A DNA stretch of 64,000 bases from Dehalococcoidia bacterium. Its GTDB lineage: Bacteria > Chloroflexota > Dehalococcoidia > Lucifugimonadales > UBA3495. Numbering within the stretch: the stretch's first letter is position 1; every line of letters begins with the position of its first letter. The DNA is taken from NCBI GenBank assembly GCA_965203985.1, contig CBDBDS010000006.1, forward strand, positions 16,588 to 80,587. Reading direction: 5' to 3'. Shown here piece by piece: positions 1 to 64,000 of the stretch. The position numbers and the translations under genes were made by a program. The notes under the pieces were generated by a model. The model ran no database searches. It was not told the DNA's origin and saw nothing but the letters and a program-made list of their open reading frames with translations.

Positions 1-2484
1 TGCATCGGTGATGCCCAGAATGCGCTGCATCAACTCGATTCCGTCGGTACCAGGCAGCATCAGGTCCAGCAGAATGAGATGGGGATTCTCCGCCTCGATC
101 AGATGCGTCACTTCATTGGGATTGACGGTCACAATCGGAGCGTAGCCCGCCTGGGAAAGGGTGTTCCGGATGTGAAGGAGGACCTGCATCTCGTCGTCTA
201 CGGCGAGGATGCGCGTGCGCTCTCTGGCCGCCGGTCCGGAGACGGCGCCGGAGTTGTCCCGGCTGGCCGTCGGGCCGTGGATGGCCTCGTCCACGGTGGG
301 GACCGTAAAGGTGAACCGCGCGCCGAGTCCTTCACCGGCGCTCTCGGCCCGGATGCGGCCTCCGTGGGCCTCCACTATTCCCCGGCAGATGGCGAGGCCC
401 AGGCCGTTCCCGTAATCGTGCAGGCTGCGTCTCTCCCCATCCTGCCGGGAGAACTTTCGGAAAAGGTGCGGCATCTGCTGAGCGCCGATGCCTCTGCCCT
501 CGTCGGATACGGAGACGGCAACGTACACGTCATCCACCGACGCGCTCACCCGGATGGCGGACTGGTCCGGAGAGTACCGGGAGGCGTTAGACAAGAGGTT
601 GTTCAGGACCTGCAACATACGTTGCCGGTCGGCGCTGACCCGGGGCAGGTCCGGGGACAGGTCGATATCGACGCTGTTGCGGGCACCGCCGCGCAGAAAG
701 GCGCTTCTGGCGTCTTCAACCAGCATCGCCAACGTCGGTAGGCTCGGGGGTGATTGTCAGCGTCCCCGCGTCGATGGCGCGTTACGTCGAGCAGGTCGCT
801 GATCAGACGGCGCATATGGTTGGACTGCTCGTCAACGATTCGGAAGAGCTGTAGCATCTCGGCAGTATCCACCGCCGGCTGCGGAGTCCAGCGCCGTCGT
901 GGTGGCGCCTTTGCTTGTGGTCAGTGGCGTCCGCAGTTCATGGCCCACCATCCCGATGAACTCGGAGCGCTGCCGCAGCAGGTCCTCCAGGGGCGTCATG
1001 TCCTGAATGGTGGTAACGACGGAGACGACCTCGCCCGTTTCCGAAAAGACCGGCGTGGCGTTCTGGACGGTGGGTACCTCCTGGCCGTCCGGGAGAACGA
1101 CGACTATCTCGTCGGCGCGCACCGTCCCGCCGTCGCGTATTGCCCGGGCCGGCGGCAATTCCTCCTGGGGAATCTCCTGACCGTCCGGACGCCGGAAGCT
1201 CATCACGCTGTGCATCTCCTCCTGGCTGCGGCCCGGCGGCCGCAGCCCGCGGACGATGCGCCTCACCTCCTGGTTGAGGGACGTCAGGCGCATCGTCTTC
1301 GCATCGAAGACCAGCACCCCCACGGGCGAGATTTCGATCAGCGCTTCCAGGTCGGCTCTGGCCTGCTGTTCGGCCCGGTAGGCCCGGGCATTGGCCACTG
1401 AGATGGCGGCCTGGGCGGCGAACACATCCATCAGTTCCTCATCCGCTGCGGTGAACTCCGGGTCTCCTTCCCGGTTGGCGAGGTAGAAGTGGCCCAAATG
1501 GGTGTCGCCGTAATAAATCGGCACGTACAACGTGGCCTTGAAGGGGGGCAGGCTTTCGACGTCAAAGCCTTGGGCCCGGACGTAGGCCATCACGTCTGGC
1601 GTTCGCCACGTGTAGGGGCGGCTGTGATAGTGCTCCAGGAGCTCAACCCCTCTCGGCATCTCCACCATCGACTGGTGTTCTTCGGGAGTGAATCCGGAGG
1701 TGCCAAAGTCCGCCAGTCGGCCCGCATCGTCCAAGGTGGTAATCAAGCCGTAGTGCGCCCCGGTAAGAGCCCGGGCGCCGGTCACAATCCCGTTGAGAAC
1801 GTTATCGACGTCGAGGCTCTCGCTGGGGAGGCGCATCGCCTCGCAAAGCCGGAAGAACCGTTCGTTCATGGCCCTCAGGTCGGCCCTGGCCCGGGTTTCT
1901 TCCCGGTGCCGGCGGGCGTTGGCGATGGCCGTCGCCGCGTGGGAGGCGAACATGGTGATGGTCTCTTCGTCTTCCGGCGTGAACTCCCGCCCGCCCTCCT
2001 TTTCAGTGAGGTAGATGTTCCCCAGCCGCTCGCCGTGATGGAAGACCGGGGTCCCCAAGAAGCTCCGCATCGGCGGGTGTCCCTCGGGAAAGCCGATTGA
2101 CCGGGGATGACCGGCGATGTCCCGGAGCCGCAGCGGTCCCTTAACCTCGTTGAGGTACTGCAGCATCCCCAGGACCTTGGGCTCTGCCCTGATCCCCGCT
2201 ATCTGCTCCGGGGTCACTCCGGAGGTGATGAGGCCCTCAACGTCCCCGGCATGGCCGAGGACCAGGAGCGCGCCGTACCGGGCGCCGGTCAGCGCGCGGG
2301 CTCCGTCGATGATGCCTTGGAGCACCGCGTCCAGGTCCAGGTTCTCGGTGATGCGCAGAGCGGCCGCGCTCAGCCCGGAAAGGCGGGCCCGCAGCGCCGC
2401 GTTCTCCTGATTCAGCCGGTCGACTTCTTCGAAGCTGACGCCCGACCTCGGCGGAACCTGTGGTTCCTGGGCGCGTGTGGTCAT
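1..2484 (-). pseudogene. hybrid sensor histidine kinase (GAF-GAF-PAS-HisKA-HATPase_c-receiver), frameshifted; 3' end runs off the window
   Basis: ORF 832..2484 has two GAF-like blocks, a PAS-like block and the H-box HELRTPLTT. HisKA continues in another frame (603..872: LISDLLDVTR). A third frame reads ...SADRQRMLQVLNNL (N-box region). Reverse translation of 1..90 reads PHLILLDLMLPGTDGIELMQRILGITDA (receiver domain). At least three frame changes lie between ~735 and ~880. Confidence 0.8.
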
Positions 2485-2844
2485 GCGCGGATTGTACCAC
2501 TCAAACCAGAAATCTACACAAAATCAGCACAATTACCGGACATAAAAACACGATGGCTACATACCGGCCCCGTACCTTGTTTTGTCGCAACGCCTGCGGA
2601 GCAGGACGGACCGCCATGATAAGCGTCGGAGCAACACGTCAGCAGGCCATCTCGGGATCTCGGCTAACCATCATTGAAGAGGCCGTGCACAGCCCACCAA
2701 GGGACCAACCCGAAGAATTCCTGAGAGCCCCTATGGACTGCTTCTCCACCCCCCCGATAGCGGAGGACCTTTCGGGAACCGGAGCGACCGCGCAGCGCCG
2801 GATTTGCGCCGGCGGTTGGTTGGCGAGAAGGCGATAGAACAACA

Positions 2845-4179
2845 ATGATGCGCTTTGACTCCATCAGCCGCCGCATACCAAGCGGTCACGCCCAGGTTGC
2901 CTGGTCCGCTTGGACTACCCTGGGAGTCGTTACCCTTTTTCACACCATCGGTATGCCGTTGCAGACCTACGGTGGGCTGCTGATGTATATGCTGACCGAG
3001 CCGATAACCGAGGGCGGACGGTTCGGCTGGTCCAACGGCAGCGTTGGGGCGGCCCTGGGCTGTTTCTTTTTGGTCGCCGGTTTGGCCGCGCCCATACTGG
3101 GTGCAGTGGGGGACCGCTGGGGCGGGAGGCGGGTGTTGTTGGGCATGGCGCTGCTCTACGGCGCGGGCATGGCCGGCCTGGGCTTGATGCGCGATGAATG
3201 GCACTTTTTCCTGGTTTATGGCGGCCTGCTGTCGCTGGTTTTCATCGCCTCGATAGTGCCCATGATGGGCTTGCTGAACCCGTGGTTCCAGCGTCGTCTG
3301 GGACTGGCCATCGGAGTGGTGCAGTCCTTAGGCTCCCTGGGTAGCGCCGCGTTCACGCCGATTATGGCGCTGCTGCTGCAAAGGTGGGGATGGCTCCCGA
3401 CTTTCCTGGCCATGGGTCTGGTCGGCAGCGGCCTCATGCTGGCGGCGCTGCGCTTTTACCGCTGGAGACCGGACGCGCCCCGCTGTGGGCTAAGCGCCGC
3501 CGCCGAGGATACCCCGGCCGTGGACCCCCGGGCGGAAGAGCGCGCGAGGCTGGTCCGCCAGCAGATGCGCGCCACTCAAGCCTACTGGAAGCTGCCCATC
3601 ATCCACGGCCTGGGCTGTGGGGGACACGGCATCGTGCTGGCCTTTGTGGTCAGCTTGGTGGCTCACAACGGTTTTGGCAACGTGACCAGCGCGCTGGTGC
3701 TCACCCTGATGACGTTCGGCAGCATCCCCAGCCGGTTGCTGTCTCCCATGCTGGCTGAGCGCATGGAGGGTCGCACTCTGATGTCCGCCGTGCTGCTGCT
3801 GCAGGGCTTGGGCATAGTGGGATTTCTGATCAGCCACGACCTGTGGGCCTTGTACGTCGTTGCCACGCTGTTCGGCATAGCCTACGGCGGCGAAGCTACG
3901 GTTTATCCGGTAATCAACCGCCGTTACTTCGGCCGGCGTCCGTTGTCCGGAGTACATGGTCGCCAGTTGCTGGGCGCATTAGTGGGGCAAAGCCTGAGCG
4001 TGGCCGCCGCCGGCCTGATTATTGACCATTTCGGCGAAGTCCCAGGCTTCACGCTGGGCATTGCTCTGAACTTCGCCGGGGCCGCGCTGGTTTGGACTAT
4101 GGAGAGTACGCGGATTGTGCTGGTTACTGTAGAGGACGGCCCCGATCCAGGCGAGGTGGCGCCAGGCAGGTGCTGTTAG
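2845..4179 (+). CDS. MFS-type transporter
   Basis: 444-aa ORF, hydrophobic throughout with about 12 predicted TM segments. It has an MFS-like loop motif, GAVGDRWGGRRVLLGMALLYGAG. Ends in TAG. Confidence 0.85.
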   Translation: MMRFDSISRRIPSGHAQVAWSAWTTLGVVTLFHTIGMPLQTYGGLLMYMLTEPITEGGRFGWSNGSVGAALGCFFLVAGLAAPILGAVGDRWGGRRVLLGMALLYGAGMAGLGLMRDEWHFFLVYGGLLSLVFIASIVPMMGLLNPWFQRRLGLAIGVVQSLGSLGSAAFTPIMALLLQRWGWLPTFLAMGLVGSGLMLAALRFYRWRPDAPRCGLSAAAEDTPAVDPRAEERARLVRQQMRATQAYWKLPIIHGLGCGGHGIVLAFVVSLVAHNGFGNVTSALVLTLMTFGSIPSRLLSPMLAERMEGRTLMSAVLLLQGLGIVGFLISHDLWALYVVATLFGIAYGGEATVYPVINRRYFGRRPLSGVHGRQLLGALVGQSLSVAAAGLIIDHFGEVPGFTLGIALNFAGAALVWTMESTRIVLVTVEDGPDPGEVAPGRCC

Positions 4180-4391
4180 CCGCACGAGTCGCAGCGGCGC
4201 TCTTTGGAAATCGCTGCATAGTACCGGTTCTCGAGGCTGTTGGATGCAGTGCGGTCGAATTCCTGCCAGTACCGGCGGCGCATATTGCGCAGCCTGGCAA
4301 TCAGCCGGTTAATTTCTTCCTGATTGGCTCCTATCAGGCTGGCGGAAAGCGCGCCCAGTTGCCGGAATGGGCCGACGCATGAAAAACGCAT
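4176..4391 (-). CDS. hypothetical small protein (coiled-coil-like, C-terminal CDSCG)
   Basis: 71-aa ORF in a lower-GC patch, convergent with the MFS gene. No recognisable family. Confidence 0.25.
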   Translation of the reverse strand: MRFSCVGPFRQLGALSASLIGANQEEINRLIARLRNMRRRYWQEFDRTASNSLENRYYAAISKERRCDSCG

Positions 4392-4424
4392 ATCGTATCC
4401 TCCGATTCCTTTTTTGCTCCAGTC

Positions 4425-4679
4425 TCACTTGCAGCGTCGTAATCGCAATCTATAGCTTTCCTGGGCTGTCCTTTCCCAGTCGCGCTGCTGACGCTGTATC
4501 CACTGACAGTTCACGTTCCACGTATTCGGTCCGCATTGCGTTTTATGATAATCATTATCGCCAGTGTAGCGCAGGTTGGAACGGAAGTCAAAAGGCCGCA
4601 GTCGGAATAATCGCCGGAAGTCCAGCAAATTTTGAGATTCCGGGTTGGGAGAAACCGCCATTACCAGCCCTGAATGCAA
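4425..4679 (-). CDS. hypothetical small protein
   Basis: 84-aa ORF directly upstream of and co-oriented with 4176..4391, in the same lower-GC patch. A competing plus-strand ORF (4367..4684) exists. Confidence 0.2.
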   Translation of the reverse strand: MHSGLVMAVSPNPESQNLLDFRRLFRLRPFDFRSNLRYTGDNDYHKTQCGPNTWNVNCQWIQRQQRDWERTAQESYRLRLRRCK

Positions 4680-4832
4680 CCTAATAAGGGGCTGTTACGC
4701 CGACTTTTCGCCAGAGTTACGCCTGTGTAACGGATTGTCGTTCAGCGCGCCGGCCCGGGCAGCTTTCGCGGCGGCTTCGCGGGTTTCCGGTGTGGCGTGG
4801 ATCTCCCCGAGTTCGTTGGGTGCCAGGTTTTC

Positions 4833-4992
4833 GAGGTCTGCCACGCTCACGCGTACCCAGTTTCGCCGGAGCTGTCATTGCGAGCGAAGCGCGGCAATCT
4901 CGTCAGGGCAACGGACACCGCAGCGGGAACGAGATCGCCACGTCGCTGCGCTCCTCGCGATGACAAACTGGGTACGCGTGAGGTCTGCCACG
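4833..4992. mobile_element. MITE-like palindromic element (~135 bp) flanked by an 11-13 bp direct repeat
   Basis: Direct repeat GAGGTCTGCCACG at 4833-4845 and 4980-4992. Perfect 16-17 bp inverted termini: CACGCGTACCCAGTTT at 4848-4863 and AAACTGGGTACGCGTG at 4965-4980. The interior is an imperfect long palindrome (GTCATTGCGAGCGAAGCGCGGCAATCTCG ... CGAGATCGCCACGTCGCTGCGCTCCTCGCGATGAC). Confidence 0.55.
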
Positions 4993-5141
4993 GCCTTGAC
5001 GTGAAAACAGCACGAGGTGATAGTTGGCGTTCGCCGAGAGCGTGGTCCCCGCCGGCGCCGGGAAGGCCACGTCGCCCGGCTGCATCACGTCGGGAACGAC
5101 CCGGGCCGCGAAGCCCTTGCCCCAGGCCAGCGCACGGATGC

Positions 5142-5177
5142 AAAAAGGCGGGCGTCCGACCTGAGCCGGACGCCCGC
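5142..5177 (-). terminator. rho-independent terminator downstream of the surface-protein gene
   Basis: Perfect 11-bp GC-rich stem (GCGGGCGTCCG at 5148-5158, CGGACGCCCGC at 5167-5177). A T5 run follows on the minus strand (A-run at 5142-5146 on plus). It lies ~50 nt past the stop at 5228. Confidence 0.8.
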
Positions 5178-5227
5178 GCGGAATAGCCGGCGGTTGGGGC
5201 GGCCACTACCCGGCCCCGCCGGGGGGA

Positions 5228-8200
5228 TTATTGACCCGTCTGGCCGTCTCCCGACTCCGGCAGGGTGATGCTGGCGTGGACCCGCTCGCCCTTGCCGGCC
5301 TCGTTCTGCGCCCGCGCCCAGACCTGGTAGGTCTGGCCGGGTTGCAGGTTGTTGAATTTCACCTGCGTCTTCTTTGCCTTGGGCCGCTTGGTCGTGCCGC
5401 TGCCCTGCTGGCCTCCCTCGGGACGCAGGTGGACGATGTATCCATCGGGCGCGCCGCCAGTCTCAGGAGCGCTCCAGCTCACCGTTACACTGTTCTCCGC
5501 AGAGGCCGTCACCGTCAGGCCCGTCACCGGGCCGGGCAGTTCCACCCCCTGCTGCTGTGCGGCGGGCACCGTTACGTTGAAGGCGTCGCTGATGCTGTTG
5601 CCGTCGGAGTCCCGGGCCGTGACCGTGATGGTCGCGGTGCCAGCGGCCACGCCGATCACCGTGATGGCGGTTGCCGACCCGGTCGACGGGTCAATGGTAT
5701 TGGCGACCTGGACAACCGTGCTGTCCGAGGTGGTGGCGCTGATGGTCAGCGCATCCCCGTCGGCATCGCTGAAGACGCCGGACATTGAGACCTCGTGGGT
5801 CGCGTCAATCTCCAGTTCGCTCACGTCGGCGATGGCGCTGGCCACCACCGGGGCGGCCTTGACCGTGACGGTGAACGTGTCTTCCACAGACTCGCCGTTG
5901 CCGTCGGCCGCGGTCACCGTGATGTTCGCCGTCCCGCGAGACTGCGCGCTCACCGTCAACGTTGAGTAGTCGGCCGACACGGTTGCTGTGGCCACGCTGG
6001 TGCTGGACGACTCGGCCGTGATGGTCAGGTTGTCGGAGTCAGCGTCGCTGAACACGCCCGACAGGGACACCTGGCTGGTGCCGCTCCGGTTCACGATGGT
6101 CGCGTCGGCAATGGCGCTGGACACCGTGGGCGCGTTGTTGACCTTGATCACCGTTACGTCGAAAGCATCGCTGACGGTGTTGCCGTCGCTGTCCTGGGCC
6201 GTTACCGTGATGGTTGCCGTGCCCCCGCCCTTTCCGGTCAGGGTCAGGCCGGAGTAGTCGGCAGCCACGGCCACGGTGGCAACGGCGTCGTTTGACGAGT
6301 TCGCCGTAACGGTCAGGCTGTCGCCGTCGGCATCGTTGAAGACGCCGGACAGCGAAACCTTGTGCGTCGCATCAACCTCCAGTTCGCTCACGTCGGCGAT
6401 GGCCGAGGCCACCGTGGGCGCAGCTTTCACCGTCACGGTGAAACTGTCATCCACCGAGCCGCCGTTGCCGTCGTTGGCAGTTACCGTGATGGTCGCCGGG
6501 CCTTGCATCCACGGGCAGGAAGAGAACCGGCATGTCCCGCGCTTCTTCGCACTGACCGTCAGCGACGTCTGATCCGAGGCCACCGACACCGTCGCAATGG
6601 CCGTAGCCGACGACATGGCCGTTATCGTCAGGGAATCCTGGTCAGCATCGCCAAACACCCCGGACAGAGATACCTGGTGCGTCCCGCTTTCGTTGGCAAT
6701 GGTTGCGTCCGAGATGGCGCTTGCCACCGTGGGCGCGCTGTTGGCCTTGACGACCGTAACGTCGAAAGCGTCGCTGACCTGGTTGCCGGCGGGGTCCTGC
6801 GCGGTGACCGTGATCGTCGCCGTGCCCGCGGCCTTTCCGGCAAGGGTCAGAGTGGAGTAGTCAGCGGCCACGGCTGCCGTGGCCACAGCGTCGTTTGACG
6901 ACGCGGCGCTGAGCGTCAGCGCGTCGCCATCGGCGTCGGAGAACACGCCCGACAGCGAGATCTCCTGACTTGCGCCTACTTCAAGGCTGCTGATGTCGGC
7001 AATCGCTGATGCGACCGCCGGCTTCGCTTCGCGCGTCACCGTGACCGTGTAGGTCTGACGCTGGCCGTTGAACAGCGTCTTCACGACCAGGACGTTCTCG
7101 CCGACCGCCAGCGCGACCGCCGGACCGGTCCCGCCGCTGCTCACCTGGCTCTTTCCTTTCCCGTCGAGGCCTGTCGTGATCGTGAGATGCGGGTTCAGTG
7201 ACTTCGGTGTCAGCCGCGCGTGCGTCGTCCCGTGCGGAACCGTCGCCGCATAGGCGGTCGTGGCCGGCGCGAACGAGCCGATGTCCAGCGCCGTGAACGG
7301 GCCCTCCTCACCGGACGCGCCCTCCGCCGTCAGGGCGGACAGGCTCGTCGGCTCGTGGTTGTAGATCGTCCCGGTCCCCCGGTCCCTGCCCAGGACCGCG
7401 CCGTGCGGCGGATTGCCCAGCACCACGTAGAACGTCTCGCCCGAATCCTCCACATTGTCGTCGAGGATGCTGATGCACTTCTCCTTGCGCGTCTCGCCGG
7501 GATCGAACCCAATCGCCAGGGGGTGCGTGATCCCTCTGTAGTCCAGCCCGGCCGTCGCCGTGCCGTCCTCGGTCCAGTAGTTCACCCAGATCTCGTGCGA
7601 TGCCGCACGGTCCAGCGTGAATGCGAAGCACATCCTCGGATAGCCGTTCTCCATCTCCGTGCCCGAGGCGTCCGACACCGACACCCTGTGCGGATCGGCA
7701 TTCTCGTCGAGGACCTGCACTCTGGCGGTACTCTGGCTGCCTTTGGCATCCAGGGGTCTGGGTTTCGGCATCCGATGCCAGTCGACCGCGATCTGGTATT
7801 GCTTCATCTCCCCGTCTTCAAGCTGCGGCGCTGTGAGCTGGTGTGTACCGGTAGTCTGTCCGGCCGGGATGTCGATGTCGAAGGTCCCCGCCATCGCCGA
7901 ATAGAGCGGGATGCTGACCTCGCCCAGCGCCTCCGACAGCGTCGCCGTCACCGTGACCGGCGATCCCTCCTGCACAGGGCTCGGAGAGGCCGAGAGCGAG
8001 ACCGTGGGCGGATTGTAAGTCAGGTGGACCTGGACCCACCGGTTCTTGGTCCAGTTGGGAGCTGATACTAAACTGATTTGCGCGGAAGTAGCTGTAATAG
8101 TGTCCGCGTCCGCGACCGGAAACGGGTTACCGTCGAGATGCAGCGTCAGCCTCCGCCAAGCGGCATCGGCGATGCCTGTGGTAAATCCAAGATCCAGCGC

Positions 8201-9335
8201 GGCGAACCCGCCTCCAAAATTGTTGAGGGTCAACTGCTGGATCGTATTCGCAGTTCCCTTGTACGTGAAGCTGTTGGTCGTCAGCGCGGCGCTGCAGTTT
8301 GCAATCGTAGCTTCGCCGTCGTCGCATCCACGGAAAGTTCCGCTCGCATCCACCCGCAGCGTGGCGGACAACAGGATTTGGCTCCCGGGCGCGGGGGCGA
8401 ACTCCCTGACGGGCGGCGGCGCCGTGCCTGACGTCGTGCCCGTCACGAACGCCCAGTCGCCGCCGCCGGCGCTGTTCCTTGACCGCACCCGGAACCGGTA
8501 GGTGGTGCCGGGAGTGAGGTCGGAAATCGTCTTCTGTTGCGTACCGCTGATGAACGGGACCCGAAGCGGCACCCAGCCCGCCGAGGGGTACTGGAAGCCC
8601 GGGGGGTTGTCCAGGGCCTTCCACGTGTCGGGAACCAGGCCCCGATCCAGCACCGAGGTGTAGTGCAAGTCGTAGCCCGTCACCTCTGTCTCTGCACTTA
8701 AATTGATCGCCTCCACAATGTGCTTGGGCTCAAACCATTGGAGGAGCATATTTTCGTTGCCCGGGGTGACCCTGAAGTTCGTTGGCGGGGGTGGAGGGGC
8801 GGTGGCGTCCACGCTCACCTCGACCCAATCGCTGGCCGTCTTTGGCTGCGCGGAAACGGCCGATATCCTGAAAGCGTAGGAGTTCCGGTTGGTCACGACG
8901 GTGGTACCAACACCTTCATCTTCCTGGCCACCGGAAAACACGAACCTGGAAACGGAGGCTTCAGGTTCGTACTTGGAACCTGCCCGGTGTACTGGACTCC
9001 AAGCGCTGAAGGGAGAATAGCTAGCCCTCCACTGAATTTGGTAGCGTTCTGCTGTCCCATCGCCCCATGAGCTGGGAGCGTTCCAGTTCAGGGTAACCTG
9101 GTCGTCACCGCGTGTAGCGCGGAAGTTTCGGGGCGCCGAGGGCGGGTCGTTGGAAATCAAGCTCACCTGGACCTGCTGGCCGTCGCTCCAACTTAACTCT
9201 ACATTACTGAATTGCCATGCAATAGTCGATGACGACCCTTCTCCCGCGTCTAATAAAGGAAACGACTTGTCGCCGAGCTGAAACGCCAGGCGCCTCCAGT
9301 TGCTACCGAGCCCTCTAGGGTTGTCTTCTGCAGAG
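5228..9335 (-). pseudogene. C-terminal ~1370 codons of an interrupted giant surface protein (FN3, Calx-beta, five cadherin/Ig-like DADGD repeats, C-terminal FN3)
   Basis: The track ORF 5228..9166 starts at an internal GTG and has no signal peptide. The same frame stays open upstream to the transposon junction (...AEDNPRGLGSNWRRLAFQLGDKSFPLLDAGEGSSS...). Calx-beta signature: YWTEDGTATAGLDYRG...FDPGETRKEKCISILDDNVEDSGETFYVVL. FN3-like segments are present at both ends. Confidence 0.85.
5567..7030 (-). repeat. five tandem ~93-105-codon intragenic repeats (two alternating subtypes)
   Basis: Repeated protein blocks of the form P.VASAIAD.S.LEV.A.H.VSLSGVF.DADGD.LT..A.SS...VATV.V.ADYS.LTL.G...GTATITVTAQD..GN.VSDAFDVTV, alternating with a ...ATI.N.SGT.QVSLSGVF... 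subtype. Confidence 0.85.
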
Positions 9336-9336
9336 A

Positions 9337-9465
9337 CCGGCTTTGTCCTTAAATGGCCATTTCGGGACGCATTTCGAGACAGGGAATGGCTTTATGGGAC
9401 AGGACACATTCCTTTATGGGACAAGGCGCGCATTTTGGGACAACTAATTATCACTGTCCCAAAAT
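9337..9465. repeat. left-end repeat array of the transposon (terminal inverted copy, five direct copies, one inverted copy)
   Basis: CCATTTCGGGACG 9357-9369, GCATTTCGAGACA 9369-9381, GGCTTTATGGGACA 9388-9401, TCCTTTATGGGACA 9410-9423, GCATTTTGGGACA 9430-9442. One inverted copy: TGTCCCAAAAT 9455-9465. The terminal GGACAAAGCCGG is present in reverse complement at 9337-9348. Confidence 0.8.
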
Positions 9466-9555
9466 AGCATTTTGCAAGCAATTTCGCTAATGCGAGTAAT
9501 TTCAGTCCGCCGGCCTTTGCCCTCACATTGTCGGTGGGGATGGGCACTCCATATA

Positions 9556-9592
9556 GAAAAACCCCGCGGGCGAAAAGCCCCGCGGGGTTTTG
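9556..9592 (-). terminator. bidirectional rho-independent terminator after the Uma2 gene
   Basis: Stem CCCCGCGGGC (9562-9571) and GCCCCGCGGGG (9577-9587) with loop GAAAA. An A-run lies on one side and a T-run on the other, so it works on either strand. Confidence 0.75.
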
Positions 9593-9648
9593 TGACTGAT
9601 GTCCTGAGTACGCCATGAATGGGAATATCTGGGTTGAATAATGGAGCG

Positions 9649-10380
9649 TCAGTCCAAGGTCACACCCAGTTCCGCCAGCCGCTCCCGGAGTTGCTGGTTC
9701 TCCTGCTCGGCGGCGGCCCGCTCGTCTTCCGCTCTGCTCAGGTTGCGCAGCCAATCCCCCGTGCGTCGGTCAAAAAACCACAACTGATTGTGCGGCTCCG
9801 TATCAATGTCCACCCGCACGCACAGGTCCAGGTCCAGCACCTCGCTGCGGCCGCGCAGCATCCCGCCTGGCAGGTCAGCGATCACCGGAATAGGCTCCCA
9901 CTGGCCGTTGTCCAGGCGTTCACCGATGAGACGCTCGGGATACATGGTGCCCCCGGTGGGGTCGTAGCGCCAGTATTCCCTGACGCCGATTTCAGCATAC
10001 AGGTCTCGCTTCTCTCCCCGGTCCCGTTCCACCGTGCCCTCGGCGGCAAACTCCATCACTAAGTCGGGCGCTCCACCGTGAACCCAGGTCAACCATGGAT
10101 GGTCCGCGTCCGTGAAATCGGTCTCCACCGCCACGTAGATGTTGGGTGCCAACCGCCGTGCAGGGACACCCTCCACGAAGTACACGAACTGGTCCATGCC
10201 GACATACACCCTCGGGTTGTCCTGGTAACGCACCCGCAGGATCGAATAGCAGTCGGTCATCACGATCTTCTGGGGCGGCTTGCCGGGCATAGGCTCTCCA
10301 TCTTCGGCAGGATAGAGGATTCCGACCGGGTGAGCGCCGTTCAGGTCGGTTGAACTGGATAGTCTCACCTCTGTGGTCAT
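9649..10380 (-). CDS. Uma2-family (DUF820) putative endonuclease
   Basis: Family hallmark APDLVMEFAAEGTVERDRGEKRDLYAEIGVREYWRYDP. The start at 10380 is preferred over 10419 because GGAGGTG lies 5 nt upstream. Confidence 0.8.
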   Translation of the reverse strand: MTTEVRLSSSTDLNGAHPVGILYPAEDGEPMPGKPPQKIVMTDCYSILRVRYQDNPRVYVGMDQFVYFVEGVPARRLAPNIYVAVETDFTDADHPWLTWVHGGAPDLVMEFAAEGTVERDRGEKRDLYAEIGVREYWRYDPTGGTMYPERLIGERLDNGQWEPIPVIADLPGGMLRGRSEVLDLDLCVRVDIDTEPHNQLWFFDRRTGDWLRNLSRAEDERAAAEQENQQLRERLAELGVTLD

Positions 10381-10453
10381 ATCGTCACCTCCGTTTAGTG
10401 TGCCGTCATCATACCGCACCCAACGCTGGATAGACTATGATGTTCTCCGTTGG

Positions 10454-10891
10454 TCAGTCGCACATCTTGCTGGCGGGGATAATCGTGACGTCGGGGCCCA
10501 CAAAGACCCTGACCCAGTTCCGCGGCCCCTTGCCAGCGTCGTTCTTGCCCCGCACGTAGAGGGTCCAGTAGCCCTCGGACAAGTTGCGGAATGTAACCTC
10601 CCGTTTCTTGGCCTTGAGTCGCTTGACCTGTCCCGGTCCCATTTCGTCCTTGTTCTGCGGCTTGGCCCAGACGATCCACTTCTTGACCTCGCCTCCGTCC
10701 TCGGGCAAGGCCCAGCCGATGGTCGCGTGGTCGAGCATGGGCTGGACCTTCTCGAAGCACGGCACCCACCCCGGCCGTTCGTTCGTGCCCTCGGCGTCGG
10801 CAACCCGCACGCTGCCGAAGACACCCGCGGCCATCAAGCCCAGGATGAGGCTGAAGATGACACCGTTTCGCGTGGTGATAGTGGTGAACAT
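10454..10891 (-). CDS. secreted single-FN3-domain protein
   Basis: N-terminal signal peptide (VIFSLILGLMAAGVFGSVRVADA). The FN3-like body resembles the C-terminal FN3 of the giant protein (KRLKAKKREVTFRNLSEGYWTLYVRGKNDAGKG). GAGGAGG SD upstream. Confidence 0.7.
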   Translation of the reverse strand: MFTTITTRNGVIFSLILGLMAAGVFGSVRVADAEGTNERPGWVPCFEKVQPMLDHATIGWALPEDGGEVKKWIVWAKPQNKDEMGPGQVKRLKAKKREVTFRNLSEGYWTLYVRGKNDAGKGPRNWVRVFVGPDVTIIPASKMCD

Positions 10892-11133
10892 GATTTCCTC
10901 CTCATGGGGTCATGAATTCGGTACCTGGCAGGTTTGGCCTCGCACAATTCTGCTTAGACGACCACCACCGTTTGACTTTCCTTGCGTTTTATGCAGCTTA
11001 TGACGTGCGATGGGTGGGCATCTAAAGCGCGCCTTAATCCAGCACGCGGAGAAGATCATGATTTTCGGATTGACCACGTGCCAAAGCGTGGTTGCCATAG
11101 TATTGTCTGGGACCTTTGTGGCGTTGATAGCGG

Positions 11134-11322
11134 TTATGTTCCTAACCATAGAAAGACGGCTAGAAAGACGAAAATCAAAGTCGCCACAAACGTCAGAGCC
11201 ACCCAACCGAAACCCATCCCGTTGACGATGTACACGACACAGCAGCCCCCTGACGAGGCAGCAAATACGAGCAACATCGCACCAATTGATCGGAGAACCG
11301 TTTGTCGGTGATTCATACGCAC
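11134..11322 (-). CDS. small two-TM membrane protein (hypothetical)
   Basis: 62-aa ORF with two hydrophobic helices in a lower-GC patch, co-oriented with its neighbours. A competing plus-strand ORF 11010..11225 exists. Confidence 0.35.
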   Translation of the reverse strand: MRMNHRQTVLRSIGAMLLVFAASSGGCCVVYIVNGMGFGWVALTFVATLIFVFLAVFLWLGT

Positions 11323-11353
11323 ATCTGGTCAGCAGGGTAATGTCTGCACGGTA

Positions 11354-12514
11354 TCACAGTCGGATCGCCTGGCAGTGGGACAGGACCAAGCGGATTCCCG
11401 TGATATCCCACTTCGCCACGGTGTGTACCGGCTGGCCCGGGCTCGTAATCGTCGCGGTCAGCACCGGCCGTTTGGCTCCCACCTCAAACGGCTGCGAGAA
11501 AACTTCTCGAATCGCCATACGCAACTCACCCAGCGATCCGGGGTTAATCTCAGTGCGGTCGGACAGAAGGATCCATTCGCCCCCGATGTTTGCCAGGGGC
11601 GGCGGGCCGTACTTGGGTGGCTTCTCGGGGTTGATGGTGTCTACATAGAAGGCGAGGCTGATGCGCACGCTCCGGTGGGTCCGGCTACGGAGCAGGTCCA
11701 CCAGCATCTGTGGGGTGGGTTCGCCATCAAGGGACGGGGACCCTGTGCCGACAAACCAACGGTCTTCCACCTCGTCCCAAATCTCGTCCAGGTCATCCTG
11801 ATCCCTGGGCGTCAACCGAAGCTCGTCCATAAACTCGATCAGTCCATCGGTGTATTCCAGCAGGGCGTAGTAGGGGATGTCGCGATATTGGCTGAAAGGG
11901 TCACGAGATGAATTTGGGCGTTCCGATGACGCCGCCGTGATGGGGTGGTGCCAGTTGATGTACATCGTGCGGCGGCCGCGGTAGTCACACTCGTAGGTGA
12001 GCGTTGGTGGTCGGTCTCCAAACTCGTAGTCCAGGGCCTCGATCTGGAACAAATATTTGTCCAGTTGAGCGTATTGTTTTCGCTCCATTCTCCAGGGGTG
12101 GAACCGTGACGTTTCCGGAGATATCGGCGTGGGAGTTGGAGCCGCAGTCGGGGCCGGAGTCTGGACGGGCTCGGGCGTAGCGGTGGGGGTGTCCGACGGG
12201 CTGACGGTAGGAGCGGGTGCTGGGGTCGGCGTGGCTTCCGCGGTCCGGGTGACTGGCACCTCGCGGGTTACCTCGACGGTCTGTGGGACTGCCACTTCGC
12301 GAGTGACTTCAAGCGTTTCTTGGACCACGACGGTGACGGGAACTTCCTTTGTCACCGGCACCTCGCGGGTGATCTCGACAGTATTATTCACCTCCACGGT
12401 GACCGGCACCTCGCGCGTGACTTCCACTTCGAGTATTTCCGGCTGCCCGGTGCATCCCACTGCGGCCAGTAGCAGGGCCACACTGATAGAGACGATGGTG
12501 GTTCTGGTCAGCAT
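11354..12514 (-). CDS. lipoprotein with EVTREVPVT tandem repeats and a Pro/Thr/Ala linker
   Basis: Lipobox LLAAVGC after a signal sequence. It has repeated (E)VTREVPVT units. AAGGAG SD upstream. Confidence 0.7.
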   Translation of the reverse strand: MLTRTTIVSISVALLLAAVGCTGQPEILEVEVTREVPVTVEVNNTVEITREVPVTKEVPVTVVVQETLEVTREVAVPQTVEVTREVPVTRTAEATPTPAPAPTVSPSDTPTATPEPVQTPAPTAAPTPTPISPETSRFHPWRMERKQYAQLDKYLFQIEALDYEFGDRPPTLTYECDYRGRRTMYINWHHPITAASSERPNSSRDPFSQYRDIPYYALLEYTDGLIEFMDELRLTPRDQDDLDEIWDEVEDRWFVGTGSPSLDGEPTPQMLVDLLRSRTHRSVRISLAFYVDTINPEKPPKYGPPPLANIGGEWILLSDRTEINPGSLGELRMAIREVFSQPFEVGAKRPVLTATITSPGQPVHTVAKWDITGIRLVLSHCQAIRL

Positions 12515-12548
12515 CGATGTACTCCTTCGATGTGGTGCTCGTTGATAG

Positions 12549-14288
12549 TTATGAGTGCCAGCACACGACGATGCCGTCGGTGCGCAGGGCGCAGGTCTTA
12601 TGTAAGCCAGTGCTTACCGCTTTGAAAATGCCGTCTGTGGGAGTGTCTTCTATTTGGTGGTCATAGCCCCAACAAACCAATTTGCCATCGGTTCCAACCC
12701 CGCAATTGACGAACTCAGACGCGCTCACGGACTGGAATGTGCCGGCAGGAGGCGGAAACTCAGTGTACCCCCAACAGAAAATACGCCCGTCCGTCATGAC
12801 CCCGCAGGCGTGATTGCCTGCGGTGGAAACTGAGCGGAAGGTTCCCTGAGGTGATGGGATGCCACGGCCCCAGCAGTAGATACGTCCGTCTGTCAGTACC
12901 CCGCAGGTGTGGTAGTACGCTCCAGCGCTAACGGACTGAAAAGTGCCTGTGGGCGATTCTGTCGCGCCTTGATTGTTTTTACCCCAGCACTCCACTATGC
13001 CATTGGGCCGTACTCCGCAGGTGTAATCCCCGCCGGCGCTTATAGATGAGAAAGCACCAGATGGAGGATTGGCCTGGCCGTCAGTGTTCGCACCCCAACA
13101 GGACACTTCGCCGGTCACCGTAATGCCGCACGCATGGTCCCAACCCGAACTCACAGTTGTGAATTTTCCAGTCGGAGGTACCGCTGCGTCGTCGTATGTT
13201 GGGCTCCAGCACTTGATATCGCCGTCTGTCAGCACTCCGCAGACGAAACCATGGCCAACACTGATCGACTGAAAAGTTCCCGCCCGTGGTGTTTCACGGT
13301 ATTCCGGCTCCCAGCATACGATGTTGTCATCGGTTTGCAGTCCGCAGATTTGCCATCCGACCTCTACCGACGAAAAGGTGGTGGTCTGCGGTATTTTCCA
13401 ATCGTACTCTGCTGCACTCCAGCATGCGACAGTGCCGTCCGTCCGTATCCCGCAACTGTACGACCTGCCAACGCTGATGTTTTGAAACGTTCCATGCGGC
13501 ACTAGAGAGGATGTTTGCTGACCGTTACTCCAACAAACGACCTCGCCGTCAGTCAGTAGGCCACAGGTGTACGACGACACGATACCCGGGTTTGAGTTCA
13601 CGTTGACCGACGTGCTGACCGACTGGAAATGTCCATCGGGCAAAGTTGTTGGGCCATGATAGCCTTGCCCCCAGCACTTGATGGTCCCGTCAACCTTGAC
13701 CCCGCAACTGTATGCACTGCCTGCGCTGACCGCAAGAAAAGAACCGGCTGGAGGTGTAGCCTGCCCGGCATCGTTCATTCCCCAGCATTCGATGCTGCCA
13801 TCTTTCTGCTTTATGGCACAGTTGTGCTGATGGCCTGAAGAGACGGCTTGAAACACTCCGTCGGGCGGTGTCGAGGCACCTTGATAGTTTCTACCCCAGC
13901 AATCGATAGTGCCGTCCATTCGCAATCCGCAGGTATGGTCAGTACCGGCGCTCACGGATGCGAATTGCCCCGTAGGAGGAGTCGCTTCCCCGTATCGGCC
14001 AATGTCAAATCTGGCCACGCACTCTACGGTGCCATAAGTCGTCAATCTGCAGTAGTGAGAATCGCCTACACTAAGGGGTTGGAGTTGTCGTTGGGGACCA
14101 GGCGCAACGACAGTATTCGTTGGCGCAGGAGTGTTGGTCACCGCCTCTTCCGGGTCAGCATCGGCGTTGTTTGGATCATGCGACGGAATGGTCCCGTCAT
14201 AGCAAGCCAGCAGGGCCATGACCATAAGGCAGACGAACGTACTCCGAGAAACGATCGCGGCCGACTCCCGCGGCCTGCGTCGGATCAC
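12549..14288 (-). CDS. RCC1-repeat (beta-propeller) lipoprotein
   Basis: More than 10 repeats of the type G.V.CWG.N..GQ..PP.G.F..VS.G..H.CG. A GTG at 14288 gives the signal MIRRRPRESAAIVSRSTFVCLMVMALLAC (lipobox LLAC). The track ORF start at 14720 is an over-extension. Confidence 0.8.
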   Translation of the reverse strand: MIRRRPRESAAIVSRSTFVCLMVMALLACYDGTIPSHDPNNADADPEEAVTNTPAPTNTVVAPGPQRQLQPLSVGDSHYCRLTTYGTVECVARFDIGRYGEATPPTGQFASVSAGTDHTCGLRMDGTIDCWGRNYQGASTPPDGVFQAVSSGHQHNCAIKQKDGSIECWGMNDAGQATPPAGSFLAVSAGSAYSCGVKVDGTIKCWGQGYHGPTTLPDGHFQSVSTSVNVNSNPGIVSSYTCGLLTDGEVVCWSNGQQTSSLVPHGTFQNISVGRSYSCGIRTDGTVACWSAAEYDWKIPQTTTFSSVEVGWQICGLQTDDNIVCWEPEYRETPRAGTFQSISVGHGFVCGVLTDGDIKCWSPTYDDAAVPPTGKFTTVSSGWDHACGITVTGEVSCWGANTDGQANPPSGAFSSISAGGDYTCGVRPNGIVECWGKNNQGATESPTGTFQSVSAGAYYHTCGVLTDGRIYCWGRGIPSPQGTFRSVSTAGNHACGVMTDGRIFCWGYTEFPPPAGTFQSVSASEFVNCGVGTDGKLVCWGYDHQIEDTPTDGIFKAVSTGLHKTCALRTDGIVVCWHS

Positions 14289-14628
14289 GTCTCGGTGTAC
14301 GGAATGGATGAAGCGTGGCACGTGGCACCTCCCTTGCGAACGCCAGGTAGGGGTACTTGCCACAGCATCCCAAAGCCTCGCACAAACTCCACAAGGAAGG
14401 CACGGAGGCCCCTTGTTGGCGCAACGATTCATGCGAGGTACGCCCCTGAGACAATTCCGACAGGGACGCACGGCAAGGTATTTAGGATGCTGTGGCGTTG
14501 CCACGATAGCGCGGCGTTCTATCAGTGTCAACGCCGGTCCGCCCTGTGGAAATATCGCCCTGAAGAATGGAGTAGCGGAATCAGTTCCTTTCAAGGCTGC
14601 GCCAAATCCCTGCGACTTCGAACTAACG

Positions 14629-14946
14629 TCATCCCTTCTGGACCGATAGGCGCTGCCAGAGGCGGCAGACCACCCAGGCGGTTGCGGCGCTTGGGATTGG
14701 CAACGCAAAAACGCCCGCATCGGTCACCAGGTTGTTGGGAAGAGTGAGGACCACGATCCAATACCACCCGATGGAGCAGGCCACCCCTACCGTTCCTCCC
14801 ACCAATCCGGCGACCGGGCCCTTTTGCCAGGTCATGCCTGCCATGCGCCGGACGGACGTCAAAATGGTCACCAATGCCGGAACGCACGTCCGGAGTAGCA
14901 CCAGCCACCAGAGGAAAAACAGCAGGAAGAAATAGGTGCTCATCAC
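14629..14946 (-). CDS. small membrane protein (about 3 TM), hypothetical
   Basis: 105-aa hydrophobic ORF (MMSTYFFLLFFLWWLVLL...). It occupies the space freed once the RCC1 gene start is moved to 14288. Confidence 0.45.
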   Translation of the reverse strand: MMSTYFFLLFFLWWLVLLRTCVPALVTILTSVRRMAGMTWQKGPVAGLVGGTVGVACSIGWYWIVVLTLPNNLVTDAGVFALPIPSAATAWVVCRLWQRLSVQKG

Positions 14947-15189
14947 GCTTGCACGGATCTGAATGCCGGCGTCGGCCCAAGTCCCGGCCGCAGGTCATTA
15001 GATGAGAGTGTCCTGCTGGACGTGAGTCAACGAGCGTTCATCTGACCTGCGGCCTTGCACTCCTTGGCGGTCATGAGCAGATTGCGCCGCGCTGCGATGC
15101 CCAAGCCTTGACAAGCGGAGCAGTGGGTGTTGAGAAATCGGTTCGAGTCCGATTTGACAGCTGTAAACCAGTCAGTTTACGGTACAGTT

Positions 15190-15221
15190 GCGGCAGGGGA
15201 ATTTGCAGACTCCCCTGCCGC
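15190..15221. other. perfect 11-bp GC-rich stem-loop upstream of the transposase
   Basis: GCGGCAGGGGA (15190-15200), 10-nt loop, TCCCCTGCCGC (15211-15221). No U-tract on either strand. Confidence 0.6.
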
Positions 15222-15433
15222 GATCAACCGGAGCAGGTTCTGCCGTAACGCCGTCCCCGCTCCCTGGAGGTGAGAGCTATGCTGCATCGCATAGCCGCTC
15301 TGCAGTGGATGAGGCGGTGTCGGCCTCTTCCATCACTGCGGATCAGTTTACCCATTCCCGGCATCGACGCAAGTCCCGGGTGTCAGCACGCGGGCGATGG
15401 CATCGGATACGCCATTTTTGACGCGCGTCAAAA

Positions 15434-17650
15434 ATGGGACGGTTTCCAGTTGGCGAGTGCTCCACATGCTCCCCTGGAATCGCGCATTGGCGGGAGGGGG
15501 TGTGCATGACGACTCCACCTGGGGCGTCAACGGTGGCGGGCCGCACAAATGTCAGACAGCCGGATCGTCGCCGTCGTGTGAGGTCAGCAGAGCACAAGGC
15601 TCGCAGGGCTGTGAAGGAAAAGAGGCGGCGCGTTGACCTAAAGACAAGGGGCCTATGCAAGGGTTGCATGGATCCCGTGCCGTCCGGGCACACCTACTGT
15701 GATCGGTGCCGCGCCGCAGCACGGGATCGTCGGGCTGACCTGAAGCGGCGAGGGATATGTGTCAGGTGTAAGGGAGCTGTATCTACCGAACGGGTCCATT
15801 GCGATGAGTGCCTCGCCGCAATGCGGGAGGTGCGAGCCGCACGCAAGCAACAGTTGCTGGATGACCTCATGCAGGCCGCTCAAACTGCGAAGGCTTCTGA
15901 GTCACCCTCGGAGACCCTTGACAAGGATAGTACGACGCACTTTGTTGACACGAACGAATGTGCGTATAATGTAGATCAGCAAAACGGCACCGCCGGGCGT
16001 TCACAGCGCCCCGCGGTGCCTGGTCCACTGGAGAGTGAAGGTCTCCTGCGGCCTGGTGGCAGTGTAAAACGGTCAACCGCGGTTAGCAAGCCGCGCAATT
16101 GCGTTTCGTGCCCACGCGATGGGTCTGCACAGTGCCAACTCTCCAAAACATCTTTGGATTTGGGAGGGATGGTACTGATGATAGTCACACCGCGGTATCC
16201 CACCGTCGCACCATGGCCAGGACCGGATGACGGCGACGAAGGTCGTACTGAGAGAGGCTGGCATATCGCTGCCTGCACGCCGTTCGTGAAAGTACCTGGC
16301 GGTTGGGTTACTCAGTCGCAGACGGACCCGAACGTGCGTTACCACCTGTCGTTGGACCAAGACGGAGCCTACTGTAGTTGCCCGGACCAAGCGGCGTCCT
16401 GCAAGCACATCAAGGGCCTTGAGTTCGTGCTGGAGCGGGAACGGCAGGCCGAAGGGATGATCGCTTCCATACCTGCGGCGCAATCGATACGGGGTCAAGG
16501 ACCTCCAGTCGGACATCAAAAGCCGCCCCATCGAGATGGCAACCGTGACGGCTCGGCCACCGCTGGCACACCGTCCATGGACCTCGATGCGCCAATCCGT
16601 GAGATAGGCGAACGTAGTCCTCGCGGGCCGGATTCGCCGGCACGGAAGAGGATTGCACCGGGTACAGAGGATCGCAAACGACCCACATACCAGCAGGACT
16701 GGCCGGTCTACAATTCGGCGCAAAGAAATGAAAAGGCTCATTTCCGCCATTTGTTGCGCGACCTGGTGGCGCTGGTGGAGGAACCGGTTCATCAGAGAGG
16801 CCGTCGGCCCCATTCATACGCTACCCAGATTTTTGGCTTGGTCTACCAGCAGTACGTGGGCAAGAGTTTGCGAAGATTCGATACTGACCTGCGCGAGGCG
16901 TGCCACAACCATTTCGTCGACGCAGCGCCAAGCACGAGCGCTCTGGCACGGCACATGGACGACCCTGCCTTGACTCCTATTCTGCATGACCTGGTCCTGT
17001 GCAGTGCTCTTCCAATGCGGGGATATGAACGCCGTTTTGCCATCGATGCGACCGGATTCAGCAGCGATAGATTCGCACGTTGGTTCAGCGAAAAATGGGG
17101 GAAGATCAAAGAGCACCGGACTCGTGATTGGGCCAAGCTCCATCTTATCTGTGGTACGGAAACGCAGATCATCACGTGCGCTGAAGTCTCCGATTGGCGT
17201 GACCACGACAACAGGTATTTTGCGCCGCTGGTGGCCGAAACTGCGGCGCATTTCGATGTGCACCAAGTCGCGGCAGACAAGGCGTATACGAGCAGGCGAA
17301 ACATGGTACAGGTGGACGGATTGGGCGCTGCGTTATTCGCGCCCTTCAAGAGCAATGTGGTACCGCCTGTCGCCACTGACGATTCGGCTTGGGCGCGTAT
17401 GCTCCGCCGATTCTTGACGGATTACGAGGGGTGGGCCGACGACTATCACGTACGGAGCAATGTCGAATCCGCCATATCGAGGATGAAGCGGCTTTTCGGA
17501 GACGAACTAAGGTGTCGCAACGTGGTGGCGCAATGCAATGAACTGATGTGCAGAGTCATTGCGCACAACCTAGTCGTTGTCATCTACCAGATGTACGAGC
17601 GCGGCTTGGTGACGGAATCACAACACCCAGAGTTGACGACCGCTGCGTGA
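15434..17650 (+). CDS. DDE transposase (IS4/IS5-type catalytic domain) with SWIM zinc finger and N-terminal double zinc-ribbon
   Basis: The C-terminal signature YHVRSNVESAISRMK fits Y-2-R-3-E-6-K. D-containing blocks FAIDATGF and VAADKAYTS are present. SWIM-like CSCPDQAASCKHIKG. Two CxxC...CxxC motifs near the N-terminus. A start at 15506 (GGGAGGGGG SD) is more likely than 15434. Confidence 0.85.
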   Translation: MGRFPVGECSTCSPGIAHWREGVCMTTPPGASTVAGRTNVRQPDRRRRVRSAEHKARRAVKEKRRRVDLKTRGLCKGCMDPVPSGHTYCDRCRAAARDRRADLKRRGICVRCKGAVSTERVHCDECLAAMREVRAARKQQLLDDLMQAAQTAKASESPSETLDKDSTTHFVDTNECAYNVDQQNGTAGRSQRPAVPGPLESEGLLRPGGSVKRSTAVSKPRNCVSCPRDGSAQCQLSKTSLDLGGMVLMIVTPRYPTVAPWPGPDDGDEGRTERGWHIAACTPFVKVPGGWVTQSQTDPNVRYHLSLDQDGAYCSCPDQAASCKHIKGLEFVLERERQAEGMIASIPAAQSIRGQGPPVGHQKPPHRDGNRDGSATAGTPSMDLDAPIREIGERSPRGPDSPARKRIAPGTEDRKRPTYQQDWPVYNSAQRNEKAHFRHLLRDLVALVEEPVHQRGRRPHSYATQIFGLVYQQYVGKSLRRFDTDLREACHNHFVDAAPSTSALARHMDDPALTPILHDLVLCSALPMRGYERRFAIDATGFSSDRFARWFSEKWGKIKEHRTRDWAKLHLICGTETQIITCAEVSDWRDHDNRYFAPLVAETAAHFDVHQVAADKAYTSRRNMVQVDGLGAALFAPFKSNVVPPVATDDSAWARMLRRFLTDYEGWADDYHVRSNVESAISRMKRLFGDELRCRNVVAQCNELMCRVIAHNLVVVIYQMYERGLVTESQHPELTTAA

Positions 17651-17695
17651 CGCATCGAGCGCTATCACGCGCTCGGTTTCCACCGAGGTCGGTCT

Positions 17696-17739
17696 AGTGA
17701 GGCCGATTGGCAACAGCGAGGTTCCCAATCGGCCTCACT
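17696..17739 (+). other. perfect 15-bp stem-loop after the transposase gene
   Basis: AGTGAGGCCGATTGG (17696-17710), 14-nt loop, CCAATCGGCCTCACT (17725-17739). No U-tract, so the terminator role is uncertain. Confidence 0.5.
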
Positions 17740-17795
17740 GATATTCGCTCGATTGATCCTGGCAGGCGGTCTACCCGCGGCTGGACGGCCGCTTT

Positions 17796-17934
17796 TATTA
17801 TGGGACAGATTGGCCTGCATTTCGGGACAAGCCAGCCCATTTCGGGACAGGGTGTATCATTATGGGACAGACCCAGGCCATTACGGGACAGACCAGCCCA
17901 TTATGGGACGAACGGGTGTTTTTAGACAAAGCCG
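17796..17934. repeat. right-end repeat array of the transposon (seven direct copies, ~20-bp period)
   Basis: The GGGAC cores start at 17802, 17824, 17844, 17864, 17885 and 17905. A degenerate terminal copy (TAGAC) lies at 17923. Consensus is CCATTATGGGACAG, and all copies are on the plus strand. Confidence 0.85.
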
Positions 17935-18256
17935 CAGAGCCCCCTAATTCTGTGAAGCTAACAACCAATGTTTTTTCGCCACTGTCATATACAAGCTCTC
18001 CAACAACAAGGGTATATCCCTCATACGGAAATCTGTCGGGCGTCAGCGCAGCATCGCAAGCGGCCATTTGAGAAGTGCCGCCACTGCAACCAAACTGCGT
18101 GTTGATGCCTGTGTGCTGATCCATCGTCAGCGTGCCGGTCCAGATGGTGGTCTGCGCCTCGGCATGCGCGGGGGCGAACAGCGAGAGCGCGCCGAGCAGT
18201 AGCGCGAGGAGGGGAAGAAGGGAGAGACGGCGGAGGATTAGGCTAGAGCGAAAGTC
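17935..18256 (-). pseudogene. N-proximal piece of the interrupted surface-protein gene (signal peptide + start of first domain)
   Basis: This piece is in frame with ORF 17798..18124. It reads DFRSSLILRRLSLLPLLALLLGALSLFAPAHAEAQTTIWTGTL...VSFTELGGSA. The apparent C-terminus (17798-17934) is read-through into the transposon repeat array. Confidence 0.8.
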
Positions 18257-18271
18257 GGGGGGGGGGGGGGG
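18257..18271. repeat. G15 homopolymer flanking the IS (left)
   Basis: 15 consecutive G immediately before the IS inverted repeat. Confidence 0.9.
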
Positions 18272-19617
18272 CTTAGAGGGGTAGGTAAGCGGTGTTACGG
18301 GGGCGCATGATGGGTGATCTCCAAGCCTTCCTTGGGTTCCGGCCAGGGCTCGGGCAGCAGCCAGACGCGGCTCCAGAGACGACCCTTGAGCATCAGCCGC
18401 CTGAGCCAGTTGATGCCGTGGCGGATCACGCTGACGGTGCGCGCCGGGCGAGTCCGAGGGTCCCGGTGATTGGAAGCCACTGCCTTGGGCGGCGCCCGCA
18501 GGTTGCCTGGGGCAATGCCGAGGTCATTGGCGTCCTCCACCCTGGTGCCGTAGCCCAGGGCCAGCAGCGTCGCCACCGAAAGCACCAGCCAGTGGCGGGA
18601 GATGCGGGTAGGGTCCGTTCTCCTGGTCTTGTCCCACTTCCAGCCCAGGCTCTTGAGGGCCTTGAAGCCCAGCTCGATCCAGAAGCGCAGGGCGTACCAA
18701 CTGGGTCCCACCTTATCGGGCGCCAGGTCGGTGAGGATGATCCAGGGTTCTTCCTGCTCGGCGTACCAGACGGCCAGCAGGGTGCAACGGCGCTGGGCGG
18801 TTGGGGCGCCGAAGGCGGTGCCACGGCCAATCCAGGCCGTGTCGGGAACGGAGACGAAGCGCTGGGCGGGCAATCGTTTGCCGCCGTCGGCGCAGAAGGT
18901 GATGTTCTTCCGGTAGCGCATACAGGGATGCCAGCCCTGGGCGCGTATTTGTTGCCACAGCTTGGGACTGGATATGCCCCGGTCGCAGAGGACGATTACG
19001 GTCATTCCCTTTGGAACCGCTGGGGCCAGTTCCCTGAGCAGTTCCACCGTGGGGTCCATCCAGGAGCCTTTCTGGGTGGCGCGGTGGATGCTCCAGGCCA
19101 CGGGAATGGCGCAACTGCGATAGACCACGCTGATGACGATGGCAGTGGTCTGGTCGCCCTTGAGCGTGGGGTCAATGGCCAGGGCGAGACGCTCGGAACG
19201 CCACCAGGCGAGCACCCATCGGAGCAGGGGCGCGAAGCAGAGAGTTACGTCCAGTTGGGTCTGGCAGGGACTGGTCCGGTCGCTGCCGTCGTAGAGCCAT
19301 TCGCGGAGATACTGGCGCAGGTTGTTCCACTTGTGCCAGGGGGAGAGGGCGGAGGCGACGGCGTTCTGACAGGCGCTGCCGGCCAGGATGGCTCCGCAAA
19401 CCCACAGCGCCAGACCGGTCAATTGTGGCTGGGAGAGGTGAGGTAAATGAGTTTCAATAGTCTGCTGAATCTGATAAGTTTCTCTGGGAAGGCGCATCGG
19501 GGGTCTCCTGCATCTGGGCGTGTGAAGAACACCAGAATGCCGGAAGCCGATGCGCCTTCCCAAGTTGATTCCAGAGCCAATTTCAAGGCAATTTCAGCCT
19601 TTACCTACCCCTCTAAG
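18272..19617 (-). mobile_element. IS4-family insertion sequence (1346 bp)
   Basis: 17-bp perfect terminal inverted repeats: CTTAGAGGGGTAGGTAA at 18272-18288 and its reverse complement at 19601-19617. Single transposase ORF. Flanked by G15 and G13. Confidence 0.85.
18295..19563 (-). CDS. IS4-family DDE transposase
   Basis: 422-aa ORF with LALAIDPT, VLCDRG and YALRFWIELGFKALK (Y-2-R-3-E-6-K). The true start is possibly the internal MRLPRETYQ (19497). Confidence 0.85.
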   Translation of the reverse strand: MGRRIGFRHSGVLHTPRCRRPPMRLPRETYQIQQTIETHLPHLSQPQLTGLALWVCGAILAGSACQNAVASALSPWHKWNNLRQYLREWLYDGSDRTSPCQTQLDVTLCFAPLLRWVLAWWRSERLALAIDPTLKGDQTTAIVISVVYRSCAIPVAWSIHRATQKGSWMDPTVELLRELAPAVPKGMTVIVLCDRGISSPKLWQQIRAQGWHPCMRYRKNITFCADGGKRLPAQRFVSVPDTAWIGRGTAFGAPTAQRRCTLLAVWYAEQEEPWIILTDLAPDKVGPSWYALRFWIELGFKALKSLGWKWDKTRRTDPTRISRHWLVLSVATLLALGYGTRVEDANDLGIAPGNLRAPPKAVASNHRDPRTRPARTVSVIRHGINWLRRLMLKGRLWSRVWLLPEPWPEPKEGLEITHHAPP

Positions 19618-19630
19618 GGGGGGGGGGGGG
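19618..19630. repeat. G13 homopolymer flanking the IS (right)
   Basis: 13 consecutive G immediately after the IS inverted repeat. Confidence 0.9.
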
Positions 19631-19695
19631 AAGGCAGGCAGGGCCGCCCTCACCAAGCGGCGCAACTTGCTGCTGCTGTCTCTTTCATGGAACAT
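19631..19695 (-). pseudogene. 5' end of the interrupted surface-protein gene
   Basis: The ATG at 19695 reads MFHERDSSSKLRRLVRAALPA then F plus poly-Pro (from the C-run). GAGGAG lies ~11 nt upstream. The frame is compatible with the 18256 piece if the original C-tract length was 13 or 16. Confidence 0.65.
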
Positions 19696-19855
19696 GGCTA
19701 CGCTGTCTCCTCGCTGTGTTTCGACGGTACGGGCGGAGCAGCAGGGAGCAGCTGACCCCGACGGCGGAACGGTTTCTCCGATTGATGCGCCCGGCTGCGC
19801 CGGCAGGCTGCAAGCCGCGCGGTTGGCCGACCGGGAAAACCGCCAATGGGAATAT

Positions 19856-19925
19856 ACACCATCAAGCGTGTGATGTGAGTAAAATTCAGGGGCAATATCG
19901 CGTGTTTTACGTGTGATTTGTGCTG
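19856..19925. repeat. copy A of a ~70-bp direct repeat (25-bp core + GTGTGAT heptamers)
   Basis: Core ACACCATCAAGCGTGTGATGTGAGT at 19856-19880, then TTTTACGTGTGATTTGTG. It matches copy B at 23/25 in the core. Confidence 0.7.
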
Positions 19926-19954
19926 ACGCAGTTCGCCGCCGGTGCGAGCGGCCG

Positions 19955-21727
19955 CTATCCCCGGCAGTGCAGGGCGACCCGGGCGCCGTCCAACCGCCAC
20001 ACGGTGGCCGGCCCGGTCAGGGGTCCGGCCAGGGCCGGCCCCGGGGTGGCGGTCAGCATGGGCAGCCCCCGCCCGGCCTCGCGGAAGTTCGCCTCCGCCT
20101 GCTCGGTCCGGCACACCATCAGCAGGGGCAGGGGCCGTCCCAACGCGGCCATGCGGCGGTAGGGTCCCAGCTTGCGCGCCACGTCATAGGGCGCCACCGC
20201 GTGACGCTCGTACTCGATGTAGTGGGGGCCTTCCCCGAAGGGACCGTCCCGCACCAGCGCCAGCAGGTCGGGGCGGACCTGGGTCAGGCCGGGCACGTTG
20301 ACCTCGGCCCGCCAGCCGGCCACGGCGGCCACGCCCTCCCGGGCGAATTGGACCACCAGACGGTTCACGCCGTCGTTGTGCCGCCGCTCGTGCTCCCGAT
20401 ACCAGGGGTCCAGGTAGGCTCCATGGCGGGACCGGATGATGCTGGGCCGCACCCGGCTCATGTTGGCGGCGCGTCTCATGCCCTGCGCCGACAGGTAGTG
20501 CCGCCCGTCGAACACCGCCACCAGGCCGGTCTCCACGAACCGCCCCAGGCGGCGGCGCACGTCCGCGGGGGAGCCGCCGGCCGTCTCCGCCAGCCAGGAA
20601 GTCCGCATGGCGGGAAACTGGCAGAGGGCCAGGAAGAGCCGGTGGGCCAGCCCGCTGTCGATGGCTGCCACGTCCGGGTTCCGCCGCAGCCACCGGTGGA
20701 CGTTCTCGGGCCGGCCCACCGTGGGATGACCGGCGGGGTCGGATACCAGGTCCCGGGAGGGCCGCAGCACCACCGCCGGGGAGCACCGGCCGTCCGGAGT
20801 GCAGAATATGGTGGGCGTGTTGCCGCGGAGGGTTTGCCGGGCCAGTTCCCCGGCCCAGGCGTCCACGGCCACCACCACCTGGGCCGAGGGTTCCACCTCC
20901 TGGTCGGGGTCCTCGTAGAACAGCCGGTTGCCGATGCGCAGGTTGCGGTCCTCGTCGTGGGAGTAGCAGTCCACGCCCCAGAAGCGGTGCTCCTCCTTGC
21001 GGCGCAGCACCCTTGCGGTGGCGTGGATGCCGGCGTAGGTGAAGGGGGTCCAGACGTCGGGACCGTAGCGGGCCACGGCGTGGTAGAAGCCGCCGTGCCT
21101 GAGCAGTCGGAAATCGGTCATCCGGGGGTCCCGGGACGCAGCCGGGTCGTCGGGAGGCCACACCACCCGGCCGCTCTTCAGCAGGTCCGGGGCCAGGCGG
21201 TAGACCGGTTCCAGCATGGCCAGCCGCCGCAGGGACATCTCCAGCCCCCGGGACGTGGCGGTCCACGGCGGGTGCTCGTGGCCGGCGCCGTCGTCGCCGG
21301 ACCCATCCTCCGCCGGATCCTCCGCACCGGCGAAGGGTGAACCGCCCTGGTCGTCCGGGTGGACGGCGTGGTCGTGGTCCAGGGCAAAGCGTTCCGTGAA
21401 GTCCGCCGGCAACTCGCCCTGGGGGTGGAACCCGGCCAGTCCGGCGGCGCGGGCCTCCTCCCGGGGGCTGGGGTGCTGGTGTCCGGTGACGTAGAGTTCG
21501 TCCACGGCCTGGCGGGTCAGAAACCAGCGGCGCTGCCGGCGCTCGGTCATGCCCCGCACCACCGACTCCACCCAACCGCCGGCCCGCAGGGCGTCCAGCA
21601 TCCCCGTCACCCGGTCATCGGTCATGTCCAGGATGGGCGCCAGGTTGGCCGCGCTGGCCAGGGGCATCCGGGCAATGATTCTCAGTAGTCGTCGCTGTTC
21701 TCCGGTCAGGGATTGTGGGGGCGCCAT
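19955..21727 (-). CDS. winged-helix + replication-relaxation-like protein
   Basis: 590-aa ORF. N-terminal MarR-like wHTH (LRIIARMPLASAANLAPILDMTDDRVTGMLDALRAGGWV). C-terminal block RPDLLALVRDG...HYIEYERHAVAPYDVARKLGPYRRM resembles the Replic_Relax pattern (PD...E.[DE]R......KL..Y). Confidence 0.55.
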   Translation of the reverse strand: MAPPQSLTGEQRRLLRIIARMPLASAANLAPILDMTDDRVTGMLDALRAGGWVESVVRGMTERRQRRWFLTRQAVDELYVTGHQHPSPREEARAAGLAGFHPQGELPADFTERFALDHDHAVHPDDQGGSPFAGAEDPAEDGSGDDGAGHEHPPWTATSRGLEMSLRRLAMLEPVYRLAPDLLKSGRVVWPPDDPAASRDPRMTDFRLLRHGGFYHAVARYGPDVWTPFTYAGIHATARVLRRKEEHRFWGVDCYSHDEDRNLRIGNRLFYEDPDQEVEPSAQVVVAVDAWAGELARQTLRGNTPTIFCTPDGRCSPAVVLRPSRDLVSDPAGHPTVGRPENVHRWLRRNPDVAAIDSGLAHRLFLALCQFPAMRTSWLAETAGGSPADVRRRLGRFVETGLVAVFDGRHYLSAQGMRRAANMSRVRPSIIRSRHGAYLDPWYREHERRHNDGVNRLVVQFAREGVAAVAGWRAEVNVPGLTQVRPDLLALVRDGPFGEGPHYIEYERHAVAPYDVARKLGPYRRMAALGRPLPLLMVCRTEQAEANFREAGRGLPMLTATPGPALAGPLTGPATVWRLDGARVALHCRG

Positions 21728-21869
21728 TCCTTCGAGTCCGTCCTCATCTCACTTGATAATGAAGATACGTCCGACGGATACCGCCAGATTGATGAATTGG
21801 TGACAGCAGGGACGGCATCGGGAATTGGCAGCAACAGGACGACGTTTTACCCTGGAACGGGCAGCGTCT

Positions 21870-22622
21870 TCAGGGGCCGTCGTCCGGTTCGGGAACGGCG
21901 TTGCGGAGCCGGACCAGGGCGATGCCCCAGGCCCGCAGGGTGCTGGCCAGCCAGACGACCACGCGGTAGACGTTTTCGGTGGCCTGGGCCGCGGCGTTGG
22001 TTTCCAGCAAGGCCGGGTCGCCGGCCCGCAGGTGGAGCCGGGCCAGGGTCAGCCGGTGGATGGCCTCCCTGACCAGGGCCATGCTGTGGCCCACGGCTTC
22101 GCTCCACTCCTCACCGGGCGCGGTCTCCTCCGGGAGGGTTCCGGCCGTTCTGCGGTCCGCCCAGTGCAGCCATCCCTCGATGTCGTCGCCACCGGCCGGT
22201 TCTTCCGTCAGGGGTCCGGCCCGTTCCCCGGTCCAGCGGTCTATGTCGGTGGCCGGGTCCAGGGTCATGGCGGTCTCGAAGTACCGGCCTTCGGTCCGCA
22301 GTGCCGGCCCCAGGTCCTCCTCGAGCCACCGGTTGCCGGCTGCCGCAGTGGCCAGGATCACCGAATAGACCCGGTTGACGCCTAGGCCTCCGGTGTCCTC
22401 CTCCTGGTACTGGTACTGTTCCCGCTGCCGCGTGTCCTCGAACCCCAGCGCCAGTTCGTTGCGCACCGGCATGAGGATTTCGGTAATGAGGGTCAGCCGC
22501 TCGAACTCGGACATTCGGGCGGTGATGTCCATGGGCCAGGACTGCCGGCTGTCGGCTTCCGCCTCCTCCAGGTCCCGTCGCCACCGGGCCGCGACCTCTT
22601 CCCTTGTAACTGCGCCGTCCAT
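21870..22622 (-). CDS. hypothetical protein
   Basis: 250-aa ORF with an AAGGAGGG SD 8 nt before the ATG at 22622. It is co-oriented with and upstream of 19955..21727. No family recognised. Confidence 0.6.
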   Translation of the reverse strand: MDGAVTREEVAARWRRDLEEAEADSRQSWPMDITARMSEFERLTLITEILMPVRNELALGFEDTRQREQYQYQEEDTGGLGVNRVYSVILATAAAGNRWLEEDLGPALRTEGRYFETAMTLDPATDIDRWTGERAGPLTEEPAGGDDIEGWLHWADRRTAGTLPEETAPGEEWSEAVGHSMALVREAIHRLTLARLHLRAGDPALLETNAAAQATENVYRVVVWLASTLRAWGIALVRLRNAVPEPDDGP

Positions 22623-22736
22623 GCTGGACCCTCCTTGCCAAACCCTGCCTTCCCGGGTCGGGAACCCGGCTCCATCCTCGCTGGGCGGCGCGGGGCTAGC
22701 GCTGGCAGGACGGGACCGGAAAGCCAGGAAAACCCT

Positions 22737-22805
22737 ACACCATCAACCGTGTGATATGAGTGTTTTTGTGCCCTCTCTTTTACATGAGTGATTGTGTGAT
22801 TCAGT
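22737..22805. repeat. copy B of the ~70-bp direct repeat
   Basis: Core ACACCATCAACCGTGTGATATGAGT at 22737-22761, then TTTTACATGAGTGATTGTGTGATT. Confidence 0.7.
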
Positions 22806-23019
22806 TTGTACAGCTACCGGACCAGCGCGCGAATGCCCATGCCCCGGTTGCAAGCGAGCGCCTGGACTTCGACCAGGCGCTTCAGGGGCGCTGGCGCCCG
22901 GCCGCTGCGGGGTGATGACCCTGCCGGACGAACAGGGCGGGATGGAGAATTTCCCGTCCTCCGAGCTGGCCACTCAAGAGGCCGAACAGCAGCCGGCTAC
23001 GCCCCCATCGTCACCGCCG

Positions 23020-23250
23020 ACTCCGCGACCGGGACGGCATCGAACCGAGGCGCGACATCCTACGGATTGCTGACGTGCCGGTGATCTTCCTGTCGGTGTA
23101 CGGCCAGGACGAGACCGTGGACAGAGCCTTCGATATGGTTGCCGCAGACTACATGGTCAAACCCTTCTCGCCCACGGAGTTGGCGTACCGGATCCGGGCT
23201 GGGCTGCGTCAGCGGCGGGAGCCCTTGGCGGGGGAGCAATCGGCATTCTG
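23020..23250 (+). pseudogene. response-regulator receiver-domain remnant
   Basis: Reads DGIEPRRDILRIADVPVIFLSVYGQDETVDRAFDMVAADYMVKPFSPTELAYRIRAGLRQRR. The N-terminal half of the receiver and the output domain are both missing. Confidence 0.6.
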
Positions 23251-23349
23251 CCGGGTGGCGTTGTGCGTGAACAAGCCACGAAAGAAAAGCCCGGTCGGCG
23301 TGGACCGGGCCTCGTGAGCTGTGGAGGGCGTGGTGCGTTTTGGACTGGG

Positions 23350-24114
23350 TCAGAGGTCCGGATTATGGAGTCTGGCTTCCAGTTCGCGGATCCGGGCCTC
23401 GGCGGCTTCCCTAGCCTCGCGTTCGGCTCGGAGTTGTGCTTCGGCGGCGACACGGGCTTCGTGCTCGCTATCGGCCCGGGCGCGCTCGGTGTTGAAGGTG
23501 GCGATGTGCTGCTCCGTTCTGGGGTCGTACCAGCCTAGTTGTCCCTGTTCCGACCGGAGGATCAGGTTCAACACGGTGCTGTAGCCCTGCAGGACGCCGT
23601 CGTCCAGTTCGTCGATCGGGATTGGCTGGTACACGCCGTCCACCAGCCGGTCGCCGGCCAGTCTGGTTCCGTGATGCTCTCCAGTCGGGTCAAACCGCCA
23701 GTACTCCAGGATACCCAGCGCGGCGTAGTCGTCGCGCTTGGGTCCGGTGTCCTCGCTGCCCGTGCTTCGGGACGCCACCTCCAGCACGAAGTCCGGCGGC
23801 TTGCCCTGGGCCTGCACGATGTAGCCGTTGTTGTCCCGGTACAGCTGTGGGTCGACGTCGAAGGCGATAAGCAGGTCGGGGACGCGGCGGTTGCGTCCGC
23901 TGGGCAGGCGCTGCTCGGGCATCATCGTGATGAAGCGTTCGGCGGTGACCAGGGTGGTTTCGGGGTTGCCGAGGTGCTGGAGCAGGTGGTGGGTGTTGCC
24001 CGGCTGGTGGAGGTGGTCGACGGTGCTCATCTTCTCGTCGTCTTGGCGTTCGGGAGGGTCGGGCAGCCGGAAGCGGCCGGGTGCCGTCGTGGCGGTGGGT
24101 TTGGCGGTGGTCAT
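23350..24114 (-). CDS. Uma2-family (DUF820) putative endonuclease with C-terminal coiled coil
   Basis: PDFVLEVASRSTGSEDTGPKRDDYAALGILEYWRFDP. Second family member in the window. Confidence 0.8.
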   Translation of the reverse strand: MTTAKPTATTAPGRFRLPDPPERQDDEKMSTVDHLHQPGNTHHLLQHLGNPETTLVTAERFITMMPEQRLPSGRNRRVPDLLIAFDVDPQLYRDNNGYIVQAQGKPPDFVLEVASRSTGSEDTGPKRDDYAALGILEYWRFDPTGEHHGTRLAGDRLVDGVYQPIPIDELDDGVLQGYSTVLNLILRSEQGQLGWYDPRTEQHIATFNTERARADSEHEARVAAEAQLRAEREAREAAEARIRELEARLHNPDL

Positions 24115-24283
24115 GCTGAACCTCGTCGGGCTTAGCGTGGCTGGGCGGGTTCTGCCTGGGGATGACGGGGCGGATTATAACTGTGGTAGGCGCGTATTCT
24201 CCGTTGCTGGCGTTCGGCCAGCGAACAATTTTGACGGCATCCGTGCTCACGTAACCGCCCCGTCCACCCCGGGAGCGGACTGG

Positions 24284-24519
24284 TTATCGCCGTCTCCCAC
24301 GGGCTAATAGCCGGAACTGCTCGACTGTCCACCCGGCTTGGACAATTATGGCTTCCATTGTGTTGGGAGGAATGTCCCGGCCCGATGCCGGGGTATGGGA
24401 ACCATTCGGTTGCCCTTGCAGGCTTGGGTGTGCCTGCTGCCTTCGTTGATGGTCCATCCGTCGGTGTGAAACGCCTGAACGACCTCGGCCAGGGTATAGC
24501 CGGGTACGCGTGGCGGCAT
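24284..24519 (-). pseudogene. hicA: HicA-like toxin, single-nt frameshift
   Basis: Frame 1 reads MPPRVPGYTLAEVVQAFHTDGWTINEGSRHTQACKGNRMVPIPRH. It then continues in another frame as GRDIPPNTMEAIIVQAGWTVEQFRLL. The shift is at CGGGCCGGG near 24390. Its ATG overlaps the hicB stop (TGATG). Confidence 0.65.
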
Positions 24520-25178
24520 CAGGCGCTTTGCTTTTGTTTCCAGAGGGCGATGTACGTGCTTTCCAGGGCGGCCACGGCGGCCTCGTCGTATGGATCGCGC
24601 CGCAGGGCGGCGTCGTAGTCGGCGATTGCGGCGTCGTAGTCCCGCAAGTTGAAGTGGGCGTCGGCGCGGCCACGGTATGCTTCGGCGTTTTCGGGCGCTA
24701 TGGCGATGGCGGCGGTGTAGTCGTCCATCGCCCACCGGTGGGCGTTCTTGTTCAAGAATGCGCCGCCGCGCTTGATGAGAGCGCTGACGTCTTCAGCATT
24801 GTGCGCGAGTGTCTTGTCGCAGCCGGTGATTATTTCGTCCCAGTCCAGAGGTCGCACCGTGGCTTGCTCGGTTTGATGTGAACTCTCGGTGTCATATTCA
24901 GCGGCTGTTTTGGCCATGGCGCCGGGCCAGAGGGGCGGCTGTTGTCCTTCATTGATGTAGCTGTCCAGGAACAGGCTGATGGCCTCGGCAATCATCTCCA
25001 GGGCTTCTTCTTTGTCGTCGCCTTGGCTGGCGCAGCCGAGTTCGGGGCAGAGCACGGAGTACCCTGGGTGGTCTGGCTCTTTGATCAGGAGGACCTGGTA
25101 ATCGCGCCGCTTGAAGCGCGTGATGAGTTGGCTTTGGGCTTCGGCCCTGCTCGGTTCGCTGGACATGGCGTACTCCAT
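24519..25178 (-). CDS. hicB: HicB-like antitoxin domain fused to TPR repeats
   Basis: N-terminal YQVLLIKEPDHPGYSVLCPELGCASQGDDKEEALEMIAEAISLFL (HicB fold). C-terminal TPR-like AEAYRGRADAHFNLRDYDAAIADYDAALRRDP. The track ORF start at 25601 is an over-extension. The ATG at 25166 is an alternative start. Confidence 0.7.
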   Translation of the reverse strand: MEYAMSSEPSRAEAQSQLITRFKRRDYQVLLIKEPDHPGYSVLCPELGCASQGDDKEEALEMIAEAISLFLDSYINEGQQPPLWPGAMAKTAAEYDTESSHQTEQATVRPLDWDEIITGCDKTLAHNAEDVSALIKRGGAFLNKNAHRWAMDDYTAAIAIAPENAEAYRGRADAHFNLRDYDAAIADYDAALRRDPYDEAAVAALESTYIALWKQKQSA

Positions 25179-25405
25179 GAGGGTTTGGGTAGCGGGGTCA
25201 GGCCTTCGCTCACGGGATGCCAGTGTATCTTTTGGTGTGTAGTTGCGAAAGGTACGCGAATGCCATGATGGACGCAGCTGGGTTGACTCCGCTCCGCCGT
25301 ACGCTATCACGGGGCTATCCCAGCACGCGCGGCCCGACGCAGAGGCTTGCCGGACGCGTGCTACGGTGGTTGAGCCGTTGGCCGTCGCCACGTCTGGGAG
25401 TTGCC

Positions 25406-25615
25406 TTACTTGACGCCCAATTTCGTCCGCAATTCGTCGACTTCGGCGTTGCCCAGGATGCGGAACACGTTGATGCTCCGGTCCTCTTCGGCTACGCCCC
25501 TGACGGCGTGACGACCGTTCTTCATCGTTACCAACTCCATGGAGTCGTCGGCGATGTCGACCTTCCGCTTGAGTTTGACCGCGTAGGCTTGCAGGGGCCA
25601 TTCCATGATTTTCAC
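25406..25615 (-). CDS. hypothetical small protein
   Basis: 69-aa ORF with AAGGAG 8 nt upstream of its ATG. No family recognised. Confidence 0.5.
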   Translation of the reverse strand: MKIMEWPLQAYAVKLKRKVDIADDSMELVTMKNGRHAVRGVAEEDRSINVFRILGNAEVDELRTKLGVK

Positions 25616-26398
25616 TCCTTCAGTGTGGTGGGTTTCGCGCCGTCCGGAGCAAGGATTTCCCCGGCGGCATCGGGGTCTGCCTGCTGCCGGGAGCAGGTCG
25701 CCCCGTGAGTGGCTGGCCTTTTTGCGCTAACCTTTGCTATTTCGTCAACTTGACCGCGCTCGGCCACACTCTGGCATGGTTCACAACGGTTGCAAAGATA
25801 CAATTGCTGACCGGTCAGACGACGTGCAGGATGCCGGTTGTTTCAGGGTGCTGGGTGGCCAGGTTCCGTTCCAACGTGGTGGCCGGTTCTTGAGCCTTGG
25901 GCGGGAGTGGAAGCCGGCTGGTTGGAGGAGGAAGTCGGGTTCTTGGTCCATGGTCGAAAGCTCCTGGTCTTGTTTTCGCACGGTGCACATCGGCGGCTGG
26001 TCGTCGGTCATGAGCTCTGTGCGCAACGGTTTTGTTCGGGATGTTTGACGCTCGTACCAGAACCTCATCTTTTGTGCGAGGCCCGTAAGCGTCGTGCCTG
26101 GTGTGTGTTGCCAGCGTGCCCAGTCTCGGCCGCATACGGCACCCGGGAGCGTTTTTCGGCCTTTGTGGCGCTTGGTTTGCCCACGGACCGTTTGGAGCCG
26201 CTCTACGCGCCATCCTCTGGTGGAGCGGTGTCCGGAGCCAGCCAGGTGTTGTGACGGTTCCCAGGGTGTTCGACGTCCGGCCTGCCGGCGGTTACACGGC
26301 TCGGGTGAGATGGCTTGGGCGCGAGCCAGGCTTCGTAATCGCTTTCTCGGGGTTCCGCATCGTCGTTCAACGGATTATCCGAAAGACGTCATTCGTCT

Positions 26399-27298
26399 TC
26401 ATGTGTCTCGCGTGTCGGAGCCCAGGCTGTTCACGAGGTTTGACAGCCACGCGACGGCGTCAGGGTAGTGGGCGAGGTCGAGGACGAACTCCTGCCCTCT
26501 GCCGACGCTCCGCAGATAGGAGTGGTCGGCGTCGCGACGCCAGCGCCGGCGGTCGGGGTGGTAGGTCAACGGCGGCTTGTTGCCGTCGGGGTAGAACCAC
26601 CGCGGCAGCCGCCAATTCGAGACGCCGGTGCCATCGGGGTCAGTCAGCACCAGCCGTTGGTCGAACCTGCGAAATACTCCCCATCCTGGGATTTCGGGCC
26701 CGTGGTTGCCCAGTTCGAGCATCGGCGCCGCCACGTAGACGGTGTTCCTGCCCTCGTAGTGGTCGGAGGCCAGGTGTGGGTGGTGGCGTGCCCAGGGGAG
26801 GTCGTCTGGCCCGAGGTCTGCGACGCGGTACTTCTGATCGACTTGGAGCCAGCCCCAGAACACGTGCAGATCCGGCGCACCCTTGACGAAGCGCCAGCCA
26901 TGGGCGGTTTCCTCGACTTGGCGGTAGAGGCCGAAGAACAGGAATACGTCGCCGCTGCCGACGCCCTGGTTGTTCAGGTGGCTCTGCGCGATGCCGGCTT
27001 GGCCGAGCATGCCTCGCCACTGTTGCCAGGCGGGCCGGCTTTTCCGATAACGGTGCGCGTCGAAGTTCAGGTCTGGGTCGAGGTGGACGCGGTCACGTCG
27101 CCTGATGCGGCTGTTGGTGATGCCGGCGGCGACGCTGGCGATGTCGACGTCGCCGTGCTGGAGGTCGTCGAAGGTCACTTGGTCGCGGGACGGTATGGGC
27201 ATCGAGAACATGGTGCCGTCGGGGAAGATGGGGCTAGGGCAGCCGCCTGATCCCGAATCAAAGCCCTTGCGGCTGATGATCAACTTGCTTGGCTTCAA
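26399..27298 (-). CDS. conserved hypothetical; N-terminus resembles the Nmad3-type (nucleotide-modification-associated) family
   Basis: 299-aa ORF with a TTG start. From memory, the N-terminal ISRKGFDSGSGGCPSPIFPDGTMFSMPIP matches the RKGFDS..GG.PSPI signature I associate with Nmad3-family proteins. Unverified. Confidence 0.6.
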   Translation of the reverse strand: MKPSKLIISRKGFDSGSGGCPSPIFPDGTMFSMPIPSRDQVTFDDLQHGDVDIASVAAGITNSRIRRRDRVHLDPDLNFDAHRYRKSRPAWQQWRGMLGQAGIAQSHLNNQGVGSGDVFLFFGLYRQVEETAHGWRFVKGAPDLHVFWGWLQVDQKYRVADLGPDDLPWARHHPHLASDHYEGRNTVYVAAPMLELGNHGPEIPGWGVFRRFDQRLVLTDPDGTGVSNWRLPRWFYPDGNKPPLTYHPDRRRWRRDADHSYLRSVGRGQEFVLDLAHYPDAVAWLSNLVNSLGSDTRDT

Positions 27299-27502
27299 GG
27301 TTTACCATCCCGCATGGAACCGTGGGCCAGAGTACCATGATGGTCATCGGCTTGGAGTGTGCCGGTCATGCATTCGTTCTGTTCGTCGCTAGCGGGGGCT
27401 GCTGGCAGGCTATGCTGTTTGACCTTGCTGCGGTTTGGGCGAGCCTTTGGCTTTCGCGGTGCGCCGGTTGTTTGGACTTGGCCGAGGACTTGGGGCGGGA
27501 GT

Positions 27503-27832
27503 TCAAATTGTCCGTCTTTGGGGGTTGTTCGGTTGGGGTGGCTGGTTGCTTAGGGTTGTCGACGCGCTGCGCTGGTCGTTTTGCTCTGCGAGCTTTTTGG
27601 CCCGCCGCTCGGCTGTGGCTTTATTGTTGTCCCGCCGGTGCTTTTCTGCACACGTCGGGCAACGGGTTTGGCCGGGAATCGCCTGCTGGGGGCACTCACA
27701 GCATTTACCTTGTTCTTTGGCCTTTGCGCGTTGCTTCTTCCGAGCGTCCCGGTGGTATTGCTTGCGCTGAGGCCGGTGGTTTCTGCTCTTTTCATGTTCG
27801 TGGCGCTTCTCGCTGCGTTTCTGAATTTCCAA
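27503..27832 (-). CDS. basic zinc-ribbon protein
   Basis: 109-aa Lys/Arg-rich ORF with CCECPQQAIPGQTRCPTCAEKHRR. The same C..C-x(9-11)-C..C-basic motif occurs twice at the N-terminus of the 15434 transposase. Confidence 0.45.
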   Translation of the reverse strand: MEIQKRSEKRHEHEKSRNHRPQRKQYHRDARKKQRAKAKEQGKCCECPQQAIPGQTRCPTCAEKHRRDNNKATAERRAKKLAEQNDQRSASTTLSNQPPQPNNPQRRTI

Positions 27833-28138
27833 TGGGGTCGGAGCAGGTCTGGGCTTTTTGGGCTGGCTAGGTAGCCTAGCTCTGGTTTTGCACTTTGCTG
27901 CCTTGGCCTTCTTCTCCGGTTGGTTGGGCAGAGTAGCGGTAGTCTGGAAAATTCTTTTGGAACAACGTAGCGGGAAACCGGAGACATAAAGTTTGAGTAC
28001 CTCCCTGAGCCGGGTGAACCCCTGCGCGTGCCGGGCCTACCTTGAGGCTTGAACCTTCCACCGTTCCAGCAGGATTTTTCTGACCTCGGCGTTGAGGTCG
28101 TTCCGTAGGGGCATTTCGCAGTTACCTCCGGGACTTGT

Positions 28139-29046
28139 TCAGCGCGGGCCCGCAGTATCGATGACATCCACTAGTTGCGTACACGTTGTTGTTGCCGTCT
28201 CGCACATGTCCTCGCCCGGCTTGAGCCGGTAGGTTAGCGGAGTAAACCCCATTGGGTCGGTCGGGATCTTGACCTCGGCATCGAGCGGTTGGATCAGAAA
28301 CGTCCGAGCATGGCCCAAGGCTCCAATGAACATCCCCAGCTCGAAGACCACGTTGTCCCTGGGCGCTGCCACCGTGTTCTCGCGGCTGGTTACGACGTCA
28401 TCCGGCGCCAGGATCAGCGCAGCGAAGTCAGAGCAGGCCAGTTGAGTTTCCAAAGACTCCAGCGTGAACGTTGACGGTCTGAATACACCGTCGGTCCAGA
28501 GGTTGACCTCAAGTCAGTTTTGACTAACCGGGCCTTGATGACTTCCGCAATGGGCAATGACTCGGTCGAGCAGGCTACGAACAATGCCGGAGCATTGCGG
28601 CTGCTTGCGACGAGGCGGTTTCTCTGGCCAAGGCGGCCAGCCAATGATCGAGCCACATTGCGCCACACCGAAGGGTGACAATCGGCGAGGTCGATGAATG
28701 TGGCTGCTGGAGTACGGACGAGGACAACCTCGTCGTTGGCGGACACCGTCGCGGACCTCGGTTGTCCGGGGTCCAGGAGAGCCATCTCGCCCACATGTTG
28801 TCCGGCATCTCGCCTCGCAATCACCCGGCCATGAACGACGACCGACGTGGAACCCGAGAGCAGGAAACACACTTCGTTGGAGGGATCTCCCTCCGCCATG
28901 ATGACGGAACCCGGTTCGTGGCTCTCGATTTCGGAAAGGTCACAGAACTCTTCCGCCAACCGGTGGTCGCCAGAAAGTATGCGTTGGGTCGCCAAGGCCT
29001 CGATTGCGAAGCGGCGCCCTTCTGTCCCTGAGAATCGTTGCAGCAT
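28139..29046 (-). pseudogene. cyclic-nucleotide-binding domain fused to CAP12/PycTIR-type TIR-like domain (Pycsar-effector architecture), one frameshift
   Basis: cNMP-binding core: GSVIMAEGDPSNEVCFLLSG...GEMALLDPGQPRSATVSA. TIR-like: PALFVACSTESLPIAEVIKARL, then after a 1-nt deletion near 28505-28512, EVNLWTDGVFRPSTFTLESLETQLACSDFAALILAPDD...PRDNVVFELGMFIGALGHARTFLI. Confidence 0.75.
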
Positions 29047-29099
29047 TCATCCGAGACGCGGCGTGTGGAATGGACGGCACAGGATACTCAACAGCGCCG

Positions 29100-30146
29100 T
29101 CAGGTCAACTCACGGTAGGTCGGGCCCTCCGGATCAATCAGCCGACCGACACGCTCCATCTCGGCGACTATGGCATCCAGCGTCGCTTCACGGTCAGCAC
29201 CTGGCGGCAAAGGGATGGGCACAGACACTTCCTGACTGCGCCACTCCAGGCCAGGCTTGCCCAGGTCTCCCAACCGCTCGCGGACCTCGTCGACCGGAAC
29301 CTGCCCGTTGTCCGAGTAAAACTACAACCACAGAGGCTTGTCCGGCATCTCCTCCATCGCTTTGTAATCTATCCCCAGCCAGGCAAAAGCGCCCGCCAAC
29401 CTGAGGTACCTTACGTAGAACCCGAATCCCTGGCCCACCGACAAGCCGCTGGTGTTGGCCCAACCCGACTGCTCGAGACGCCGGATGGCGTCTCTCATCA
29501 ACCGCTTCAGGTTGGCGTCCCGCTGCGGGCTGTCGCCGGCAATGGCGCTCTCTGAAAGGCCCTGCAACTCCGCTATTTCGAATGCCGCTTGCCAGTCCTT
29601 TTCCTCCAAGGCTCGCTGCGACATCCGGTCGAGCAACAATCGCCAGCTGGTCAGAATGATCCGACGCTGTCCAGCCTTTGCACCGGCAGTGATCAAACTC
29701 TCGTGCACCTCGGCAGCATCCAGCTCGTGGCCGGCATTTTGCAACCGTTGGACCAATTCAGCCCACAGCGAACTGTGGTTGATGCGGTACTCCGGGGCCA
29801 GGAATAGCAGCACCGACCTTTTGCGGTCCGGCAAACCTTCCCAGTAGGTGACCGGCTGGTGCCGCGTGAGGTGCGCCCAGAACTTGGATTCGATCAACGC
29901 CACTACGTCGTCCTCGTCATCAAGGCAGGCTAAGTCCGGCACGGACCCATGCGCAGCATCGGCCGCCCATGGCTCCGCTCTCGCCACGGGCAATGGACCA
30001 TTCCCGTCTCCCAGGAAGTCGGACAATGCCCCTCTGGCGGCTTTCGAGCCCGACAGGATGAAACACAGGGCATCAGTGGCAACGTCCTCAAGGCCAATGG
30101 TATGGCGCTGGGCGATGAAGCCCAGGAGAGTGTCGTTATCCGTCAT
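29100..30146 (-). pseudogene. PD-(D/E)XK-like protein with in-frame TAG
   Basis: VPDLACLDDEDDVVALIESKFW looks like a D...ExK nuclease core. The ORF stops at TAG (29322-29324), but the same frame continues coding-like for 74 more codons (FYSDNGQVPVDEVRERLGDLGKPGLEW...) to the TGA at 29100. Confidence 0.6.
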
Positions 30147-30544
30147 GATTCGGGCTCCTTGCCCTACTCAGCGATGCCAACGGTGAAAATGGTGGCGATC
30201 TTCTGTGCTGCTTCACCAGGATTACCCTCGTCGCCACAGCCAAGTCCGCATTGCGTCCCACGTTGTAAGGTCTGACCTCGGCGCGGGGACAATACCGGAT
30301 TCATGCCGACCGCAGCCGCCACACTGTTCAACCCCGAACGCTGACACCCGGTGACCACTTCGTAAATACACGGACGTATCCACTAACGCAACGTCGTTTC
30401 CCGGCCAGCAACAGGAACGTGCGCGTAGGCAGCGAGAAAACCCTCGGAGCCGACAGCACGATGGTCTACCAGTGCAGGGAATGCCATGACATCGACCGGC
30501 AGGTCCAATCTGTCTGAGCGCGGTCGTGCCTCGAATCAGATCGG

Positions 30545-30952
30545 TCACAGGAGGAGCATGACGATGTGAACCACCGGCTCAACGGCACCGAACACGGCAG
30601 CGAGGGCGATGACCGCGAACAGGCTGCCGGAAACCTGTATTTCCGTAAGGTCCAGCGCCTGTGCGCTCACCAACCAGAACCATGCAGCTGCGCCGCCGAA
30701 TGCAGAACTGAGGATTAGCCTTGCTCCAACTGCATCCCATTCGATGGTGGACAGGATTGCGGTGAACAGCAAGACTGCGGAGCACAGAGCCGAGAACGCG
30801 GCACTTTCGTTGGCGGGCCACTGGAGAACACGATGGTCGTTAGACCCAACGCGGTGAACGTCGAAATGACGAATGTGCGGAAAATATTGAGAACATTCAG
30901 GCCCATGGCGTTTATTGGAAAAAATGCCTGATAATACCGTCATCGCCTGCAA
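30545..30952 (-). CDS. hypothetical membrane protein
   Basis: 135-aa ORF whose C-terminal two thirds is hydrophobic. Start uncertain. Confidence 0.3.
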   Translation of the reverse strand: MQAMTVLSGIFSNKRHGPECSQYFPHIRHFDVHRVGSNDHRVLQWPANESAAFSALCSAVLLFTAILSTIEWDAVGARLILSSAFGGAAAWFWLVSAQALDLTEIQVSGSLFAVIALAAVFGAVEPVVHIVMLLL

Positions 30953-31399
30953 GGCATAGGTAGCGGCGACTTTTTCATCCTACAGCAGTGCACGCCAAAA
31001 ACTTGGCGACAATTGGACCTGCCAACCTGACGGGGTCCCATCTGTGCCGAAACTGCCGGCACTCGATGACGATTTCCGCCACAGTTGCAGAAAGCGGATT
31101 AGTTCAGAAACTGTCACCCGGTTGACAGTGGCCAACGCCGTCAACAAGGCCGTGGTCAACGCCCTGTCCGCCCACGACGTCGTTCAGCGAGATTTTCGCG
31201 TAGCTTGATACTACTCCGGCACGTGGAGGTTGTAGTACTGCCCCTTTTCGAGGTCGTCCTGCGGACACTGTGGGGTTCTTTCGGTAACGGCATTGGATAC
31301 GCGGCTTCTCGATGGTTGCCGGCATGGAGGAGTTTTCTCCTCCGGCCATACCAGGGAGACCGGTACTGCGGTTTGCTGCTGATGCTTGCGCGTCGTTGT

Positions 31400-31668
31400 A
31401 ACAGGGTGCCACGCTTGTGGGCGACGTTCCGGCCGGAAATTGCGGCGGCGCCTTAGGTGGAGTTGGTCAGGTTCCTGGTTCCGGTGTCCTTGACGGCGAT
31501 GAGCGCGTGGTCTTGGACGATCTTCGAGGTGTGATGCGGGTGTTCGGCGGCATTCATGGTCTTGATGCGCCCACGCTTTACGTGCCGGAGCTGCGAGGGT
31601 CGAACACAGTGAGTGTGTTCCCCAGAAGCAGGTCCACTGACGAGGTGGCATACGCAGCGGAAACGGGT
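31400..31668 (+). pseudogene. IS5/IS1182-family transposase remnant, part left of the nested IS
   Basis: Nucleotide and protein similarity to the full copy at 50628-52510 (LYVPELRGSNTVSVFPRSRSTDEVA versus LVARVPGRPNRKCFPKDDFGIDLVA). The left limit is uncertain. Confidence 0.5.
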
Positions 31669-32919
31669 CTAGTATTACAGTCGAGCTTGTGGTGAAGGGT
31701 TCGAAAAGCGTCTCTTGTAATGGCACAGTCTGGCCCGGGCCTGATGCCGCCGTCTCCACCCTGACCATTGGATGATCAGGGCAGGACTGCCTGGGGGCGA
31801 CCACACCAGCCAGCGTAGCAGCCGTCTGACCTTTGCCGGCCACCCGCACCAGTTCCGCCAGCGGCGTGTCCCCAAGGCCGTAACAGGCGTAGTAGGCCCG
31901 GTCCTCGGGGTCGGCGATGCAGCGGCCCACGAGTCGCCAATGTCCTTGGCTCGCCTCAGACCCGGGGCGGATTGATACTCGGCTCCAATCGTAAAGGCGC
32001 GGTCCTTTGCTGCCCGGCCCAGCACTCAGCCGCTGCCAGTCCTCCTCCGCTATCCGCTGGGCCAACTCCCGGGCCGCCACTTGGGCCGAGCCACCCTCCG
32101 TATCCGCCCACTGCGGCTCATTGCTCTTCACTGCCAGCACGTAAGGCCGGCCCTGCTCCTCCAGCCACCGGCGCAACCGGCGGTCTTTGCCGTACACCGT
32201 ATCTCCAGCCACCCAGCCAAAGGGCGCCCCAGCCGACACCCTCCGGGCAATGATCGTTTGGGCCAGTTGCACTTTGGTGCGGAAGGACACTCCTTCCGGC
32301 ACCCCAGCTTCTCGCCGACGCTCCACACCCCCCGCCAACCCCCGGGGCAAATACAACTCCTGATCCGGAAAGGCGCCGCCGTAACCGCTGCCATAGGCCA
32401 AAAACACCCTGATCTGACCGTTCTCCACCTTTCCCCCGTCCCGCTGTACTGACGCTTTACCCCCACCGACTTCCTCCCCTCCTTCAGAAACCCCGTCTCA
32501 TCCACTACCAGCACCGCTTCCGGGTCCCCCAGATGCTCCACCACGTACCCTTGCAGAACCTGCCCGCGTGCAAACGGGGGTCATCCCGCACCTCATCCGC
32601 ATCCCAGTGGTACACCGCCAGCAACCGCTGCACCCCGTCGGGCGTGGCGTCGCCAGCGTATTCCGCCAACTGCCACCCATTCTCGCGCTCCACCGACCCC
32701 AGCAATCCTTTCGGGTACGACAGCACCCGCTGGCGCCACTCACTGCGGCTAAAACGATGACCGATCCGCGCGTGCAGCGCCGGCAGCCCAACTTCCCACT
32801 CCAGTACTTCCCTCAGGACAGCCTCTCCCTCCAGCAACGCCCGACCCATCTCCAACCCCTCCGCTCTCACCAGTAGTCATGGACCTATCCTATCTAACTA
32901 ACCGCGACTGTAATACTAG
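31669..32919 (-). mobile_element. IS701-family insertion sequence, degenerate, nested in the IS5/IS1182 remnant
   Basis: Perfect 15-bp inverted repeats: CTAGTATTACAGTCG at 31669-31683 and CGACTGTAATACTAG at 32905-32919. The transposase reading frame is split over at least three frames. Confidence 0.75.
31690..32870 (-). pseudogene. IS701-family transposase, multiple frameshifts
   Basis: Pieces 32505..32870 (FSRSEWRQRVLSYPKGLLGSVERENGWQLAEYAGDATPDGVQRLLAVYHWDADEVRDD), 32128..32544 (HLGDPEAVLVVDETGFLKEGRKSVGVKRQYSGT) and 32428 downwards (IRVFLAYGS...WVAGDTVYGKDRRLRRWLEEQGRPYVLAVK). Confidence 0.8.
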
Positions 32920-33534
32920 GCTCCAAAGTGGACTGTTGTGACCAACTGTGCACTTCCGCATCTGAACCCACATCCTGATACCTCTTTTCCTCCCCACCAT
33001 GGTGCCGGAGGGGAAACGAACCGACAGCACTAGAATCGTACATGGTCTGTAGGCCTTCCGGTTTGAGGCGGCGGTGTGCCAAGTTTGACTGTTTCGGGCC
33101 CAGTGCATCGCAGCCAAAGGCAGTAGGGGCCGGCAGGTGCTGATCCATTCTCAGGAAGGCTTGCTGCAAGCGGCCGGGGCTTTGCAGCAGAGAGCCGACT
33201 ACGACCAGTACCGGCAACTACGGGTGGTGGCCGAGCATAGACTGGCTCGGCTGGAGCAGTTGGGCATCCGTCGGGCGCGCTACTTCGGGTTGGTCAAGAC
33301 CAAGTTCCAGTTGTACCTGGCGGCCACGATGGCTAACCTGACCTACTGGCCAACCAAACCGGTCTGGTCGGTGATCCTGGCGATGGCTCCGACGGCGTCG
33401 TTACCACCGCTGAAATTGATGTCAATCTCGGCGTGAGTCGCCGTCTACTGCCGACCCGGACGCTGGCCTGGCTCGGGTCGTCAACGCAGACGCTTTCACT
33501 CTTCCCAACCAGTGGTTTCCGGCTCGTTTTCTAG
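32920..33534 (+). pseudogene. IS5/IS1182-family transposase remnant, 3' part with right terminus
   Basis: Clearly similar by eye to 51900-52510 over most of its length. It reads ...DYDQYRQLRVVAEHRLARLEQLGIRRARYFGLVKTKFQLYLAATMANL and ends with the same terminal ...TTCCGGCTCGTTTTCTAG. Confidence 0.75.
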
Positions 33535-33800
33535 ACCATGGCTCCCAGGGAGTTGGGAGGATGAGCGCCAGAACGTCTCCGGTGTTGGATAATGCTTCCG
33601 GAGTGCCCGGACCAGCTTTGTGCAGCGGCGTCACGGCGGCGTTCGTGTCCAGAAAATCGGCGACCGCCTGGACTCGCTGGGCGACGTTCCAGCTAACGAC
33701 CCTGATCACCAGGGCAGCTCACCGCGTAGCCGTTCGCCGACACGCTGCGATACGACGTCCGGCAGCCATTCGCATCACCGCCATCTCTCATCTGACCAAG

Positions 33801-34009
33801 TTGTCCCACAACCCGGATATTGGAAAGGCCGACAGTCCGCGTTCAGCGGGCCATCGGCCTACGCATCAACCTCAAACCCCGGCCAGCCATTGGACACAAT
33901 CCCACAACCGGGGCGGCATGTGAATCACGGTGCTTTACGGCGTTTGGTGCGGGACTGACCTGCCCAATAAAGTGAGGTCCTGTGAGTTTGTCCCACAATT
34001 GTCCCACAT
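33801..34009. repeat. four copies of a TCCCACAA motif downstream of the integrase gene (candidate arm-type sites)
   Basis: TTGTCCCACAACCCGG at 33801-33816, ACAATCCCACAACCGGGG at 33896-33913, and tandem TTGTCCCACAA / TTGTCCCACAT at 33988-34009. All are on the same strand, 200-400 bp from the int stop. Confidence 0.5.
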
Positions 34010-34215
34010 CGGGAGGGGTCAGTGAGCGATCCAAGCGGTTTTGGTACTCAGTTTGAACTCAGATCCCAGCACGATTAGATTTTGGTGCCGAGGGAGGGAT
34101 ACGCATCAATCCCCTCGTGGGGCCATGTTGTATGTAGTTTTCCTACTCAAAACTGAAGCTGATTGCCGGCTCATGCCGGCCAGCGTGGTCGGTTTGGTCG
34201 GCAATTGGTCGGCAA

Positions 34216-35400
34216 TCAAACTGCCGTTGTGTCAACAATATCATCATCGTTATCGTCCTGGCGCAAAGCTTTTTGAGACTCTTCCATGATGCGAGCGAAC
34301 TCGTCGGCGGCTTCGGCCTGCCACCCCGGCAGGGCGTGGGCATAGGCCCTCATCGTGATGGCAGTGTTGGCGTGTCCCAACCGTTCGGAAATCACTGCGG
34401 GGTGGATGCGTTTGTTGAGCGAGACCGACGCGTGGAAGTGGCGGAGCTTGTGGGGGCTGACCTCGGGATGGCCGACCTGCTTCCCCAATCCTTGCACCAG
34501 GCGAGTCAGCCGCATGGGATTGACCCATCTGCCCAATTCGTCGGCGAACACTATCCCCTGGTCCTCATACGCGCCGGCCAGCAGGCTTTTGTTCTGTTCC
34601 TGGCGTTCCTTATGCTGACGCAGCACTTCCAAACTGCCGGCGTCCACATTGATCGTCCGGTTTCCGCGGGCGGTTTTGGGCTTGGTCAACTGCAGCCCGT
34701 TGGATCGCCTTCCCAATGAGGATACTATCCGAATCGTAGCATTTTCGAAGTCCACGTTGCTCCACACCAGAGCCAGAAGCTCCCCGCGACGGATTCCGGT
34801 GTAGGCCAGCAGATGCAGGGCGGCATACAGCCAATCGTCCTGTTCGGCCGCCAAGTCCAGCATCCGGAGCACAATGTCCACTGGGGGCGATTCGGCCTCA
34901 CGGTTCGGGTCCGGGGGCGCCTTCGCCGCGGCGACCGGATCACGGATGATCAACTCCATGCGCAACGCGTGTTTGATTGCTCCGGACAATACCACCCGCA
35001 CCAGGTTGACGCCGACGGGGTCCATTCCATGCTCCAGTAGCTTCTGTTGCAGAGCCTGGACGTGGCTTGGAGACAGTTTGTTCAGTTCAATGTGCCCGAG
35101 TGCCGGCTGCAGGTGGTTCTTGACGATGCCGCGGTAGCGATCCTCGGTGGCCTGGCTCAAATGGCCGACCACGCATTCGGTCAGCCAGCGCTCCAGCCAG
35201 TCGCGCATCAGGATCCGCTCGTTGGACGGAACGACGCCGCCGTCCAGTTCGGTCAGCAGTTCTCGCAGACGCCGTTGGGCTTGCTTCTTGTTGCCCTTGA
35301 CCGTGACGAACCGGCGGACGCGTTTGCCACGTTCGTCTCGGCCGAGATCGAGGGTGATCTCCCAGCTATTTTGTCCCCGTTTCCGAATGCTTCCCGTCAT
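34216..35400 (-). CDS. int: tyrosine site-specific integrase
   Basis: 394-aa ORF. N-terminal SAM-like arm/core-binding region (IRKRGQNSWEITLDLGRDERGKRVRRF). Catalytic region with ...GIRRGELLAL... and HKLRHFHAS...LGHANTAITMRAYAH. Confidence 0.9.
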   Translation of the reverse strand: MTGSIRKRGQNSWEITLDLGRDERGKRVRRFVTVKGNKKQAQRRLRELLTELDGGVVPSNERILMRDWLERWLTECVVGHLSQATEDRYRGIVKNHLQPALGHIELNKLSPSHVQALQQKLLEHGMDPVGVNLVRVVLSGAIKHALRMELIIRDPVAAAKAPPDPNREAESPPVDIVLRMLDLAAEQDDWLYAALHLLAYTGIRRGELLALVWSNVDFENATIRIVSSLGRRSNGLQLTKPKTARGNRTINVDAGSLEVLRQHKERQEQNKSLLAGAYEDQGIVFADELGRWVNPMRLTRLVQGLGKQVGHPEVSPHKLRHFHASVSLNKRIHPAVISERLGHANTAITMRAYAHALPGWQAEAADEFARIMEESQKALRQDDNDDDIVDTTAV

Positions 35401-35698
35401 AGTGTCTCCAAATTACCAGCGCGAGTCGTCGCGCTGTCAACCGGACAGCTGTCACCTTTTCGATCCCGTTCCTGAGAAGAGCGTCGTGGCCGCATAAACC
35501 GCGTCCTCGTCGACGGTTCAGGCGCATATCTTGCGGACACCAGCCCGGCAGCCCGGTCGCGCCAATCCGAAGCACCGACCATTCGGCCTCGTCGGAGCAG
35601 CAGTCCGTAGCCGAATGCACCATCACGCCTCGATCTGGGGTGCGTCTACAGGATATGGCTGACAGAGTTTCACATTGCCATTCGCAACGCGCGGCCAT

Positions 35699-35899
35699 TC
35701 ACGAATTTCCCGCGCCCTCGCCAGGCTCAGAATCCGGTTTACTCAGTAGGTCGTCCAAAGCCCAGCGTGGGATCACCAGGCGCCGACCGAGGTTCACTGC
35801 GAAAATCTCCTTCTGGTAGATGGCCTCCCGGATCTTCCATTCGGAGACTCCCAGGGCCTCGGCGGCCTCCTTAACAGAATATGCCAGTCGTTGTGTCAT
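35699..35899 (-). CDS. xis: excisionase/MerR-type HTH DNA-binding protein
   Basis: MTQRLAYSVKEAAEALGVSEWKIREAIYQKEIFAVNLGRRLVIPRWALDDLL. It lies immediately upstream of int. The start at 35899 is preferred over 35935. Confidence 0.7.
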   Translation of the reverse strand: MTQRLAYSVKEAAEALGVSEWKIREAIYQKEIFAVNLGRRLVIPRWALDDLLSKPDSEPGEGAGNS

Positions 35900-36829
35900 C
35901 GGGTATGCCCTCCTATCATGTGGTTCCGGTTTCATCGCGTGCCGACAATTCGACGATCGATCCGGTTATCGCGGCGGCGGTGTTCCTTAGATCGTCTCCG
36001 GACACGAAATGTTTCTCCGCCTGCACATGGTAGGGAATCCCGGCGAGAGCGCGCTGACGGGGTACGGAAACCGGGGTGCAGCGCCAGTAACTGCGAGCCC
36101 AGATGCATCGTGGAACAGATTTCCGGCGCCGTCGGTTCTTACGGTGCCGCCGCATTCTCAAGGCATGGTGGATCGCGTTCGGACGAAGGCAGACCTCGGC
36201 CCTTGCAGTGGGCTTCTCCATAGCGTCCACGCCGCCAGGTTCAGGCGGACCGGTGATGCTCACCAATCCCCAATATGCAATCAACTGATGTGCATGGTGA
36301 GCCGTTCAGGGAAAGGCGGCTACACGCCGGTGTGCCAGTTTCACGCAGCGTAGAACCGCAGTTGACGCTCCGGGACAGTGAGGCCGCGCTCGTTCCTATG
36401 GGCCTTTGCCATGGCCGGGGCGATCAGACCACCGCCGGATCACCTGGTAAACCGTTCTTCTCGTCCACTGTCTACACGGGCAATCGGCGCTAATGACGTG
36501 CGTCGACGTACCCGACGCGGACGGCGTGACGATTGAAAAGGCAACCATGTGGTCGCGAGAATGGCAAAATTGGCGCACGAATCGCCGCGGAACCGGCCGG
36601 GTGCGGGAGCGGCTACGCCATCGGAACAAGGTCAACGTTGGAGAAAGGCCGTTTGATCCGACCGTAACCCGTGCTGCCCGACAATCCGCCGGTTGGTGAC
36701 CAGGCCGACACGGGGGCGGCGAGGACTATGATCAGCAAGGCCGCCTATTCCTGAGGATCTGGCCTCGGAAGTTGACCGGCACGCGCGCGAGGGATACGCG
36801 CGCAGGTCGGAAGGGTTCGGGGTTCGGCA

Positions 36830-37486
36830 TCAACCGGGTTTGGCATTTGCCGCGCGATAGAGAAATCGGGTTAGCCCGATACGACTGGGTAATTTTGCGA
36901 TCTCCTCGTCAGTCATTTCCGATATTGCCAGTTCGAGCGAAGTCCTGGCTCGGCCAGCCGGCGTTGCGGCGTGTTCACCTGCCGTTGTCGAGTGCGGCGC
37001 ATATCCATCGCTGTAAAACCAATCTGGCGACTTGACGTAGAGTCGCGATAATTTCTCGAGGATCTCCCGCGATGGTCGTGAGGCGCCGTTTTCATAGCGT
37101 AATACCGTATTGCGGTTCACGCCGATCCTCTCGGCCGCCTCTGCTTGCGTGAAACCTTCTTCCCTACGCGCTTCCCGCAGCAATCGCCCGTTTAGGATTG
37201 GCTTCTTCCGTTTAGGATTGTAAGAGTGCGATTCTTCGTAAAACGAGGCGAAATCGCCTAACTGCTCGCCAAGTAATTCGCCAAGCCGCCGCTTGTTCTC
37301 CTCGCTGGGTTCCACTCTGCCTGATTCCCAGTTTCGTACGGTCTGGGTCGAAACGCCCAGCTCCGCCGCCACATCCTCTTGGCGAAGGCCCGCAGGAATG
37401 CGAGCATGGCGCAGTTCCAGGCCGAAGGATCTCAATGCCACCCTCGCACCGGCAGCGGCCACGGTGTTTGCACCATGTATTTTCAT
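36830..37486 (-). CDS. tandem XRE-family HTH regulator (two HTH_3 domains)
   Basis: LRQEDVAAELGVSTQTVRNWESGRVEPS and FTQAEAAERIGVNRNTVLRYENGASRPS. Divergent from the tandem-unit array. Confidence 0.8.
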   Translation of the reverse strand: MKIHGANTVAAAGARVALRSFGLELRHARIPAGLRQEDVAAELGVSTQTVRNWESGRVEPSEENKRRLGELLGEQLGDFASFYEESHSYNPKRKKPILNGRLLREARREEGFTQAEAAERIGVNRNTVLRYENGASRPSREILEKLSRLYVKSPDWFYSDGYAPHSTTAGEHAATPAGRARTSLELAISEMTDEEIAKLPSRIGLTRFLYRAANAKPG

Positions 37487-37533
37487 TGTGTTCCCCTTGG
37501 TCCGTGTATGATGGCTGATGCGCGCCAGGTCAC

Positions 37534-37564
37534 TTGCGCACGACCGCTCCTGCGATTATAGAAT
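37534..37564 (+). promoter_or_regulatory. promoter-like site, unit 1
   Basis: TTGCGC-N19-TAGAAT (alternatively N17-TATAGA). It faces away from the XRE gene. Confidence 0.4.
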
Positions 37565-37570
37565 CGTCGC

Positions 37571-37830
37571 CTCCAATTTGCAACATAAACAATAATCGTT
37601 TCATACGTTCCACTACCCGTATTTATGCGACAAAGCGGTATTTCAGACGAAAATCGATGCGTTCGAGCGGGAATGGGGGGGCAACCGTCCCCCCGGAATT
37701 TCCGGGTAGTCGGGAAGTACGAGGGACGACCCGAAGCGAGCGTTGCAATCGTCGGCGTCCGGCAGGGGAAAGCGCTGGTAAAGCCAGCTAACCAACGCGC
37801 GAGAAGCAACCATGAGCCGTCAGAGTTTTT
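37571..37830 (+). ncRNA. candidate ~260-nt non-coding RNA, copy 1 (unclassified)
   Basis: Conserved core from just after the -10 to a T5 run (37826-37830). It contains TTGCAAC ... GTTGCAA long-range complementarity, TCGGG-N15-CCCGA and GCTGG-TAAAG-CCAGC hairpins. No ORF is conserved across copies. Confidence 0.3.
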
Positions 37831-37993
37831 GGGATGCCCCCGTAGCGTTTATGTTGGCTGATGCGCGCCAGGTCGCTCGCGTCGACGAGACATTGCCGCT
37901 GGTAGCCGCGGCAACCTGATTTTCAGCACAAATCGTGCTACATGAATAATAATCGATTACCGCTGCGCACACCCCTGGTCATGCTACGCCAAG

Positions 37994-38024
37994 TTGACCA
38001 CGAGCGGTCCTGCGATTGTAGAAT
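37994..38024 (+). promoter_or_regulatory. promoter-like site, unit 2
   Basis: TTGACC-N19-TAGAAT (alternatively N17-TGTAGA). Confidence 0.45.
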
Positions 38025-38030
38025 CGTCGC

Positions 38031-38288
38031 CCCCGTTTTGCAACATGAACAATAATCGTTTCATACGTTCTACAACCCGCACATATGCGACAAAGCGGTA
38101 TTTCAGACGAAAATCGATGCGTTCGAGCGGGAATGGTCGGCAACCGCCCCCCAGCAGTTTCCGGGTAGTCGGGGAGTACGAGGGATGACCCGAGGCGAGC
38201 GTTGCAATCATCGGCGTCCGGCAGGGGAAGGTGGTGGTAAGCCAGCTAACCAACGCGCGAGAAGCAACCATGAGCCGTCAGAATTTTT
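38031..38288 (+). ncRNA. candidate non-coding RNA, copy 2
   Basis: Same core as copy 1. T5 run at 38284-38288. Confidence 0.3.
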
Positions 38289-38454
38289 CGGATGCCTCCC
38301 TGCAGCGTTTATGTTGGCTGATGCGCGCCAGGTCGTTTGCGTAGATGAGACATTCCCGCTGGTAGCCGCGGCAACCTGATTTTCAGCACAAATCGTGCTA
38401 CATGAATGATAATCGGACTCCGCTGCGCACACCCCCTAGTCATGCTGCGCCAGC

Positions 38455-38485
38455 TTGATCACGAGTGGTCCTGCCATCGTAGAAT
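38455..38485 (+). promoter_or_regulatory. promoter-like site, unit 3
   Basis: TTGATC-N19-TAGAAT. Confidence 0.4.
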
Positions 38486-38491
38486 CGTCGC

Positions 38492-38750
38492 CTCACGTTT
38501 GCAACACAAACAATAACCGTTCCATACCTGTAACTACCCGCACATATGCGACAAAGCGGCGTTGCAGGCGAAAATCGATGCGTTCGAGCGGGAATGGTGG
38601 GCAACCGTCCCCCCGGAATTTCCGGGTAGTCGGGAAGTATAGGGGACGACCCGAGGCGAGCGTTGCAATCGTCGGCGTCCGGCAGGGGAAGGCGCTGGTA
38701 AAGCCAGCTAACCAACGCGCGAGAAGCAACCATGAGCCGTCAGAATTTTT
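38492..38750 (+). ncRNA. candidate non-coding RNA, copy 3
   Basis: Same core as copy 1. T5 run at 38746-38750. Confidence 0.3.
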
Positions 38751-38913
38751 GGGATGCCCCCGTAGCGTTTATGTTGGCTGATGCGCGCCAGGTCGCTCGC
38801 GTCGACGGGACATTGCCGCTGGTAGCCGCGGCAACCTGATTTTCAGCACAAAGCGTGCTACATAGATAATAATCGATTACGGCTGCGCACACCCCTGGTC
38901 ATGCTACGCCAAG

Positions 38914-38944
38914 TTGACCACGAGCGGTCCTGCGATTGTAGAAT
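38914..38944 (+). promoter_or_regulatory. promoter-like site, unit 4
   Basis: TTGACC-N19-TAGAAT, identical to unit 2. Confidence 0.45.
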
Positions 38945-38950
38945 CGTCGC

Positions 38951-39209
38951 CCCCCGTTTTGCAACATGAACAATAATCGTTTCATACGTTCTACAACCCG
39001 CACATATGCGACAAAGCGGTATTTCAGACGAAAATCGATGCGTTCGAGCGGGAATGGTCGGCAACCGCCCCCAGGAATTTCCGGGTAGTCGGGAAGTACG
39101 AGGAACGACCCGAGGCAAGCGTTGCAATCATCGGCGTCCGGCAGGTGAAGCCGGTGGTAAAGCGGGCTAACCAACGCGCGAGAAGCAACTGCGGGACACC
39201 GGAGTTTTT
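38951..39209 (+). ncRNA. candidate non-coding RNA, copy 4 (3' end diverges, leads into the ParB-like gene)
   Basis: Same core up to GCGCGAGAAGCAAC, then a different tail ending in a T5 run at 39205-39209. It lies ~135 nt upstream of the ATG at 39344. Confidence 0.3.
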
Positions 39210-39343
39210 GGGGTTCTCCTGACGCCGGCTGGCGCCGGGCTTTCGATTGGCCAGCTGATCGACGATCGGGCCCCTCCCTGCCGCTTTTTCATAATGTCCG
39301 TGTGCCCGATTTCAGCGGCACAGTCGAAACGAGGCGGTGCATC

Positions 39344-40375
39344 ATGGCGGTACAGGGTAAACGGCGCGTTGCGGAAACCTCCCATGGTCAACTGGAACTG
39401 ATACCTGGTTCGGCGGGACCCGACACAGGGGAAAAGGGTCAACCGGGAAAATCCGACGTTCCGCCGCCACCGGCTGTGGCGCGACGAAACGGGGACCACG
39501 AGAGTGACTACACGCAGCACGAGCTGGGTCGGCTGCTCGGGAACCGTGGTCCGGCGTCCTGGGACCGGTTGCGCGCCGCCGTGCGGGGACAGTTGGTCGC
39601 GGACTGGGAGAGCGGCGCAGATACCGTTGTGGACGTGATCCTGTTGAACGACCAGGTCCTCTGGGATTGGGACCGGTTCACGATCGCCAGGGAGCTGGAT
39701 CTGAGCGTGCGATTTCAGGAATACGTCGGCGGCGATCCCGTCGCCTTCCTGTGTGCTCAGGGGCTGCACGAACGGCAGCTGAGCCAGACTGGAAAAGCGC
39801 TGATCGTCGTGTCCATGTGCGAATGGCGCGGCAGGGGACGGCCCCAAAAATCCACAGTGGCTGTGGATTTTCCCAATGACACGGGCCGACGGTATGCGAT
39901 CGACGAGATGGCAGACCTGGCCGGAGTGGGTACCACGCTGATCAGCCAAGCCAAGGTAATTTGCTCGCTCGGTTTGGTGGAGGACGTTGCAGAAGGGAAA
40001 GTCGGCTTTGCGGAGGCGTACCGGCGTGCCCGAGTGGTGCGGGACTCGGAATGGGAACGAGACGTGTTGAACGGGGGAATGCCCTTTGATGACGCGTATG
40101 CGCGTGCTTTGGCGAACACACCCGATGTTCCTGAGGTACGCCCTCGTCAAACGAGATCCGTCAGGTCGCTGATCGAAGAGGTGGGTGAGTTGGAGCGGTC
40201 CAAAGCTGGGTTGGTGGAGGAGTTGCGGTTGCTGCGGGAGGACAACGCGGCGCAACGGTCGGCGGCGGCTGCCACTGCCATGGCACTGGAGCGAGAGCGA
40301 ATCAGGGCTGAACAAGCGGAGGCCGAGGTGAAACGACTGCGCGCGGCCCTCACACGTGCCGGACTACAGGCCTGA
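39344..40375 (+). CDS. ParB-N-terminal-domain-like protein with C-terminal coiled coil
   Basis: ILLNDQVLWDWDRFTIARELDLSVRFQEYVGGDPVAFLCAQGLHERQLSQTGKALIV follows the ParB/Srx-like phage-protein pattern (I..dg.i.DG..R..A...lg....f....g.d...f....N..RR.L...Q.A). The ATG at 39344 has GAGGCGG upstream. The track start is the GTG at 39302. Confidence 0.55.
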   Translation: MAVQGKRRVAETSHGQLELIPGSAGPDTGEKGQPGKSDVPPPPAVARRNGDHESDYTQHELGRLLGNRGPASWDRLRAAVRGQLVADWESGADTVVDVILLNDQVLWDWDRFTIARELDLSVRFQEYVGGDPVAFLCAQGLHERQLSQTGKALIVVSMCEWRGRGRPQKSTVAVDFPNDTGRRYAIDEMADLAGVGTTLISQAKVICSLGLVEDVAEGKVGFAEAYRRARVVRDSEWERDVLNGGMPFDDAYARALANTPDVPEVRPRQTRSVRSLIEEVGELERSKAGLVEELRLLREDNAAQRSAAAATAMALERERIRAEQAEAEVKRLRAALTRAGLQA

Positions 40376-40545
40376 CCATGGCAGGTCGTCAAACCAACCG
40401 AGAACTCGATGGTCATTCGTTGCAGCGCAAACATAACGGTTCACCAGAATGCATTGATCGCGTCATGCCGCGACACGGTCCCGGATAGCTGGGACCACTA
40501 AATTCCGTAACATCGGAACAGGACAGCATTTGACAGGAGGCGACT

Positions 40546-41562
40546 ATGGCACTAAGAGTGACCAAAGACGGAAAAGCATTGGTTTTCCAGCCGGAACAAC
40601 GCGAACTGTGCTCGAGGGAGGATACTGCTCAGACCCTGAGGAATCTCCACGGTCTCGGGGCGGTGTTTGCTCTGGACACTGTCGGATGGATCCAGAGATA
40701 CCAGTTGTTCCTCCGTATCGGTTCGGTCGAATCCGGAATCGGTCCACGCATCACGCATTCCTTTGAGGGAGTGCAACAAGCCGAGAAAAAAGCCTCTGAT
40801 TGGCTCCAGCTAAAGGCAGGTGAATACGGGCTGGTGCAGCCCCTGACTCTGTCTGATCACACCATGCTGCCGATCGCGGATTGTTCGCTCGAGGATGCTC
40901 GCGACCGGTGGGGGGAAGTATTCGCGGCCTTGGTCGCCCGTCCAGACGACTTGTGGCCCGGCAAGTTAGGTGTGCGAGTTGTCCTGCGACCGGCAGGTCG
41001 GGATTGGAGAGAGCACTTTATGAAGACCGCTCCCGTCGGCGATGAGGCACGGGGGACGAACATCGATCGCGAACGATGGGCTGACAGGGCTGGCGGGACG
41101 CCGTTCCACGCGCAAATTCAACTACTGGCGATCTGTCAGGACGATCCCACCCGGGTAGATCTCGCGAAGGCGGATGTGGCTAGGTTGGCCGAGCTGGTGC
41201 CTGCACTGACGGGGCAACGCGACGCTTGGAAACTTGGTACCAGTCTCGAGCGTTCCATGACATGGGCGGCTCTTAGATCACCAATCAGGTCTGCCCGCAA
41301 GCCAACTCTACCCTGGCCAGAGCTAAAGTTTCTGCCGGACGAGGGAGATTCGCCATATACGCTCAGTGCCGAGGAGGCGGCCGCGCTGTGGCCGGCTTGG
41401 ATGCCACGGGTGCGATCGCGTCACAGAACGCCGCAACATCTGACCACGACCGATGTGGAACTGCCCGCCGCACCTGAACGCGAGGGCACAGCCACGCCGG
41501 CCCGATCCGATGCAGCGGAGACGCGGCATGATTCCGCAACGAGTGCCGGATGGTTGCAGTGA
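40546..41562 (+). CDS. hypothetical protein
   Basis: 338-aa ORF with a strong AGGAGG SD. No family recognised. Confidence 0.65.
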   Translation: MALRVTKDGKALVFQPEQRELCSREDTAQTLRNLHGLGAVFALDTVGWIQRYQLFLRIGSVESGIGPRITHSFEGVQQAEKKASDWLQLKAGEYGLVQPLTLSDHTMLPIADCSLEDARDRWGEVFAALVARPDDLWPGKLGVRVVLRPAGRDWREHFMKTAPVGDEARGTNIDRERWADRAGGTPFHAQIQLLAICQDDPTRVDLAKADVARLAELVPALTGQRDAWKLGTSLERSMTWAALRSPIRSARKPTLPWPELKFLPDEGDSPYTLSAEEAAALWPAWMPRVRSRHRTPQHLTTTDVELPAAPEREGTATPARSDAAETRHDSATSAGWLQ

Positions 41563-41672
41563 GCGGGCCCGCGTTGATGCTGCGGATCCGGGCGGGTGGC
41601 TGTCGTCTCTGCCCCAAGCGCGGTTTCCGGCGCGGAAGACCGTGTTGGCCGGCTCTGGGGTTTCAACGCCTC

Positions 41673-42293
41673 CTATGACGCCGATGCGGACCGGAAGCCC
41701 ATCCGGGGCTTTCGGGATGGGACCAAGTCGACTGTATCTATGCCCTCCATGAGCGCCGATACCTCCGCCAGTGCCTGCCACCGCTCCAGGGGCTGTTGGA
41801 GCCGGCCTCGGGCCGCGGCATCGGCCAGCTTACCGGTGCAGCCCTCCAGGCCCCAGAGTAGCGGGATGCGCCCGCGGCGGGCCAGGCGCTCGATACGCTG
41901 GTCGGGGTCCGTATCGAATAACGCCAGGACCGGCGCAATCGGCACCGGGCGGTTCAGACCCTCCTGCAGGGTGTCTCTGATCGACAGCGCCTCCACCCGG
42001 GCCTGTTCCAAGGGCGACGGCGTGATCCGAGGTCCCGACCCGGTATTGACGCGCCACTGCCCACCTTGTAGGAAGTGGGGGGCATACCTCACCGTCAGAC
42101 AAAAACGGCCGATGTTCAACAGCCAGGCGCCGAACACCGGCTCCGGCCAGTTGGCCTCGGGACCCCAGTAGCGCAGGAAGAAGGCGGGCACGCCGTCTGT
42201 GCCGCCGCGGGTCAGCAGGACAGCGGTGGCCCGATCCTGGGCGGCGTTTCCGTTATCGTGGTGGTGGTCGGGATGTAGATGTTCATGTTGCAT
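41673..42293 (-). CDS. NERD-like paralogue C (catalytic residues degenerate), His-rich N-terminus
   Basis: AAGGAG SD. It aligns with 45665..46414 and 42719..43450 over IGRFCLTVRYAPHFLQGGQWRVNTGSG...SPLEQARVEAL...IAPVLALFDTDPDQRI...PLLWGLEG. Confidence 0.6.
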   Translation of the reverse strand: MQHEHLHPDHHHDNGNAAQDRATAVLLTRGGTDGVPAFFLRYWGPEANWPEPVFGAWLLNIGRFCLTVRYAPHFLQGGQWRVNTGSGPRITPSPLEQARVEALSIRDTLQEGLNRPVPIAPVLALFDTDPDQRIERLARRGRIPLLWGLEGCTGKLADAAARGRLQQPLERWQALAEVSALMEGIDTVDLVPSRKPRMGFRSASAS

Positions 42294-42718
42294 GAGGTCT
42301 GCTCCTTGGCGCCGCGCTCTAGCGGCGCGGGTCTTCGTGTTGGATATTGATGTGGCCGACTACGAGCCCTCCCCGGCGACGATGCGGCACGCCCCCTCCC
42401 AATTGCCCGACGTCGAATACCAGGACGTCACGGACAATTGTGATACCGGAGAAAAGCTGACCAACGGGTCAACCAATACGCGGTGGTCAGCCGGACCCGG
42501 TTCGTCGCCAACATCCACCCTCCGGTGGCACTTCCGCTCACCGGAGCGTGTCAGCGTCGGCGCCAGCACCCTGTTTCGACTGTAGGCGCAGTTGTCCCGG
42601 GCTCTGGGAGCGTCGGCGCTTCTTGTCATCACCGACTTTGAAATGTGCGAAAGTAGCAAAGTGGAATTTGGGCCGGGGGCGGAGGGTGCCCAAACAGGGC
42701 CACTCCACCCTCCTTTCC

Positions 42719-43450
42719 TTACTGTCCTGCGGCGGTGAACGGTGGAAACGCGTCGCCATCCACCGCGGATCCATTGACGTTAATGGTCACCCGGGCGCCG
42801 CTGGCCACGTTGACGATGACGCTCTTGGCGTCGTTGAGGTTCAGCACCCCCGATTCCAGGTCCACTTGGACTTCTTCCGGGGCCGCGCCACCTTCAGGCG
42901 AGGGGCCTCTGGTCAAGGCTTTCACGTCCCTTTGGATGTATTTGGAGCTGAGGTCGGACCGGCGTTTGTCTTCCGGCAGTTGCCGGATGACGCGTTCCAC
43001 CAGGTCGTCCAGGCCCCAGAGGACCTTGACGCCCGGACTCCCCCGCTCTTCCAGGATCGTCTCGTCGGGATCCATGTCGGTGAATACGGCGACCGGAACG
43101 ACGAAACCGCCAAAGTTGAAGTCACGGTGAATTTCATCCCGGGCCGCCATGCCGGCTTCCCAGACGGTTTCGAGCGGGTCTGCCACCTCGATGTCTCTGC
43201 CGTCAGCGCCGCGGTGATACCAGTTATCGCCTTCCATTCCGTAGTTGCCGGGGAGAAAGGAGACGGCAAACCGCCCGATTTTCTGGACTCCGACCACGCA
43301 GTGGGGCGAGGTGCGGTTGCCCGACACCCAAGGGCGCCACACCGCGGCGCCTTCTCGATCACTGGCTTCAAACTGGGCCATGGCGTTGCGCTCGGCGGAA
43401 CTCAGCGGAGTTTGGCTGCTTCCGTTGGTCAGGTGGTTAATTACTTGCAT
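42719..43450 (-). CDS. NERD-like paralogue B (degenerate core) with C-terminal beta-rich extension
   Basis: GAGGTG SD before the ATG at 43450. IGRFAVSFLPGNYGMEGDNWYHRGADG...DPLETVWEAG...VVPVAVFTDMDPDETI...VKVLWGLDD. Confidence 0.6.
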   Translation of the reverse strand: MQVINHLTNGSSQTPLSSAERNAMAQFEASDREGAAVWRPWVSGNRTSPHCVVGVQKIGRFAVSFLPGNYGMEGDNWYHRGADGRDIEVADPLETVWEAGMAARDEIHRDFNFGGFVVPVAVFTDMDPDETILEERGSPGVKVLWGLDDLVERVIRQLPEDKRRSDLSSKYIQRDVKALTRGPSPEGGAAPEEVQVDLESGVLNLNDAKSVIVNVASGARVTINVNGSAVDGDAFPPFTAAGQ

Positions 43451-43726
43451 CAGTTGCACCTCATGGTGACGTGTTGTGGCTTGGCTGCGGGACAAACGCA
43501 AATGCGGGCGGCCCATGATTCCAAATGGACCGCCCACAGCATTCGGCGCACGGGTGGTTTGGTGATGGTTGGCGACCGAGAGCCGGCCTCCCGAATTACA
43601 GGTGGGCCGCGCGGGCAATGGTCGTCGGGTCGAGTGTTCATTTGCGTCTGCTTCCTGTCGTGGGCATCGGTTGTCGGCTTCGTCGCGGCGGTGCCCGTCA
43701 AGTTGGTTCCGGCCGCAATTCTCACG

Positions 43727-45508
43727 TCATGCTCGTGTCCCACGAGGAGGGACGCCTTGACCACCGCGTGGTCCCATGCGCACCACGACCCGCTTCGCGC
43801 GCAAACCCGTAACCCGCCCCGGCGGTGGTGGCTGGACCCGATGCGGGTCGCGAGGAGCTTCTGCCGGACCGGTCCGGAAGCGCTGGCGCGCCAACGCCCT
43901 CAACTCTTCGCCGGTGAGATCCGCCCAGGGCCTTGCCATCCGCCGGATGGGATCGAACCGCGCCCGGGGCGGCTCTCCCGAGCTCAGGACCAGCAAACGC
44001 CTGGCCCGGGAAAAGGCCACGTAGTGCTGCCGCATGTGATCGAAGCCGGCGATGCGGTCGTCGGGCTCCAAGGGCCTGCGCCGGGCGTAGGGCAGCAATA
44101 CCCGGCCCACCGGGTCAACGTCGCGGTTGTTGAAGTCAAGGGAACCGGCCACCACCACGTCCCACTCCAACCCCTTGGCCCGATGGATGGTGGTGACCGC
44201 CACCTCGCCGGGTCCCCGGCGTCGACCGGTCCCATCGGCAGTGGAACCTCGCCTGGGGAAGGCGGCGGGAATGTCGGCATAGTCCAGGGCGTCCATGTAG
44301 CGGCCCGCCACCTCGTCGCGCACGCTGTGCAGCAGCAGGGCCACCTGGGAATAGTCGCCGATCACACGGTTGCGTTTCAGGAACCGCAGCAGGTCCACCA
44401 GTTGGTCCTCCTCGTCCCCCGGACTCCTCCCTTCGATGGAGATCAGGGCCGGGTAATCGGCGTCCTCCGCACGCCGTGGGGTGATGGTCTTTTCGTGCCG
44501 GAAGGATGGGAGGCCGGGATTGGGATTGGACCAGTTGGCCGACGCCATCCACCGGTCGCAGGCCCGAACTATGACGCCGTGGCTGCGGTGGTTGGAGGTG
44601 AGGCTCACCACGCGGCAGTCGGGGAAGCGTTGGGGGAAATTCAGGATGTTCTCCACAGTGGCGCCGCGGAATCGGTAGAGGGCCTGGTCCTCGTCGCCCA
44701 CCACGCACAGGTTGCCGTGGGTTTGGGACAGCTGCGTGAGCAGACGCTCCTGGACGTGACTGGTGTCCTGGTATTCGTCGCACAACAGGTGCACTATCCC
44801 GCCCGAGATCTCAGCCGCGGTCTCCTCGTCGTCCTCCAGGAGTTCCACCAACCACCGTTGCAGGTGGCCGAAATCGGCCGCGCCTTGATCAAGCAACAGG
44901 TTCTCGTAGCGCCGGTAGGATCGGCCCAACGCGGCGGTGAAGCGCCGGCCCGAGTCGATGAGTTCCCGGGGGTCGATGAGTTCGTCGCAGATGCGGTCGA
45001 AGTACTTGGCCGCATTGCGCACCACGGCGTCGGGCCGCCGCCATCCCCGTCGTTCCAGCCGGCCCAGGTCGGGACCGAAGACCTCACCCAGGTGGCGGGC
45101 CAGCAGGCCCATCCTCTCGTCTTCGCTCAGGACCCGGAACCGGCCACGTAAGCCAATGCGTTTACCCAGACGCCTCAGCTGTTGGGCGCAGAAACCGTGG
45201 AGTGTGGTGATGCGCACCTGCGACGCGTCGCCGTCATAGCCGGCGGCCGAGACCGTGGCGTCGAAGCGCCGGCGCAACTCCCGGGCCGCGGCCCGGCTGT
45301 AGGTGCATAACAGCAGGTTCCGGGGCTCGACTGCGCCCAGCATCAACAGGTTGGCCGAACGCCGGACGATGGCCAGGGTTTTGCCCGCGCCCGGTCCGGC
45401 AATGCCCAGGACGGGACCCTCAAGGTGTCCGATCAACTCAACCTGCCGATCGTCCGCCTCCGGCTGCAGGCGGAGAATGGCGGGGGCTATGGTGTTGGCG
45501 CTGCTCAT
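43727..45508 (-). CDS. UvrD/Rep-family SF1 helicase
   Basis: Walker A GPGAGKTLAIV. Also LLCDEYQDTS, VVGDEDQALYRFRGATVENI, TIHRAKGLEWDVV and YVAFSRARRLLVLS. Confidence 0.9.
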   Translation of the reverse strand: MSSANTIAPAILRLQPEADDRQVELIGHLEGPVLGIAGPGAGKTLAIVRRSANLLMLGAVEPRNLLLCTYSRAAARELRRRFDATVSAAGYDGDASQVRITTLHGFCAQQLRRLGKRIGLRGRFRVLSEDERMGLLARHLGEVFGPDLGRLERRGWRRPDAVVRNAAKYFDRICDELIDPRELIDSGRRFTAALGRSYRRYENLLLDQGAADFGHLQRWLVELLEDDEETAAEISGGIVHLLCDEYQDTSHVQERLLTQLSQTHGNLCVVGDEDQALYRFRGATVENILNFPQRFPDCRVVSLTSNHRSHGVIVRACDRWMASANWSNPNPGLPSFRHEKTITPRRAEDADYPALISIEGRSPGDEEDQLVDLLRFLKRNRVIGDYSQVALLLHSVRDEVAGRYMDALDYADIPAAFPRRGSTADGTGRRRGPGEVAVTTIHRAKGLEWDVVVAGSLDFNNRDVDPVGRVLLPYARRRPLEPDDRIAGFDHMRQHYVAFSRARRLLVLSSGEPPRARFDPIRRMARPWADLTGEELRALARQRFRTGPAEAPRDPHRVQPPPPGRVTGLRAKRVVVRMGPRGGQGVPPRGTRA

Positions 45509-45664
45509 GTAAGGATATCTCCAAAGTCTGGTTTCCGGTTTCGGACCGGTTTCGGGACCCGTCGCCTACGCCAACGGCGGCTCCCACGTGCAAATTGGGT
45601 TAAGCGCCTTGAAACGGGGTTGCGGTCACCCACCGGGTCGTAGGCGGGGCGGAAACGCCGGCGG

Positions 45665-46414
45665 TCAACCGGGATGGTCGGGCCTGGTGGAGGCGCGTTG
45701 TCCGATTTCCAGTCTCAACGCCTGGCCCCGGACCTCCAGCACGCGCTTCCCGTTGACCGCAAACGCCAGGACTGCCACGCTCGCCGGCGCGGAATCCGAG
45801 CCGGCTTCGGCATCAGCGTTGGATTCGGAATCCTCCCCGAACTCGCCCAACCGGATCTGGCCGTCGGAGATGGCGCAGACCTCCCGGGCGATGCGCTCCC
45901 GCGACAACCGGTTCGATATGCCCCGGGCGGATGCGATCTCGGCCAAGTCCGATACCAGGCTCGCCACGCCCCAGACCAGGTACACCCCCTTCCGCGCGGC
46001 CAGGCGCATGATGGCCTGGTCGGGTTCCATGTCGGGAAACACCAGCACGGGGACGACGAACGGGTTGTAGCCGGCGTGAGCCTGTTCGGCGATTTCATCG
46101 TGGAGATCCAGCGCCGCCAGCCAGGTCTCATCCAGCGGCGATGTCCCAACAGCCTGTACGCCGTTTCCGGTTTTCCGATGCCACTCGCCACCAATGAGTT
46201 GGTGGTGGCCACCCTTCACCTGTAGGGCGAAGCGGTCCAGACCGGCGATCCAGACGCCGAAGTCGAGTTCGATATGTCCGTAACCACGTCGCCACTCGTA
46301 ATAGACGAAACCCTGGCGGTCGCTGCCAGCCAGGGCTTCGTAAACTCGCTGCTCGGCTCGCCGTTTTGGCCTTTTGCGGCGACCGGACGGGAACGCTTTC
46401 GGGTACATTTTCAT
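45665..46414 (-). CDS. NERD-like paralogue A (best-preserved core)
   Basis: AAGGAG SD. HIELDFGVWIAGLDRFALQVKGGHHQLIGGEWHRKTGNG...SPLDETWLAAL...VVPVLVFPDMEPDQAI...YLVWGV follows the NERD pattern (D...E/Q.K..sG.i.g...W....nP..Q). Confidence 0.7.
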   Translation of the reverse strand: MKMYPKAFPSGRRKRPKRRAEQRVYEALAGSDRQGFVYYEWRRGYGHIELDFGVWIAGLDRFALQVKGGHHQLIGGEWHRKTGNGVQAVGTSPLDETWLAALDLHDEIAEQAHAGYNPFVVPVLVFPDMEPDQAIMRLAARKGVYLVWGVASLVSDLAEIASARGISNRLSRERIAREVCAISDGQIRLGEFGEDSESNADAEAGSDSAPASVAVLAFAVNGKRVLEVRGQALRLEIGQRASTRPDHPG

Positions 46415-46576
46415 GAGTCAACTCCTTGGTTATGTGCTGATTGTCAATTTTCACCATCTTTGATCGGGTAAACGGCGAGATTTTCACGGTCTTTGACCAC
46501 CCTGGGAGCCGCAAGGGCGACCATTGGTGCACTTCAAACCAGAGGTGCAGCGATGGCGTACAAGGAGGTTCCCCGA

Positions 46577-48114
46577 ATGGAGATAAAGGAAGTCATCCGC
46601 CGTTGGCAGGCCGGAGCCAGCCCAGGGGAGATCGCGTCAGGCACTCGGCTGTCCCGCAACACGGTGCGCAAGTACCTGGCGGCGGCACAAGCATAGGGCG
46701 TCAGCCGGGACGGACCGGTTCCCGACGAGGAGCAACTGAGCCGGCTGGCGGCGGTCGGTCAGACCGGGCCGCGGCAGGTGGAGACGCCCAGACAGGATCT
46801 GTTGGAGCCATGGGCAGGCCAGATCTACCAATGGCTGACCGGCGACCGGCTACAGATGGCCCGCATCCACGAGTTGCTGACCATCCGCGGCTGTGCGGTG
46901 TCTTATCCATCGCTGCGGCGTTTCATCATCAAGCGCAACTGGCGCAAGATCGGCAAGACCACGGTGCGGATGGAGGACACGCCGCCAGGTGAAGTGGCCG
47001 AGGCGGACTTCGGTCGGTTGGGCCTGATCAACGACCCAGCCATGGGCAAACGCAGGGTGGTGTGGGCCATGGTCATCGTGCTTTGCCACTCCAGACACTG
47101 CTTCGTCTGGCCCATGGTGCAGCACAAGCTGGAGGACGTCATCGCCGGCCTGGAAGCAGCCTGGGCTTTCTTCGGCGGGATGCCGCACTATCTGGTGATC
47201 GACAATTTCCCCGCCGCGGTGGTCGGGCCGGACCCATTGGACCCCCACTTCACCAAGGGCTTTCTGGAATACGCCCAGCACCGGGGCTTCATCGCCGACC
47301 CGGCGCGGACCGGCCACCCCAAGGACAAGCCGAAGGTGGAGCGTAAGGTCCGCTACACCCGGGGCGCTTCTTCAAGGACGCCGAATTTCACGGTCTGGCC
47401 CACTTGAGAGCCGAGACCCAGCGATCGTGTCTTCGGGTGGCAGGCCAACGGATCCACGGTACCACCCGCAAGAAGCCGCTGGTGGTCTTCCAGGATGAGG
47501 AGCGCCACACCCTCTTTCCCTGGGACGGCGAGCCCTACGACATCGGCGACTGGCGCACCGCCAAGGTCCATCCGGATCATCACATCCAGTGCCAGCAGGC
47601 GCTGTACTCGGTGCCGTCCCATCTCTGCCCGCCGAGACAGGAGGTGGAAGTCCGGCTGGACAGCAAGCTGGTACGCATCTACCACCGGGGCAAGCTGATC
47701 AAGACCCACCTCCGCCAGCCCAAGGGAGGCCGGTCCACCGACCCAGAAGATTATCCCGCCGTGCTGGCTCCCTACACCACCAGAGCGCCGGACCACATCA
47801 AGCGGGAGGCGACGAAGCTGGGGCCGGCGGTGGACGAATTCGCCCGGCGTCTTTTCGCCGGAGATCACCCCTGGTCCAAGATCCGGCAGGGATACAAGCT
47901 GCTACGCCTGGGTGAGCGCTACACCGCCCAACGCCTGGACGCCGCCTGCTGCAAAGCCCTCAAAGTGGATCTCATCGACGTGCGCCGTCTGGAACGCATC
48001 CTGGTGCAGGCCCTGGAAGATGAAGCCATGCCCCAACTTCCGCTGCCCATACCAGCCGGCCGCTTCGCCCATCCCGGCAGCGCCTTCGCTCTTGCTATAG
48101 GAGGCCAGTCATGA
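46577..48114 (+). pseudogene. istA: IS21 IstA transposase with in-frame TAG and one frameshift
   Basis: MEIKEVIRRWQAGASPGEIASGTRLSRNTVRKYL (AAGGAGG SD). In-frame TAG at 46694-46696. Frame change at the CGGGG run near 47355-47365 (...KVERKVRYTRG / RFFKDAEFHGLAHLRAETQ...HGTT). Confidence 0.8.
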
Positions 48115-48878
48115 CTCGCGTAACCGAACTCACGCCACTACTCAAGCGGCTGCGACTGGGGCAAATGGCCGCCACCCTGCCCGAGCGTATCGCCCTGGCC
48201 AGAAGGGAGCAACTGGACTACGTCTCCTTCCTGGAAATCATCCTCAGCGACGAGGTCAACCGCCGTGATCACCGCCGCATCGAACTGCGCCTCAATGGCG
48301 CCGGCTTCCAGGAGACCTGTCGTCTGGAAGACTTCGACTGGTCGGCGTCAATTACTCTTGACCGTCGCCTGCTGGACGCCGCCTTCTCATTAGAGTTTCT
48401 CGACAGGCACGAGCACGTCCTCCTGGTGGGACCGGCTGGCGTCGGCAAGAGCTTCCTCGCCCAGGCCCTGGGCTATGCTGCTGTCCGCGCCGGATACACC
48501 GTGCGCTTCAGCCACGCCGACGACTTCTTCAAGTCCATGACACAGGCCAGAGTGGACAACTCGGTGGACCGCGCTTTCCGCTCATTTCTGACGCCCGACC
48601 TGCTCATCCTCGACGATCTGGGACTGCACCGCCTCACCGCCCAGCAGTCCACCGACCTCTACGAGCTGATCCTCAATCGACATCGGTCGTCCAGCTTCGT
48701 CATCACCAGCAACCGGGCCGTCGACGAGTGGCTAGGTCTCTTTGACGACCCCATCCTCGGCAATAGCGCCTTGGACCGCCTGGCCAACGCCAGCTATCAG
48801 ATCGTCATCGAGGGCACCAGCTACCGGGAACGCCTGTCCCCACACCGCGTCCTGCTGGGCGCTGCAGGAGGTGATTGA
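48111..48878 (+). CDS. istB: IS21 IstB ATPase
   Basis: 255 aa. Walker A GPAGVGKSFLAQALG, LLILDDLG, ITSNR. Its start overlaps the istA stop. Confidence 0.9.
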   Translation: MTRVTELTPLLKRLRLGQMAATLPERIALARREQLDYVSFLEIILSDEVNRRDHRRIELRLNGAGFQETCRLEDFDWSASITLDRRLLDAAFSLEFLDRHEHVLLVGPAGVGKSFLAQALGYAAVRAGYTVRFSHADDFFKSMTQARVDNSVDRAFRSFLTPDLLILDDLGLHRLTAQQSTDLYELILNRHRSSSFVITSNRAVDEWLGLFDDPILGNSALDRLANASYQIVIEGTSYRERLSPHRVLLGAAGGD

Positions 48879-48964
48879 CCGCCAAATAGCAACCTGATAT
48901 TAGTCACACCCACCGCGCTCCCAGGGCGGTCAAAGACCGTAAAAATCGACACCATGGTAAACCG

Positions 48965-50317
48965 ATGGATTTCGCATCAAATCGCCGGCGACACAATTGG
49001 GATGCGGTATTTGAACTATTCGCACCGCGTGGTAGTCACCACGGTGTCGAAGTCAGGTTGGGCCTCGCTGATCTATTAGGTGCCGCCGTTCTCGGATCTA
49101 ACAGCCCACAGTGGGGACTTGATTCAAGGCATCCGACATGTATGTACCCCGTGCCTGACCCCGACCCGTTGGTCTTTCGTGAATGCGGGCGAGATGCTAC
49201 AAGGCGCAGCCACTCGATCAGCCGTGCTAGCAGCCTGAAAGCGTTGTGCTATGGAACGTCGGAAGCGAACCAAAACGTGTACAGGCCGTTTCCTAACGTT
49301 ACCGATTGGGCCGAATCGATGAGCAAACCGGGGAGTTTCGCTGGCAGTGCACTGCCGTCCGAACTGAATACTATCGATCCCCAACCAATCGGCACCGACC
49401 AAGCGTCGACCGGCAATTTTGCATGTGACTTCCACGATGGGAGTATGTATTTCGGCAAAGCAGACGCCTTCAAATTTCGGGATCATCAGTCTGCCCGCGT
49501 CATTCACGAAGGACAGCCACTGGTGAAGTTCAATGACATTGACGATGTGCTATTCATGCTGTTAGCTCGCACATTTTTTTGGCAGTCGGCTGTGGTACGT
49601 GGGGTACGATCCGCGTTGTCGTTCTTCGAGGCCGTCTTCGCTGGGAGATGCACTGGTTGTCGGCAACGTTTTTTGGCGACCAGAGTAATCAAAGAAAGCA
49701 AAAGATTCAACGAACAAGACCGGCGGGACGTAGCGAAGTGGTTGGCCCTTTGCGACGGTGACGGATGTCTACTCGCCGGAAATACCGTCTGGCAAGACAC
49801 AGTATTACGTGTCGCGACCGTTGCTTTCAGTTCCCGTGCTCGTGACTATTCCGCGTACGCGTTGCTGTTCCGACAACGGATGCTCAATGCCGGCGAATTC
49901 CAATTGACGCATCACATCGTCCCGTTCAAACCTGTCTTGCCCTTCGCATCTGCCGAGGTGAACTTTCTTCCGCGTGTGTCTACCAGGGGACACTTGGGCG
50001 AAGTGCCCGCTTTGTTCGTGCATATCTTCTGCTCCCAGAATCACGGGGTAGCGCTCTTTTCGCATCCAAGCCAATTTTTGAAGCGTCTACAGCCAATCAT
50101 TGATGAGAAAGCAGGAAAATTCCAACGTGGCCGCCATGGAGTTTACGTCGAGATCCTATCCACAAGCTTTAACGCTTATGTTGCTCGTGACGCGTATGAC
50201 GCCCCGGAGAACGCGCAACTCCGACAGAAAATCCAAAGTGCTATCGTTGCTGATTTTGTCGACCAGATGGCAGGTGGATTGGCAACTGCTGCAAAGACCT
50301 TCACGGATCGGCGATGA
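48965..50317 (+). CDS. hypothetical protein (orphan, lower-GC)
   Basis: 450-aa ORF in a visibly lower-GC stretch between IS21 and the IS5/IS1182 copy. No family recognised. The start is uncertain (internal Met candidates). Confidence 0.6.
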   Translation: MDFASNRRRHNWDAVFELFAPRGSHHGVEVRLGLADLLGAAVLGSNSPQWGLDSRHPTCMYPVPDPDPLVFRECGRDATRRSHSISRASSLKALCYGTSEANQNVYRPFPNVTDWAESMSKPGSFAGSALPSELNTIDPQPIGTDQASTGNFACDFHDGSMYFGKADAFKFRDHQSARVIHEGQPLVKFNDIDDVLFMLLARTFFWQSAVVRGVRSALSFFEAVFAGRCTGCRQRFLATRVIKESKRFNEQDRRDVAKWLALCDGDGCLLAGNTVWQDTVLRVATVAFSSRARDYSAYALLFRQRMLNAGEFQLTHHIVPFKPVLPFASAEVNFLPRVSTRGHLGEVPALFVHIFCSQNHGVALFSHPSQFLKRLQPIIDEKAGKFQRGRHGVYVEILSTSFNAYVARDAYDAPENAQLRQKIQSAIVADFVDQMAGGLATAAKTFTDRR

Positions 50318-50631
50318 GTATCTGTATCGGGGATTTCATGCCCGCCGCGGTCCACGCTGCCCCCGACCAATCGGCAATTGCGCTCTGCCGCGACCTGTTT
50401 CCCGATTCGCACGCGGAGTGCGTCATTCTCTACGGCTCCCGCACCGTGAGCGGCTGGGACCAGCTGTCCCACACCGGCTGTACTCGACGCAATCGCGGTG
50501 GGTATACGGCAACTCAAGATCAATTGGCGTGGTTCCGGCCTTCACCGCGAGACATACTCGAGCGGATTTGGAAGGAATTCGCAGGTAATCTCTGCGACAT
50601 TTGGAGGACACACAAGCCGGGCCCGTCCTAG
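50314..50631 (+). CDS. hypothetical protein, apparently truncated by the IS5/IS1182 insertion
   Basis: The start overlaps the upstream stop (ATGA). The stop codon TAG lies inside the IS left inverted repeat. ECVILYGSR is faintly nucleotidyltransferase-like. Confidence 0.35.
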   Translation: MSICIGDFMPAAVHAAPDQSAIALCRDLFPDSHAECVILYGSRTVSGWDQLSHTGCTRRNRGGYTATQDQLAWFRPSPRDILERIWKEFAGNLCDIWRTHKPGPS

Positions 50632-52510
50632 AAATTAGGCCGGAAACCCCGGGTGACGAAGGCGGTGGTTATACTCCGGGCCATCTGAGATAGTGGAGCG
50701 ATGCGGGACCATGCTGGGCGAGCGATACGAGCAGAGGGGGCATTGGGAAGCGGACCAGTTGTACCTGGACCTGGTGGGCCGAGACACCTTCTATGGGCTG
50801 CTGGCGTCATTGCGGGACCAGCTGTTCCGCGACGCCGATTTCGGTGAGCTGTACTGCTTGGACAATGGCCGGGTCAGCGTGCCGCCGAGCCTGCTGGCCA
50901 CGGCGCTGCTGTTGCAGACCCACGACAAGGTGAGCGATGCGGAGGCCCGGGCCGACTTCGACATCCGGTGGAAGGTGGCGTTGGGGATTGAGATCGAGGA
51001 TCGTCCCTTTGCCAAGAGCACGCTGCAGGTGTTCCGCGCCCAGTTGATCCTGCACGACAAGGTGAGTGAGGTGTTCGAGCAGAGCCTGCGGCTGGCTCGG
51101 GAGGCGGGCTACCTGAAGGGAAAGCGTGGGATGCGGGTGGCGATGGGCACGACGTACATCCTGGGTCGTGGTGCGGTGAAGGACACCTACAATCTTCTGG
51201 CCGACGGCATCGTGATGCTGATGCGGGCGCTGTCGGCAGTGGAGGGTGTGCCGGTGCGGCGCTGGGCCGAAGCCCACGGTTACCAACGCTACGTGGGCTC
51301 CAGCGTAAAGGGTGAAGCGGCCATTGACTGGTCCAACCGTCGGGCGCGGCGGAGGCTTTTGGGACAGATTGTGGCGGATGCCGACCGGCTTCTGGAGTTG
51401 GCTCGGCGGTCCCAAGATGGACTGCCCGCCGACAGCAGTGAGCGGCAAGCCATAGTTGAGGCGGCGGAGTTGCTGGGCCAATTGCTGCTCCAGGACGTGA
51501 AGCGTGGTGGGGACGGCGCTGGTGATGATGCCAATGCTGACGGCGGCGAGGGAGTGAGCCTGAAAGAGGGAGTTAGCAAGGACCGGATGGTGTCGGTGCA
51601 TGATCCTGAAATGCGCCACGGCCACAAGAGCAAGCGCAAGCGCTTCGACGGGCACAAGGCGGCGGTGGTTGTAGACACCGACAGTCAATTGATCACCGCG
51701 GTGGACGTGCTGCCGGGCAACGCTGCCGACAATCTGGGGGCGCTGGAGTTGGTGGAACAGAGCGAGGCCAGCGCCGATGTGGCGGTGGTGGAAGCCATGG
51801 GGGACACCGCCTATGGCGACGGCGGCACCCGCCAGGCTTTCGCCGACGCCGGGCGCAAGCTGGTGGCCCGAGTGCCGGGTCGTCCCAACCGGAAGTGTTT
51901 CCCCAAGGATGACTTCGGCATCGACCTGGTGGCGGGAAGCTGTACCTGTCCGGCGGGTCAGATCACCCGCACCATTGTGCCAGCGGGGAAACGCACCGAC
52001 AGTACTGGGACGGTGCATCGGCTGCAAGCCTTCCGGTTCGACGGCGCGGTGTGCCAGGACTGTCTGTTGCGGTCCCGATGCTTTGCGGCCAAAGGCATGC
52101 AGGGACGGCAGGTGCTGATCCACCCGCAGGAGGCCTTGCTGCAAGAAGCCCGGGCGTTGCAGCAGAGCGCCGACTACGATCAGTACCGGCAACTACGGGT
52201 GGTGGCCGAGCATCGACTGGCTCGACTGGAGCAATTGGGCATCCGGCAAGCGCGCTACTTCGGACGGGTCAAGACCAAGTTCTAGTTGTACCTGGCGGCC
52301 ACGATGGCTAACTTGACCCTGCTGGCGAACCAAACCGGTGTGGTCGGTGATTCTGGCGACAACCCCGACGGCGTCGTCACCACCGCTGAAATTGGCGGCG
52401 AACACGGCTTGGACGGCCACTTTCTGCCAGCCTGGATGCAGGCTTGGCTCAGGTCGCCAACTCTGGCGCTATCGCTCTTCCCAACCAAGGCTTTCCGGCC
52501 CGCTTTCTAG
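50628..52510 (+). mobile_element. IS5/IS1182-family insertion sequence (1883 bp)
   Basis: Imperfect inverted repeats: CTAGAAATTAGGCCGGAAAC at the left, and the reverse complement of GGCTTTCCGGCCCGCTTTCTAG at the right. Single transposase gene. Confidence 0.8.
50693..52285 (+). CDS. IS5/IS1182-family transposase (DUF772-like N-terminus + DDE), premature TAG near the C-terminus
   Basis: LLATALLLQTHDKVSDAEA...RWKVALGI...STLQVFRAQL, HKAAVVVDTDSQLITAVDVLPGNAAD, AMGDTAYG. The TAG at 52283-52285 corresponds to CAG in the paralogous remnant (33310 region). The frame continues coding-like to 52510. Confidence 0.85.
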   Translation: MERCGTMLGERYEQRGHWEADQLYLDLVGRDTFYGLLASLRDQLFRDADFGELYCLDNGRVSVPPSLLATALLLQTHDKVSDAEARADFDIRWKVALGIEIEDRPFAKSTLQVFRAQLILHDKVSEVFEQSLRLAREAGYLKGKRGMRVAMGTTYILGRGAVKDTYNLLADGIVMLMRALSAVEGVPVRRWAEAHGYQRYVGSSVKGEAAIDWSNRRARRRLLGQIVADADRLLELARRSQDGLPADSSERQAIVEAAELLGQLLLQDVKRGGDGAGDDANADGGEGVSLKEGVSKDRMVSVHDPEMRHGHKSKRKRFDGHKAAVVVDTDSQLITAVDVLPGNAADNLGALELVEQSEASADVAVVEAMGDTAYGDGGTRQAFADAGRKLVARVPGRPNRKCFPKDDFGIDLVAGSCTCPAGQITRTIVPAGKRTDSTGTVHRLQAFRFDGAVCQDCLLRSRCFAAKGMQGRQVLIHPQEALLQEARALQQSADYDQYRQLRVVAEHRLARLEQLGIRQARYFGRVKTKF

Positions 52511-52557
52511 GGATCAATGGATGTGGATCGCTGTGGCGACTTTGCAGGTGACCGACG

Positions 52558-53205
52558 TCATACCCGCCTGTGGTGCTTCTTGCGGGGCCAAAGTTGGGGA
52601 AGGGTGCCACTCATTAGAGCTAAACCGATTCCGAGGTAAAAGCTCGACCAATCTTGGAGACCGACTACAGTGCCGCATAGAGCGTATGCATGGCGGCTAG
52701 ATTCAACGCAGAAATTGGCCAGCGATCCCGGGAACACGTAAATGACAAAACTACAGAGTGCTATTAAGCCAACCGCTTTGGGCCTTAATGCCCTGCTCCA
52801 GACGCTGGTAACAAATCCCATCAACAAGCCGGCGAATCCGATGAAGGACTCGTAGAATGGATCGGGTCTGACCCATTGAGCAACAACCAGCATGACTATA
52901 CTGACGAAGAATAATCCCAGTAGGAGCAGATCCCCATAACGACGAAATTTGCACCCGATTTTTTCCCACAGGATAGGTAAAAAAACAGTGTGGAAATGGA
53001 CCCAGAACCAAACGAATGCGTTCCCGTGTGGCGGGCAGGGCATCCAATGAATCGAGAGTATCAGATAAGCTGATACGGCCGCCGAAAATATCAGCATGGC
53101 CCATGCCACGGGCAGCGCGAAGGCTTCCACCAACCAGCAAACGGCCGCGATCCAAATCCCGGCGGCAAACAGCGTCAGGATATACAACCTAATGACGATT
53201 TTCAT
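52558..53205 (-). CDS. polytopic membrane protein (hypothetical)
   Basis: 215-aa ORF with about 6 hydrophobic segments, in a lower-GC patch. Confidence 0.6.
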   Translation of the reverse strand: MKIVIRLYILTLFAAGIWIAAVCWLVEAFALPVAWAMLIFSAAVSAYLILSIHWMPCPPHGNAFVWFWVHFHTVFLPILWEKIGCKFRRYGDLLLLGLFFVSIVMLVVAQWVRPDPFYESFIGFAGLLMGFVTSVWSRALRPKAVGLIALCSFVIYVFPGSLANFCVESSRHAYALCGTVVGLQDWSSFYLGIGLALMSGTLPQLWPRKKHHRRV

Positions 53206-53337
53206 CGAAGCACTATACCAAAAGCGCTGATGGCTTCCGCAGCACGACGAGTGGGCCCAAGGCCGTGGCTACCTCACCTCCGCCGAAGACCTCGCTTCCC
53301 AGACCCTGCCGTCCAGCAACATCCCGGAGGTAGTAGC

Positions 53338-53640
53338 ATGGACAACATCAACAAGGATGACGCTTATCGGTGCCGTTTGATTTTGCGGGATGTCTCCACA
53401 GAATTAGAGCATATCGTCCTGCAAAATCAAACGGCACCTCACGGCGCTGTGCGAAGCCGCAGGCCGGCTTTTCAGTGGCCGGGCTGCCACGCGCCCGCAC
53501 ACGCCGTCAGCAACAATGTCAGGGCCGCATATCGGTCAAGGATTAGTACAATGGCCGCCATCAAGCGTCTCGCCCCGGCGGAAGTGCAGCGCATGACGGA
53601 AAATCGGCGCCGATTCAATTGCCGACGTGACCGCTGCTGA
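53338..53640 (+). CDS. hypothetical protein
   Basis: Internal ATG of ORF 53230..53640 (MDNINKDDAYRCRLILRD...). No family recognised. Confidence 0.3.
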   Translation: MDNINKDDAYRCRLILRDVSTELEHIVLQNQTAPHGAVRSRRPAFQWPGCHAPAHAVSNNVRAAYRSRISTMAAIKRLAPAEVQRMTENRRRFNCRRDRC

Positions 53641-53730
53641 GATATATTCGCGGCATCATCGCGCCGGTGTCCCGATTATTGATATGGAGTCCGAGGCGGA
53701 CCGCGGCGGACCGCGTCACGCGAAAGGAGA

Positions 53731-54228
53731 ATGATCCAGGTGGCGTCTCGCTGCATCATTGGCAAGGTTAACGGGCAAGGGAACGGCAAAGCGATCCTCT
53801 GCGCCCGCGGCTGTTACCCGGACGAAACCGGAGCCGCTCTGCTGGGGCGTTACTCCGACGAGCCCCTGATCGACGAACTCATAGCATTGGGGTCCATCGT
53901 GTGGTTGGAAGCCGAACCGAAGGAATGCGAAGCCTATCACCGGGATCGCGGCTACCCTTGGGAACACTGCCGGCCTTACTTGTTCCAGGGCGGCACGGAA
54001 GCATTCTTCAGCGAATACTGGGGACCGGGCCCCGAGTGGCTGTACGTCTGGACTCCCGACGGCTGGCTGGCCAGTCCGGCGATGGCGGGAAAACCGCCGC
54101 AGCGCTATTTTGAAGATGGAGGCAATCTCGGCGATCCGTCTTGGATTGAGTGGATCAGCAGAACGCGAGAGGCGCAGCGGGCGCGTCCGCTGTATTCGGT
54201 AGTGGCCGATTCCCAACGGGCGTCATAG
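53731..54228 (+). CDS. hypothetical protein
   Basis: 165-aa ORF preceded by AAAGGAG (the GTG at 53740 is better spaced). No family recognised. Confidence 0.5.
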   Translation: MIQVASRCIIGKVNGQGNGKAILCARGCYPDETGAALLGRYSDEPLIDELIALGSIVWLEAEPKECEAYHRDRGYPWEHCRPYLFQGGTEAFFSEYWGPGPEWLYVWTPDGWLASPAMAGKPPQRYFEDGGNLGDPSWIEWISRTREAQRARPLYSVVADSQRAS

Positions 54229-54407
54229 CCGAGAGGGGCCGCTGGACCAACGTCGCGGCGTCGGTTCTGAGCGGCAATATCGCCAGGCGGCGCGAAACCC
54301 TGCCTGAAAGACGGGGTTTGAGCGATTGGCCAGGGCGGGGATTATCCTGACTGGTTCGGTTAATCTCTTTGTGGCATCCCAACGGCACTTTCTACGCTCC
54401 GCCGATG

Positions 54408-57400
54408 CTATCGCCAGTCCCGCCAGCCGTGGCGGTAATCGAGGTCCAGCGCCAGCGGCCAGGCCGTTTGAACCGCCACGTTGAGGGTGTCGTCGCGACG
54501 GGACACCCGACCCTCCACCACGACGAGGGAACGGCGCAGCGCGCCCTTGAGCCGTTCCCACTGGGCCGGCCAAACGGCCAGGGGTATCAGCCCGTACTCG
54601 TCCTCCAGAGTCAGGAACACCGCGGCTGCCAGGGGCCGCTGACGCCTGACCACCCGGCCGGCCATGTGCGCCACGTCGCCGTCGCGACAGCTCAGCAGGC
54701 CGTCGCTGGTCAGCACGTCTGATCCCAACTGGGGACGCACCAGCTCCATCACGTGGCCGTCGGGACACAGGCCCAGCATGGCGTATTCGTCCAGCATCCT
54801 CTGAGCTTGGGAGGCCCCGGTTAGAGCAGGCGGAGGATTGGCGGCGGGCAGGGGCAGAGCCAGTTGCCCGCGTCGCACGCCGGACACGTAGCCGGCGCCC
54901 ACCTGCCACAGGACGCTGCGACGGTCGCTGCAGTGGGGCAGCGAGTCCATGGCGCCGGCGCGGGCCAGGTTCTCCAGCGCCTGTCGCGGCAAACCCGACC
55001 GCGCCAGCAGGTCCGACAAATCGGCAAACGGGCCGGCCTCCCGCGCCCGCAGGAGCGTCTCACCCAAGCGATTGTCCACGCCCTTGACGAAGGTCAGCCC
55101 CCGGGCGCAGGGTGTCGTCGCCCTCGGCGGTGCAGAGCAGCTCGGACAAGTTCACGTCGGGATGGGCCACCCGCAGGCCCAACCGGCGGGCGTCCTGCTT
55201 GAGCGTATCGAGGTCCCAGAAGCCCATGGGCTGCTCGTTGAACAGGGCCACGAAGAACTCCAGCGGGTGATACCTCCGCAGCCACGCCATCTGGTAGGCG
55301 GTGAAGGCGAATGCCACGGCGTGGCCCTCGGGAAACATGTAGTGCGGGTTGAACTTGCCGAAGATGACATCGGCGACCTTTTCCGAGACGCCACGCGCGG
55401 CAGCGCCGGCGACGAACCGCTCCCGGTACTGGGCCACCAGCCGCTGTCCGTCGCGACGGCCGAAGGCGCGGCGCATCCGGTCGGCCTCGGCGGCGGTGAA
55501 GCCGCCCACGTCCATGCCCAGCTGCACCACCTGGTCCTGGAACATGATCACCCCCAGGGACCGCTCCAACGCGTTTCGCTCCAGGGGATGGTCGTAGTCC
55601 CAGGCCATGCCCTCCCGGCGCCGCAGGAACTCGGCCACACCGTCGTTGGCGCCCACGCCGGGACGCACGGCGGCCACCTCCAGCGCCAGGTCGTAGATGT
55701 CCTCCGGCCGCATCCGCACGATGGTCTGCATCTGGGCGGCGGACTCCACTTGGAAGACGCCCACGGTGTCGCCCCGTCCCAGGTCGGCGAACACCTCCGG
55801 ATCCCGGTAATTGATGCGGCTCAGGTCGGGCTCGACGCCGGAGCGGTCTCTGACCAGCCGGACGGCCTGCTGCATCTGAGAGAGGGCGCCCAACGCCAGC
55901 AGATCAATCTTGAGCACGCCGGCGTCGTCAATGCTGTCCTTATCCCAGTGGGCCACGTAGCGGCCGCCGATGGCCGAAGGTTGGATGGGCATCAGGTCGG
56001 TGAGGGCCGTGGACGAAACCAGCATCCCGCCGGGGTGCTGGGCCAACCCCTTGGGAAAGCCGGCCAGTTGTTCCGACAGGGTGAGCAGATCACGCCAGCC
56101 GGGCCGGTCGCAACGGGCCAGCAGGGTGGGCGAGGCGGACAGCTCCGCCGGGGAATCGGTTTCCAGACCTCGGGCCAGGGCGCCCACCTCGTCGGCGGGC
56201 AGGCCCAGAGCCTTGCCCAGGTCGCGCACGATGCCCCGGGCCTTGTAGGTGGGCATCATCCCGGCCAGGGCGGCGTGGTCCCAGCCCCACTCCTCGATGA
56301 TGCGCAGGATGAGCCGCTCCCGGATGTTGCGGGGGAAGTCCAGGTCGATGTCGGGAACGACGGCGGTTTCGGAGGACAGGAAGCGGTCCAGGGCGAGGCC
56401 GTACTCCACCGGGTCAACGTGGGAGAGGCCGATGAGGTAGCCCACCAGCATGGACACCGAGGAACCACGGCCCCGCCCCGGCGGCAGCCATTCCAGGGGA
56501 GTTTCCGTGTGGCCGTAGCCCAGCTCCAGCATGCACTCGCGAGCCAGCTCCACGATGCGGTGATAGACCAGGAAGAATCCGGCCAGTCCGTGTCGGCCGA
56601 TCAGGTCGAACTCCTGGTCCAGCCGCTCCTGAACCTTCCGGTCAACCCGCGCGTAGCGCCGGGCCGCCGGCTCCTCGCACAGACGACGCAGCCAGGAATG
56701 GGCGTCATAGCCCGGCGGAACCGGACAGTCGGGGTAGGCGTAACGGCCGGCCAGGTAGTCGGGCAGGCTGAAGCCGGAGCAGCGTTCGGCGATGGCGTGG
56801 GTGTTGGCAACGGCGTCGGGATGGCTACGGAACAGGGCCGCCATCTCCTGTGGGGACTTCAGCCAATACTGGCGGTTCACCTTCAGACTTTCCCGCGCGT
56901 CGGACAACGAACGGTTGAGACGGACTGCGGTCAGCGCGTCATGCAAGCGGCTCCGCTCCCGACCGTGGTACCACGGTTCGTTGGTGGCGACGGTTGCCAC
57001 ATCGCAACGCCCTGCCAGTTCGCTCAGCCGCTTGTTGCGCGCGGTGTCGCCGTAGGCCAGGTGCTGCTGCAATTCCAGAAAGACCTGAGCACGCCCAAAC
57101 TGGCCACAGTAACGCTCCACCCGGGCTTGTGCCGGCGCCCACTCGCCATCCTGAACCAGCCGCGCCAGTATGCTATCCGGCGCACCCAGCAGGACGAGCA
57201 GGCCGTCGGCGTGGGATTCCATGAAACGGGCGTCCAGAACAGGCTCGGTTCGACCGCCGGTCACGTGGGCCAGGGACACCAGCCGACACAGGTTGGCGTA
57301 GTCCTCTCCCGTCTCGGCGATGAGGGAAACGATGCCGTCGCCCTCCGGGTCGCGCACGGTCAGATCAACGCCCAGGATGGGCTGAACCCCGGCGTCCCGG

Positions 57401-57573
57401 CACTGCCGGCTGAACTCCAACGCTCCGCAAAGATTGAATGCGTCGGTCAAGCCCAGAGCCGGGTATTCCAGCCCGGCGGCCTGCTGCACCATTTGGGCAA
57501 CGGAAGACGCCCCGGCGCCGAAGCTGTACCAACTGTGTCCCCGCAACTCCACGCAATCGGCAACGCGGGTCAC
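54408..57573 (-). pseudogene. dnaE2: error-prone DNA polymerase III alpha-like DnaE2 (ImuC), one frameshift
   Basis: N-terminal PHP domain (ELRGHSWYSFGAGASS...GLTDAFNLCGALEF) and polymerase core across 55060..57573. The C-terminal OB-fold part is in ORF 54408..55079. The frame change is at a C5 run (55096-55100). Confidence 0.9.
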
Positions 57574-57574
57574 G

Positions 57575-59002
57575 TCAGTAACCCTGCCGGAACCAATCGC
57601 CGGTGTCCAGATCGCGGTAAACCGTCAGCAGACCGCCGTCGGTGAGAGCCAGTCGCCAGTAGCGCCGGTTCACCGGCTCCGGCGTCCAACACTCGGTGTC
57701 CACCTCCCACCGGTCAACCACCTGTTCCACCGGCCGCCAATATCTATCACCTGTCTTGACCCGTCGGGGAGCGCCGCCCACGGGCTCAACGGACGCTTTG
57801 GCCGGCACATTCAGTGGCCGCAGCGATGCGTCCAATGCCCACCGTCGCTCCGGCAGCGCGGATCCTGGAACCATGGCCGCCAGCCGCTCCACTCCGGCCA
57901 CGTCACCGATGTTCGCCACCCGCTCGCGCTGCCAGATGGTGGCCTGGCGCCCGGTTTCGGCGGTGAGGTCACCGACGGTCAGCGACAGGTCCAGAAGAGG
58001 AGCATCGGGCCAGCGACTGCCGCCGGTGCTGTCCCGAGCGCCCAAGCCGGCCAGCAGGGCGCGGGCCAGGGCTTCCGCTGACCTGGCCGGCTGTCGCAGC
58101 GTGCGCTCAAACCGCCAGTGCCCGCCGGAGAGCAGTTCCCCTTGAAGAGTTGTTTCACCCACGCGGCGCGCTCGCAACGATGCCGAGCGCCACAACCGTT
58201 CCGTCAGCGAGTTCACGCCGGCCTCGATTGCCGGAACCGTGTCCACCGGGAAGGGGAACTCCAGCCGCTCCGAGAGCCGTTCCGGCAACGGAGTGGCAAT
58301 CACGGGTTCTGGGTCGATGCCCCGGGCCAATCGCCACACCCTTGTACCTTCCGGCCCCATGAACTCCGCCAACGACGAGGCGAGCGGATTGGCCACGTCG
58401 CCCAGGGTATGGACGCCGAAATTCTGCAAACGTTCTATGGCGTCGCCGCCAAGAGGCAACCATGACGTTGGCAAAGGCGTCAGCCAGCGGGCCGCGTCGG
58501 CAGGAACTTCCTTCCACCCCTCGGCCTCCGCCCGTGCCGCTGCGCAGTAGGCGGGAAACTTGCCCATCCCGACGCCCAAGCGGGGACGCAGCCACTCTTC
58601 ACCCGCTGACAGCAGTGCTTGGACCAGCCCGTCCGTCCCGCCGTATATACCGGCCATGCCCGTCAGGTCCAGGTAGAACACGCCCCAGCCGGACGCTTCA
58701 ACCGTGGGAACCACGTCCCACAGTGCCGCCAAAAGTGCATTGTTGACCTCGGACAGATACCCGGCGTCCACCGGCGGCGTGACGGCGCCAGCGCAGCGGG
58801 ATAGAGCTGCCGCGACGCTCTGCCCGGCGGCTACGCCGGCTGCCTCGGCGGAAGCGTCCCGCACGACCGGGCGCTTGTTCCCGCAGGTGGTGATGATCAA
58901 AGGCCGGCCAGCCAGTTCCGGTCGGCGTTGCAGCTCAGCCTTGACCGGCAGGTGGGTGACCAGCAGGCAGCCCGTGATCCTGGAACTCTCGCAGAATTTC
59001 AT
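57575..59002 (-). CDS. imuB: ImuB-like Y-family polymerase homologue
   Basis: LLVTHLPVKAELQRRPELAGRPLIITT...VRDASAEAAGVAAGQSV... with the typical ImuB layout. Its stop lies 1 nt from the dnaE2 start. The ATG at 59002 is preferred. Confidence 0.8.
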   Translation of the reverse strand: MKFCESSRITGCLLVTHLPVKAELQRRPELAGRPLIITTCGNKRPVVRDASAEAAGVAAGQSVAAALSRCAGAVTPPVDAGYLSEVNNALLAALWDVVPTVEASGWGVFYLDLTGMAGIYGGTDGLVQALLSAGEEWLRPRLGVGMGKFPAYCAAARAEAEGWKEVPADAARWLTPLPTSWLPLGGDAIERLQNFGVHTLGDVANPLASSLAEFMGPEGTRVWRLARGIDPEPVIATPLPERLSERLEFPFPVDTVPAIEAGVNSLTERLWRSASLRARRVGETTLQGELLSGGHWRFERTLRQPARSAEALARALLAGLGARDSTGGSRWPDAPLLDLSLTVGDLTAETGRQATIWQRERVANIGDVAGVERLAAMVPGSALPERRWALDASLRPLNVPAKASVEPVGGAPRRVKTGDRYWRPVEQVVDRWEVDTECWTPEPVNRRYWRLALTDGGLLTVYRDLDTGDWFRQGY

Positions 59003-59281
59003 GGCAATGATACTATTAGCACGCCCGTGCGATCCGCAACGGCTCGCTGTCATCAATCCACCAGCGACCGTATGAATGGCGCGAGCTGAACAGTGACCAC
59101 CAGCACTCAGCAGACAACACGTGGCAGACGCCCCACGCCGCCGGCGCCAATCCGCATCGCCAGCGTCGAAGATGCGTGTGAACGGCTATGCCCTGCACAT
59201 TGCCTCGGAATCAGTGGCTCAGTAAAATTACCTACAGAGTTAAGACCGCCTCCACCAGGCAGACGAAAAGGCAGGAGCAGA

Positions 59282-59419
59282 ATGGCCTCGATCACCATCC
59301 AAATATCGGGCTACCGGTGCGACAGGTGTTCACACACATGGGCTTCCCGCCGGCCGAACGACCCGAAGCCGCGCATTTGCCCCAAGTGCAAATCGCCGCG
59401 ATGGGACCAGCCCAATTGA
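59282..59419 (+). CDS. small zinc-ribbon protein
   Basis: MASITIQISGYRCDRCSHTWASRRPNDPKPRICPKCKSPRWDQP. AGGAG SD 4-5 nt upstream. Confidence 0.5.
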   Translation: MASITIQISGYRCDRCSHTWASRRPNDPKPRICPKCKSPRWDQPN

Positions 59420-59476
59420 TCGTGATGACCGGCAAGCGAGAAGCCGCACCGGTAAACACGCCAACAGGAGACCGTC

Positions 59477-59821
59477 ATGGCGACCGCACGGCGACTGAGC
59501 GAAGACGCCGAACAGAAAGTTGCAGATATAGTTCGGCAGGATCTGAGCAGCAGATTCGGGGACCAGATCACCATCGACGCCATCCGCATCACGCCGGCGG
59601 AGGACGAGTTCGGCGACCCCTACCACCGCATCGAGGTCCTCTACACTGGTGACGGCAACCTCCTCGACCCGGTATGGCTGAACGGATTCCGGCGCCGAAA
59701 CCAAGACCAACTGGCCGAATGTGGGGTGGACATCACGTCCGAGTCCTACAGCGACAAGACCGTGGACGGGCCATGGGCGCCCTTAGCCTCCACCATGCCG
59801 AGTGGGGAAACCAGCGGATGA
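59477..59821 (+). CDS. hypothetical protein
   Basis: 114-aa ORF with an AGGAG SD. No family recognised. Confidence 0.5.
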   Translation: MATARRLSEDAEQKVADIVRQDLSSRFGDQITIDAIRITPAEDEFGDPYHRIEVLYTGDGNLLDPVWLNGFRRRNQDQLAECGVDITSESYSDKTVDGPWAPLASTMPSGETSG

Positions 59822-59964
59822 ACCGGGAGCAATTGCTCGAACTGGCTGAGGCGCTGGCCGGACCGCCATTACACGGAGAAAGCCGATGCCAGCGCTACCC
59901 AGCGGGATGAAGATGAAGAACCAGATGCAGTGAAGCCAAAGCATCGCGCCGCCCCAGGAGCGAG

Positions 59965-60387
59965 ATGAACACGCCTCGAACCATCCACACGCCAGCGCTG
60001 CTCTCGCATGAACCGGTAGCAGACCTACACCGGCTCAACCCCTGGTGGAACGACGCCCCAGCGCCTGATGCGCCCGGAGACCGCCGCCACCTGAGCGGCC
60101 AAGCGCGCAGGCTCCTCGACAACGGCATAACACCCATCATCGCCGTGAGAGGGAGACAACCAGCCAACGGAAACGCCGTCCATCTGCAGACCATCCATGG
60201 CCTGCTCGCTGAGGGCACGCCTCCGCAGAACGTCATGAGTGTCCAGTTCAACGAGATCCGGTCAACCGAGGGCCTGATTGACCCAATCCTACGGATTGCC
60301 ACATGGCTGGAGCGAAACGCCGCCACCGACCTCTTCAACGCCCTGGCTCACCAGGGCCGCCCCGCATACCTGACCAACAAGGGATGA
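59965..60387 (+). pseudogene. N-terminal remnant of an AAA ATPase of the DUF4143-associated type
   Basis: LNPWWNDAPAP...RRHLSGQARRLLDNGITPIIAVRGRQPANGNAVHLQTIHGLLAEG mirrors the family N-terminus (NPWW...R.....l......i.v..GpRqvGKTt..q.i..Ll). The P-loop is destroyed and the protein stops after 140 aa. Confidence 0.45.
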
Positions 60388-60544
60388 TCATGCCCACCGT
60401 GGCTACACTGCTGAAGGTCGCCAATGCCTTGGGGCTGAGGCTGCGCCTTGAGCCCGTGGAGGATCGCGCACTGGTCGCACAACCAACCCGCGCCGGAGTC
60501 TGTCAGCAGGAATCGGCCTCTCAACCAAATCGGATCTCAAGGAG

Positions 60545-61402
60545 ATGACGAAAGTGAACTCAGCTATTGAAGCATGGCGCGAGCAGGTCCTGGCATTTGA
60601 TCGGGATATGGCAGATATCCGCATGGAAGGACAGGAGAACGGTCACAGCCGTCCTGTGTTTGCCGCCGGGCCACTGGATCCGTACCGTACCGACGATACC
60701 GCGCTCAACGGCCTCTATAAAGTCGTGGGCGAAGGCGCCGAGGTCCTGGACGTTGGCGGCGGCGCGGGCCGCTTCGCCCTGCCCCTGGCAACGCGCGCCA
60801 AGCGGGTGACCGTAATAGATCCCTCCGCAGAGTCGCTGGATTTGCTAAGAACCCGCGTGGCGGAATTCGGATTTACCAACGTGACCGCCATCCACGAGCG
60901 GTGGGAGGAGGTGGAAGTTCCCTCGGCGGACGTAACCCTCTGCTCCTGGGCGTTGCATCACGTGTTGGACGCCGCGCCGTTCGTAAGGAAGTTGGAAGAA
61001 CGCGCCAGGGACCGCGTGGTGATCCTGGAGATGATCGAGACACCAAGTGCGCTATATGCTCCGTTCTACGAGCGCGTGCACGGCAAGAGACTCACGCTGC
61101 TGCCGGGCGTCCCGGAATTGCTGAATCTCCTGTGGGCGATGGATATATTCCCCGATGTGACGATGCTCAGTCCTGAAGTTCCGGTATTGAACGCAGACCG
61201 CAGTTCAACGCTGGAGGACCTTCGACGAAGATTGTTTGTTCAGGAAGGCTCCGATGCAGACGAAAGACTGAGCGCGGCGGCAGATGAATTGCTGGAAGAG
61301 TCCAGCCAAGGTCTGACAGTTAAGGGCGTCAATATGCGGCGGCAGGCGATCATTACGTGGAGGCCGATTCAAAGTGGTTCGAGGAGCGGGGACCCGAACT
61401 GA
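60545..61402 (+). CDS. class I SAM-dependent methyltransferase
   Basis: Motif I VLDVGGGAGRFALPLA and the post-I acidic VTVIDPS. The GTG at 60554 may be the real start (better SD spacing). Confidence 0.85.
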   Translation: MTKVNSAIEAWREQVLAFDRDMADIRMEGQENGHSRPVFAAGPLDPYRTDDTALNGLYKVVGEGAEVLDVGGGAGRFALPLATRAKRVTVIDPSAESLDLLRTRVAEFGFTNVTAIHERWEEVEVPSADVTLCSWALHHVLDAAPFVRKLEERARDRVVILEMIETPSALYAPFYERVHGKRLTLLPGVPELLNLLWAMDIFPDVTMLSPEVPVLNADRSSTLEDLRRRLFVQEGSDADERLSAAADELLEESSQGLTVKGVNMRRQAIITWRPIQSGSRSGDPN

Positions 61403-61469
61403 TTTGTCAGCCGACGAACTACCCGCTGATCGCCGAAGGCCTCCCTGGAATGTGGATGCGCAGGCACTG

Positions 61470-61879
61470 GAACGTCGTGTGAGCAGGGCTATCGATAGTC
61501 GACGCGTTGGTCAGGTCGTAGACGTTGAGGTAGTCGCCTACGATTTGGATGAAGAAATCACGTCTGATCACGCCCGGGTTGAACCGGCGACTGGTCAACT
61601 TACCCAGTCACAGTCCGGATTTCAACGCCCCGATTTTTGACCAATCGCGCCATCTGGGGCTGGGTGCGGCAGGAGGCAACCGCCAACCTGTGCCTGGGGA
61701 CCCGTGCCGCAGTGCGGGACAGAGTGGGCGGTTTCTTCACCGATCTGGCCCACCGTCGGGAAGAAGTCAAGCGACGATGTCGTACCATCCTTCAGGCTCG
61801 CGCCGCAGAACTGACCGGCAGCGCCCGAGCCGATCTTCCCGGCCAAGCAAATGTAGATTTCACCTTGGCTTCGGTTTAG
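61470..61879 (+). pseudogene. IS630/DDE_3-type transposase C-terminal remnant, frameshifted
   Basis: LPSHSPDFNAP then, after a frame change, AIWGWVRQEATANLCLGTRAAVRDRVGGFFTDLAHRREEVKRRC. This matches the family C-terminus (LP.YSPdLNPIE.lW.w.K.....N..f.t...L...v..ff). Confidence 0.55.
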
Positions 61880-61996
61880 GAAGATGCGGTCGATGTCGCC
61901 AAGGACGACCATCCGGCTGGTGAGGCCGAGGCCGCCATAACGGACGTCCACGCCGTCGAGGCGGACTGGGGCCAGCCAGAGGCGGAGACCGCTGTC

Positions 61997-63376
61997 GTGG
62001 ACGCCGAGGTTGGTGACGATCCGGTGGGCTTGTATATGCGTGAGATCGGCCGGGTGGGGCTGCTGACCGCGGCGGAGGAACGGGACCTGGCGTCAAAGAT
62101 TGAACTGGCCAATCATCTGGAGGAGTTGCAGCGGGAGCTGGCCCTGGGCTTGGGCGATGGCGACGGCGTGGATGATGCCAGCGCCGATGGTGAGCCGACG
62201 GTTGCGCCCTGGGAGAAGGCCATGCTGCTGTTGGCCCGCGTTGCCGGCGCCGGACCGACTGCTCGGGCCGTGGCGCGCCACCTGGAGCTGGACGACGCAC
62301 CCACGCTGGAAGACGTGTGTACGCACCCGCGGTTCAGGGACGCCATCGACGGGGTGATGAGCCCCGAGCTGGCGGAGCGGGTGGCCCTGGAACTGGACAT
62401 GACCGAGGACGACGCCCAAGGGCGCATCGTGGCGTTGTCACGGGACACGCGGGCGCTGCCATGGGCGGCGGCGAGAGTTGCCATGGCCCACGTGCCGGTG
62501 TGGGCGGAGCTGCATCCCGAATGCTCAGGGGATCGGGACCGGTGCACCCTGGCCCTGCTGTCCCGGATGCTGGGGGACCCGTCGCTGAGCCAGCGGATGG
62601 AGGCGGTGAATGGGGAAATCGTCCGACACTTCCAGCGGGCCCGTGAGGCTGGGAAGCAGGCCCACGACCACCTGGCGGAGGCCAACCTGCGGCTGGTGGT
62701 CAGCGTGGCGGGGAAGTACCAGAACCGGGGGATGGCGCTGTTGGACCTGGTCCAGGAGGGCAACCTGGGGCTGATCCGCGGCGTGGAGAGGTTCGACCAC
62801 CGGCGGGGCTACAAGTTCAGCACCTACGCCACCTGGTGGATCAGGCAGGCGGTGACCCGGGCCGTGGCCAACGAGGGTCGCACCATACGGATACCGGTGC
62901 ACGTGGTGGAGACCATCAACAAGCTGACGCGCCAGGAACGGATCATGGCGCAGGAGCTGGGACGGGACGCCACGGAGGGTGAATTGGCGGAGGCGTTGGG
63001 GATGAGCGTGGAGAGGATCATGCGGGCGCGGAAGGCGGCCGGGGAGGCGGTGTCGCTGGATCTGCCGTTGGGAGAGGACGGGGATACGTTCCTGGGGGAC
63101 TTCGTGGAGGACCGCAACGCGCCGGCGCTGGAGGATGCGGTGTCGGAGAACCTGTTGCGGGAGCAGCTGTGGGAGGCGCTGGATGGGCTGGGGGACCGGG
63201 AGAGCCGGGTGCTGCGGCTGCGCTACGGGCTGGATGACGGCCAGCCGCAGACGCTGGAGGAGGTGGGGAAGGTGTTCGGGGTGACCCGGGAGCGGATCCG
63301 GCAGATCGAGGCGAATGCGATGCGGAAGCTGCGCCAGCCGGCCCGGTCGGCCCGGCTGCGGGATTACCTGGATTGA
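61997..63376 (+). CDS. primary-like sigma-70 factor (RpoD/SigA type) with a long non-conserved insert
   Basis: [21 protein letters not shown] (region 1.2), [62 protein letters not shown] (region 2), [15 protein letters not shown], and [22 protein letters not shown] (region 4.2). GTG start. Confidence 0.9.
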
Positions 63377-63390
63377 CCGGCGCCGCGGTA

Positions 63391-63714
63391 TCAGCGGGCG
63401 CGGTGGCGTCGGGGGATGATCTGGTAGTCGCGGAGGCCCTCGTTCCAGACGCGGCGGATCACCTCGGCCGGAAGGTCCCTGACCTCCCGCCGCATGGCGA
63501 AGCCCACGTCAGGAGTGCCGGAGAAGGCGAGCTTCACCAGAGAGGTCTCGTCGGTGGTGATCTCCACGCGGAGGTCCGCGTCGGCCCTGAGCTCCTCGAT
63601 GAGGTTCACCAGCCGGTCCAGGGCGTCGGCCAGGGCCAGCTCGGTGACGATGGGTTTCCGCTGTTCCGGCATGGGCCGCCTCCCCGGCGGAAGGTCTGCG
63701 GTGAGATCACCCAT
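63391..63714 (-). CDS. hypothetical protein
   Basis: The internal Met (MGDLTADL..., alternatively MPEQRKPIV at 63672) of ORF 63391..63990. The upstream part of that ORF looks non-coding. Confidence 0.4.
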   Translation of the reverse strand: MGDLTADLPPGRRPMPEQRKPIVTELALADALDRLVNLIEELRADADLRVEITTDETSLVKLAFSGTPDVGFAMRREVRDLPAEVIRRVWNEGLRDYQIIPRRHRAR

Positions 63715-64000
63715 AGTGCCACGGGCATCGAAACGTCCCGCCTGGCTCACTGTGCCACAGCGGAACGCCGGTTCCAATCTTGGGTGCGGCGATCGGGCCG
63801 GAGGCAGGGGATGGAGCCGAAGGACCTCCGAGTGACCAACAGAGCGGTCAAGAGGGTCAAGGGACCGGAGGAAGGCAGCAACGTGGGCTGGCGGATTACC
63901 ATCAGGCCAGACGGCAGCGGCGACGTTACGGTGGTGCCGCCCATCACCAGGGACTGCGATGACGCCGGCCCCGTTTGTGCATCGAGTCAACCGTGTTGTT

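What the first reader, a model, noticed from the sequence alone, without database searches (positions are those of the whole stretch)
9330..17939. 8.6-kb cargo transposon with asymmetric arrays of ~20-bp-spaced GGGACA repeats and a DDE+SWIM+zinc-ribbon transposase
Both flanks carry the direct repeat (G)CAGAG (9330-9335 and 17934-17939). They also carry a 10-bp terminal inverted repeat (CGGCTTTGTC at 9338-9347, GACAAAGCCG at 17925-17934). Removing the element and one repeat copy gives GGC TCT GCA GAA GAC on the minus strand. This is in frame on both sides (VSFTELGGSA|EDNPRGLGSNWRRL), so this is a genuine insertion.

The ends are unusual. The right end has seven same-orientation copies of CCATTATGGGACAG with a 20-22 bp period, about two helical turns. 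The outermost degenerate copy forms the terminus.

The left end has the terminal copy in the expected inverted orientation. Its five subterminal copies, however, point the same way as those at the right end. One further copy is inverted.

The only transposase candidate has an IS4-type Y-2-R-3-E-6-K signature. It also has a SWIM finger and two N-terminal CxxC...CxxC ribbons. The 6 kb of cargo is all surface or secreted proteins (FN3, repeat lipoprotein, RCC1 lipoprotein) plus a Uma2 endonuclease.

I do not recognise this end architecture from described bacterial IS4/IS5 elements. It is more reminiscent of the multi-site ends of Tn7/Mu, or of the subterminal repeats of eukaryotic MULE/hAT elements.
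Basis: partly seen in the sequence, partly recalled or inferred. Interest (0 to 1): 0.8.

Follow-up and report, generated by a model that had tools for sequence, protein, structure and literature searches.

The report
IS903-like cargo transposon, multi-site ends
This is a real 8.6-kb mobile element sitting inside a surface-protein gene; its cutting enzyme is a distant relative of the well-known IS903 transposase, but its two ends carry unusual, unequal arrays of extra binding-site-like repeats that are shared by an undescribed group of relatives.

Summary
The element spans 9339-17933 (8595 bp). Its termini are GGCTTTGTC / GACAAAGCC. Removing the element restores one 1563-codon frame.

Residues 421-738 of the transposase form a complete IS903-type (IS5 family) enzyme. 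They are 29-30% identical to IS903B, whose first 8 terminal bases are the same. In front sits a roughly 420-aa extension holding a SWIM-like finger and zinc ribbons.

Nineteen further complete relatives from genomes and metagenomes carry the same termini. Eighteen have perfect 9-bp duplications and one has 8 of 9. One is an 18.1-kb SAR202 element.

Most of these relatives have two unlike end types. In "alpha", copies sit at about 6, 24 and 44 nt, all oriented like the terminal copy. In "beta", the terminal copy is followed by an oppositely oriented copy at about 34 nt. In the window's Chloroflexota subfamily both arrays are expanded, to 7-8 and 6-7 copies. They sit at near-identical positions in relatives whose transposases are only about 50% identical.

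Relatives without SWIM also have multi-site ends, so the repeats do not depend on that domain.

Verdict: a new variant of a known kind, of moderate interest.

The parts
9330..9338 (.). Left copy of the 9-bp target-site duplication (GCAGAGACC)
   Evidence: Matches 17934-17942 in 8 of 9 positions and lies directly next to the terminus. Eighteen relatives have perfect 9-bp duplications at the same position.
9339..9470 (+). 'Beta' end. The terminal copy GGCTTTGTCCTTAAAT comes first. Oppositely oriented copies follow at about 21, 33, 53, 75 and 94 nt from the tip, then one copy in the terminal orientation at about 118 nt.
   Evidence: The SAR202 element has nearly the same positions (7S, 21O, 33O, 53O, 73O, 93O). 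L085 and L054 have the same design.
9558..9592 (.). G+C-rich hairpin with A and T runs on either side (terminator-like), downstream of the Uma2 gene
   Evidence: Read directly (AAAAACCCCGCGGGCGAAAAGCCCCGCGGGGTTTTG). Its function is inferred.
9649..10419 (-). Cargo: Uma2-family putative endonuclease (256 aa)
   Evidence: Pfam PF05685, E 6e-13, 49 bits against a cut-off of 27.
10454..10891 (-). Cargo: small secreted protein with an FN3-like C-terminal part (145 aa)
   Evidence: The translation shows a signal-peptide-like N-terminus and an FN3-like motif. This was judged by eye; no family search was run on this ORF.
11354..12514 (-). Cargo: repeat-containing lipoprotein (386 aa)
   Evidence: Lipobox LLAAVGC and EVTREVPVT repeats in the translation. 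No Pfam or NCBIfam hit.
12549..14321 (-). Cargo: RCC1-repeat lipoprotein. The likely start is the GTG at 14321, giving 590 aa.
   Evidence: Pfam RCC1_2, E 1e-59, 8 repeats. The GTG lies 7 nt after GGGAGG and is followed by a signal peptide and lipobox.
14322..14545 (-). Conserved structured 5' leader in front of the RCC1 lipoprotein gene (a side finding)
   Evidence: 78% DNA identity to L085; also present in L001 and L003. Fold z-score -4.5. 14 of 60 pairs show compensatory changes. No Rfam match.
15102..15505 (+). Conserved upstream region of the transposase gene. It holds TTGACA, a GTAAAC...GTTTAC palindrome and a hairpin.
   Evidence: DNA homology to L001 and L003 begins exactly at 15102. 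Sequences read. A promoter role is inferred; the consensus scan did not flag it.
15434..17650 (+). Transposase, 738 codons from the first ATG. The probable true start is M25 at 15506 (714 aa), as in NCBI's call P0001 and relatives P0003, P0004 and P0009.
   Evidence: - Pfam DDE_Tnp_1, residues 533-713.
- NCBIfam IS5_2, residues 423-714, 117 bits against a cut-off of 140.
- Invariant D538, D615, E678, Y671, R674, K685 and C316, C323, H325; C314 is nearly invariant.
- SWIM 16.9 bits against a cut-off of 19.6. Double zinc ribbon 21.8 bits against 27.3.
- IS903B is the best match, 29-30% identical over 92-99% of residues 421-738.
17696..17739 (+). 19-bp-stem hairpin after the transposase stop codon; also present in the sequences of L001-L003
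   Evidence: Inverted repeat I10, 95% complementary. The same sequence is seen. Its function is inferred (terminator or insulator).
17777..17933 (+). 'Alpha' end. A short hairpin (17777-17792) is followed by six subterminal copies and the terminal copy. All point the same way, at about 128, 106, 86, 66, 45, 25 and 7 nt from the tip, ending in ...GACAAAGCC.
   Evidence: The same array with 5-8 copies occurs in L001, L002, L003 and SAR202.
17934..17942 (.). Right copy of the 9-bp target-site duplication (GCAGAGCCC)
5228..9338 (-). Downstream part of the interrupted host gene, a giant secreted FN3/Big_2/Calx-beta/cadherin-like protein
   Evidence: Pfam hits. Continuous frame with 17943-18240 after in-silico excision.
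17943..18240 (-). Upstream part of the interrupted host gene: signal peptide and first half of the N-terminal domain. The 5' limit is approximate.
   Evidence: A paralogous domain at 8329-8006 aligns over both halves.

Best explanation
The region is one autonomous, cargo-carrying transposon. It belongs to an undescribed clade that is sister to, or a deep branch of, the IS903 group of the IS5 family.

Shown here:
- Its single DDE transposase cuts at the GGCTTTGTC termini and joins them to a 9-bp staggered target cut, which gives the 9-bp duplication.
- In this window it landed in the N-terminal domain of a giant surface-protein gene and split it.
- Each end has one cleavable terminal copy of a roughly 12-nt motif, (C)ATTTYGGGACA fused to AAGCC.
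- Each end also has several cleavage-incompetent copies of the same motif, spaced about 20 bp apart (two helical turns).

Inferred:
- These copies are transposase-binding sites. The probable reader is the helical N-terminal part of the IS903-like core (about residues 423-530), because relatives that lack the SWIM and zinc-ribbon extension have them too.
- The two ends are built differently. In alpha all copies are co-oriented with the tip. In beta the inner copies are inverted relative to the tip.
- This would load different oligomers on the two ends, so that only an alpha-beta pair makes a productive synapse. It is an end-discrimination device like those of Mu and Tn7.
- The expanded arrays and the extra roughly 420-aa N-terminal region (SWIM-like finger, one or two zinc ribbons) of the Chloroflexota subfamily probably add cooperative binding or oligomerisation.
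- Cargo sits between the beta end and the transposase promoter and is swapped freely between relatives.
For: Insertion:
- 9-bp duplication, 8 of 9 identical, abutting the conserved termini.
- Excision restores a 1563-codon frame.
- An internal paralogous domain spans the junction at E 1e-9.

Family:
- Residues 421-738 align end to end with IS903B transposases, 29-30% identical.
- They also align with NF033579 positions 3-288 of 289.
- IS903B ends start with GGCTTTGT, identical to this element.
- The catalytic D, D, E and YREK residues are invariant in 16 relatives.
- The model shows an RNase H-like core.

Mobility of the clade:
- 19 further complete elements of 2.7-18.1 kb, 18 with perfect 9-bp duplications and one with 8 of 9 (L092).
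- These include the 18,153-bp SAR202 element (GTCTGGATG on both sides).
- They also include L085 (CATGCTTGA on both sides).

The repeats belong to the transposition machinery:
- They occur only at the ends.
- The terminal copy is one of them.
- In L085 both terminal and subterminal copies changed together to TTYTGCGACA. Each metagenomic relative likewise has its own motif at the same positions.
- Positions are conserved between the window and SAR202, whose transposases are 52-53% identical.

The alpha/beta design is common in the clade. SWIM-less relatives also have multi-site ends. IS903B itself has only the terminal copy.
Against: - No empty-site allele or ortholog of the target domain was found.
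- The duplication has one mismatch, so the insertion is not fresh. Activity of this copy is unproven.
- Only one copy lies in the 64-kb window, and the rest of the genome could not be retrieved.
- Binding of the transposase to the repeats, and any role of the alpha/beta difference in synapsis, is inference from anatomy and co-variation. No experiment exists.
- L001-L003 show no beta end within 10 kb upstream. Their completeness is therefore unknown.
- All clade transposases score below NCBI's IS5 equivalog cut-off, 91-117 bits against 140. Placement inside the IS903 group, rather than beside it, is open.
- The 9-bp duplication of IS903 itself is recalled from the literature. The two complete IS903B copies read here (L086, L168) had unequal flanks.
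Confidence: 0.8

Rival explanations
1. The 8.6 kb is not one unit. An ordinary insertion sequence (transposase plus right array) happens to lie 6 kb from an unrelated or decayed solo end. The 'cargo' is simply host DNA between them.
For: A solo beta-type end with no transposase within 8 kb exists in a Dehalococcoidia genome (L054). L001-L003 show no second end within 10 kb. DNA homology to close relatives covers only 15102-17933.
Against: The 9-bp duplication flanks exactly the outer tips, and joint removal restores the host reading frame and domain. The same beta - cargo - transposase - alpha layout with perfect duplications is found in SAR202 (18.1 kb) and L085 (8.5 kb). A 2.8-kb insertion sequence alone would leave no such duplication at 9330-9338.
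Confidence: 0.05
2. The subterminal repeats are not used for transposition. They would be operator or iteron sites for regulation (for example of outward or inward transcription), or binding sites for a host or cargo-encoded protein.
For: The alpha array lies next to conserved hairpins (17696-17739 and 17777-17792). An inward promoter-like match overlaps the alpha tip, though promoter-like matches are no more frequent than in shuffled sequence. Unrelated genomes hold GGGACA arrays of 18-21 bp period that look like iterons.
Against: The repeat is the same sequence as the inner part of the cleaved terminus and changes together with it in every subfamily. Cargo is not conserved, so no cargo protein can be the common reader. 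Positions relative to the tips are fixed across the clade.
Confidence: 0.1
3. The SWIM finger and zinc ribbons of the N-terminal extension are the readers of the GGGACA repeats. The core then binds only the tip.
For: The largest arrays (5-8 copies) are found only in the subfamily whose enzymes all carry the SWIM-like module. SWIM fingers occur in MULE transposases (PMC6446971).
Against: Relatives with a 323-aa enzyme and no SWIM (L099, L102, L110, L134, L135, L143, L148, L164) still have 2-3 sites per end. SAR202-type short enzymes have SWIM but no ribbons, yet keep 5-6 copies per end. SWIM-bearing metagenomic relatives have only 2-3 sites. The window's SWIM and ribbon matches are below Pfam cut-offs.
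Confidence: 0.2

Closest known systems
IS903 / IS903B (IS5 family, IS903 group)
   Same: - Full-length alignment of the catalytic and DNA-binding core, 29-30% identical.
- DDE plus Y-2-R-3-E-6-K motifs.
- Identical first 8 terminal bases, GGCTTTGT.
- 9-bp target duplication. For this clade it was measured here. For IS903 it comes from established knowledge (Grindley and Joyce 1980; ISfinder), recalled and not verified here.
   Different: - IS903 is 1,057 bp with one 307-aa protein and simple 18-bp inverted repeats. It has no subterminal copies and no cargo.
- The window element is 8,595 bp with about 6 kb of cargo and a 714-738-aa enzyme carrying a roughly 420-aa N-terminal extension.
- It has 6-7 motif copies per end in two unlike arrangements.
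- It scores below the NCBIfam IS5 equivalog cut-off.
Tn7, phage Mu, Tn402/Tn5053, Tn552, IS21 (elements with arrayed transposase-binding sites at structurally different ends)
   Same: There are several transposase-site copies per end. The left and right ends are not equivalent. Some sites are inverted relative to the tip. The elements carry cargo. This comparison of design rests on my own knowledge of those systems.
   Different: Those elements use retroviral-integrase-type (rve) transposases, mostly with an ATPase partner, and make 5-bp duplications. Here a single DDE_Tnp_1 (IS4/IS5-type) enzyme makes a 9-bp duplication, and no ATPase or second transposition gene is conserved next to it.
Eukaryotic PIF/Harbinger transposons (IS5-related)
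   Same: The catalytic domain is related to IS5. Subterminal repeats serve as binding sites that recruit the transposase (from my own knowledge).
   Different: In Harbinger a separate Myb-like protein reads the subterminal repeats, and the duplication is 3 bp. Here there is one protein and a 9-bp duplication.
Eukaryotic Mutator-like elements (MULEs)
   Same: SWIM fingers are frequent in MULE transposases, and duplications are 8-11 bp, mostly 9 bp (PMC6446971). MULE terminal repeats are long.
   Different: MULE catalytic domains are related to IS256, not IS5 (PMC6446971). No homology beyond the short SWIM motif was found. From my own knowledge, the SWIM finger of MuDR-type transposases lies C-terminal to the catalytic domain, whereas here it is N-terminal.

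Membership tests
IS5 family, IS903 group | DDE_Tnp_1-type transposase with the catalytic D, D, E and the Y-2-R-3-E-6-K signature | tested here: met
   Pfam PF01609, E 4e-16. D538, D615, E678, Y671, R674 and K685 are invariant in 16 relatives.
IS5 family, IS903 group | Transposase recognised by the curated IS5-family model | tested here: inconclusive
   NF033579 is by far the best model and is covered end to end (positions 3-288 of 289). The score is 117 bits against a cut-off of 140. All clade members score 91-117 bits.
IS5 family, IS903 group | Closest characterised transposase is IS903 | tested here: met
   In tblastn against 72,556 plasmids, the listed best matches are almost all annotated as IS903B family transposase, 29-30% identical over 92-99% of the query.
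IS5 family, IS903 group | Termini beginning GGC (IS903: GGCTTTGT...) | tested here: met
   Window GGCTTTGTC / GACAAAGCC. IS903B GGCTTTGTTGAATAAATC.
IS5 family, IS903 group | 9-bp target-site duplication | tested here: met
   8 of 9 in the window. 9 of 9 in 18 relatives, including SAR202 and L085.
IS5 family, IS903 group | Compact insertion sequence: about 1 kb, one ORF, a single short inverted repeat at each end | tested here: not met
   8,595 bp, with five or more cargo genes and 6-7 motif copies per end. IS903B has one copy per end.
Tn7-like / Mu-like transposons | rve-type (retroviral integrase-like) transposase, TnsB or MuA | tested here: not met
   The only transposase is DDE_Tnp_1. There is no rve hit in the element.
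Tn7-like / Mu-like transposons | AAA+ regulator (TnsC or MuB) and a 5-bp duplication | tested here: not met
   No ATPase gene lies in the element. The duplication is 9 bp.
Composite transposon | Cargo bracketed by two copies of an insertion sequence | tested here: not met
   There is one transposase gene. The far end is a roughly 130-bp array only.
Mutator-like elements / IS256 family | IS256/MuDR-type catalytic domain | tested here: not met
   There is no IS256 or MULE family hit. The best models are IS5, IS1182 and IS4.
SWIM zinc-finger domain (PF04434) | CxCxnCxH motif scoring above the Pfam gathering threshold | tested here: inconclusive
   The window scores 16.9 bits against a cut-off of 19.6. 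Relative P0016 scores 28.8 bits. C316, C323 and H325 are invariant and C314 is nearly invariant.

The most novel reading that the evidence does not exclude
A clade of IS5/IS903-type (DDE_Tnp_1) transposons has independently evolved a Mu/Tn7-style higher-order transpososome.

In this reading, phased arrays of oriented binding sites nucleate different transposase oligomers on an 'alpha' and a 'beta' end. This enforces alpha-beta pairing and makes the element behave as a directional, large-cargo carrier of up to 18 kb. The SWIM-like and zinc-ribbon extension would act as the oligomerisation or array-reading module.

The recurring exact 9-bp abutment of different family members would then reflect end-directed targeting.
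Probability: 0.25. Interest if true: 0.7.

Novelty: new variant of a known kind. Interest (0 to 1): 0.5.

Why it matters
Multi-site, functionally unequal ends are known from Mu, Tn7, Tn402 and IS21. All of these use integrase-type enzymes with helper ATPases. To my knowledge IS4/IS5-type enzymes have been described only with a single short inverted repeat per end (Tn5, Tn10, IS903). Three literature searches found no description of SWIM-bearing IS5-type enzymes or of subterminal site arrays in this group.

A whole clade of IS903 relatives with a conserved alpha/beta end design, and cargo up to 18 kb, would therefore matter in three ways:
- It would be a second, independent route to end discrimination.
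- It is a simple one-protein system in which to study that route.
- It would add a new class of unit transposons that annotation pipelines currently miss, since all members fall below the IS5 model cut-off.

The clade is numerous in soil and aquatic metagenomes, with more than 500 loci. In Chloroflexota it moves surface-protein and lipoprotein genes.

Tried and rejected
- Empty site: a protein search with 276 aa spanning the junction found nothing at E <= 1e-3. No DNA search for the rejoined site was therefore possible.
- P0001, the window's own gene, is not retrievable. The rest of the genome and its copy number are unknown.
- The array-pattern scan of 185,579 genomes gave 77 stretches. Only three belong to this family: SAR202 twice and Dehalococcoidia L054. 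The rest are unrelated tandem repeats or iteron-like arrays.
- Beta ends of L001-L003 were not found within 10 kb upstream, either with exact termini, a motif score or blastn.
- The AlphaFold model has mean pLDDT 58.9. The N-terminal half is mostly below 50. Foldseek returns only generic integrase/RNase H-like cores at low TM-scores, so it says nothing about the extension.
- The IS903B copies read in plasmids had unequal 9-bp flanks, so IS903's own duplication length could not be re-measured here.
- Literature searches for SWIM with IS5, and for IS903 with subterminal sites, found nothing relevant.
- The promoter and terminator scan found no more matches than in shuffled sequence.
- The idea that the element is 'IS4-type' was rejected: the IS5_2 model scores 117 bits against 37 for IS4_1.
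- The idea that the small ORF 14591-14998 is a conserved partner gene was rejected. It shows no evident similarity to the ORF at the same place in L001 (translations compared by eye; no tblastn hit in relatives).
Full report
**1. What is in the sequence**

- The right end holds six + strand copies of ATTNYGGGAC(A/G), starting at 17796, 17818, 17838, 17858, 17879 and 17899.
- A seventh, degenerate copy forms the tip (...TTTTTAGACAAAGCC, ending at 17933).
- The left end starts with the same motif inverted (GGCTTTGTCCTTAAAT, from 9339).
- Five + strand copies follow at 9358, 9370, 9390, 9412 and 9431, then one - strand copy at 9454.
- The motif ATTNHGGGACR occurs 11 times in the window against 0.65 expected, and nine of these lie in the two ends.
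- Cutting the element out restores a single 1563-codon frame on the minus strand.

**2. Corrected boundaries**

Relatives show where the element really ends. A SAR202 genome contig (MPNC01000015.1) carries a complete relative. It reads GTCTGGATG|GGCTTTGTCCC... at the left and ...GGACAAAGCC|GTCTGGATG at the right, 18,153 bp apart.

Applying the same rule to the window gives:
- element 9339-17933 (8,595 bp);
- a 9-bp duplication, GCAGAGACC / GCAGAGCCC, identical at 8 of 9 positions.

No empty-site allele or ortholog of the target domain was found. However, a second copy of that domain inside the same gene (8329-8006) aligns across both sides of the junction at E 1e-9. The two flanks are therefore one gene and one domain.

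**3. The enzyme**

The ORF 15434-17650 has 738 codons. Its likely start is M25, giving 714 aa as in P0001. It has three parts.
- Residues about 70-125 hold two CxxC...CxxC units. The Pfam double zinc ribbon scores 21.8 bits, below the cut-off of 27.3. Most relatives have one unit, and the short forms have none.
- Residues about 255-345 hold the conserved motif PTVAPWPGPDDGDEGR and a CxCx6CxH finger. The window scores 16.9 bits for SWIM, below the cut-off of 19.6. Relative P0016 scores 28.8 bits.
- Residues 423-714 match the whole NCBIfam IS5_2 model (positions 3-288 of 289) at 117 bits, against a cut-off of 140.

D538, D615, E678 and Y671-x2-R674-x3-E678-x6-K685 are invariant.

In tblastn of residues 421-738 against 72,556 plasmids, the listed best matches are almost all annotated as IS903B transposase, 29-30% identical over 92-99% of the query. 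IS903B ends read from a plasmid start with GGCTTTGTTGAATAAATC. The first eight bases are therefore identical to this element.

Together with the 9-bp duplication, this ties the element to the IS903 group of the IS5 family, not to IS4. IS903's own 9-bp duplication is established knowledge that I recall; it was not re-measured here.

The AlphaFold model is confident only in the catalytic half. It matches generic RNase H-like integrase cores.

**4. The family**

A word-indexed search found only 18 close homologs. A pattern-based scan of JGI metagenomes found more than 500 loci at about 38-44% identity. Some of these match from residue about 269 (SWIM plus core). Others match only from about 416 (core alone).

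Among the loci held, 19 further complete elements of 2.7-18.1 kb have GGC(T/C)TTG...CAA(A/G)GCC tips. Eighteen have perfect 9-bp duplications and one (L092) has 8 of 9. All clade enzymes tested score 91-117 bits on the IS5_2 model, below its cut-off. This probably explains why the source databases give them no name.

**5. End architecture**

Each element has its own 10-12-nt motif. It forms the inner part of both tips and recurs subterminally. Two end types recur.
- Alpha: copies at about 6, 24 and 44 nt, all oriented like the tip.
- Beta: the tip copy, then an oppositely oriented copy at about 34 nt, often followed by a co-oriented one at about 55 nt.

In most relatives the order is alpha - (cargo) - transposase - beta.

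In the window's subfamily (window, SAR202, L085) the order is beta - cargo - transposase - alpha, and both arrays are expanded.
- Alpha copies lie at 7, 25, 45, 66, 86, 106 and 128 nt.
- Beta copies lie at 7 (same orientation), 21, 33, 53, 75 and 94 (opposite) and 118 (same).

SAR202 has nearly the same positions, although its enzyme is only 52-53% identical. In L085 the tip and all subterminal copies changed together to TTYTGCGACA.

It is real and conserved, and it is simply the beta design.

IS903B has no subterminal copies.

Relatives with a plain 323-aa enzyme, such as L099, a 2.66-kb element with a MazF-like passenger (judged by eye from the translation), also have multi-site ends. The sites therefore cannot depend on SWIM or the ribbons.

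**6. Cargo**

In the window:
- a Uma2 nuclease (9649-10419);
- a small FN3-like secreted protein (10454-10891);
- a repeat lipoprotein (11354-12514);
- an RCC1-repeat lipoprotein (12549-14321).

Cargo differs completely between relatives.
- The SAR202 element carries discoidin-like (F5/8 type C, faint Pfam hits), FN3 and collagen-like proteins and a KilA-N/BstA protein.
- In L001 and L003 no beta end was found, so the genes upstream of the transposase may or may not be cargo. They include trypsin-RCC1, SecA-like and LppX proteins in L001, and FN3 proteins, TnpB and Uma2 in L003.
- DNA homology with close relatives starts only at 15102, about 400 bp upstream of the probable start codon.
- RCC1-repeat genes recur.

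**7. How it most likely works**

Shown:
- A single IS903-type DDE enzyme is present.
- The tips are defined.
- The target cut is a 9-bp stagger.
- The clade has been mobile repeatedly.

Inferred:
- The subterminal copies are transposase-binding sites without a cleavage site, phased on one DNA face (20 bp is about two turns).
- The unlike alpha and beta arrays load different oligomers, so that only alpha-beta pairs synapse. This would work as in Mu and Tn7.
- The N-terminal extension adds cooperativity.

Rivals:
- The element is an accidental pair of an insertion sequence and a solo end (0.05).
- The repeats are regulatory or host-factor sites (0.1).
- The zinc domains are the repeat readers (0.2).

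Each rival is weighed in its own entry.

**8. Comparison and novelty**

The element meets the enzymatic and end-chemistry criteria of the IS5/IS903 group. It fails the 'compact insertion sequence with simple inverted repeats' criterion and the curated model cut-off.

It only resembles Tn7, Mu and Tn402 in design. It shares no integrase-type enzyme, no ATPase and no 5-bp duplication with them. With MULEs it shares only a SWIM motif and the duplication length (PMC6446971).

Literature searches found no description of SWIM-bearing IS5-type enzymes or of subterminal site arrays in this group. I rate it a new variant of a known kind, with interest 0.5.

**9. Limits**

- Nothing has been tested experimentally.
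- This copy's activity is unknown.
- The genome copy number is unknown.
- L001-L003 are incomplete in the data held.
- The exact phylogenetic position relative to ISfinder subgroups was not determined.

Noticed in passing
window 14322-14545 (minus strand); L085 9268-9490 (-); L001 9190-9411 (-); L003 6319-6518 (+): A roughly 225-nt structured leader lies directly 5' of the RCC1 lipoprotein gene.
- It is 78% identical in DNA to L085, although the transposases are only 47% identical.
- The fold z-score is -4.5 on the minus strand.
- 14 of 60 predicted pairs show compensatory changes among three sequences.
- Its 3' end is GGGAGG, then 7 nt, then the GTG or ATG start of a gene in the window, L085 and L003. 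By eye these genes encode secreted or lipoproteins.
- No Rfam family matches.

It is a candidate new cis-regulatory RNA travelling in the cargo.
   Followed up: partly
L105 11269/11279; L132 2018/2028; L134 4797/4807; L148 80/90 and 3793/3803: Neighbouring elements of the clade lie head to tail, separated by exactly 9 bp. In L105 the two neighbours are clearly different elements, with different motifs. The spacer doubles as the shared target duplication. A gap of 9 bp is the commonest among 15 close end pairs. This suggests insertion right next to an existing end.
   Followed up: partly
window 18295-19563 (minus strand): A second, unrelated transposase gene (422 aa) lies just upstream of the interrupted surface-protein gene. 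It matches NCBIfam IS4_2 at 105 bits, below the cut-off of 152, and Pfam DDE_Tnp_1. Its ends were not looked for.
   Followed up: no
L020 4470-5160 and L053 7560-7940 (Litchfieldia sinesaloumensis NZ_LT732529.1, 3.02 Mb): Blocks of six TTTATGGGACA copies at an exact 21-bp period recur every 269-290 bp. No relative of this transposase lies within the 8-kb blocks. The motif is the same but the context is unknown. Similar 4-copy arrays occur in Hymenobacter, Pasteurellaceae and Escherichia, and these look like iterons.
   Followed up: partly
L054 5674-5756 (Dehalococcoidia OZ220731.1, about 2,245,700): A solo beta-type end (tip plus three inverted copies) has an RCC1-repeat gene inside it but no transposase within 8 kb. 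It lies 1.9 Mb from the genome's only family transposase, P0014.
   Followed up: partly
L085 12730-14866: The Dehalococcoidia relative (8,503 bp, perfect duplication CATGCTTGA) has its transposase 3' end fused or cut by a nested rve/Mu-type transposase gene (12988-14448, minus strand). The called 909-aa product P0014 is therefore chimeric at its C-terminus.
   Followed up: partly
window 15270-15505: The region just upstream of the probable transposase start is conserved with L001 and L003, where it is translated as an N-terminal extension (P0002 785 aa, P0007 812 aa). In the window it lies in a different frame from the ORF. It is either a conserved leader or an ancestral N-terminus lost by a frameshift.
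   Followed up: no
window 9649-10419 and 23515-23934: The cargo Uma2 nuclease has a 36%-identical paralog elsewhere in the window, outside the element.
   Followed up: no

Follow-up and report, generated by a model that had tools for sequence, protein, structure and literature searches.

Organisation of the locus and of the tandem array

The window (the whole stretch of 64,000 nt that was analysed) contains a tandem array situated between an XRE-family regulator gene, which is divergent from the array, and a gene encoding a protein with a predicted ParB fold (Table 1). A tyrosine integrase gene and an excisionase-like gene mark the left end of an integrative element; these are followed by the XRE repressor gene, the control region, the ParB-fold gene and, further on, by a UvrD-like helicase gene that is part of the conserved backbone. 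The same integrase/excisionase gene order is found in the related elements L001, L004, L005, and L006. Arm sites of an attP were considered unlikely, as a distance of 2 kb separates the array from the integrase gene and the array is internal to the element.

In Pfam, the XRE product matches HTH_3 over two stretches (6.9e-29), and it falls in PHROGs families of transcriptional repressors and regulators. The ParB-fold protein is composed of an N-terminal ParB/Srx-like domain, an HTH, and a C-terminal coiled coil. Its AlphaFold2 model (pLDDT 71) has Spo0J, ParB, Noc, and KorB as best Foldseek matches (probability 1.0, E 8e-5, TM 0.44 relative to the target), and in tblastn it is 28% identical to plasmid ParB/RepB/Spo0J genes (E 2e-4). 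No Pfam match was obtained, even at E values up to 1, nor was there a PDB sequence match beyond the coiled coil, and a GERR/CTP-binding motif was not recognisable on reading the protein alignment. The label "ParB-like" given in the preliminary description of this DNA is supported at the level of the predicted fold only. A ParA-type ATPase (CbiA/ParA/AAA_31) was not detected by Pfam and PHROGs in the ORFs 40546-41562, 41673-42293, 45665-46414, and 46441-46992.

Tandem Repeats Finder (TRF) reported one tandem array at 37539-39189 with a period of 460, 3.6 copies, and 88% matches. The preliminary description of four 460-bp tandem units is in agreement with this period, except for unit 1, which has a length of 343 bp, so that the array is composed of one 343-bp unit and three units of about 460 bp. 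According to the unit alignment, about 117-130 bp present in units 2-4 are missing from unit 1, including the terminator-like hairpin, the first copy of the 20-bp motif, and the second TGCWAC repeat. All four nhmmer matches within the window are located in the array and none elsewhere in the window. Divergence among the units amounts to 5-14%. One unit spans the sequence from the XRE ribosome-binding region to about 130 bp 5' of the ParB-fold gene. Unit 4 does not lead directly into this gene, as had been stated, due to an intervening leader that is unique and not repeated. The leader is kept in 11 loci, IS-truncated ones included; positions A2 and T6 of its candidate -10 are invariant, and its hairpin shows a T-A to C-G change in L004. 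The ParB-fold gene most likely starts with the ATG at 39344, which matches the homologues.

Table 1. Features of the control region and its surroundings (positions refer to the window; a dot denotes no strand)
Feature	Position	Strand	Basis or remark
Tyrosine integrase gene	34216-35400	-	Pfam Phage_integrase 1.1e-20
HTH_17 excisionase-like gene	35699-35935	-	Pfam HTH_17 3.4e-10
XRE-family regulator gene, 218 aa	36830-37486	-	Two HTH_3 domains; Pfam, PHROGs
Tandem array of XRE/ParB-like control region	37504-39215	.	TRF, unit alignment, nhmmer
Unit 1	37504-37846		343 bp, internal deletion
Unit 2	37847-38306		
Unit 3	38307-38766		
Unit 4	38767-39215		
GCTGATGCGCGCCAGGTC box	37857-37874; also 37514, 38317, 38777	+	4 exact matches vs 0 expected
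Promoter-like TTGCAA-17-TATAAT, aimed at XRE gene	37555-37583	-	Promoter scan, homologue alignments
Further XRE-directed promoter-like copies	38015-38043, 38476-38504, 38935-38964	-	
Promoter-like TTGACC-N19-TAGAAT, unit 2	37994-38024	+	Read from sequence
Plus-strand promoter-like sites, other units	37534-37564, 38455-38485, 38914-38944	+	
Terminator-like hairpin TTGCCGC-N8-GCGGCAA, then CCTGATTTTC	37893-37924	+	Terminator scan
Further hairpin copies	38353-38384 (one stem mismatch), 38813-38844	+	
20-bp motif TGCWACAYNAAYNATAAYCG	38039-38058	+	7 copies, array-only
13-bp palindrome CCGGAA-T-TTCCGG	38613-38625; also 37693-37705	.	
Degenerate palindrome copies	about 38152-38164, 39072-39084		
Unique non-repeated leader of ParB-fold gene (128 nt)	39216-39343	+	Homologue alignments
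Leader: candidate -10 CATAAT; hairpin	39290-39295; 39302-39321	+	
ParB-fold protein gene, 343 aa	39344-40375	+	AlphaFold2, Foldseek, tblastn

Homologues and conserved elements of the unit

Other Dehalococcoidia assemblies yielded seven related elements in which the unit corresponds to the single-copy intergenic region of about 580 bp between a divergent XRE repressor gene, encoding two HTH domains, and a ParB-fold gene of 343 aa. Single-copy homologues are L005/L006, L015/L016, L019, L004, L017, and L007. Amplification was observed only in the window (four copies) and in L001 (three copies according to TRF). Both arrays originate from independent assemblies of different samples, the ParB-fold proteins of the two elements are 87% identical, and the amplified-type units form a sequence type of their own that is common to both. 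In total, the homologues provide a small sample of about 10 independent representatives, which belong to two clades (A and B). Scanning JGI metagenomes and IMG/VR by protein and by DNA pattern revealed no relatives, phage and plasmid collections contained no DNA match to the unit, and no described XRE/ParB-like/tandem-repeat system was found in the literature.

Each unit carries a promoter-like site on the minus strand that is directed at the XRE gene. Three of the four copies were recovered by the promoter scan, which accepted spacers of 16-18 nt; the copy of unit 3 (TTGCAA-17-TACGAT) was read from the sequence. Every homologue of clades A and B has the same two minus-strand hexamers, separated by 17-18 nt, and retains A2 and T6 in the -10. 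The plus-strand arrangement TTGCGC/TTGACC/TTGATC-N19-TAGAAT is indeed found in four out of four units, and reading the sequence bears out the reported TAGAAT positions 37559, 38019, 38480, and 38939. This TAGAAT overlaps the -10 of the XRE-directed promoter, and its 19-nt spacer falls beyond the range of the scan; the minus-strand TTGCAA-17-TATAAT is the better of the two overlapping sites. In the alignments TAGAAT is replaced by TCTCAT, TCGCAT or TCGCAC in L005, L019, and L015, and none of the clade B homologues contains it.

A terminator-like hairpin with a subsequent T-run is present on the plus strand in all units except for unit 1, and it also occurs in clade A. Stem pairing is retained in 44 of 49 cells on the plus strand (7 of them wobble pairs) and in 38 of 49 on the minus strand and thus favours the plus strand. 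Each internal unit is bracketed by the plus-strand promoter-like site and this terminator, and the units may be transcribed, too. The T5 run, described earlier as the end of the core of approximately 260 nt, was rejected as a terminator because no stem precedes it and other elements have GTTTC or ATTTC at this place; the hairpin and its T-run are situated about 65-95 nt beyond the T5 run, inside the spacer of the next unit. The notion that the T5 run is a relic of the XRE start-codon region was dropped as well, since L014 and unit 4 place the T-run in the ancestral core.

Besides these sites, the unit is dense in short repeated motifs. The 20-bp motif TGCWACAYNAAYNATAAYCG starts at 37579, 37936, 38039, 38396, 38500, 38856, and 38960, all on the plus strand; these seven matches compare to 0.12 expected, and none is located beyond the array. 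With two copies per unit, the motif recurs at a distance of 103-104 bp (about ten helical turns), and its right-hand copy overlaps the -35 of the XRE promoter. Both copies are kept in the alignment of L005, L015, L019, L004, L007, and L017. Direct repeats of TGCWAC occur three to four times per unit compared to a background of 0.18-0.48 per kb. The four TGCWAC repeats have a fixed spacing, with the 46/58/47-bp pattern kept in L005 and L004. Five matches of GGAATTTCCGGG (0.61 expected) are confined to the array, and, with L014 as the exception, 10 of the 11 distinct homologous loci still possessing the core show a single TTTCCGGG in each unit; this sequence occurs in L008, too. As previously noted, the 13-bp palindrome CCGGAATTTCCGG has its perfect form only in units 1 and 3 (37693-37705 and 38613-38625), i.e., in just two of the four units. 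Its right half ATTTCCGGG is invariant, its left half is degenerate in many homologues.

The GCTGATGCGCGCCAGGTC box serves as the left-end marker of the unit. Its homologous counterpart is the stretch immediately 5' of the XRE ribosome-binding site, and beside the XRE start the box is kept in the alignment of all relatives. The preliminary description had taken a box common to the units and to the XRE gene start as a sign of shared operator control. Its common occurrence is real, but it follows from the unit boundaries, since the XRE ribosome-binding region is where every unit starts.

Tests for RNA families, RNA structure, and coding capacity

At gathering thresholds, no Rfam match was obtained across the whole window. 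In E-value mode, applied to 36000-41000, the best sub-threshold match was radC with 17.9 bits (gathering threshold 40) and E 2.9, in line with the earlier remark that the core could not be matched to an RNA family. Structure tests were carried out with 15 homologous cores on both strands. The consensus structure computed by RNAalifold amounts to -1.56 kcal/mol for the plus strand and -0.31 kcal/mol for the minus strand. Compared to shuffled sequences, minimum free energies of single units gave z = +1.42 for the plus-strand core, +1.44 for the minus-strand core, and +0.85 for the putative 360-nt transcript, and none of the sliding windows in the core reached z < -3, neither for all sequences nor for clade A or clade B. 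The four helices put forward in the preliminary description have a covariation score of 0.074 (shuffles, 0.076), a value equalled or exceeded by 294 of 500 shuffles, so that the proposed core hairpins and long-range complementarity gain no covariation support in the homologues. The long-range TTGCAAC/GTTGCAA pairing was rejected on the same grounds; TTGCAA, which is palindromic, forms the -35 hexamer of the XRE-directed promoter. With no consensus structure, no covariation, no gain in folding energy over shuffles, and a TAGAAT that is unconserved in single-copy relatives, the proposed family of structured, paralogous RNA regulators, whose 260-nt core would end at T5, is abandoned. A structured RNA fails every test run and gets no support as a new family. 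The sequence should therefore stay out of RNA-family catalogues, which saves follow-up effort.

The units are non-coding, as had been concluded before. The quoted indels between units are present in the unit alignment and shift the reading frames, and no frame is kept; units 1, 2, and 4 read the TTTCCGGG block, the most conserved one, in three different frames. Column variability in the alignment of the cores shows no period of 3, and at the single-unit loci the gene callers placed no gene in the region homologous to the unit. Two small core ORFs, MRQSG... on the plus strand and MVASRALVSWL... on the minus strand, were dismissed due to frame changes between units, their loss in L005, and the lack of periodicity.

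Interpretation and comparison with known systems

The anatomy of the unit and its homology to single-copy intergenic regions identify what has been repeated. Of the three readings offered previously, that of structured RNAs falls, and the data agree better with a repeated leader or an array of DNA bound by protein: the unit is a whole control region, occurs in single copy in most relatives, and is dense in repeated motifs. We consider it probable that the array is amplified cis-acting, protein-binding DNA, namely the divergent control region of a small integrative Dehalococcoidia element. The features of a repressor-type divergent region are all present: an XRE protein with two HTH_3 domains, a conserved promoter of its own gene, and a repeated motif at the -35 and again 104 bp away. 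The unit is best read as a promoter/operator region, possibly also as a ParB loading region, with the motifs as putative operators. It would act as DNA, i.e., as a platform for DNA-binding proteins, with the XRE regulator and the ParB-fold protein, singly or together, as the likeliest binders; which site belongs to which protein is guesswork. Proteins bound there would set the expression of both flanking genes. Amplification from one to three and four copies would multiply binding sites and XRE-directed promoters, and the balance of the repressor switch should shift accordingly, as the repressor would be transcribed more, additional sites would have to be filled, and a ParB-type protein would find further places to load.

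Several other explanations have to be weighed against this control-region reading. Each internal unit may be the gene of an unstructured plus-strand RNA of about 355 nt, running from TAGAAT through the core and the unit junction to the hairpin and T-run of the next unit. Its 3' part would bear the GCTGATGCGCGCCAGGTC box antisense to the 5' UTR of the XRE mRNA, and such RNAs would counteract the repressor or serve as decoys of the leader of the ParB-fold gene. This is consistent with TTGACC/TTGATC-N19-TAGAAT in all amplified-type units and with the plus-strand hairpin and T-run some 355 nt downstream, whose wobble pairs fit this strand; moreover, the box at 37514 in the 5' region of the XRE gene recurs unchanged at 37857, 38317, and 38777, and the amplified-type units of the window and L001 share their own sequence type. 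Nevertheless, we regard it as unlikely: sigma-70 promoters are poorly served by spacers of 19 nt, TAGAAT simply reads the conserved XRE -10 region from the other strand and has disappeared from L005, L019, L015, and clade B, structure is neither conserved nor unusually stable, and the antisense match is an automatic consequence of the repeat. A centromere-like partition site of the parS/sopC type, on whose palindromes the ParB-fold protein would load in order to segregate or stabilise the excised circle, is suggested by the ParB/Spo0J/KorB fold with HTH, by the weak similarity to plasmid partition ParB genes, and by the repeated near-palindrome with an invariant half-site adjoining the gene; tandem-repeat centromeres beside a ParB-family gene are known, e.g., sopC of plasmid F. 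No ParA-type ATPase was found by Pfam among the neighbouring ORFs, though, the unit occurs only once in most relatives, bears promoters, and has 10 times the length of known centromere repeats, many homologues show a degenerate left palindrome half, and a GERR/CTP-binding motif is not recognisable in the alignment, all of which render this explanation decidedly unlikely.

The extra copies might also be neutral products of unequal recombination or an artefact of repeat assembly. In a test for purifying selection on the extra copies, variation of the amplified units at columns conserved in other elements was 23% versus 30%, a depletion that is not significant (p = 0.13), and therefore the amplification may be neutral; besides, one copy suffices in most relatives. 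Still, we judge this very unlikely: two assemblies, made independently of each other from different samples, contain arrays, the units with their divergence of 5-14% are not collapsed or expanded identical repeats, and the occurrence of the amplified type in two elements with 87% identical ParB-fold proteins suggests that the multi-copy state persisted despite the expected instability of tandem repeats. Hardly probable at all is an iteron-type replication origin with TGCWAC and the 20-bp motifs bound by an initiator from an unannotated gene. Direct repeats in one orientation, spaced at about 5 and 10 turns beside relatively AT-rich patches, and the UvrD-like helicase in the conserved backbone would suit it, but no Rep, primase or initiator family was detected by Pfam and PHROGs in any neighbouring ORF, no DnaA boxes were seen, and the position of the 20-bp motif on the -35 of a conserved promoter suggests an operator.

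As a lead, the locus points to small integrative elements of uncultured Dehalococcoidia that form a so far uncharacterised family. The switch region of these elements, located between a two-HTH XRE regulator and a ParA-less ParB-fold protein, is unusually long, conserved, and motif-dense, and one lineage has amplified it three to four times and kept the copies. It is tempting to speculate, albeit with a low probability, on a copy-number-tunable regulator that would act by unstructured plus-strand RNAs of about 355 nt, one from each internal unit and with a 3' end antisense to the XRE 5' UTR, or by loading sites of a ParA-less ParB-fold silencer in each unit, and in which gain or loss of 460-bp units through recombination would set the induction threshold. 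If copy number tunes repressor balance or ParB loading, the element would possess a simple, recombination-driven adjustment of its own induction threshold, and elements with one, three, and four copies would represent a natural test series.

Tandem sRNA arrays, e.g., Listeria LhrC1-5 and Pseudomonas PrrF1/2, likewise consist of head-to-tail repeats with a promoter-like site and a terminator-like hairpin. Known arrays of this type encode RNAs of about 100-150 nt with conserved stem-loops and seed regions, whereas the present array has neither a conserved structure nor a conserved plus-strand promoter, and its unit has a single-copy intergenic region as homologue. Similar to chromosomal and plasmid ParB/parS and to KorB/OB of RK2, where KorB acts with KorA, a gene for an HTH protein with a predicted ParB fold is located beside a 13-bp palindrome. 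The KorB operator is a 13-bp palindrome that need not lie at a promoter, and, as with KorB and KorA, a second small HTH regulator is encoded alongside. Unlike in these systems, the protein has no detectable Pfam ParB membership, ParA partner or recognisable CTP-binding motif, and the candidate palindrome is imperfect in half of the units. With sopC of plasmid F and crr of satellite phage P4, the array shares motif-bearing tandem repeats beside a mobile-element gene for a DNA-binding protein. The units of sopC (43 bp) and crr (about 120 bp) bear no promoters, whereas the 460-bp unit described here is a complete intergenic regulatory region that occurs in single copy in most relatives. As in switches of the lambda cI-OR-cro type and the ImmR type of ICEs, an HTH_3/XRE gene is divergent from the other genes of the element, the conserved promoter of the regulator is overlapped by a repeated motif, and integrase and excisionase genes are located nearby. 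In contrast to these switches, a very long stretch separates the XRE and ParB-fold genes (about 580 bp already as a single copy), the first rightward gene encodes a ParB-fold protein instead of a small Cro-like protein, and the whole region, with its promoters, terminator, and putative operators, is tandemly amplified three- to fourfold.

Array anatomy and gene context

Tandem Repeats Finder delimits one array (37539-39189) with a period of 460, 3.6 copies and 88% matches, and TAGAAT recurs at 37559, 38019, 38480, and 38939, so that the 460-bp tandem repeat of the preliminary description is real. The indels between units that it quoted were recovered, as was the GCTGATGCGCGCCAGGTC box before each unit and at the XRE start, with exactly four occurrences (37514, 37857, 38317, 38777) compared to 0 expected by chance. 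This distribution follows from the left limit of each repeat, which lies at the XRE ribosome-binding region. The proposed Rfam check was run, and no family matched the array. An unrelated short tandem repeat (CATTACGGGACAGACCAGCC, 20 bp x 4.6 copies) is present at 17818-17909.

Unit boundaries were set by GTTTATG junctions (see table). Unit 1, the XRE-adjacent copy, lacks approximately 117-130 bp of the other units (at 37531-37540) and is devoid of the hairpin, the first 20-bp motif, and the second TGCWAC. Due to this deletion, the predicted XRE 5' UTR is approximately 60 nt long in the window element compared to approximately 190 nt in relatives. Unit 4 is followed by a unique 128-nt leader and the ATG (39344) of a 343-aa gene, a start chosen by identity to the homologous protein P0001 and the alignment of homologues.

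Coordinates of the array and associated features (window positions unless a related locus, L, is named)
Feature	Position	Strand	Size or motif	Remark
Tyrosine integrase	34216-35400	-		left of array
HTH_17 excisionase-like gene	35699-35935	-		left of array
XRE regulator, two HTH_3 domains	36830-37486	-		left of array
Unit 1	37504-37846		343 bp	GTTTATG junctions
Unit 2	37847-38306			GTTTATG junctions
Unit 3	38307-38766			GTTTATG junctions
Unit 4	38767-39215			GTTTATG junctions
XRE-directed promoter, unit 1		-	TTGCAA-17-TATAAT	promoter-like
XRE-directed promoter, units 2-4		-	TTGCAA-17/18-TACAAT or TACGAT	promoter-like
Terminator-like hairpin	37893-37924; L005 5485-5520	+		
Leader	39216-39343; L012 6616-6706; L013 4554-4688			candidate -10 CATAAT 39290-39295; hairpin 39302-39321
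UvrD-like helicase	43727-45508		593 aa	Pfam 4.2e-57
IS-affected control regions	L002 ~5560-5653; L012 6710-7300; L013 4700-5300			

For the 343-aa protein, searches of Pfam, PHROGs, and PDB sequences gave no match except for a C-terminal coiled coil. Its AlphaFold2 model (pLDDT 71, built from 16 homologues) matched Spo0J, ParB, Noc, and KorB structures in Foldseek (probability 1.0, E 8e-5), and tblastn detected 28% identity to plasmid genes annotated as "ParB/RepB/Spo0J" (E 2e-4). Thus the earlier label "ParB-like", which finds no counterpart in the sequence family searches, is supported at the level of the predicted fold. No ParA-type ATPase was detectable among the ORFs neighbouring this gene. 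The UvrD-like helicase is part of the conserved element backbone; together with an adjacent 249-aa ORF without family match it keeps its relative position in L001, L005, and L006 (window 43727-46414), and a 593-aa UvrD-type gene also occurs at the edge of L008. Insertion-sequence debris on the flanks (47404-48878, 50693-52285, 31211-32428) comprises a Mu-transposase C-terminal fragment with an IS21 IstB gene, a DDE_Tnp_1 transposase, and a DDE_5 transposase.

The unit in related elements

Homologous loci, from Dehalococcoidia MAGs, were collected via homologues of the ParB-fold protein, and their control regions were profiled. Judged by this comparison, the unit is the intergenic region separating the XRE and ParB-fold genes, limited by the XRE ribosome-binding region on the left and approximately 130 bp before the ParB-fold start on the right. 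A single copy (approximately 580 bp with leader) occurs in L005/L006, L015/L016, L019, L004, L017, and L007, and three copies (TRF period 460) in L001. The distant homologues L008 and L009 (45% protein identity) possess neither XRE gene nor unit. In case of L002/L011, L012, and L013, insertion sequences interrupt the control region. In three relatives, genes for a transposase or IS21 IstB border on it or cut it short just 5' of the ParB-fold gene, and N-terminally shortened ParB-fold proteins were observed (277 aa in L012/P0011, 303 aa in L002/P0010, 249 aa in P0014). Decay of these copies is one possibility, a hot spot of insertion at the control region another.

One sequence type unites the window cores with the two upstream L001 cores (86-95% mutual identity, compared to 65-80% identity with the remaining cores); the gene-proximal L001 core belongs to the L005 type. 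At the level of units, the upstream L001 copies (4504-5429) are 86-95% identical to the window units and the gene-proximal copy (5430-5890) is 88% identical to the single unit of L005. The L001 array is thus a mosaic, implying recombination between element lineages. Since a core type is common to both, the multi-copy state extends over two elements with 87% identity between their ParB-fold proteins. Copies differ by 5-14%, and the array is neither a fresh duplication nor a collapsed assembly.

Coding potential, RNA structure, and conserved motifs

A protein-coding unit was rejected, in line with the preliminary description: indels between units shift every reading frame, the most conserved block (TTTCCGGGTAG) lies in three different frames in units 1, 2, and 4, and column variability across homologues has no period of three. 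A structured RNA fared no better. RNAalifold of 15 homologous cores yielded -1.56 (plus) and -0.31 kcal/mol (minus), i.e., no structure, and the four core helices proposed earlier (TTGCAAC/GTTGCAA, TCGGG/CCCGA, GCTGG/CCAGC, and the palindrome) lack covariation (0.074 compared to 0.076 in shuffles). The folding of single units is no more stable than that of shuffled sequence (z = +1.4, +1.4, +0.85), and in sliding-window alifold of the core z never fell below -3, be it over the full set of sequences or within clade A or clade B; signals were restricted to the spacer hairpin and the non-repeated leader.

The TAGAAT promoter-like site noted previously is present in all window units, but its spacer from TTGACC is 19 nt, it overlaps the minus-strand -10, L005, L019, and L015 have TCTCAT, TCGCAT, or TCGCAC in its place, and clade B lacks it. 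All homologues of both clades keep the two minus-strand hexamers 17-18 nt apart and retain positions A2 and T6 in the -10. Hence the conserved feature is the minus-strand promoter towards the XRE gene rather than plus-strand TAGAAT.

The 20-bp motif TGCWACAYNAAYNATAAYCG occurs twice per unit on the plus strand (spacing 103-104 bp), with seven copies compared to 0.12 expected and none outside the array in 64 kb; its right-hand copy spans the -35 of the XRE promoter. TGCWAC is repeated four times per unit, with a 46/58/47-bp spacing also seen in L005 and L004 (3-4 per unit compared to a background of 0.18-0.48 per kb). ATTTCCGGG is invariant and constitutes the right half of the near-palindrome CCnGGAA-T-TTCCnGG, perfect in units 1 and 3. 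TTTCCGGG was also found at L008 5625, approximately 375 bp 5' of the ParB-fold homologue of this unit-less locus, which may be coincidence (approximately 0.02-0.03 expected) or a half-site tied to the ParB-fold protein.

In each full spacer, a plus-strand hairpin (TTGCCGC-N8-GCGGCAA) precedes CCTGATTTTC; wobble pairs favour the plus strand (44/49 cells pair compared to 38/49 on the minus strand). In single-unit elements this terminator-like hairpin is located between the XRE promoter and start codon with no evident plus-strand gene 5' of it, and possibly it terminates antisense transcription across the XRE gene. The leader contains a candidate -10 (CATAAT, CATGAT, or CACAAT; A2 and T6 unchanged across 11 loci) and, before the ParB-fold start, a small hairpin with a compensatory T-A to C-G change in L004. 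It is kept even where insertion sequences removed the remaining control region.

Possible function of the array

As the region is conserved, non-coding, free of RNA structure, and densely occupied by short oriented repeats between two genes of DNA-binding proteins, it is most simply read as cis-acting DNA. It would serve as promoter/operator region for the switch of the element and may in addition be where the ParB-fold protein loads. The array is the whole control module in amplified form, with four XRE-directed promoters in series, seven 20-bp motif copies, four half-palindromes, and three internal terminators; altered repressor dosage and a changed number of sites to fill would be the expected outcome.

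The regulatory RNAs suggested earlier do not hold in structured form. Array anatomy permits unstructured plus-strand RNAs of approximately 355 nt, starting at TAGAAT of units 1-3, ending at the next unit's terminator and partly antisense to the XRE 5' UTR, and we consider these improbable. A true partition centromere and an iteron origin are both less likely, the former because no ParA-type ATPase was detected among the neighbouring ORFs and most relatives contain a single unit, the latter because no initiator was found there. Misassembly is unlikely given that the array recurs in two independent assemblies and that its copies have diverged. A neutral origin of the extra copies is possible, as purifying selection on them is not demonstrable, but diverged arrays common to two elements speak against a transient accident.

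Rather than a new class of RNA, the array is a repressor-controlled divergent promoter region of unusual form, carried by a so far uncharacterised family of elements from an uncultured lineage. Its significance would be greater if copy number tunes the switch or the units are transcribed regulators. KorB of plasmid RK2 binds a 13-bp palindrome and represses from afar, and is the nearest analogy. Unlike known repressor-controlled divergent promoter regions, the one described here is very long, has a ParA-less ParB-fold partner, and is amplified in tandem.

Follow-up and report, generated by a model that had tools for sequence, protein, structure and literature searches.

A helicase gene among three related genes

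The locus spans positions 41673 to 46414 of a 64,000-nucleotide stretch of a Dehalococcoidia contig, which we call the window, and is read from the minus strand. A sequence-only reading of this DNA had described four co-oriented genes, each with its own Shine-Dalgarno (SD) sequence, and we found all four where it had placed them. The first, gene A (45665..46414), codes for a predicted NERD-like PD-(D/E)xK nuclease paralogue of 249 aa. It is followed, as a separate gene after a spacer of 156 nt, by gene Hel (43727..45508), which codes for a stand-alone SF1A helicase of the UvrD/PcrA/Rep type (593 aa) with a Pro/Arg-rich C-terminal tail. A terminator scan located, in the spacer downstream of Hel, a GC-rich hairpin with a 14-bp stem and a T-rich tract behind it (43503..43538, minus strand). 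Beyond it lie gene B (42719..43450), a putative NERD-like pseudo-nuclease paralogue of 243 aa from its ATG, and gene C (41673..42293), a second such paralogue of 206 aa with a His-rich N-terminus. The SD-like motifs 5' of the starts of A, Hel, B and C read AAGGAG, GGAG, GAGGTG and AAGGAG. The reading frame of B can be extended to a TTG at 43618, but the alignment with its homologues begins at the first residue of the ATG form. The window holds this one module with its three paralogues and no more.

The assignment of Hel as an SF1 helicase with intact motifs was borne out by its match to Pfam UvrD-helicase (PF00580, E = 4.2e-57), accompanied by AAA_19 (PF13245), UvrD_C (PF13361) and PF13538. 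Read from the translation, motifs I (GPGAGKT), Ia, II (DEYQD), III (GDEDQALYRFRGA), IV, V (TIHRAKGLEWD) and VI (VAFSRARR) are all intact, and Pfam detected no nuclease domain in the 593 residues. The NCBIfam models of PcrA, UvrD and Rep (three TIGRFAM models) were matched partially, at 128-184 bits against cut-offs of 911-1144, and those of AddA and RecB at 58-95 bits against 696-861; by these scores Hel is orthologous to none of PcrA, UvrD and Rep. Its best PADLOC models are RTasHel, the DRT-associated helicase (1.4e-41), and GajB (3.4e-41). The best 25 of its 48 PADLOC matches were to RTasHel and GajB models, with no Nhi among them. The top 120 homologues of Hel are all stand-alone UvrD-type proteins, and none is a NERD-helicase fusion of the kind that would serve as a Rosetta stone.

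The three non-helicase proteins had been noted to align with each other, and BLASTP placed this far beyond chance: A and B align with E = 3e-21 (28% identity over 226 residues), A and C with E = 8e-22 (34% over 134 residues), and B and C with E = 6e-10. They are true paralogues. The conserved columns of the family alignment include GRF, W, PL(D/E), PV..F.DM.PD..I and LWG, the same motifs that had been picked out by eye from the three proteins.

One active-looking nuclease and two apparently inactivated relatives

Direct searches with A, B and C returned no match in Pfam (E <= 1), NCBIfam, PADLOC (E <= 1) or PHROGs, and the 547 homologues of gene A are all unnamed. The family comprises 553 clusters at 50% identity; the 150 cluster representatives listed are all stand-alone proteins, the largest of 377 aa. 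Profile comparison of its wider membership was more informative, since 12 of 87 diverse relatives matched Pfam NERD (PF08378). One of these exceeds the curated cut-off: P0238, 35% identical to A, scores 36.0 bits over the whole length of the NERD model (cut-off 22.1), and P0190 comes close with 21.8 bits. As the window proteins themselves lack a direct match while their relatives have one, membership of the NERD group rests on transitive homology.

We also modelled gene A with AF2. A first model from a shallow alignment reached a pLDDT of 69 and was barely informative in Foldseek; a more diverse alignment raised the pLDDT to 87.4 and gave an alpha-beta-beta-beta-alpha-beta core, in the order H16-29, E35-41, E50-56, E61-66, ..., H93-111, E120-126. 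The best BFVD match of this model was a phage "Nuclease-related domain protein" (probability 0.95, not statistically significant), and the best PDB matches, none of them significant, were SfsA, Cdn1, Card1, EndoMS/NucS, McrC and Can2, among which SfsA, Card1, EndoMS/NucS, McrC and Can2 are PD-(D/E)xK enzymes. The fold matches have TM scores of 0.27-0.40 and E-values of 0.01-0.4 (0.01-0.02 for the best), so that the support from the fold is consistent but weak. Sequence searches of the PDB gave no match with the single sequence and a chance TetR match alone with the family profile.

Taken together, the transitive Pfam matches, the fold matches and the motif pattern support a tie between the A/B/C family and NERD / PD-(D/E)xK nucleases. 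The NERD-like layout proposed earlier thus stands at the level of the family, although the three window proteins do not match NERD even at E <= 1. Family and Pfam NERD share the fold and the same order of elements, that is, an N-terminal helix Glu, D, (E/Q)xK, W, P-L and a beta4 strand VPVLVF. The family differs from Pfam NERD in that about 80% of A-type proteins have Q, not E, in the (E)xK motif, in its distinctive invariant FPDMxPD motif, and in a C-terminal beta-hairpin tail borne by A and B; some family members exceed the NERD threshold, whereas A, B and C of the window fall below detection. A family of ~550 clusters (50% identity) that is absent from curated libraries is in this way tied to the NERD nucleases.

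Gene A retains the whole catalytic set: E21, E49-x-D51 and Q65-x-K67. Among 129 A-type sequences E21 is kept in 115, D51 in 124 and K67 in 125, and position 65 is Q in 101 and E in 21. In contrast, gene B of the window has S-F-L at the site of Q-V-K, and in B-type sequences (n = 50) position 65 is T in 33 and position 67 is L or M in 41 and P in 3, never K among the residues tabulated. In gene C a V replaces D51 and T-V-R replaces Q-V-K; of 14 C-type sequences, 12 carry V at position 51 and 12 carry T at position 65. From these residues A looks active, while B and C look inactivated. The suggestion that A alone keeps a catalytic-like ELDF...QVK consequently holds across the family and not just in the window. 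D51, Q/E65, K67 and the FPDMxPD motif offer direct targets for mutagenesis.

Loss of the catalytic residues, together with the frequent absence of C, could be taken to mean that B and C are functionless, decaying duplicates of A. This reading is disfavoured and hardly credible: both are conserved subfamilies (50 and 14 sequences) with conserved residues of their own and intact reading frames, and B stays behind the helicase in 34 of the 47 loci described below. Between close pairs dN/dS is 0.27-0.59 for A, 0.24 for Hel, 0.24-0.38 for B and 0.39-0.57 for C. All four genes are under purifying selection (dN/dS < 1), and the values for B and C (0.24-0.57) speak against decay. Gene B is the fastest-evolving member of the module. 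The dead paralogues retain the fold and the W78 / P-L / FPDMxPD surface that they have in common with A.

Conservation, copy number and surroundings of the module

A genome scan with close-relative patterns yielded 47 loci, all in Dehalococcoidia/SAR202 MAGs; within the reach of such a scan, the module has so far been found in SAR202/Dehalococcoidia alone. The hosts appear to be sponge-associated symbionts, as we presume from the locus record of MPNC01 bin87 and from eukaryote-like repeat proteins in the window. Their genomes are crowded with mobile elements.

The association of homologues with a helicase proved widespread, the helicase adjoining an A-type gene in 40 of the 47 loci. As to the four-gene order, the part A-Hel-B is conserved, with B after the helicase in 34 loci, but C occurs in just 7, either after B or directly before A. 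The conserved unit is therefore one of three genes, A-Hel-B, with C as an accessory. Linkage to the helicase is kept in relatives that are just 28-35% identical, including one on a Tara Oceans contig, and in a distant locus with the permuted order Hel-A'-B'; no helicase lies within 8 kb of the NERD-positive relative P0238. When flanking ORFs were clustered all against all and the neighbours censused with Pfam and PADLOC, no gene besides A, Hel and B proved to be a constant partner.

Genomes commonly carry 2-4 diverged copies of the module, whose similarity (65-90% nucleotide identity) is confined to the module itself, the flanks being unrelated. In about 11 of the 47 loci the helicase is frameshifted, split by an IS or internally deleted. 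These features weigh against a role in housekeeping or stress DNA repair, in which separate helicase and nuclease subunits, along with inactivated paralogues, would carry out an end resection like that of AddAB/RecBCD. Such a role would suit the combination of a UvrD-family helicase with a PD-(D/E)xK nuclease, and RecBCD and AddAB employ inactivated paralogous domains as recognition parts. A module that is multi-copy, patchy and frequently pseudogenised, that sits in variable and IS-rich locations and not in conserved core neighbourhoods, and whose helicase falls far short of the equivalog cut-offs that NCBIfam sets for PcrA, UvrD, Rep, AddA and RecB makes this explanation very improbable.

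In the window the module is surrounded by an IS21 element, two unknown proteins, a tandem repeat, an HTH protein and, 6 kb away, an integrase. The IS21 end lies ~25-30 nt upstream of the start codon of A, so close that the native promoter of A may be lost. None of the immediate neighbours has a specific PADLOC match. The other loci have variable flanks in which genes for transposases, integrases and Fic proteins abound. A census made without a matched control recorded SoFic (5), MADS components, DrmD-like, PD-T4-6-like, Uma2 and AAA_21 genes among the neighbours. The earlier description of a defence island is accordingly weak for the window, whose neighbours are not recognised as defence genes, but defence-type neighbours (SoFic, MADS components, DrmD-like) do recur across 35 other loci.

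The same surroundings could indicate that the module belongs to the integrative or transposable elements that carry it, its helicase and nuclease processing element DNA in replication, excision or end processing, or competing with rival elements, instead of defending the host. We consider this possible but unlikely. Apart from the 2-4 copies per genome and the dominance of IS and integrase genes in the flanks, it is favoured by homologues of the window integrase (43-48% identity) beside modules in L032, L034 and L053, by homologues of the unknown gene U357 (39302-40375) in L044, L053 and L055, and by the known occurrence of UvrD-like helicases among the cargo or replication genes that integrative elements carry (PMC6563490). 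However, neither the integrase nor U357 nor any other gene is consistently linked, and tyrosine recombinases make up 2 of the 142 censused neighbours. The copies within a genome are old and have unrelated flanks. Searches of phage, plasmid and IMG/VR collections gave no copy of the module, and its ends lack terminal repeats, whether inverted or direct, the repeats detected being paralogous coding segments. We rejected the narrower idea of a mobile cassette with sharp ends because such repeats are lacking and some loci share an upstream leader: subgroups of loci have 100-150 nt of leader in common, while in older copies homology seems to begin a few bases before the ATG of A.

The hairpin between Hel and B is a recurrent feature as well. 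Strong hairpins with a T tract occur 75-95 nt upstream of B in L005, L052, L046, L036, L028, L024, L021/L015 and L053, with stem sequences that differ among loci, and Rfam gave no match to a non-coding RNA between 36000 and 47000. We regard the element at 43503..43538 as a likely intrinsic terminator or attenuator that would part the A-Hel transcript from B(-C). A selfish addiction module of toxin-antitoxin type could be organised in this way, A and the helicase being toxic and B and C neutralising them through inactive heteromers. Scaffold residues shared by the dead paralogues, degraded copies that often lose the helicase and retain A and B (L012, L025), and neighbours of toxin-antitoxin type, such as Fic, HEPN/NTP_transf_2 and AAA_21, would agree with it. 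Nevertheless, in L048 and L049 A and Hel form an intact pair that no B- or C-type match accompanies, the distant P0264 locus has A-Hel without B, and lone A genes occur in L007, L016, L030 and L041; such loci would not be expected to lack an antidote that is strictly required. We hold addiction to be improbable, and since it overlaps with abortive-infection defence, it would not fully displace a defensive function.

Proposed function and relation to known systems

In our view the locus is a lineage-restricted, self-contained nuclease-helicase module that most probably serves in defence against phages or other mobile DNA (a probability of roughly 0.55). Most likely it represents a hitherto undescribed relative of nuclease-helicase anti-virus systems, and it is best classed among the nuclease-NTPase defence modules as a new variant with a putative role in defence. 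Multi-copy state, frequent decay and variable flanks rich in mobile elements are defence-like and were counted in favour, although the multi-copy state and the linkage to integrase and U357 would fit a function in mobile elements equally well.

The enzymatic activities, complex formation, the parts of B and C and the defence function in the following scheme are ones that we infer. Gene A would be a divergent NERD-type PD-(D/E)xK nuclease with metal-binding and catalytic residues, probably co-transcribed with the helicase, while B, and in a minority of copies, the present one among them, also C, would be expressed from behind the terminator-like hairpin that follows Hel. A, the helicase and the dead paralogues would probably form a hetero-oligomer with a single active site, a purely conjectural assembly, in which the helicase may load on target DNA and translocate along it with ATP, A may cut, and B and C may act as non-catalytic recognition or regulatory subunits. 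The mode of defence would resemble that of nuclease-NTPase systems such as Nhi-like, Gabija and Hachiman. The most specific form of this proposal, a hitherto unrecognised, SAR202/Dehalococcoidia-specific immune system in which nuclease and helicase are gated or targeted by one or two fast-evolving pseudo-nuclease paralogues within a heteromeric nuclease with one active site, we advance tentatively, with somewhat less than even confidence.

A stable module made of a motor, one predicted live nuclease and one or two dead copies is an unusual architecture. If it serves defence, the nuclease-NTPase class would gain a split, paralogue-expanded form, the recruitment of pseudo-enzymes as regulatory or recognition subunits would have a clean model, and the immune repertoire of uncultured SAR202/Dehalococcoidia, about which little is known, would grow. 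Duplication of an effector followed by catalytic death would then have created a sensor or regulator subunit. We searched the literature for an earlier description of such a system in SAR202 or sponge symbionts and found none.

Among known systems, those of the Nhi-like and Mokosh type I kinds contain NERD domains (PMC10952713), and Nhi and Nhi-like proteins combine a NERD/PD-(D/E)xK nuclease with an SF1 helicase (PMC10952713; bioRxiv 10.1101/2025.07.10.664194). Nuclease-NTPase systems commonly form complexes (bioRxiv 10.1101/2025.07.10.664194). The module resembles Nhi in joining a nuclease to an SF1 helicase, and helicase-coupled cleavage of foreign DNA is probable for it too. It differs in that Nhi has both domains in one polypeptide, whereas here nuclease and helicase are separate genes, and duplication of the nuclease gene has placed one or two dead paralogues beside the copy that looks active. 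No fused form was present among the 150 of 553 family representatives listed or the top 120 Hel relatives, and the Nhi profile was absent from the PADLOC matches of A, B and C and from the best 25 of 48 of Hel. With its genes split and no Nhi model match recorded, the module is not an Nhi member; the label Nhi-like that it had been given holds as an analogy and fails as a membership.

A NERD-helicase fusion (RTasNERD-Hel) accompanies the UG34 defence reverse transcriptases (PMC9226505), and a UvrD-like helicase, RTasHel, those of UG35. In the former, NERD and helicase are likewise associated, and in a defence context; RTasHel is the best PADLOC model of Hel. RTasNERD-Hel is also the sole recurring PADLOC match of the A/B/C family, in 7 of 87 members at a sub-significant best value of 1.3e-3, the only other match in these being a weak DrmD. 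Unlike the module, RTasNERD-Hel is a single fused polypeptide without dead paralogues, and neither the window nor those flanks of related loci that were gene-called or censused showed a reverse transcriptase. Gabija is, like the module, a two-component pair of nuclease and UvrD-like helicase, with GajB as the second-best PADLOC model of Hel. Its partner GajA, however, is an OLD-family ATPase/TOPRIM nuclease and not a PD-(D/E)xK enzyme, while the partners here are NERD-like PD-(D/E)xK proteins, and no module protein matched GajA in PADLOC. AddAB and RecBCD, finally, also pair a UvrD-family motor with a PD-(D/E)xK nuclease, and in them inactivated paralogous domains (RecC, the AddB helicase domain) have recognition or scaffold roles. 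Yet their subunits are large and fused, and each genome encodes them once, within core repair loci, in contrast to a module that is multi-copy, associated with mobile elements and often degraded, and whose helicase is free of a nuclease domain.

Putative catalytic and non-catalytic paralogues beside a UvrD-type helicase

The module consists of four genes that lie on the minus strand in the same direction, each with its own SD-like sequence before the start codon, just as the sequence-only reading had described: gene A (45665-46414, 249 aa, AAGGAG), the helicase gene (43727-45508, 593 aa, GGAG), gene B (42719-43450, 243 aa, GAGGTG) and gene C (41673-42293, 206 aa, AAGGAG). An alternative upstream TTG start is possible for B; homologue alignments begin at the ATG. 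The helicase belongs to the UvrD/PcrA/Rep-type SF1A class: it matches Pfam UvrD-helicase (4.2e-57), as well as AAA_19, UvrD_C and UvrD_C_2, and direct reading confirmed that motifs I-VI are intact, as first noted. Its scores fall far under the NCBIfam equivalog cut-offs of PcrA, UvrD, Rep, AddA and RecB. That the module is a repair machine ranks low among the explanations considered here, and we hold it to be very unlikely.

The small proteins were correctly recognized as relatives, since A, B and C are mutually paralogous (A-B 3e-21, A-C 8e-22, B-C 6e-10); the whole window contains three such paralogues and one module. None of the three matched Pfam (its NERD profile included), NCBIfam, PADLOC or PHROGs, even at permissive thresholds, and sequence searches of the PDB gave no match either. 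Homologues of A number 547 in a set of 5.8 billion proteins, every one unnamed and without a Pfam domain. Searching 1.84 billion representatives with a profile returned 553 clusters, and the best 150 of these 553 are all represented by stand-alone proteins of 377 aa or less, which BLAST assigned to A-type (137), B-type (8) and C-type (5).

Three independent lines, Pfam transitivity, predicted structure and the catalytic signature, connect the family, at the level of sequence and model, to NERD and PD-(D/E)xK nucleases; the NERD-like nature originally proposed is thereby supported by transitive and structural evidence. Pfam NERD is matched by 12 of 87 diverse family members, among them a distant one (P0238, 35% identical to A) that reaches 36 bits where the cut-off is 22.1 and whose residues 18-123 span profile positions 4-111 of 111, that is, the whole model. 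The AlphaFold model of A, built from a diverse 122-sequence alignment, has a pLDDT of 87.4 and an alpha-beta-beta-beta-alpha-beta core. In BFVD the model is closest to a phage "Nuclease-related domain protein" (probability 0.95, TM 0.40), and its top PDB matches are SfsA, Cdn1, Card1, EndoMS/NucS, McrC and Can2, all of these fold matches being statistically weak (E 0.01-0.4).

As for catalytic residues (numbered as in A), E21 is kept in 115, D51 in 124 and K67 in 125 of 129 aligned A-type sequences, and position 65 holds Q in 101 sequences and E in another 21. In the same alignment, the B-type sequences (n=50) have T at position 65 and L or M at position 67, and therefore lack the catalytic lysine, and the C-type sequences (n=14) read V and T at positions 51 and 65. 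Loss is thus subfamily-wide, and the proposal that only A retains the catalytic set extends to the family. W78, P93-L94 and FPDMxPD (D128, M129, D132) are common to all three subfamilies, which marks them as presumably structural or interface-forming. A C-terminal beta-hairpin, V-x-V-x-x-G-x-x-V-x-V, follows a disordered linker in A (45665-45800) and B (42719-42850), and not in C; its strands occupy residues 214-220 and 223-230 of the A model, and it might serve as a tail through which the complex docks together.

Close pairs gave dN/dS values of 0.24-0.38 for B, 0.39-0.57 for C, 0.27-0.59 for A and 0.24 for the helicase. The values for B and C, together with the fact that B-type and C-type each make up a conserved subfamily of their own, make it very improbable that they are decaying copies. 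B is the fastest-evolving component, being 38% identical between the window and a related locus (L004), compared with 57% (A), 56% (helicase) and 59% (C). In a toxin-antidote arrangement, catalytically depleted B and C would restrain A, which carries the complete set; we consider this rather improbable.

Gene order across related loci

Scanning 185,579 species-representative genomes for sequence patterns yielded 47 loci, all of them in Dehalococcoidia or SAR202 MAGs. The helicase adjoins an A-type gene in 40 of these, and UvrD helicase linkage is kept in relatives down to 28-35% identity, including a Tara Oceans contig, which bears out the expectation that helicase and NERD-like genes stay together. 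One distant relative has the permuted order Hel-A'-B', and no helicase was found within 8 kb of the NERD-positive P0238. The four-gene unit of the sequence-only reading has to be narrowed: since A-Hel-B is present in 34/47 loci and a C-type gene in only 7 (three after B, as in the window, and four directly before A), the conserved unit is of three genes and C is accessory. In about 11 of the 47 loci the helicase is frameshifted, IS-interrupted or internally deleted.

Two B-type genes occur at L019, L037 and L044, two A-type genes at L011, L035 and L042, and at L032 an integrase separates two A-helicase pairs. These extra copies and tandem modules imply that the family is still duplicating and that its A/B/C make-up varies. 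In a subgroup formed by L002-L004 and L014, an inserted, unrelated gene of 282-286 aa separates B from C (near 12342-13202 and 6022-6900); an Nmad3 (PF18754) gene and two small ORFs lie upstream of A in divergent orientation in each of the three contexts of this protein.

The spacer between helicase and B holds a strong terminator-like element on the minus strand (43538-43503), made up of a GC hairpin and a T tract behind it; at least nine further loci have counterparts whose stems differ in sequence. This suggests separate transcription units for A-Hel and B(-C). Set against the hairpin of the window (GGGCGGTCCATTTGGAATCATGGGCCGCCC), that of a close relative, L005 (GGGCGGCCCATGATTCCAAATGGACCGCCC), is its exact reverse complement; between the two, the palindromic element has flipped with its structure kept.

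Mobile surroundings

Several genomes have 2-4 copies of the module, at 65-96% nucleotide identity. As this identity is essentially limited to the module, most copies are old paralogues, not recent transpositions. No copy was found in phage, plasmid and IMG/VR collections. Flanks vary between loci, with abundant IS elements and integrases. In the window, an IS21-family element (46493-48878) has istA in three frames (46493-46696, 46778-47407 and 47404-48114) and an intact istB (48111-48878). Comparison with the closest loci, L055 and L007, places its end ~25-30 nt upstream of the A start codon, so the native promoter may be displaced in this copy.

On the other side lie two unknown proteins (39302-40375, 357 aa, and 40546-41562), a 460-bp unit repeated in tandem (37539-39189, 3.6 copies, 88% match) between the 357-aa gene and an HTH gene (36830-37486), and a tyrosine integrase (34216-35400) 6 kb from the module. 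Each unit has similar-looking ORFs of some 95 aa on either strand, which are probably not genes. The array has no Rfam match and may represent an iteron-like or satellite-like segment of the integrative element. The 357-aa protein matches nothing in Pfam, PADLOC or PHROG. Homologues of it (36-45% identity) and of the integrase (43-48% identity) recur within 10 kb of the modules of other genomes (L032, L034, L044, L053 and L055), which hints at an integrative-element family that frequently carries the module. That the module serves such elements themselves is possible, if unlikely in our estimation.

The island had also been called a defence context. No recognisable defence gene is found among the immediate neighbours in the window (IS21, two unknowns, repeat, HTH, integrase). 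In a census of 142 flanking ORFs from 35 related loci, annotated neighbours were most often Fic/SoFic-type genes (5/142); the most frequent Pfam families were Fic 5, DDE transposases 5, Uma2 3, ParA-like 3 and IS21, with 2 each for integrase and AAA_21. The PADLOC models matched there included SoFic (5, best E 4.9e-76), components of MADS, kinases resembling PD-T4-6 and DrmD-like helicases. Since this census covers module flanks with no matched control set, the resemblance to defence islands is only suggestive.

Elsewhere in the window, some 18-22 kb away from the module, a stretch rich in transposases encodes a MarR + Replic_Relax (replication-relaxation) protein (19955-21727) and a match to the PADLOC candidate PDC-S03 (23350-24114, 3.6e-13). 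Sponge-symbiont genomes typically encode large eukaryote-like repeat proteins. The window has a 1312-aa fn3/cadherin/Calx-beta/Big_2 protein (5228-9166), a 723-aa RCC1-repeat protein (12549-14720) and a TPR protein with a HicB-like domain (24519-25601), which fits its SAR202/Dehalococcoidia relatives, MPNC01 bin87 among them.

A putative nuclease-helicase unit and known systems

The best-supported reading, from sequence and model, is that the module would be a self-contained nuclease-helicase unit: A would act as the one competent NERD-type nuclease and the helicase as a UvrD-like motor, and the one or two pseudo-nuclease paralogues, B and C, would probably enter the complex as subunits for recognition or regulation.

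The nearest profile match is a DRT-associated UvrD-like helicase, and the family weakly matches a NERD-helicase fusion of the kind that accompanies UG34 reverse transcriptases (PMC9226505); neither the window nor the flanks examined at related loci showed a reverse transcriptase. The label "Nhi-like" survives as analogy only, since nuclease and helicase genes are split here and no Nhi profile is among the matches listed. Nor is the module a member of Gabija, having no GajA, or of AddAB/RecBCD. It recalls nuclease-NTPase defence systems in its lineage restriction, multi-copy state, frequent decay, variable surroundings rich in mobile elements, and domain logic (PMC10952713; bioRxiv 10.1101/2025.07.10.664194), and by this analogy a defence role is plausible. 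A-Hel-B would then be a module kin to nuclease-NTPase defence systems, standing outside Nhi, Gabija and AddAB/RecBCD.
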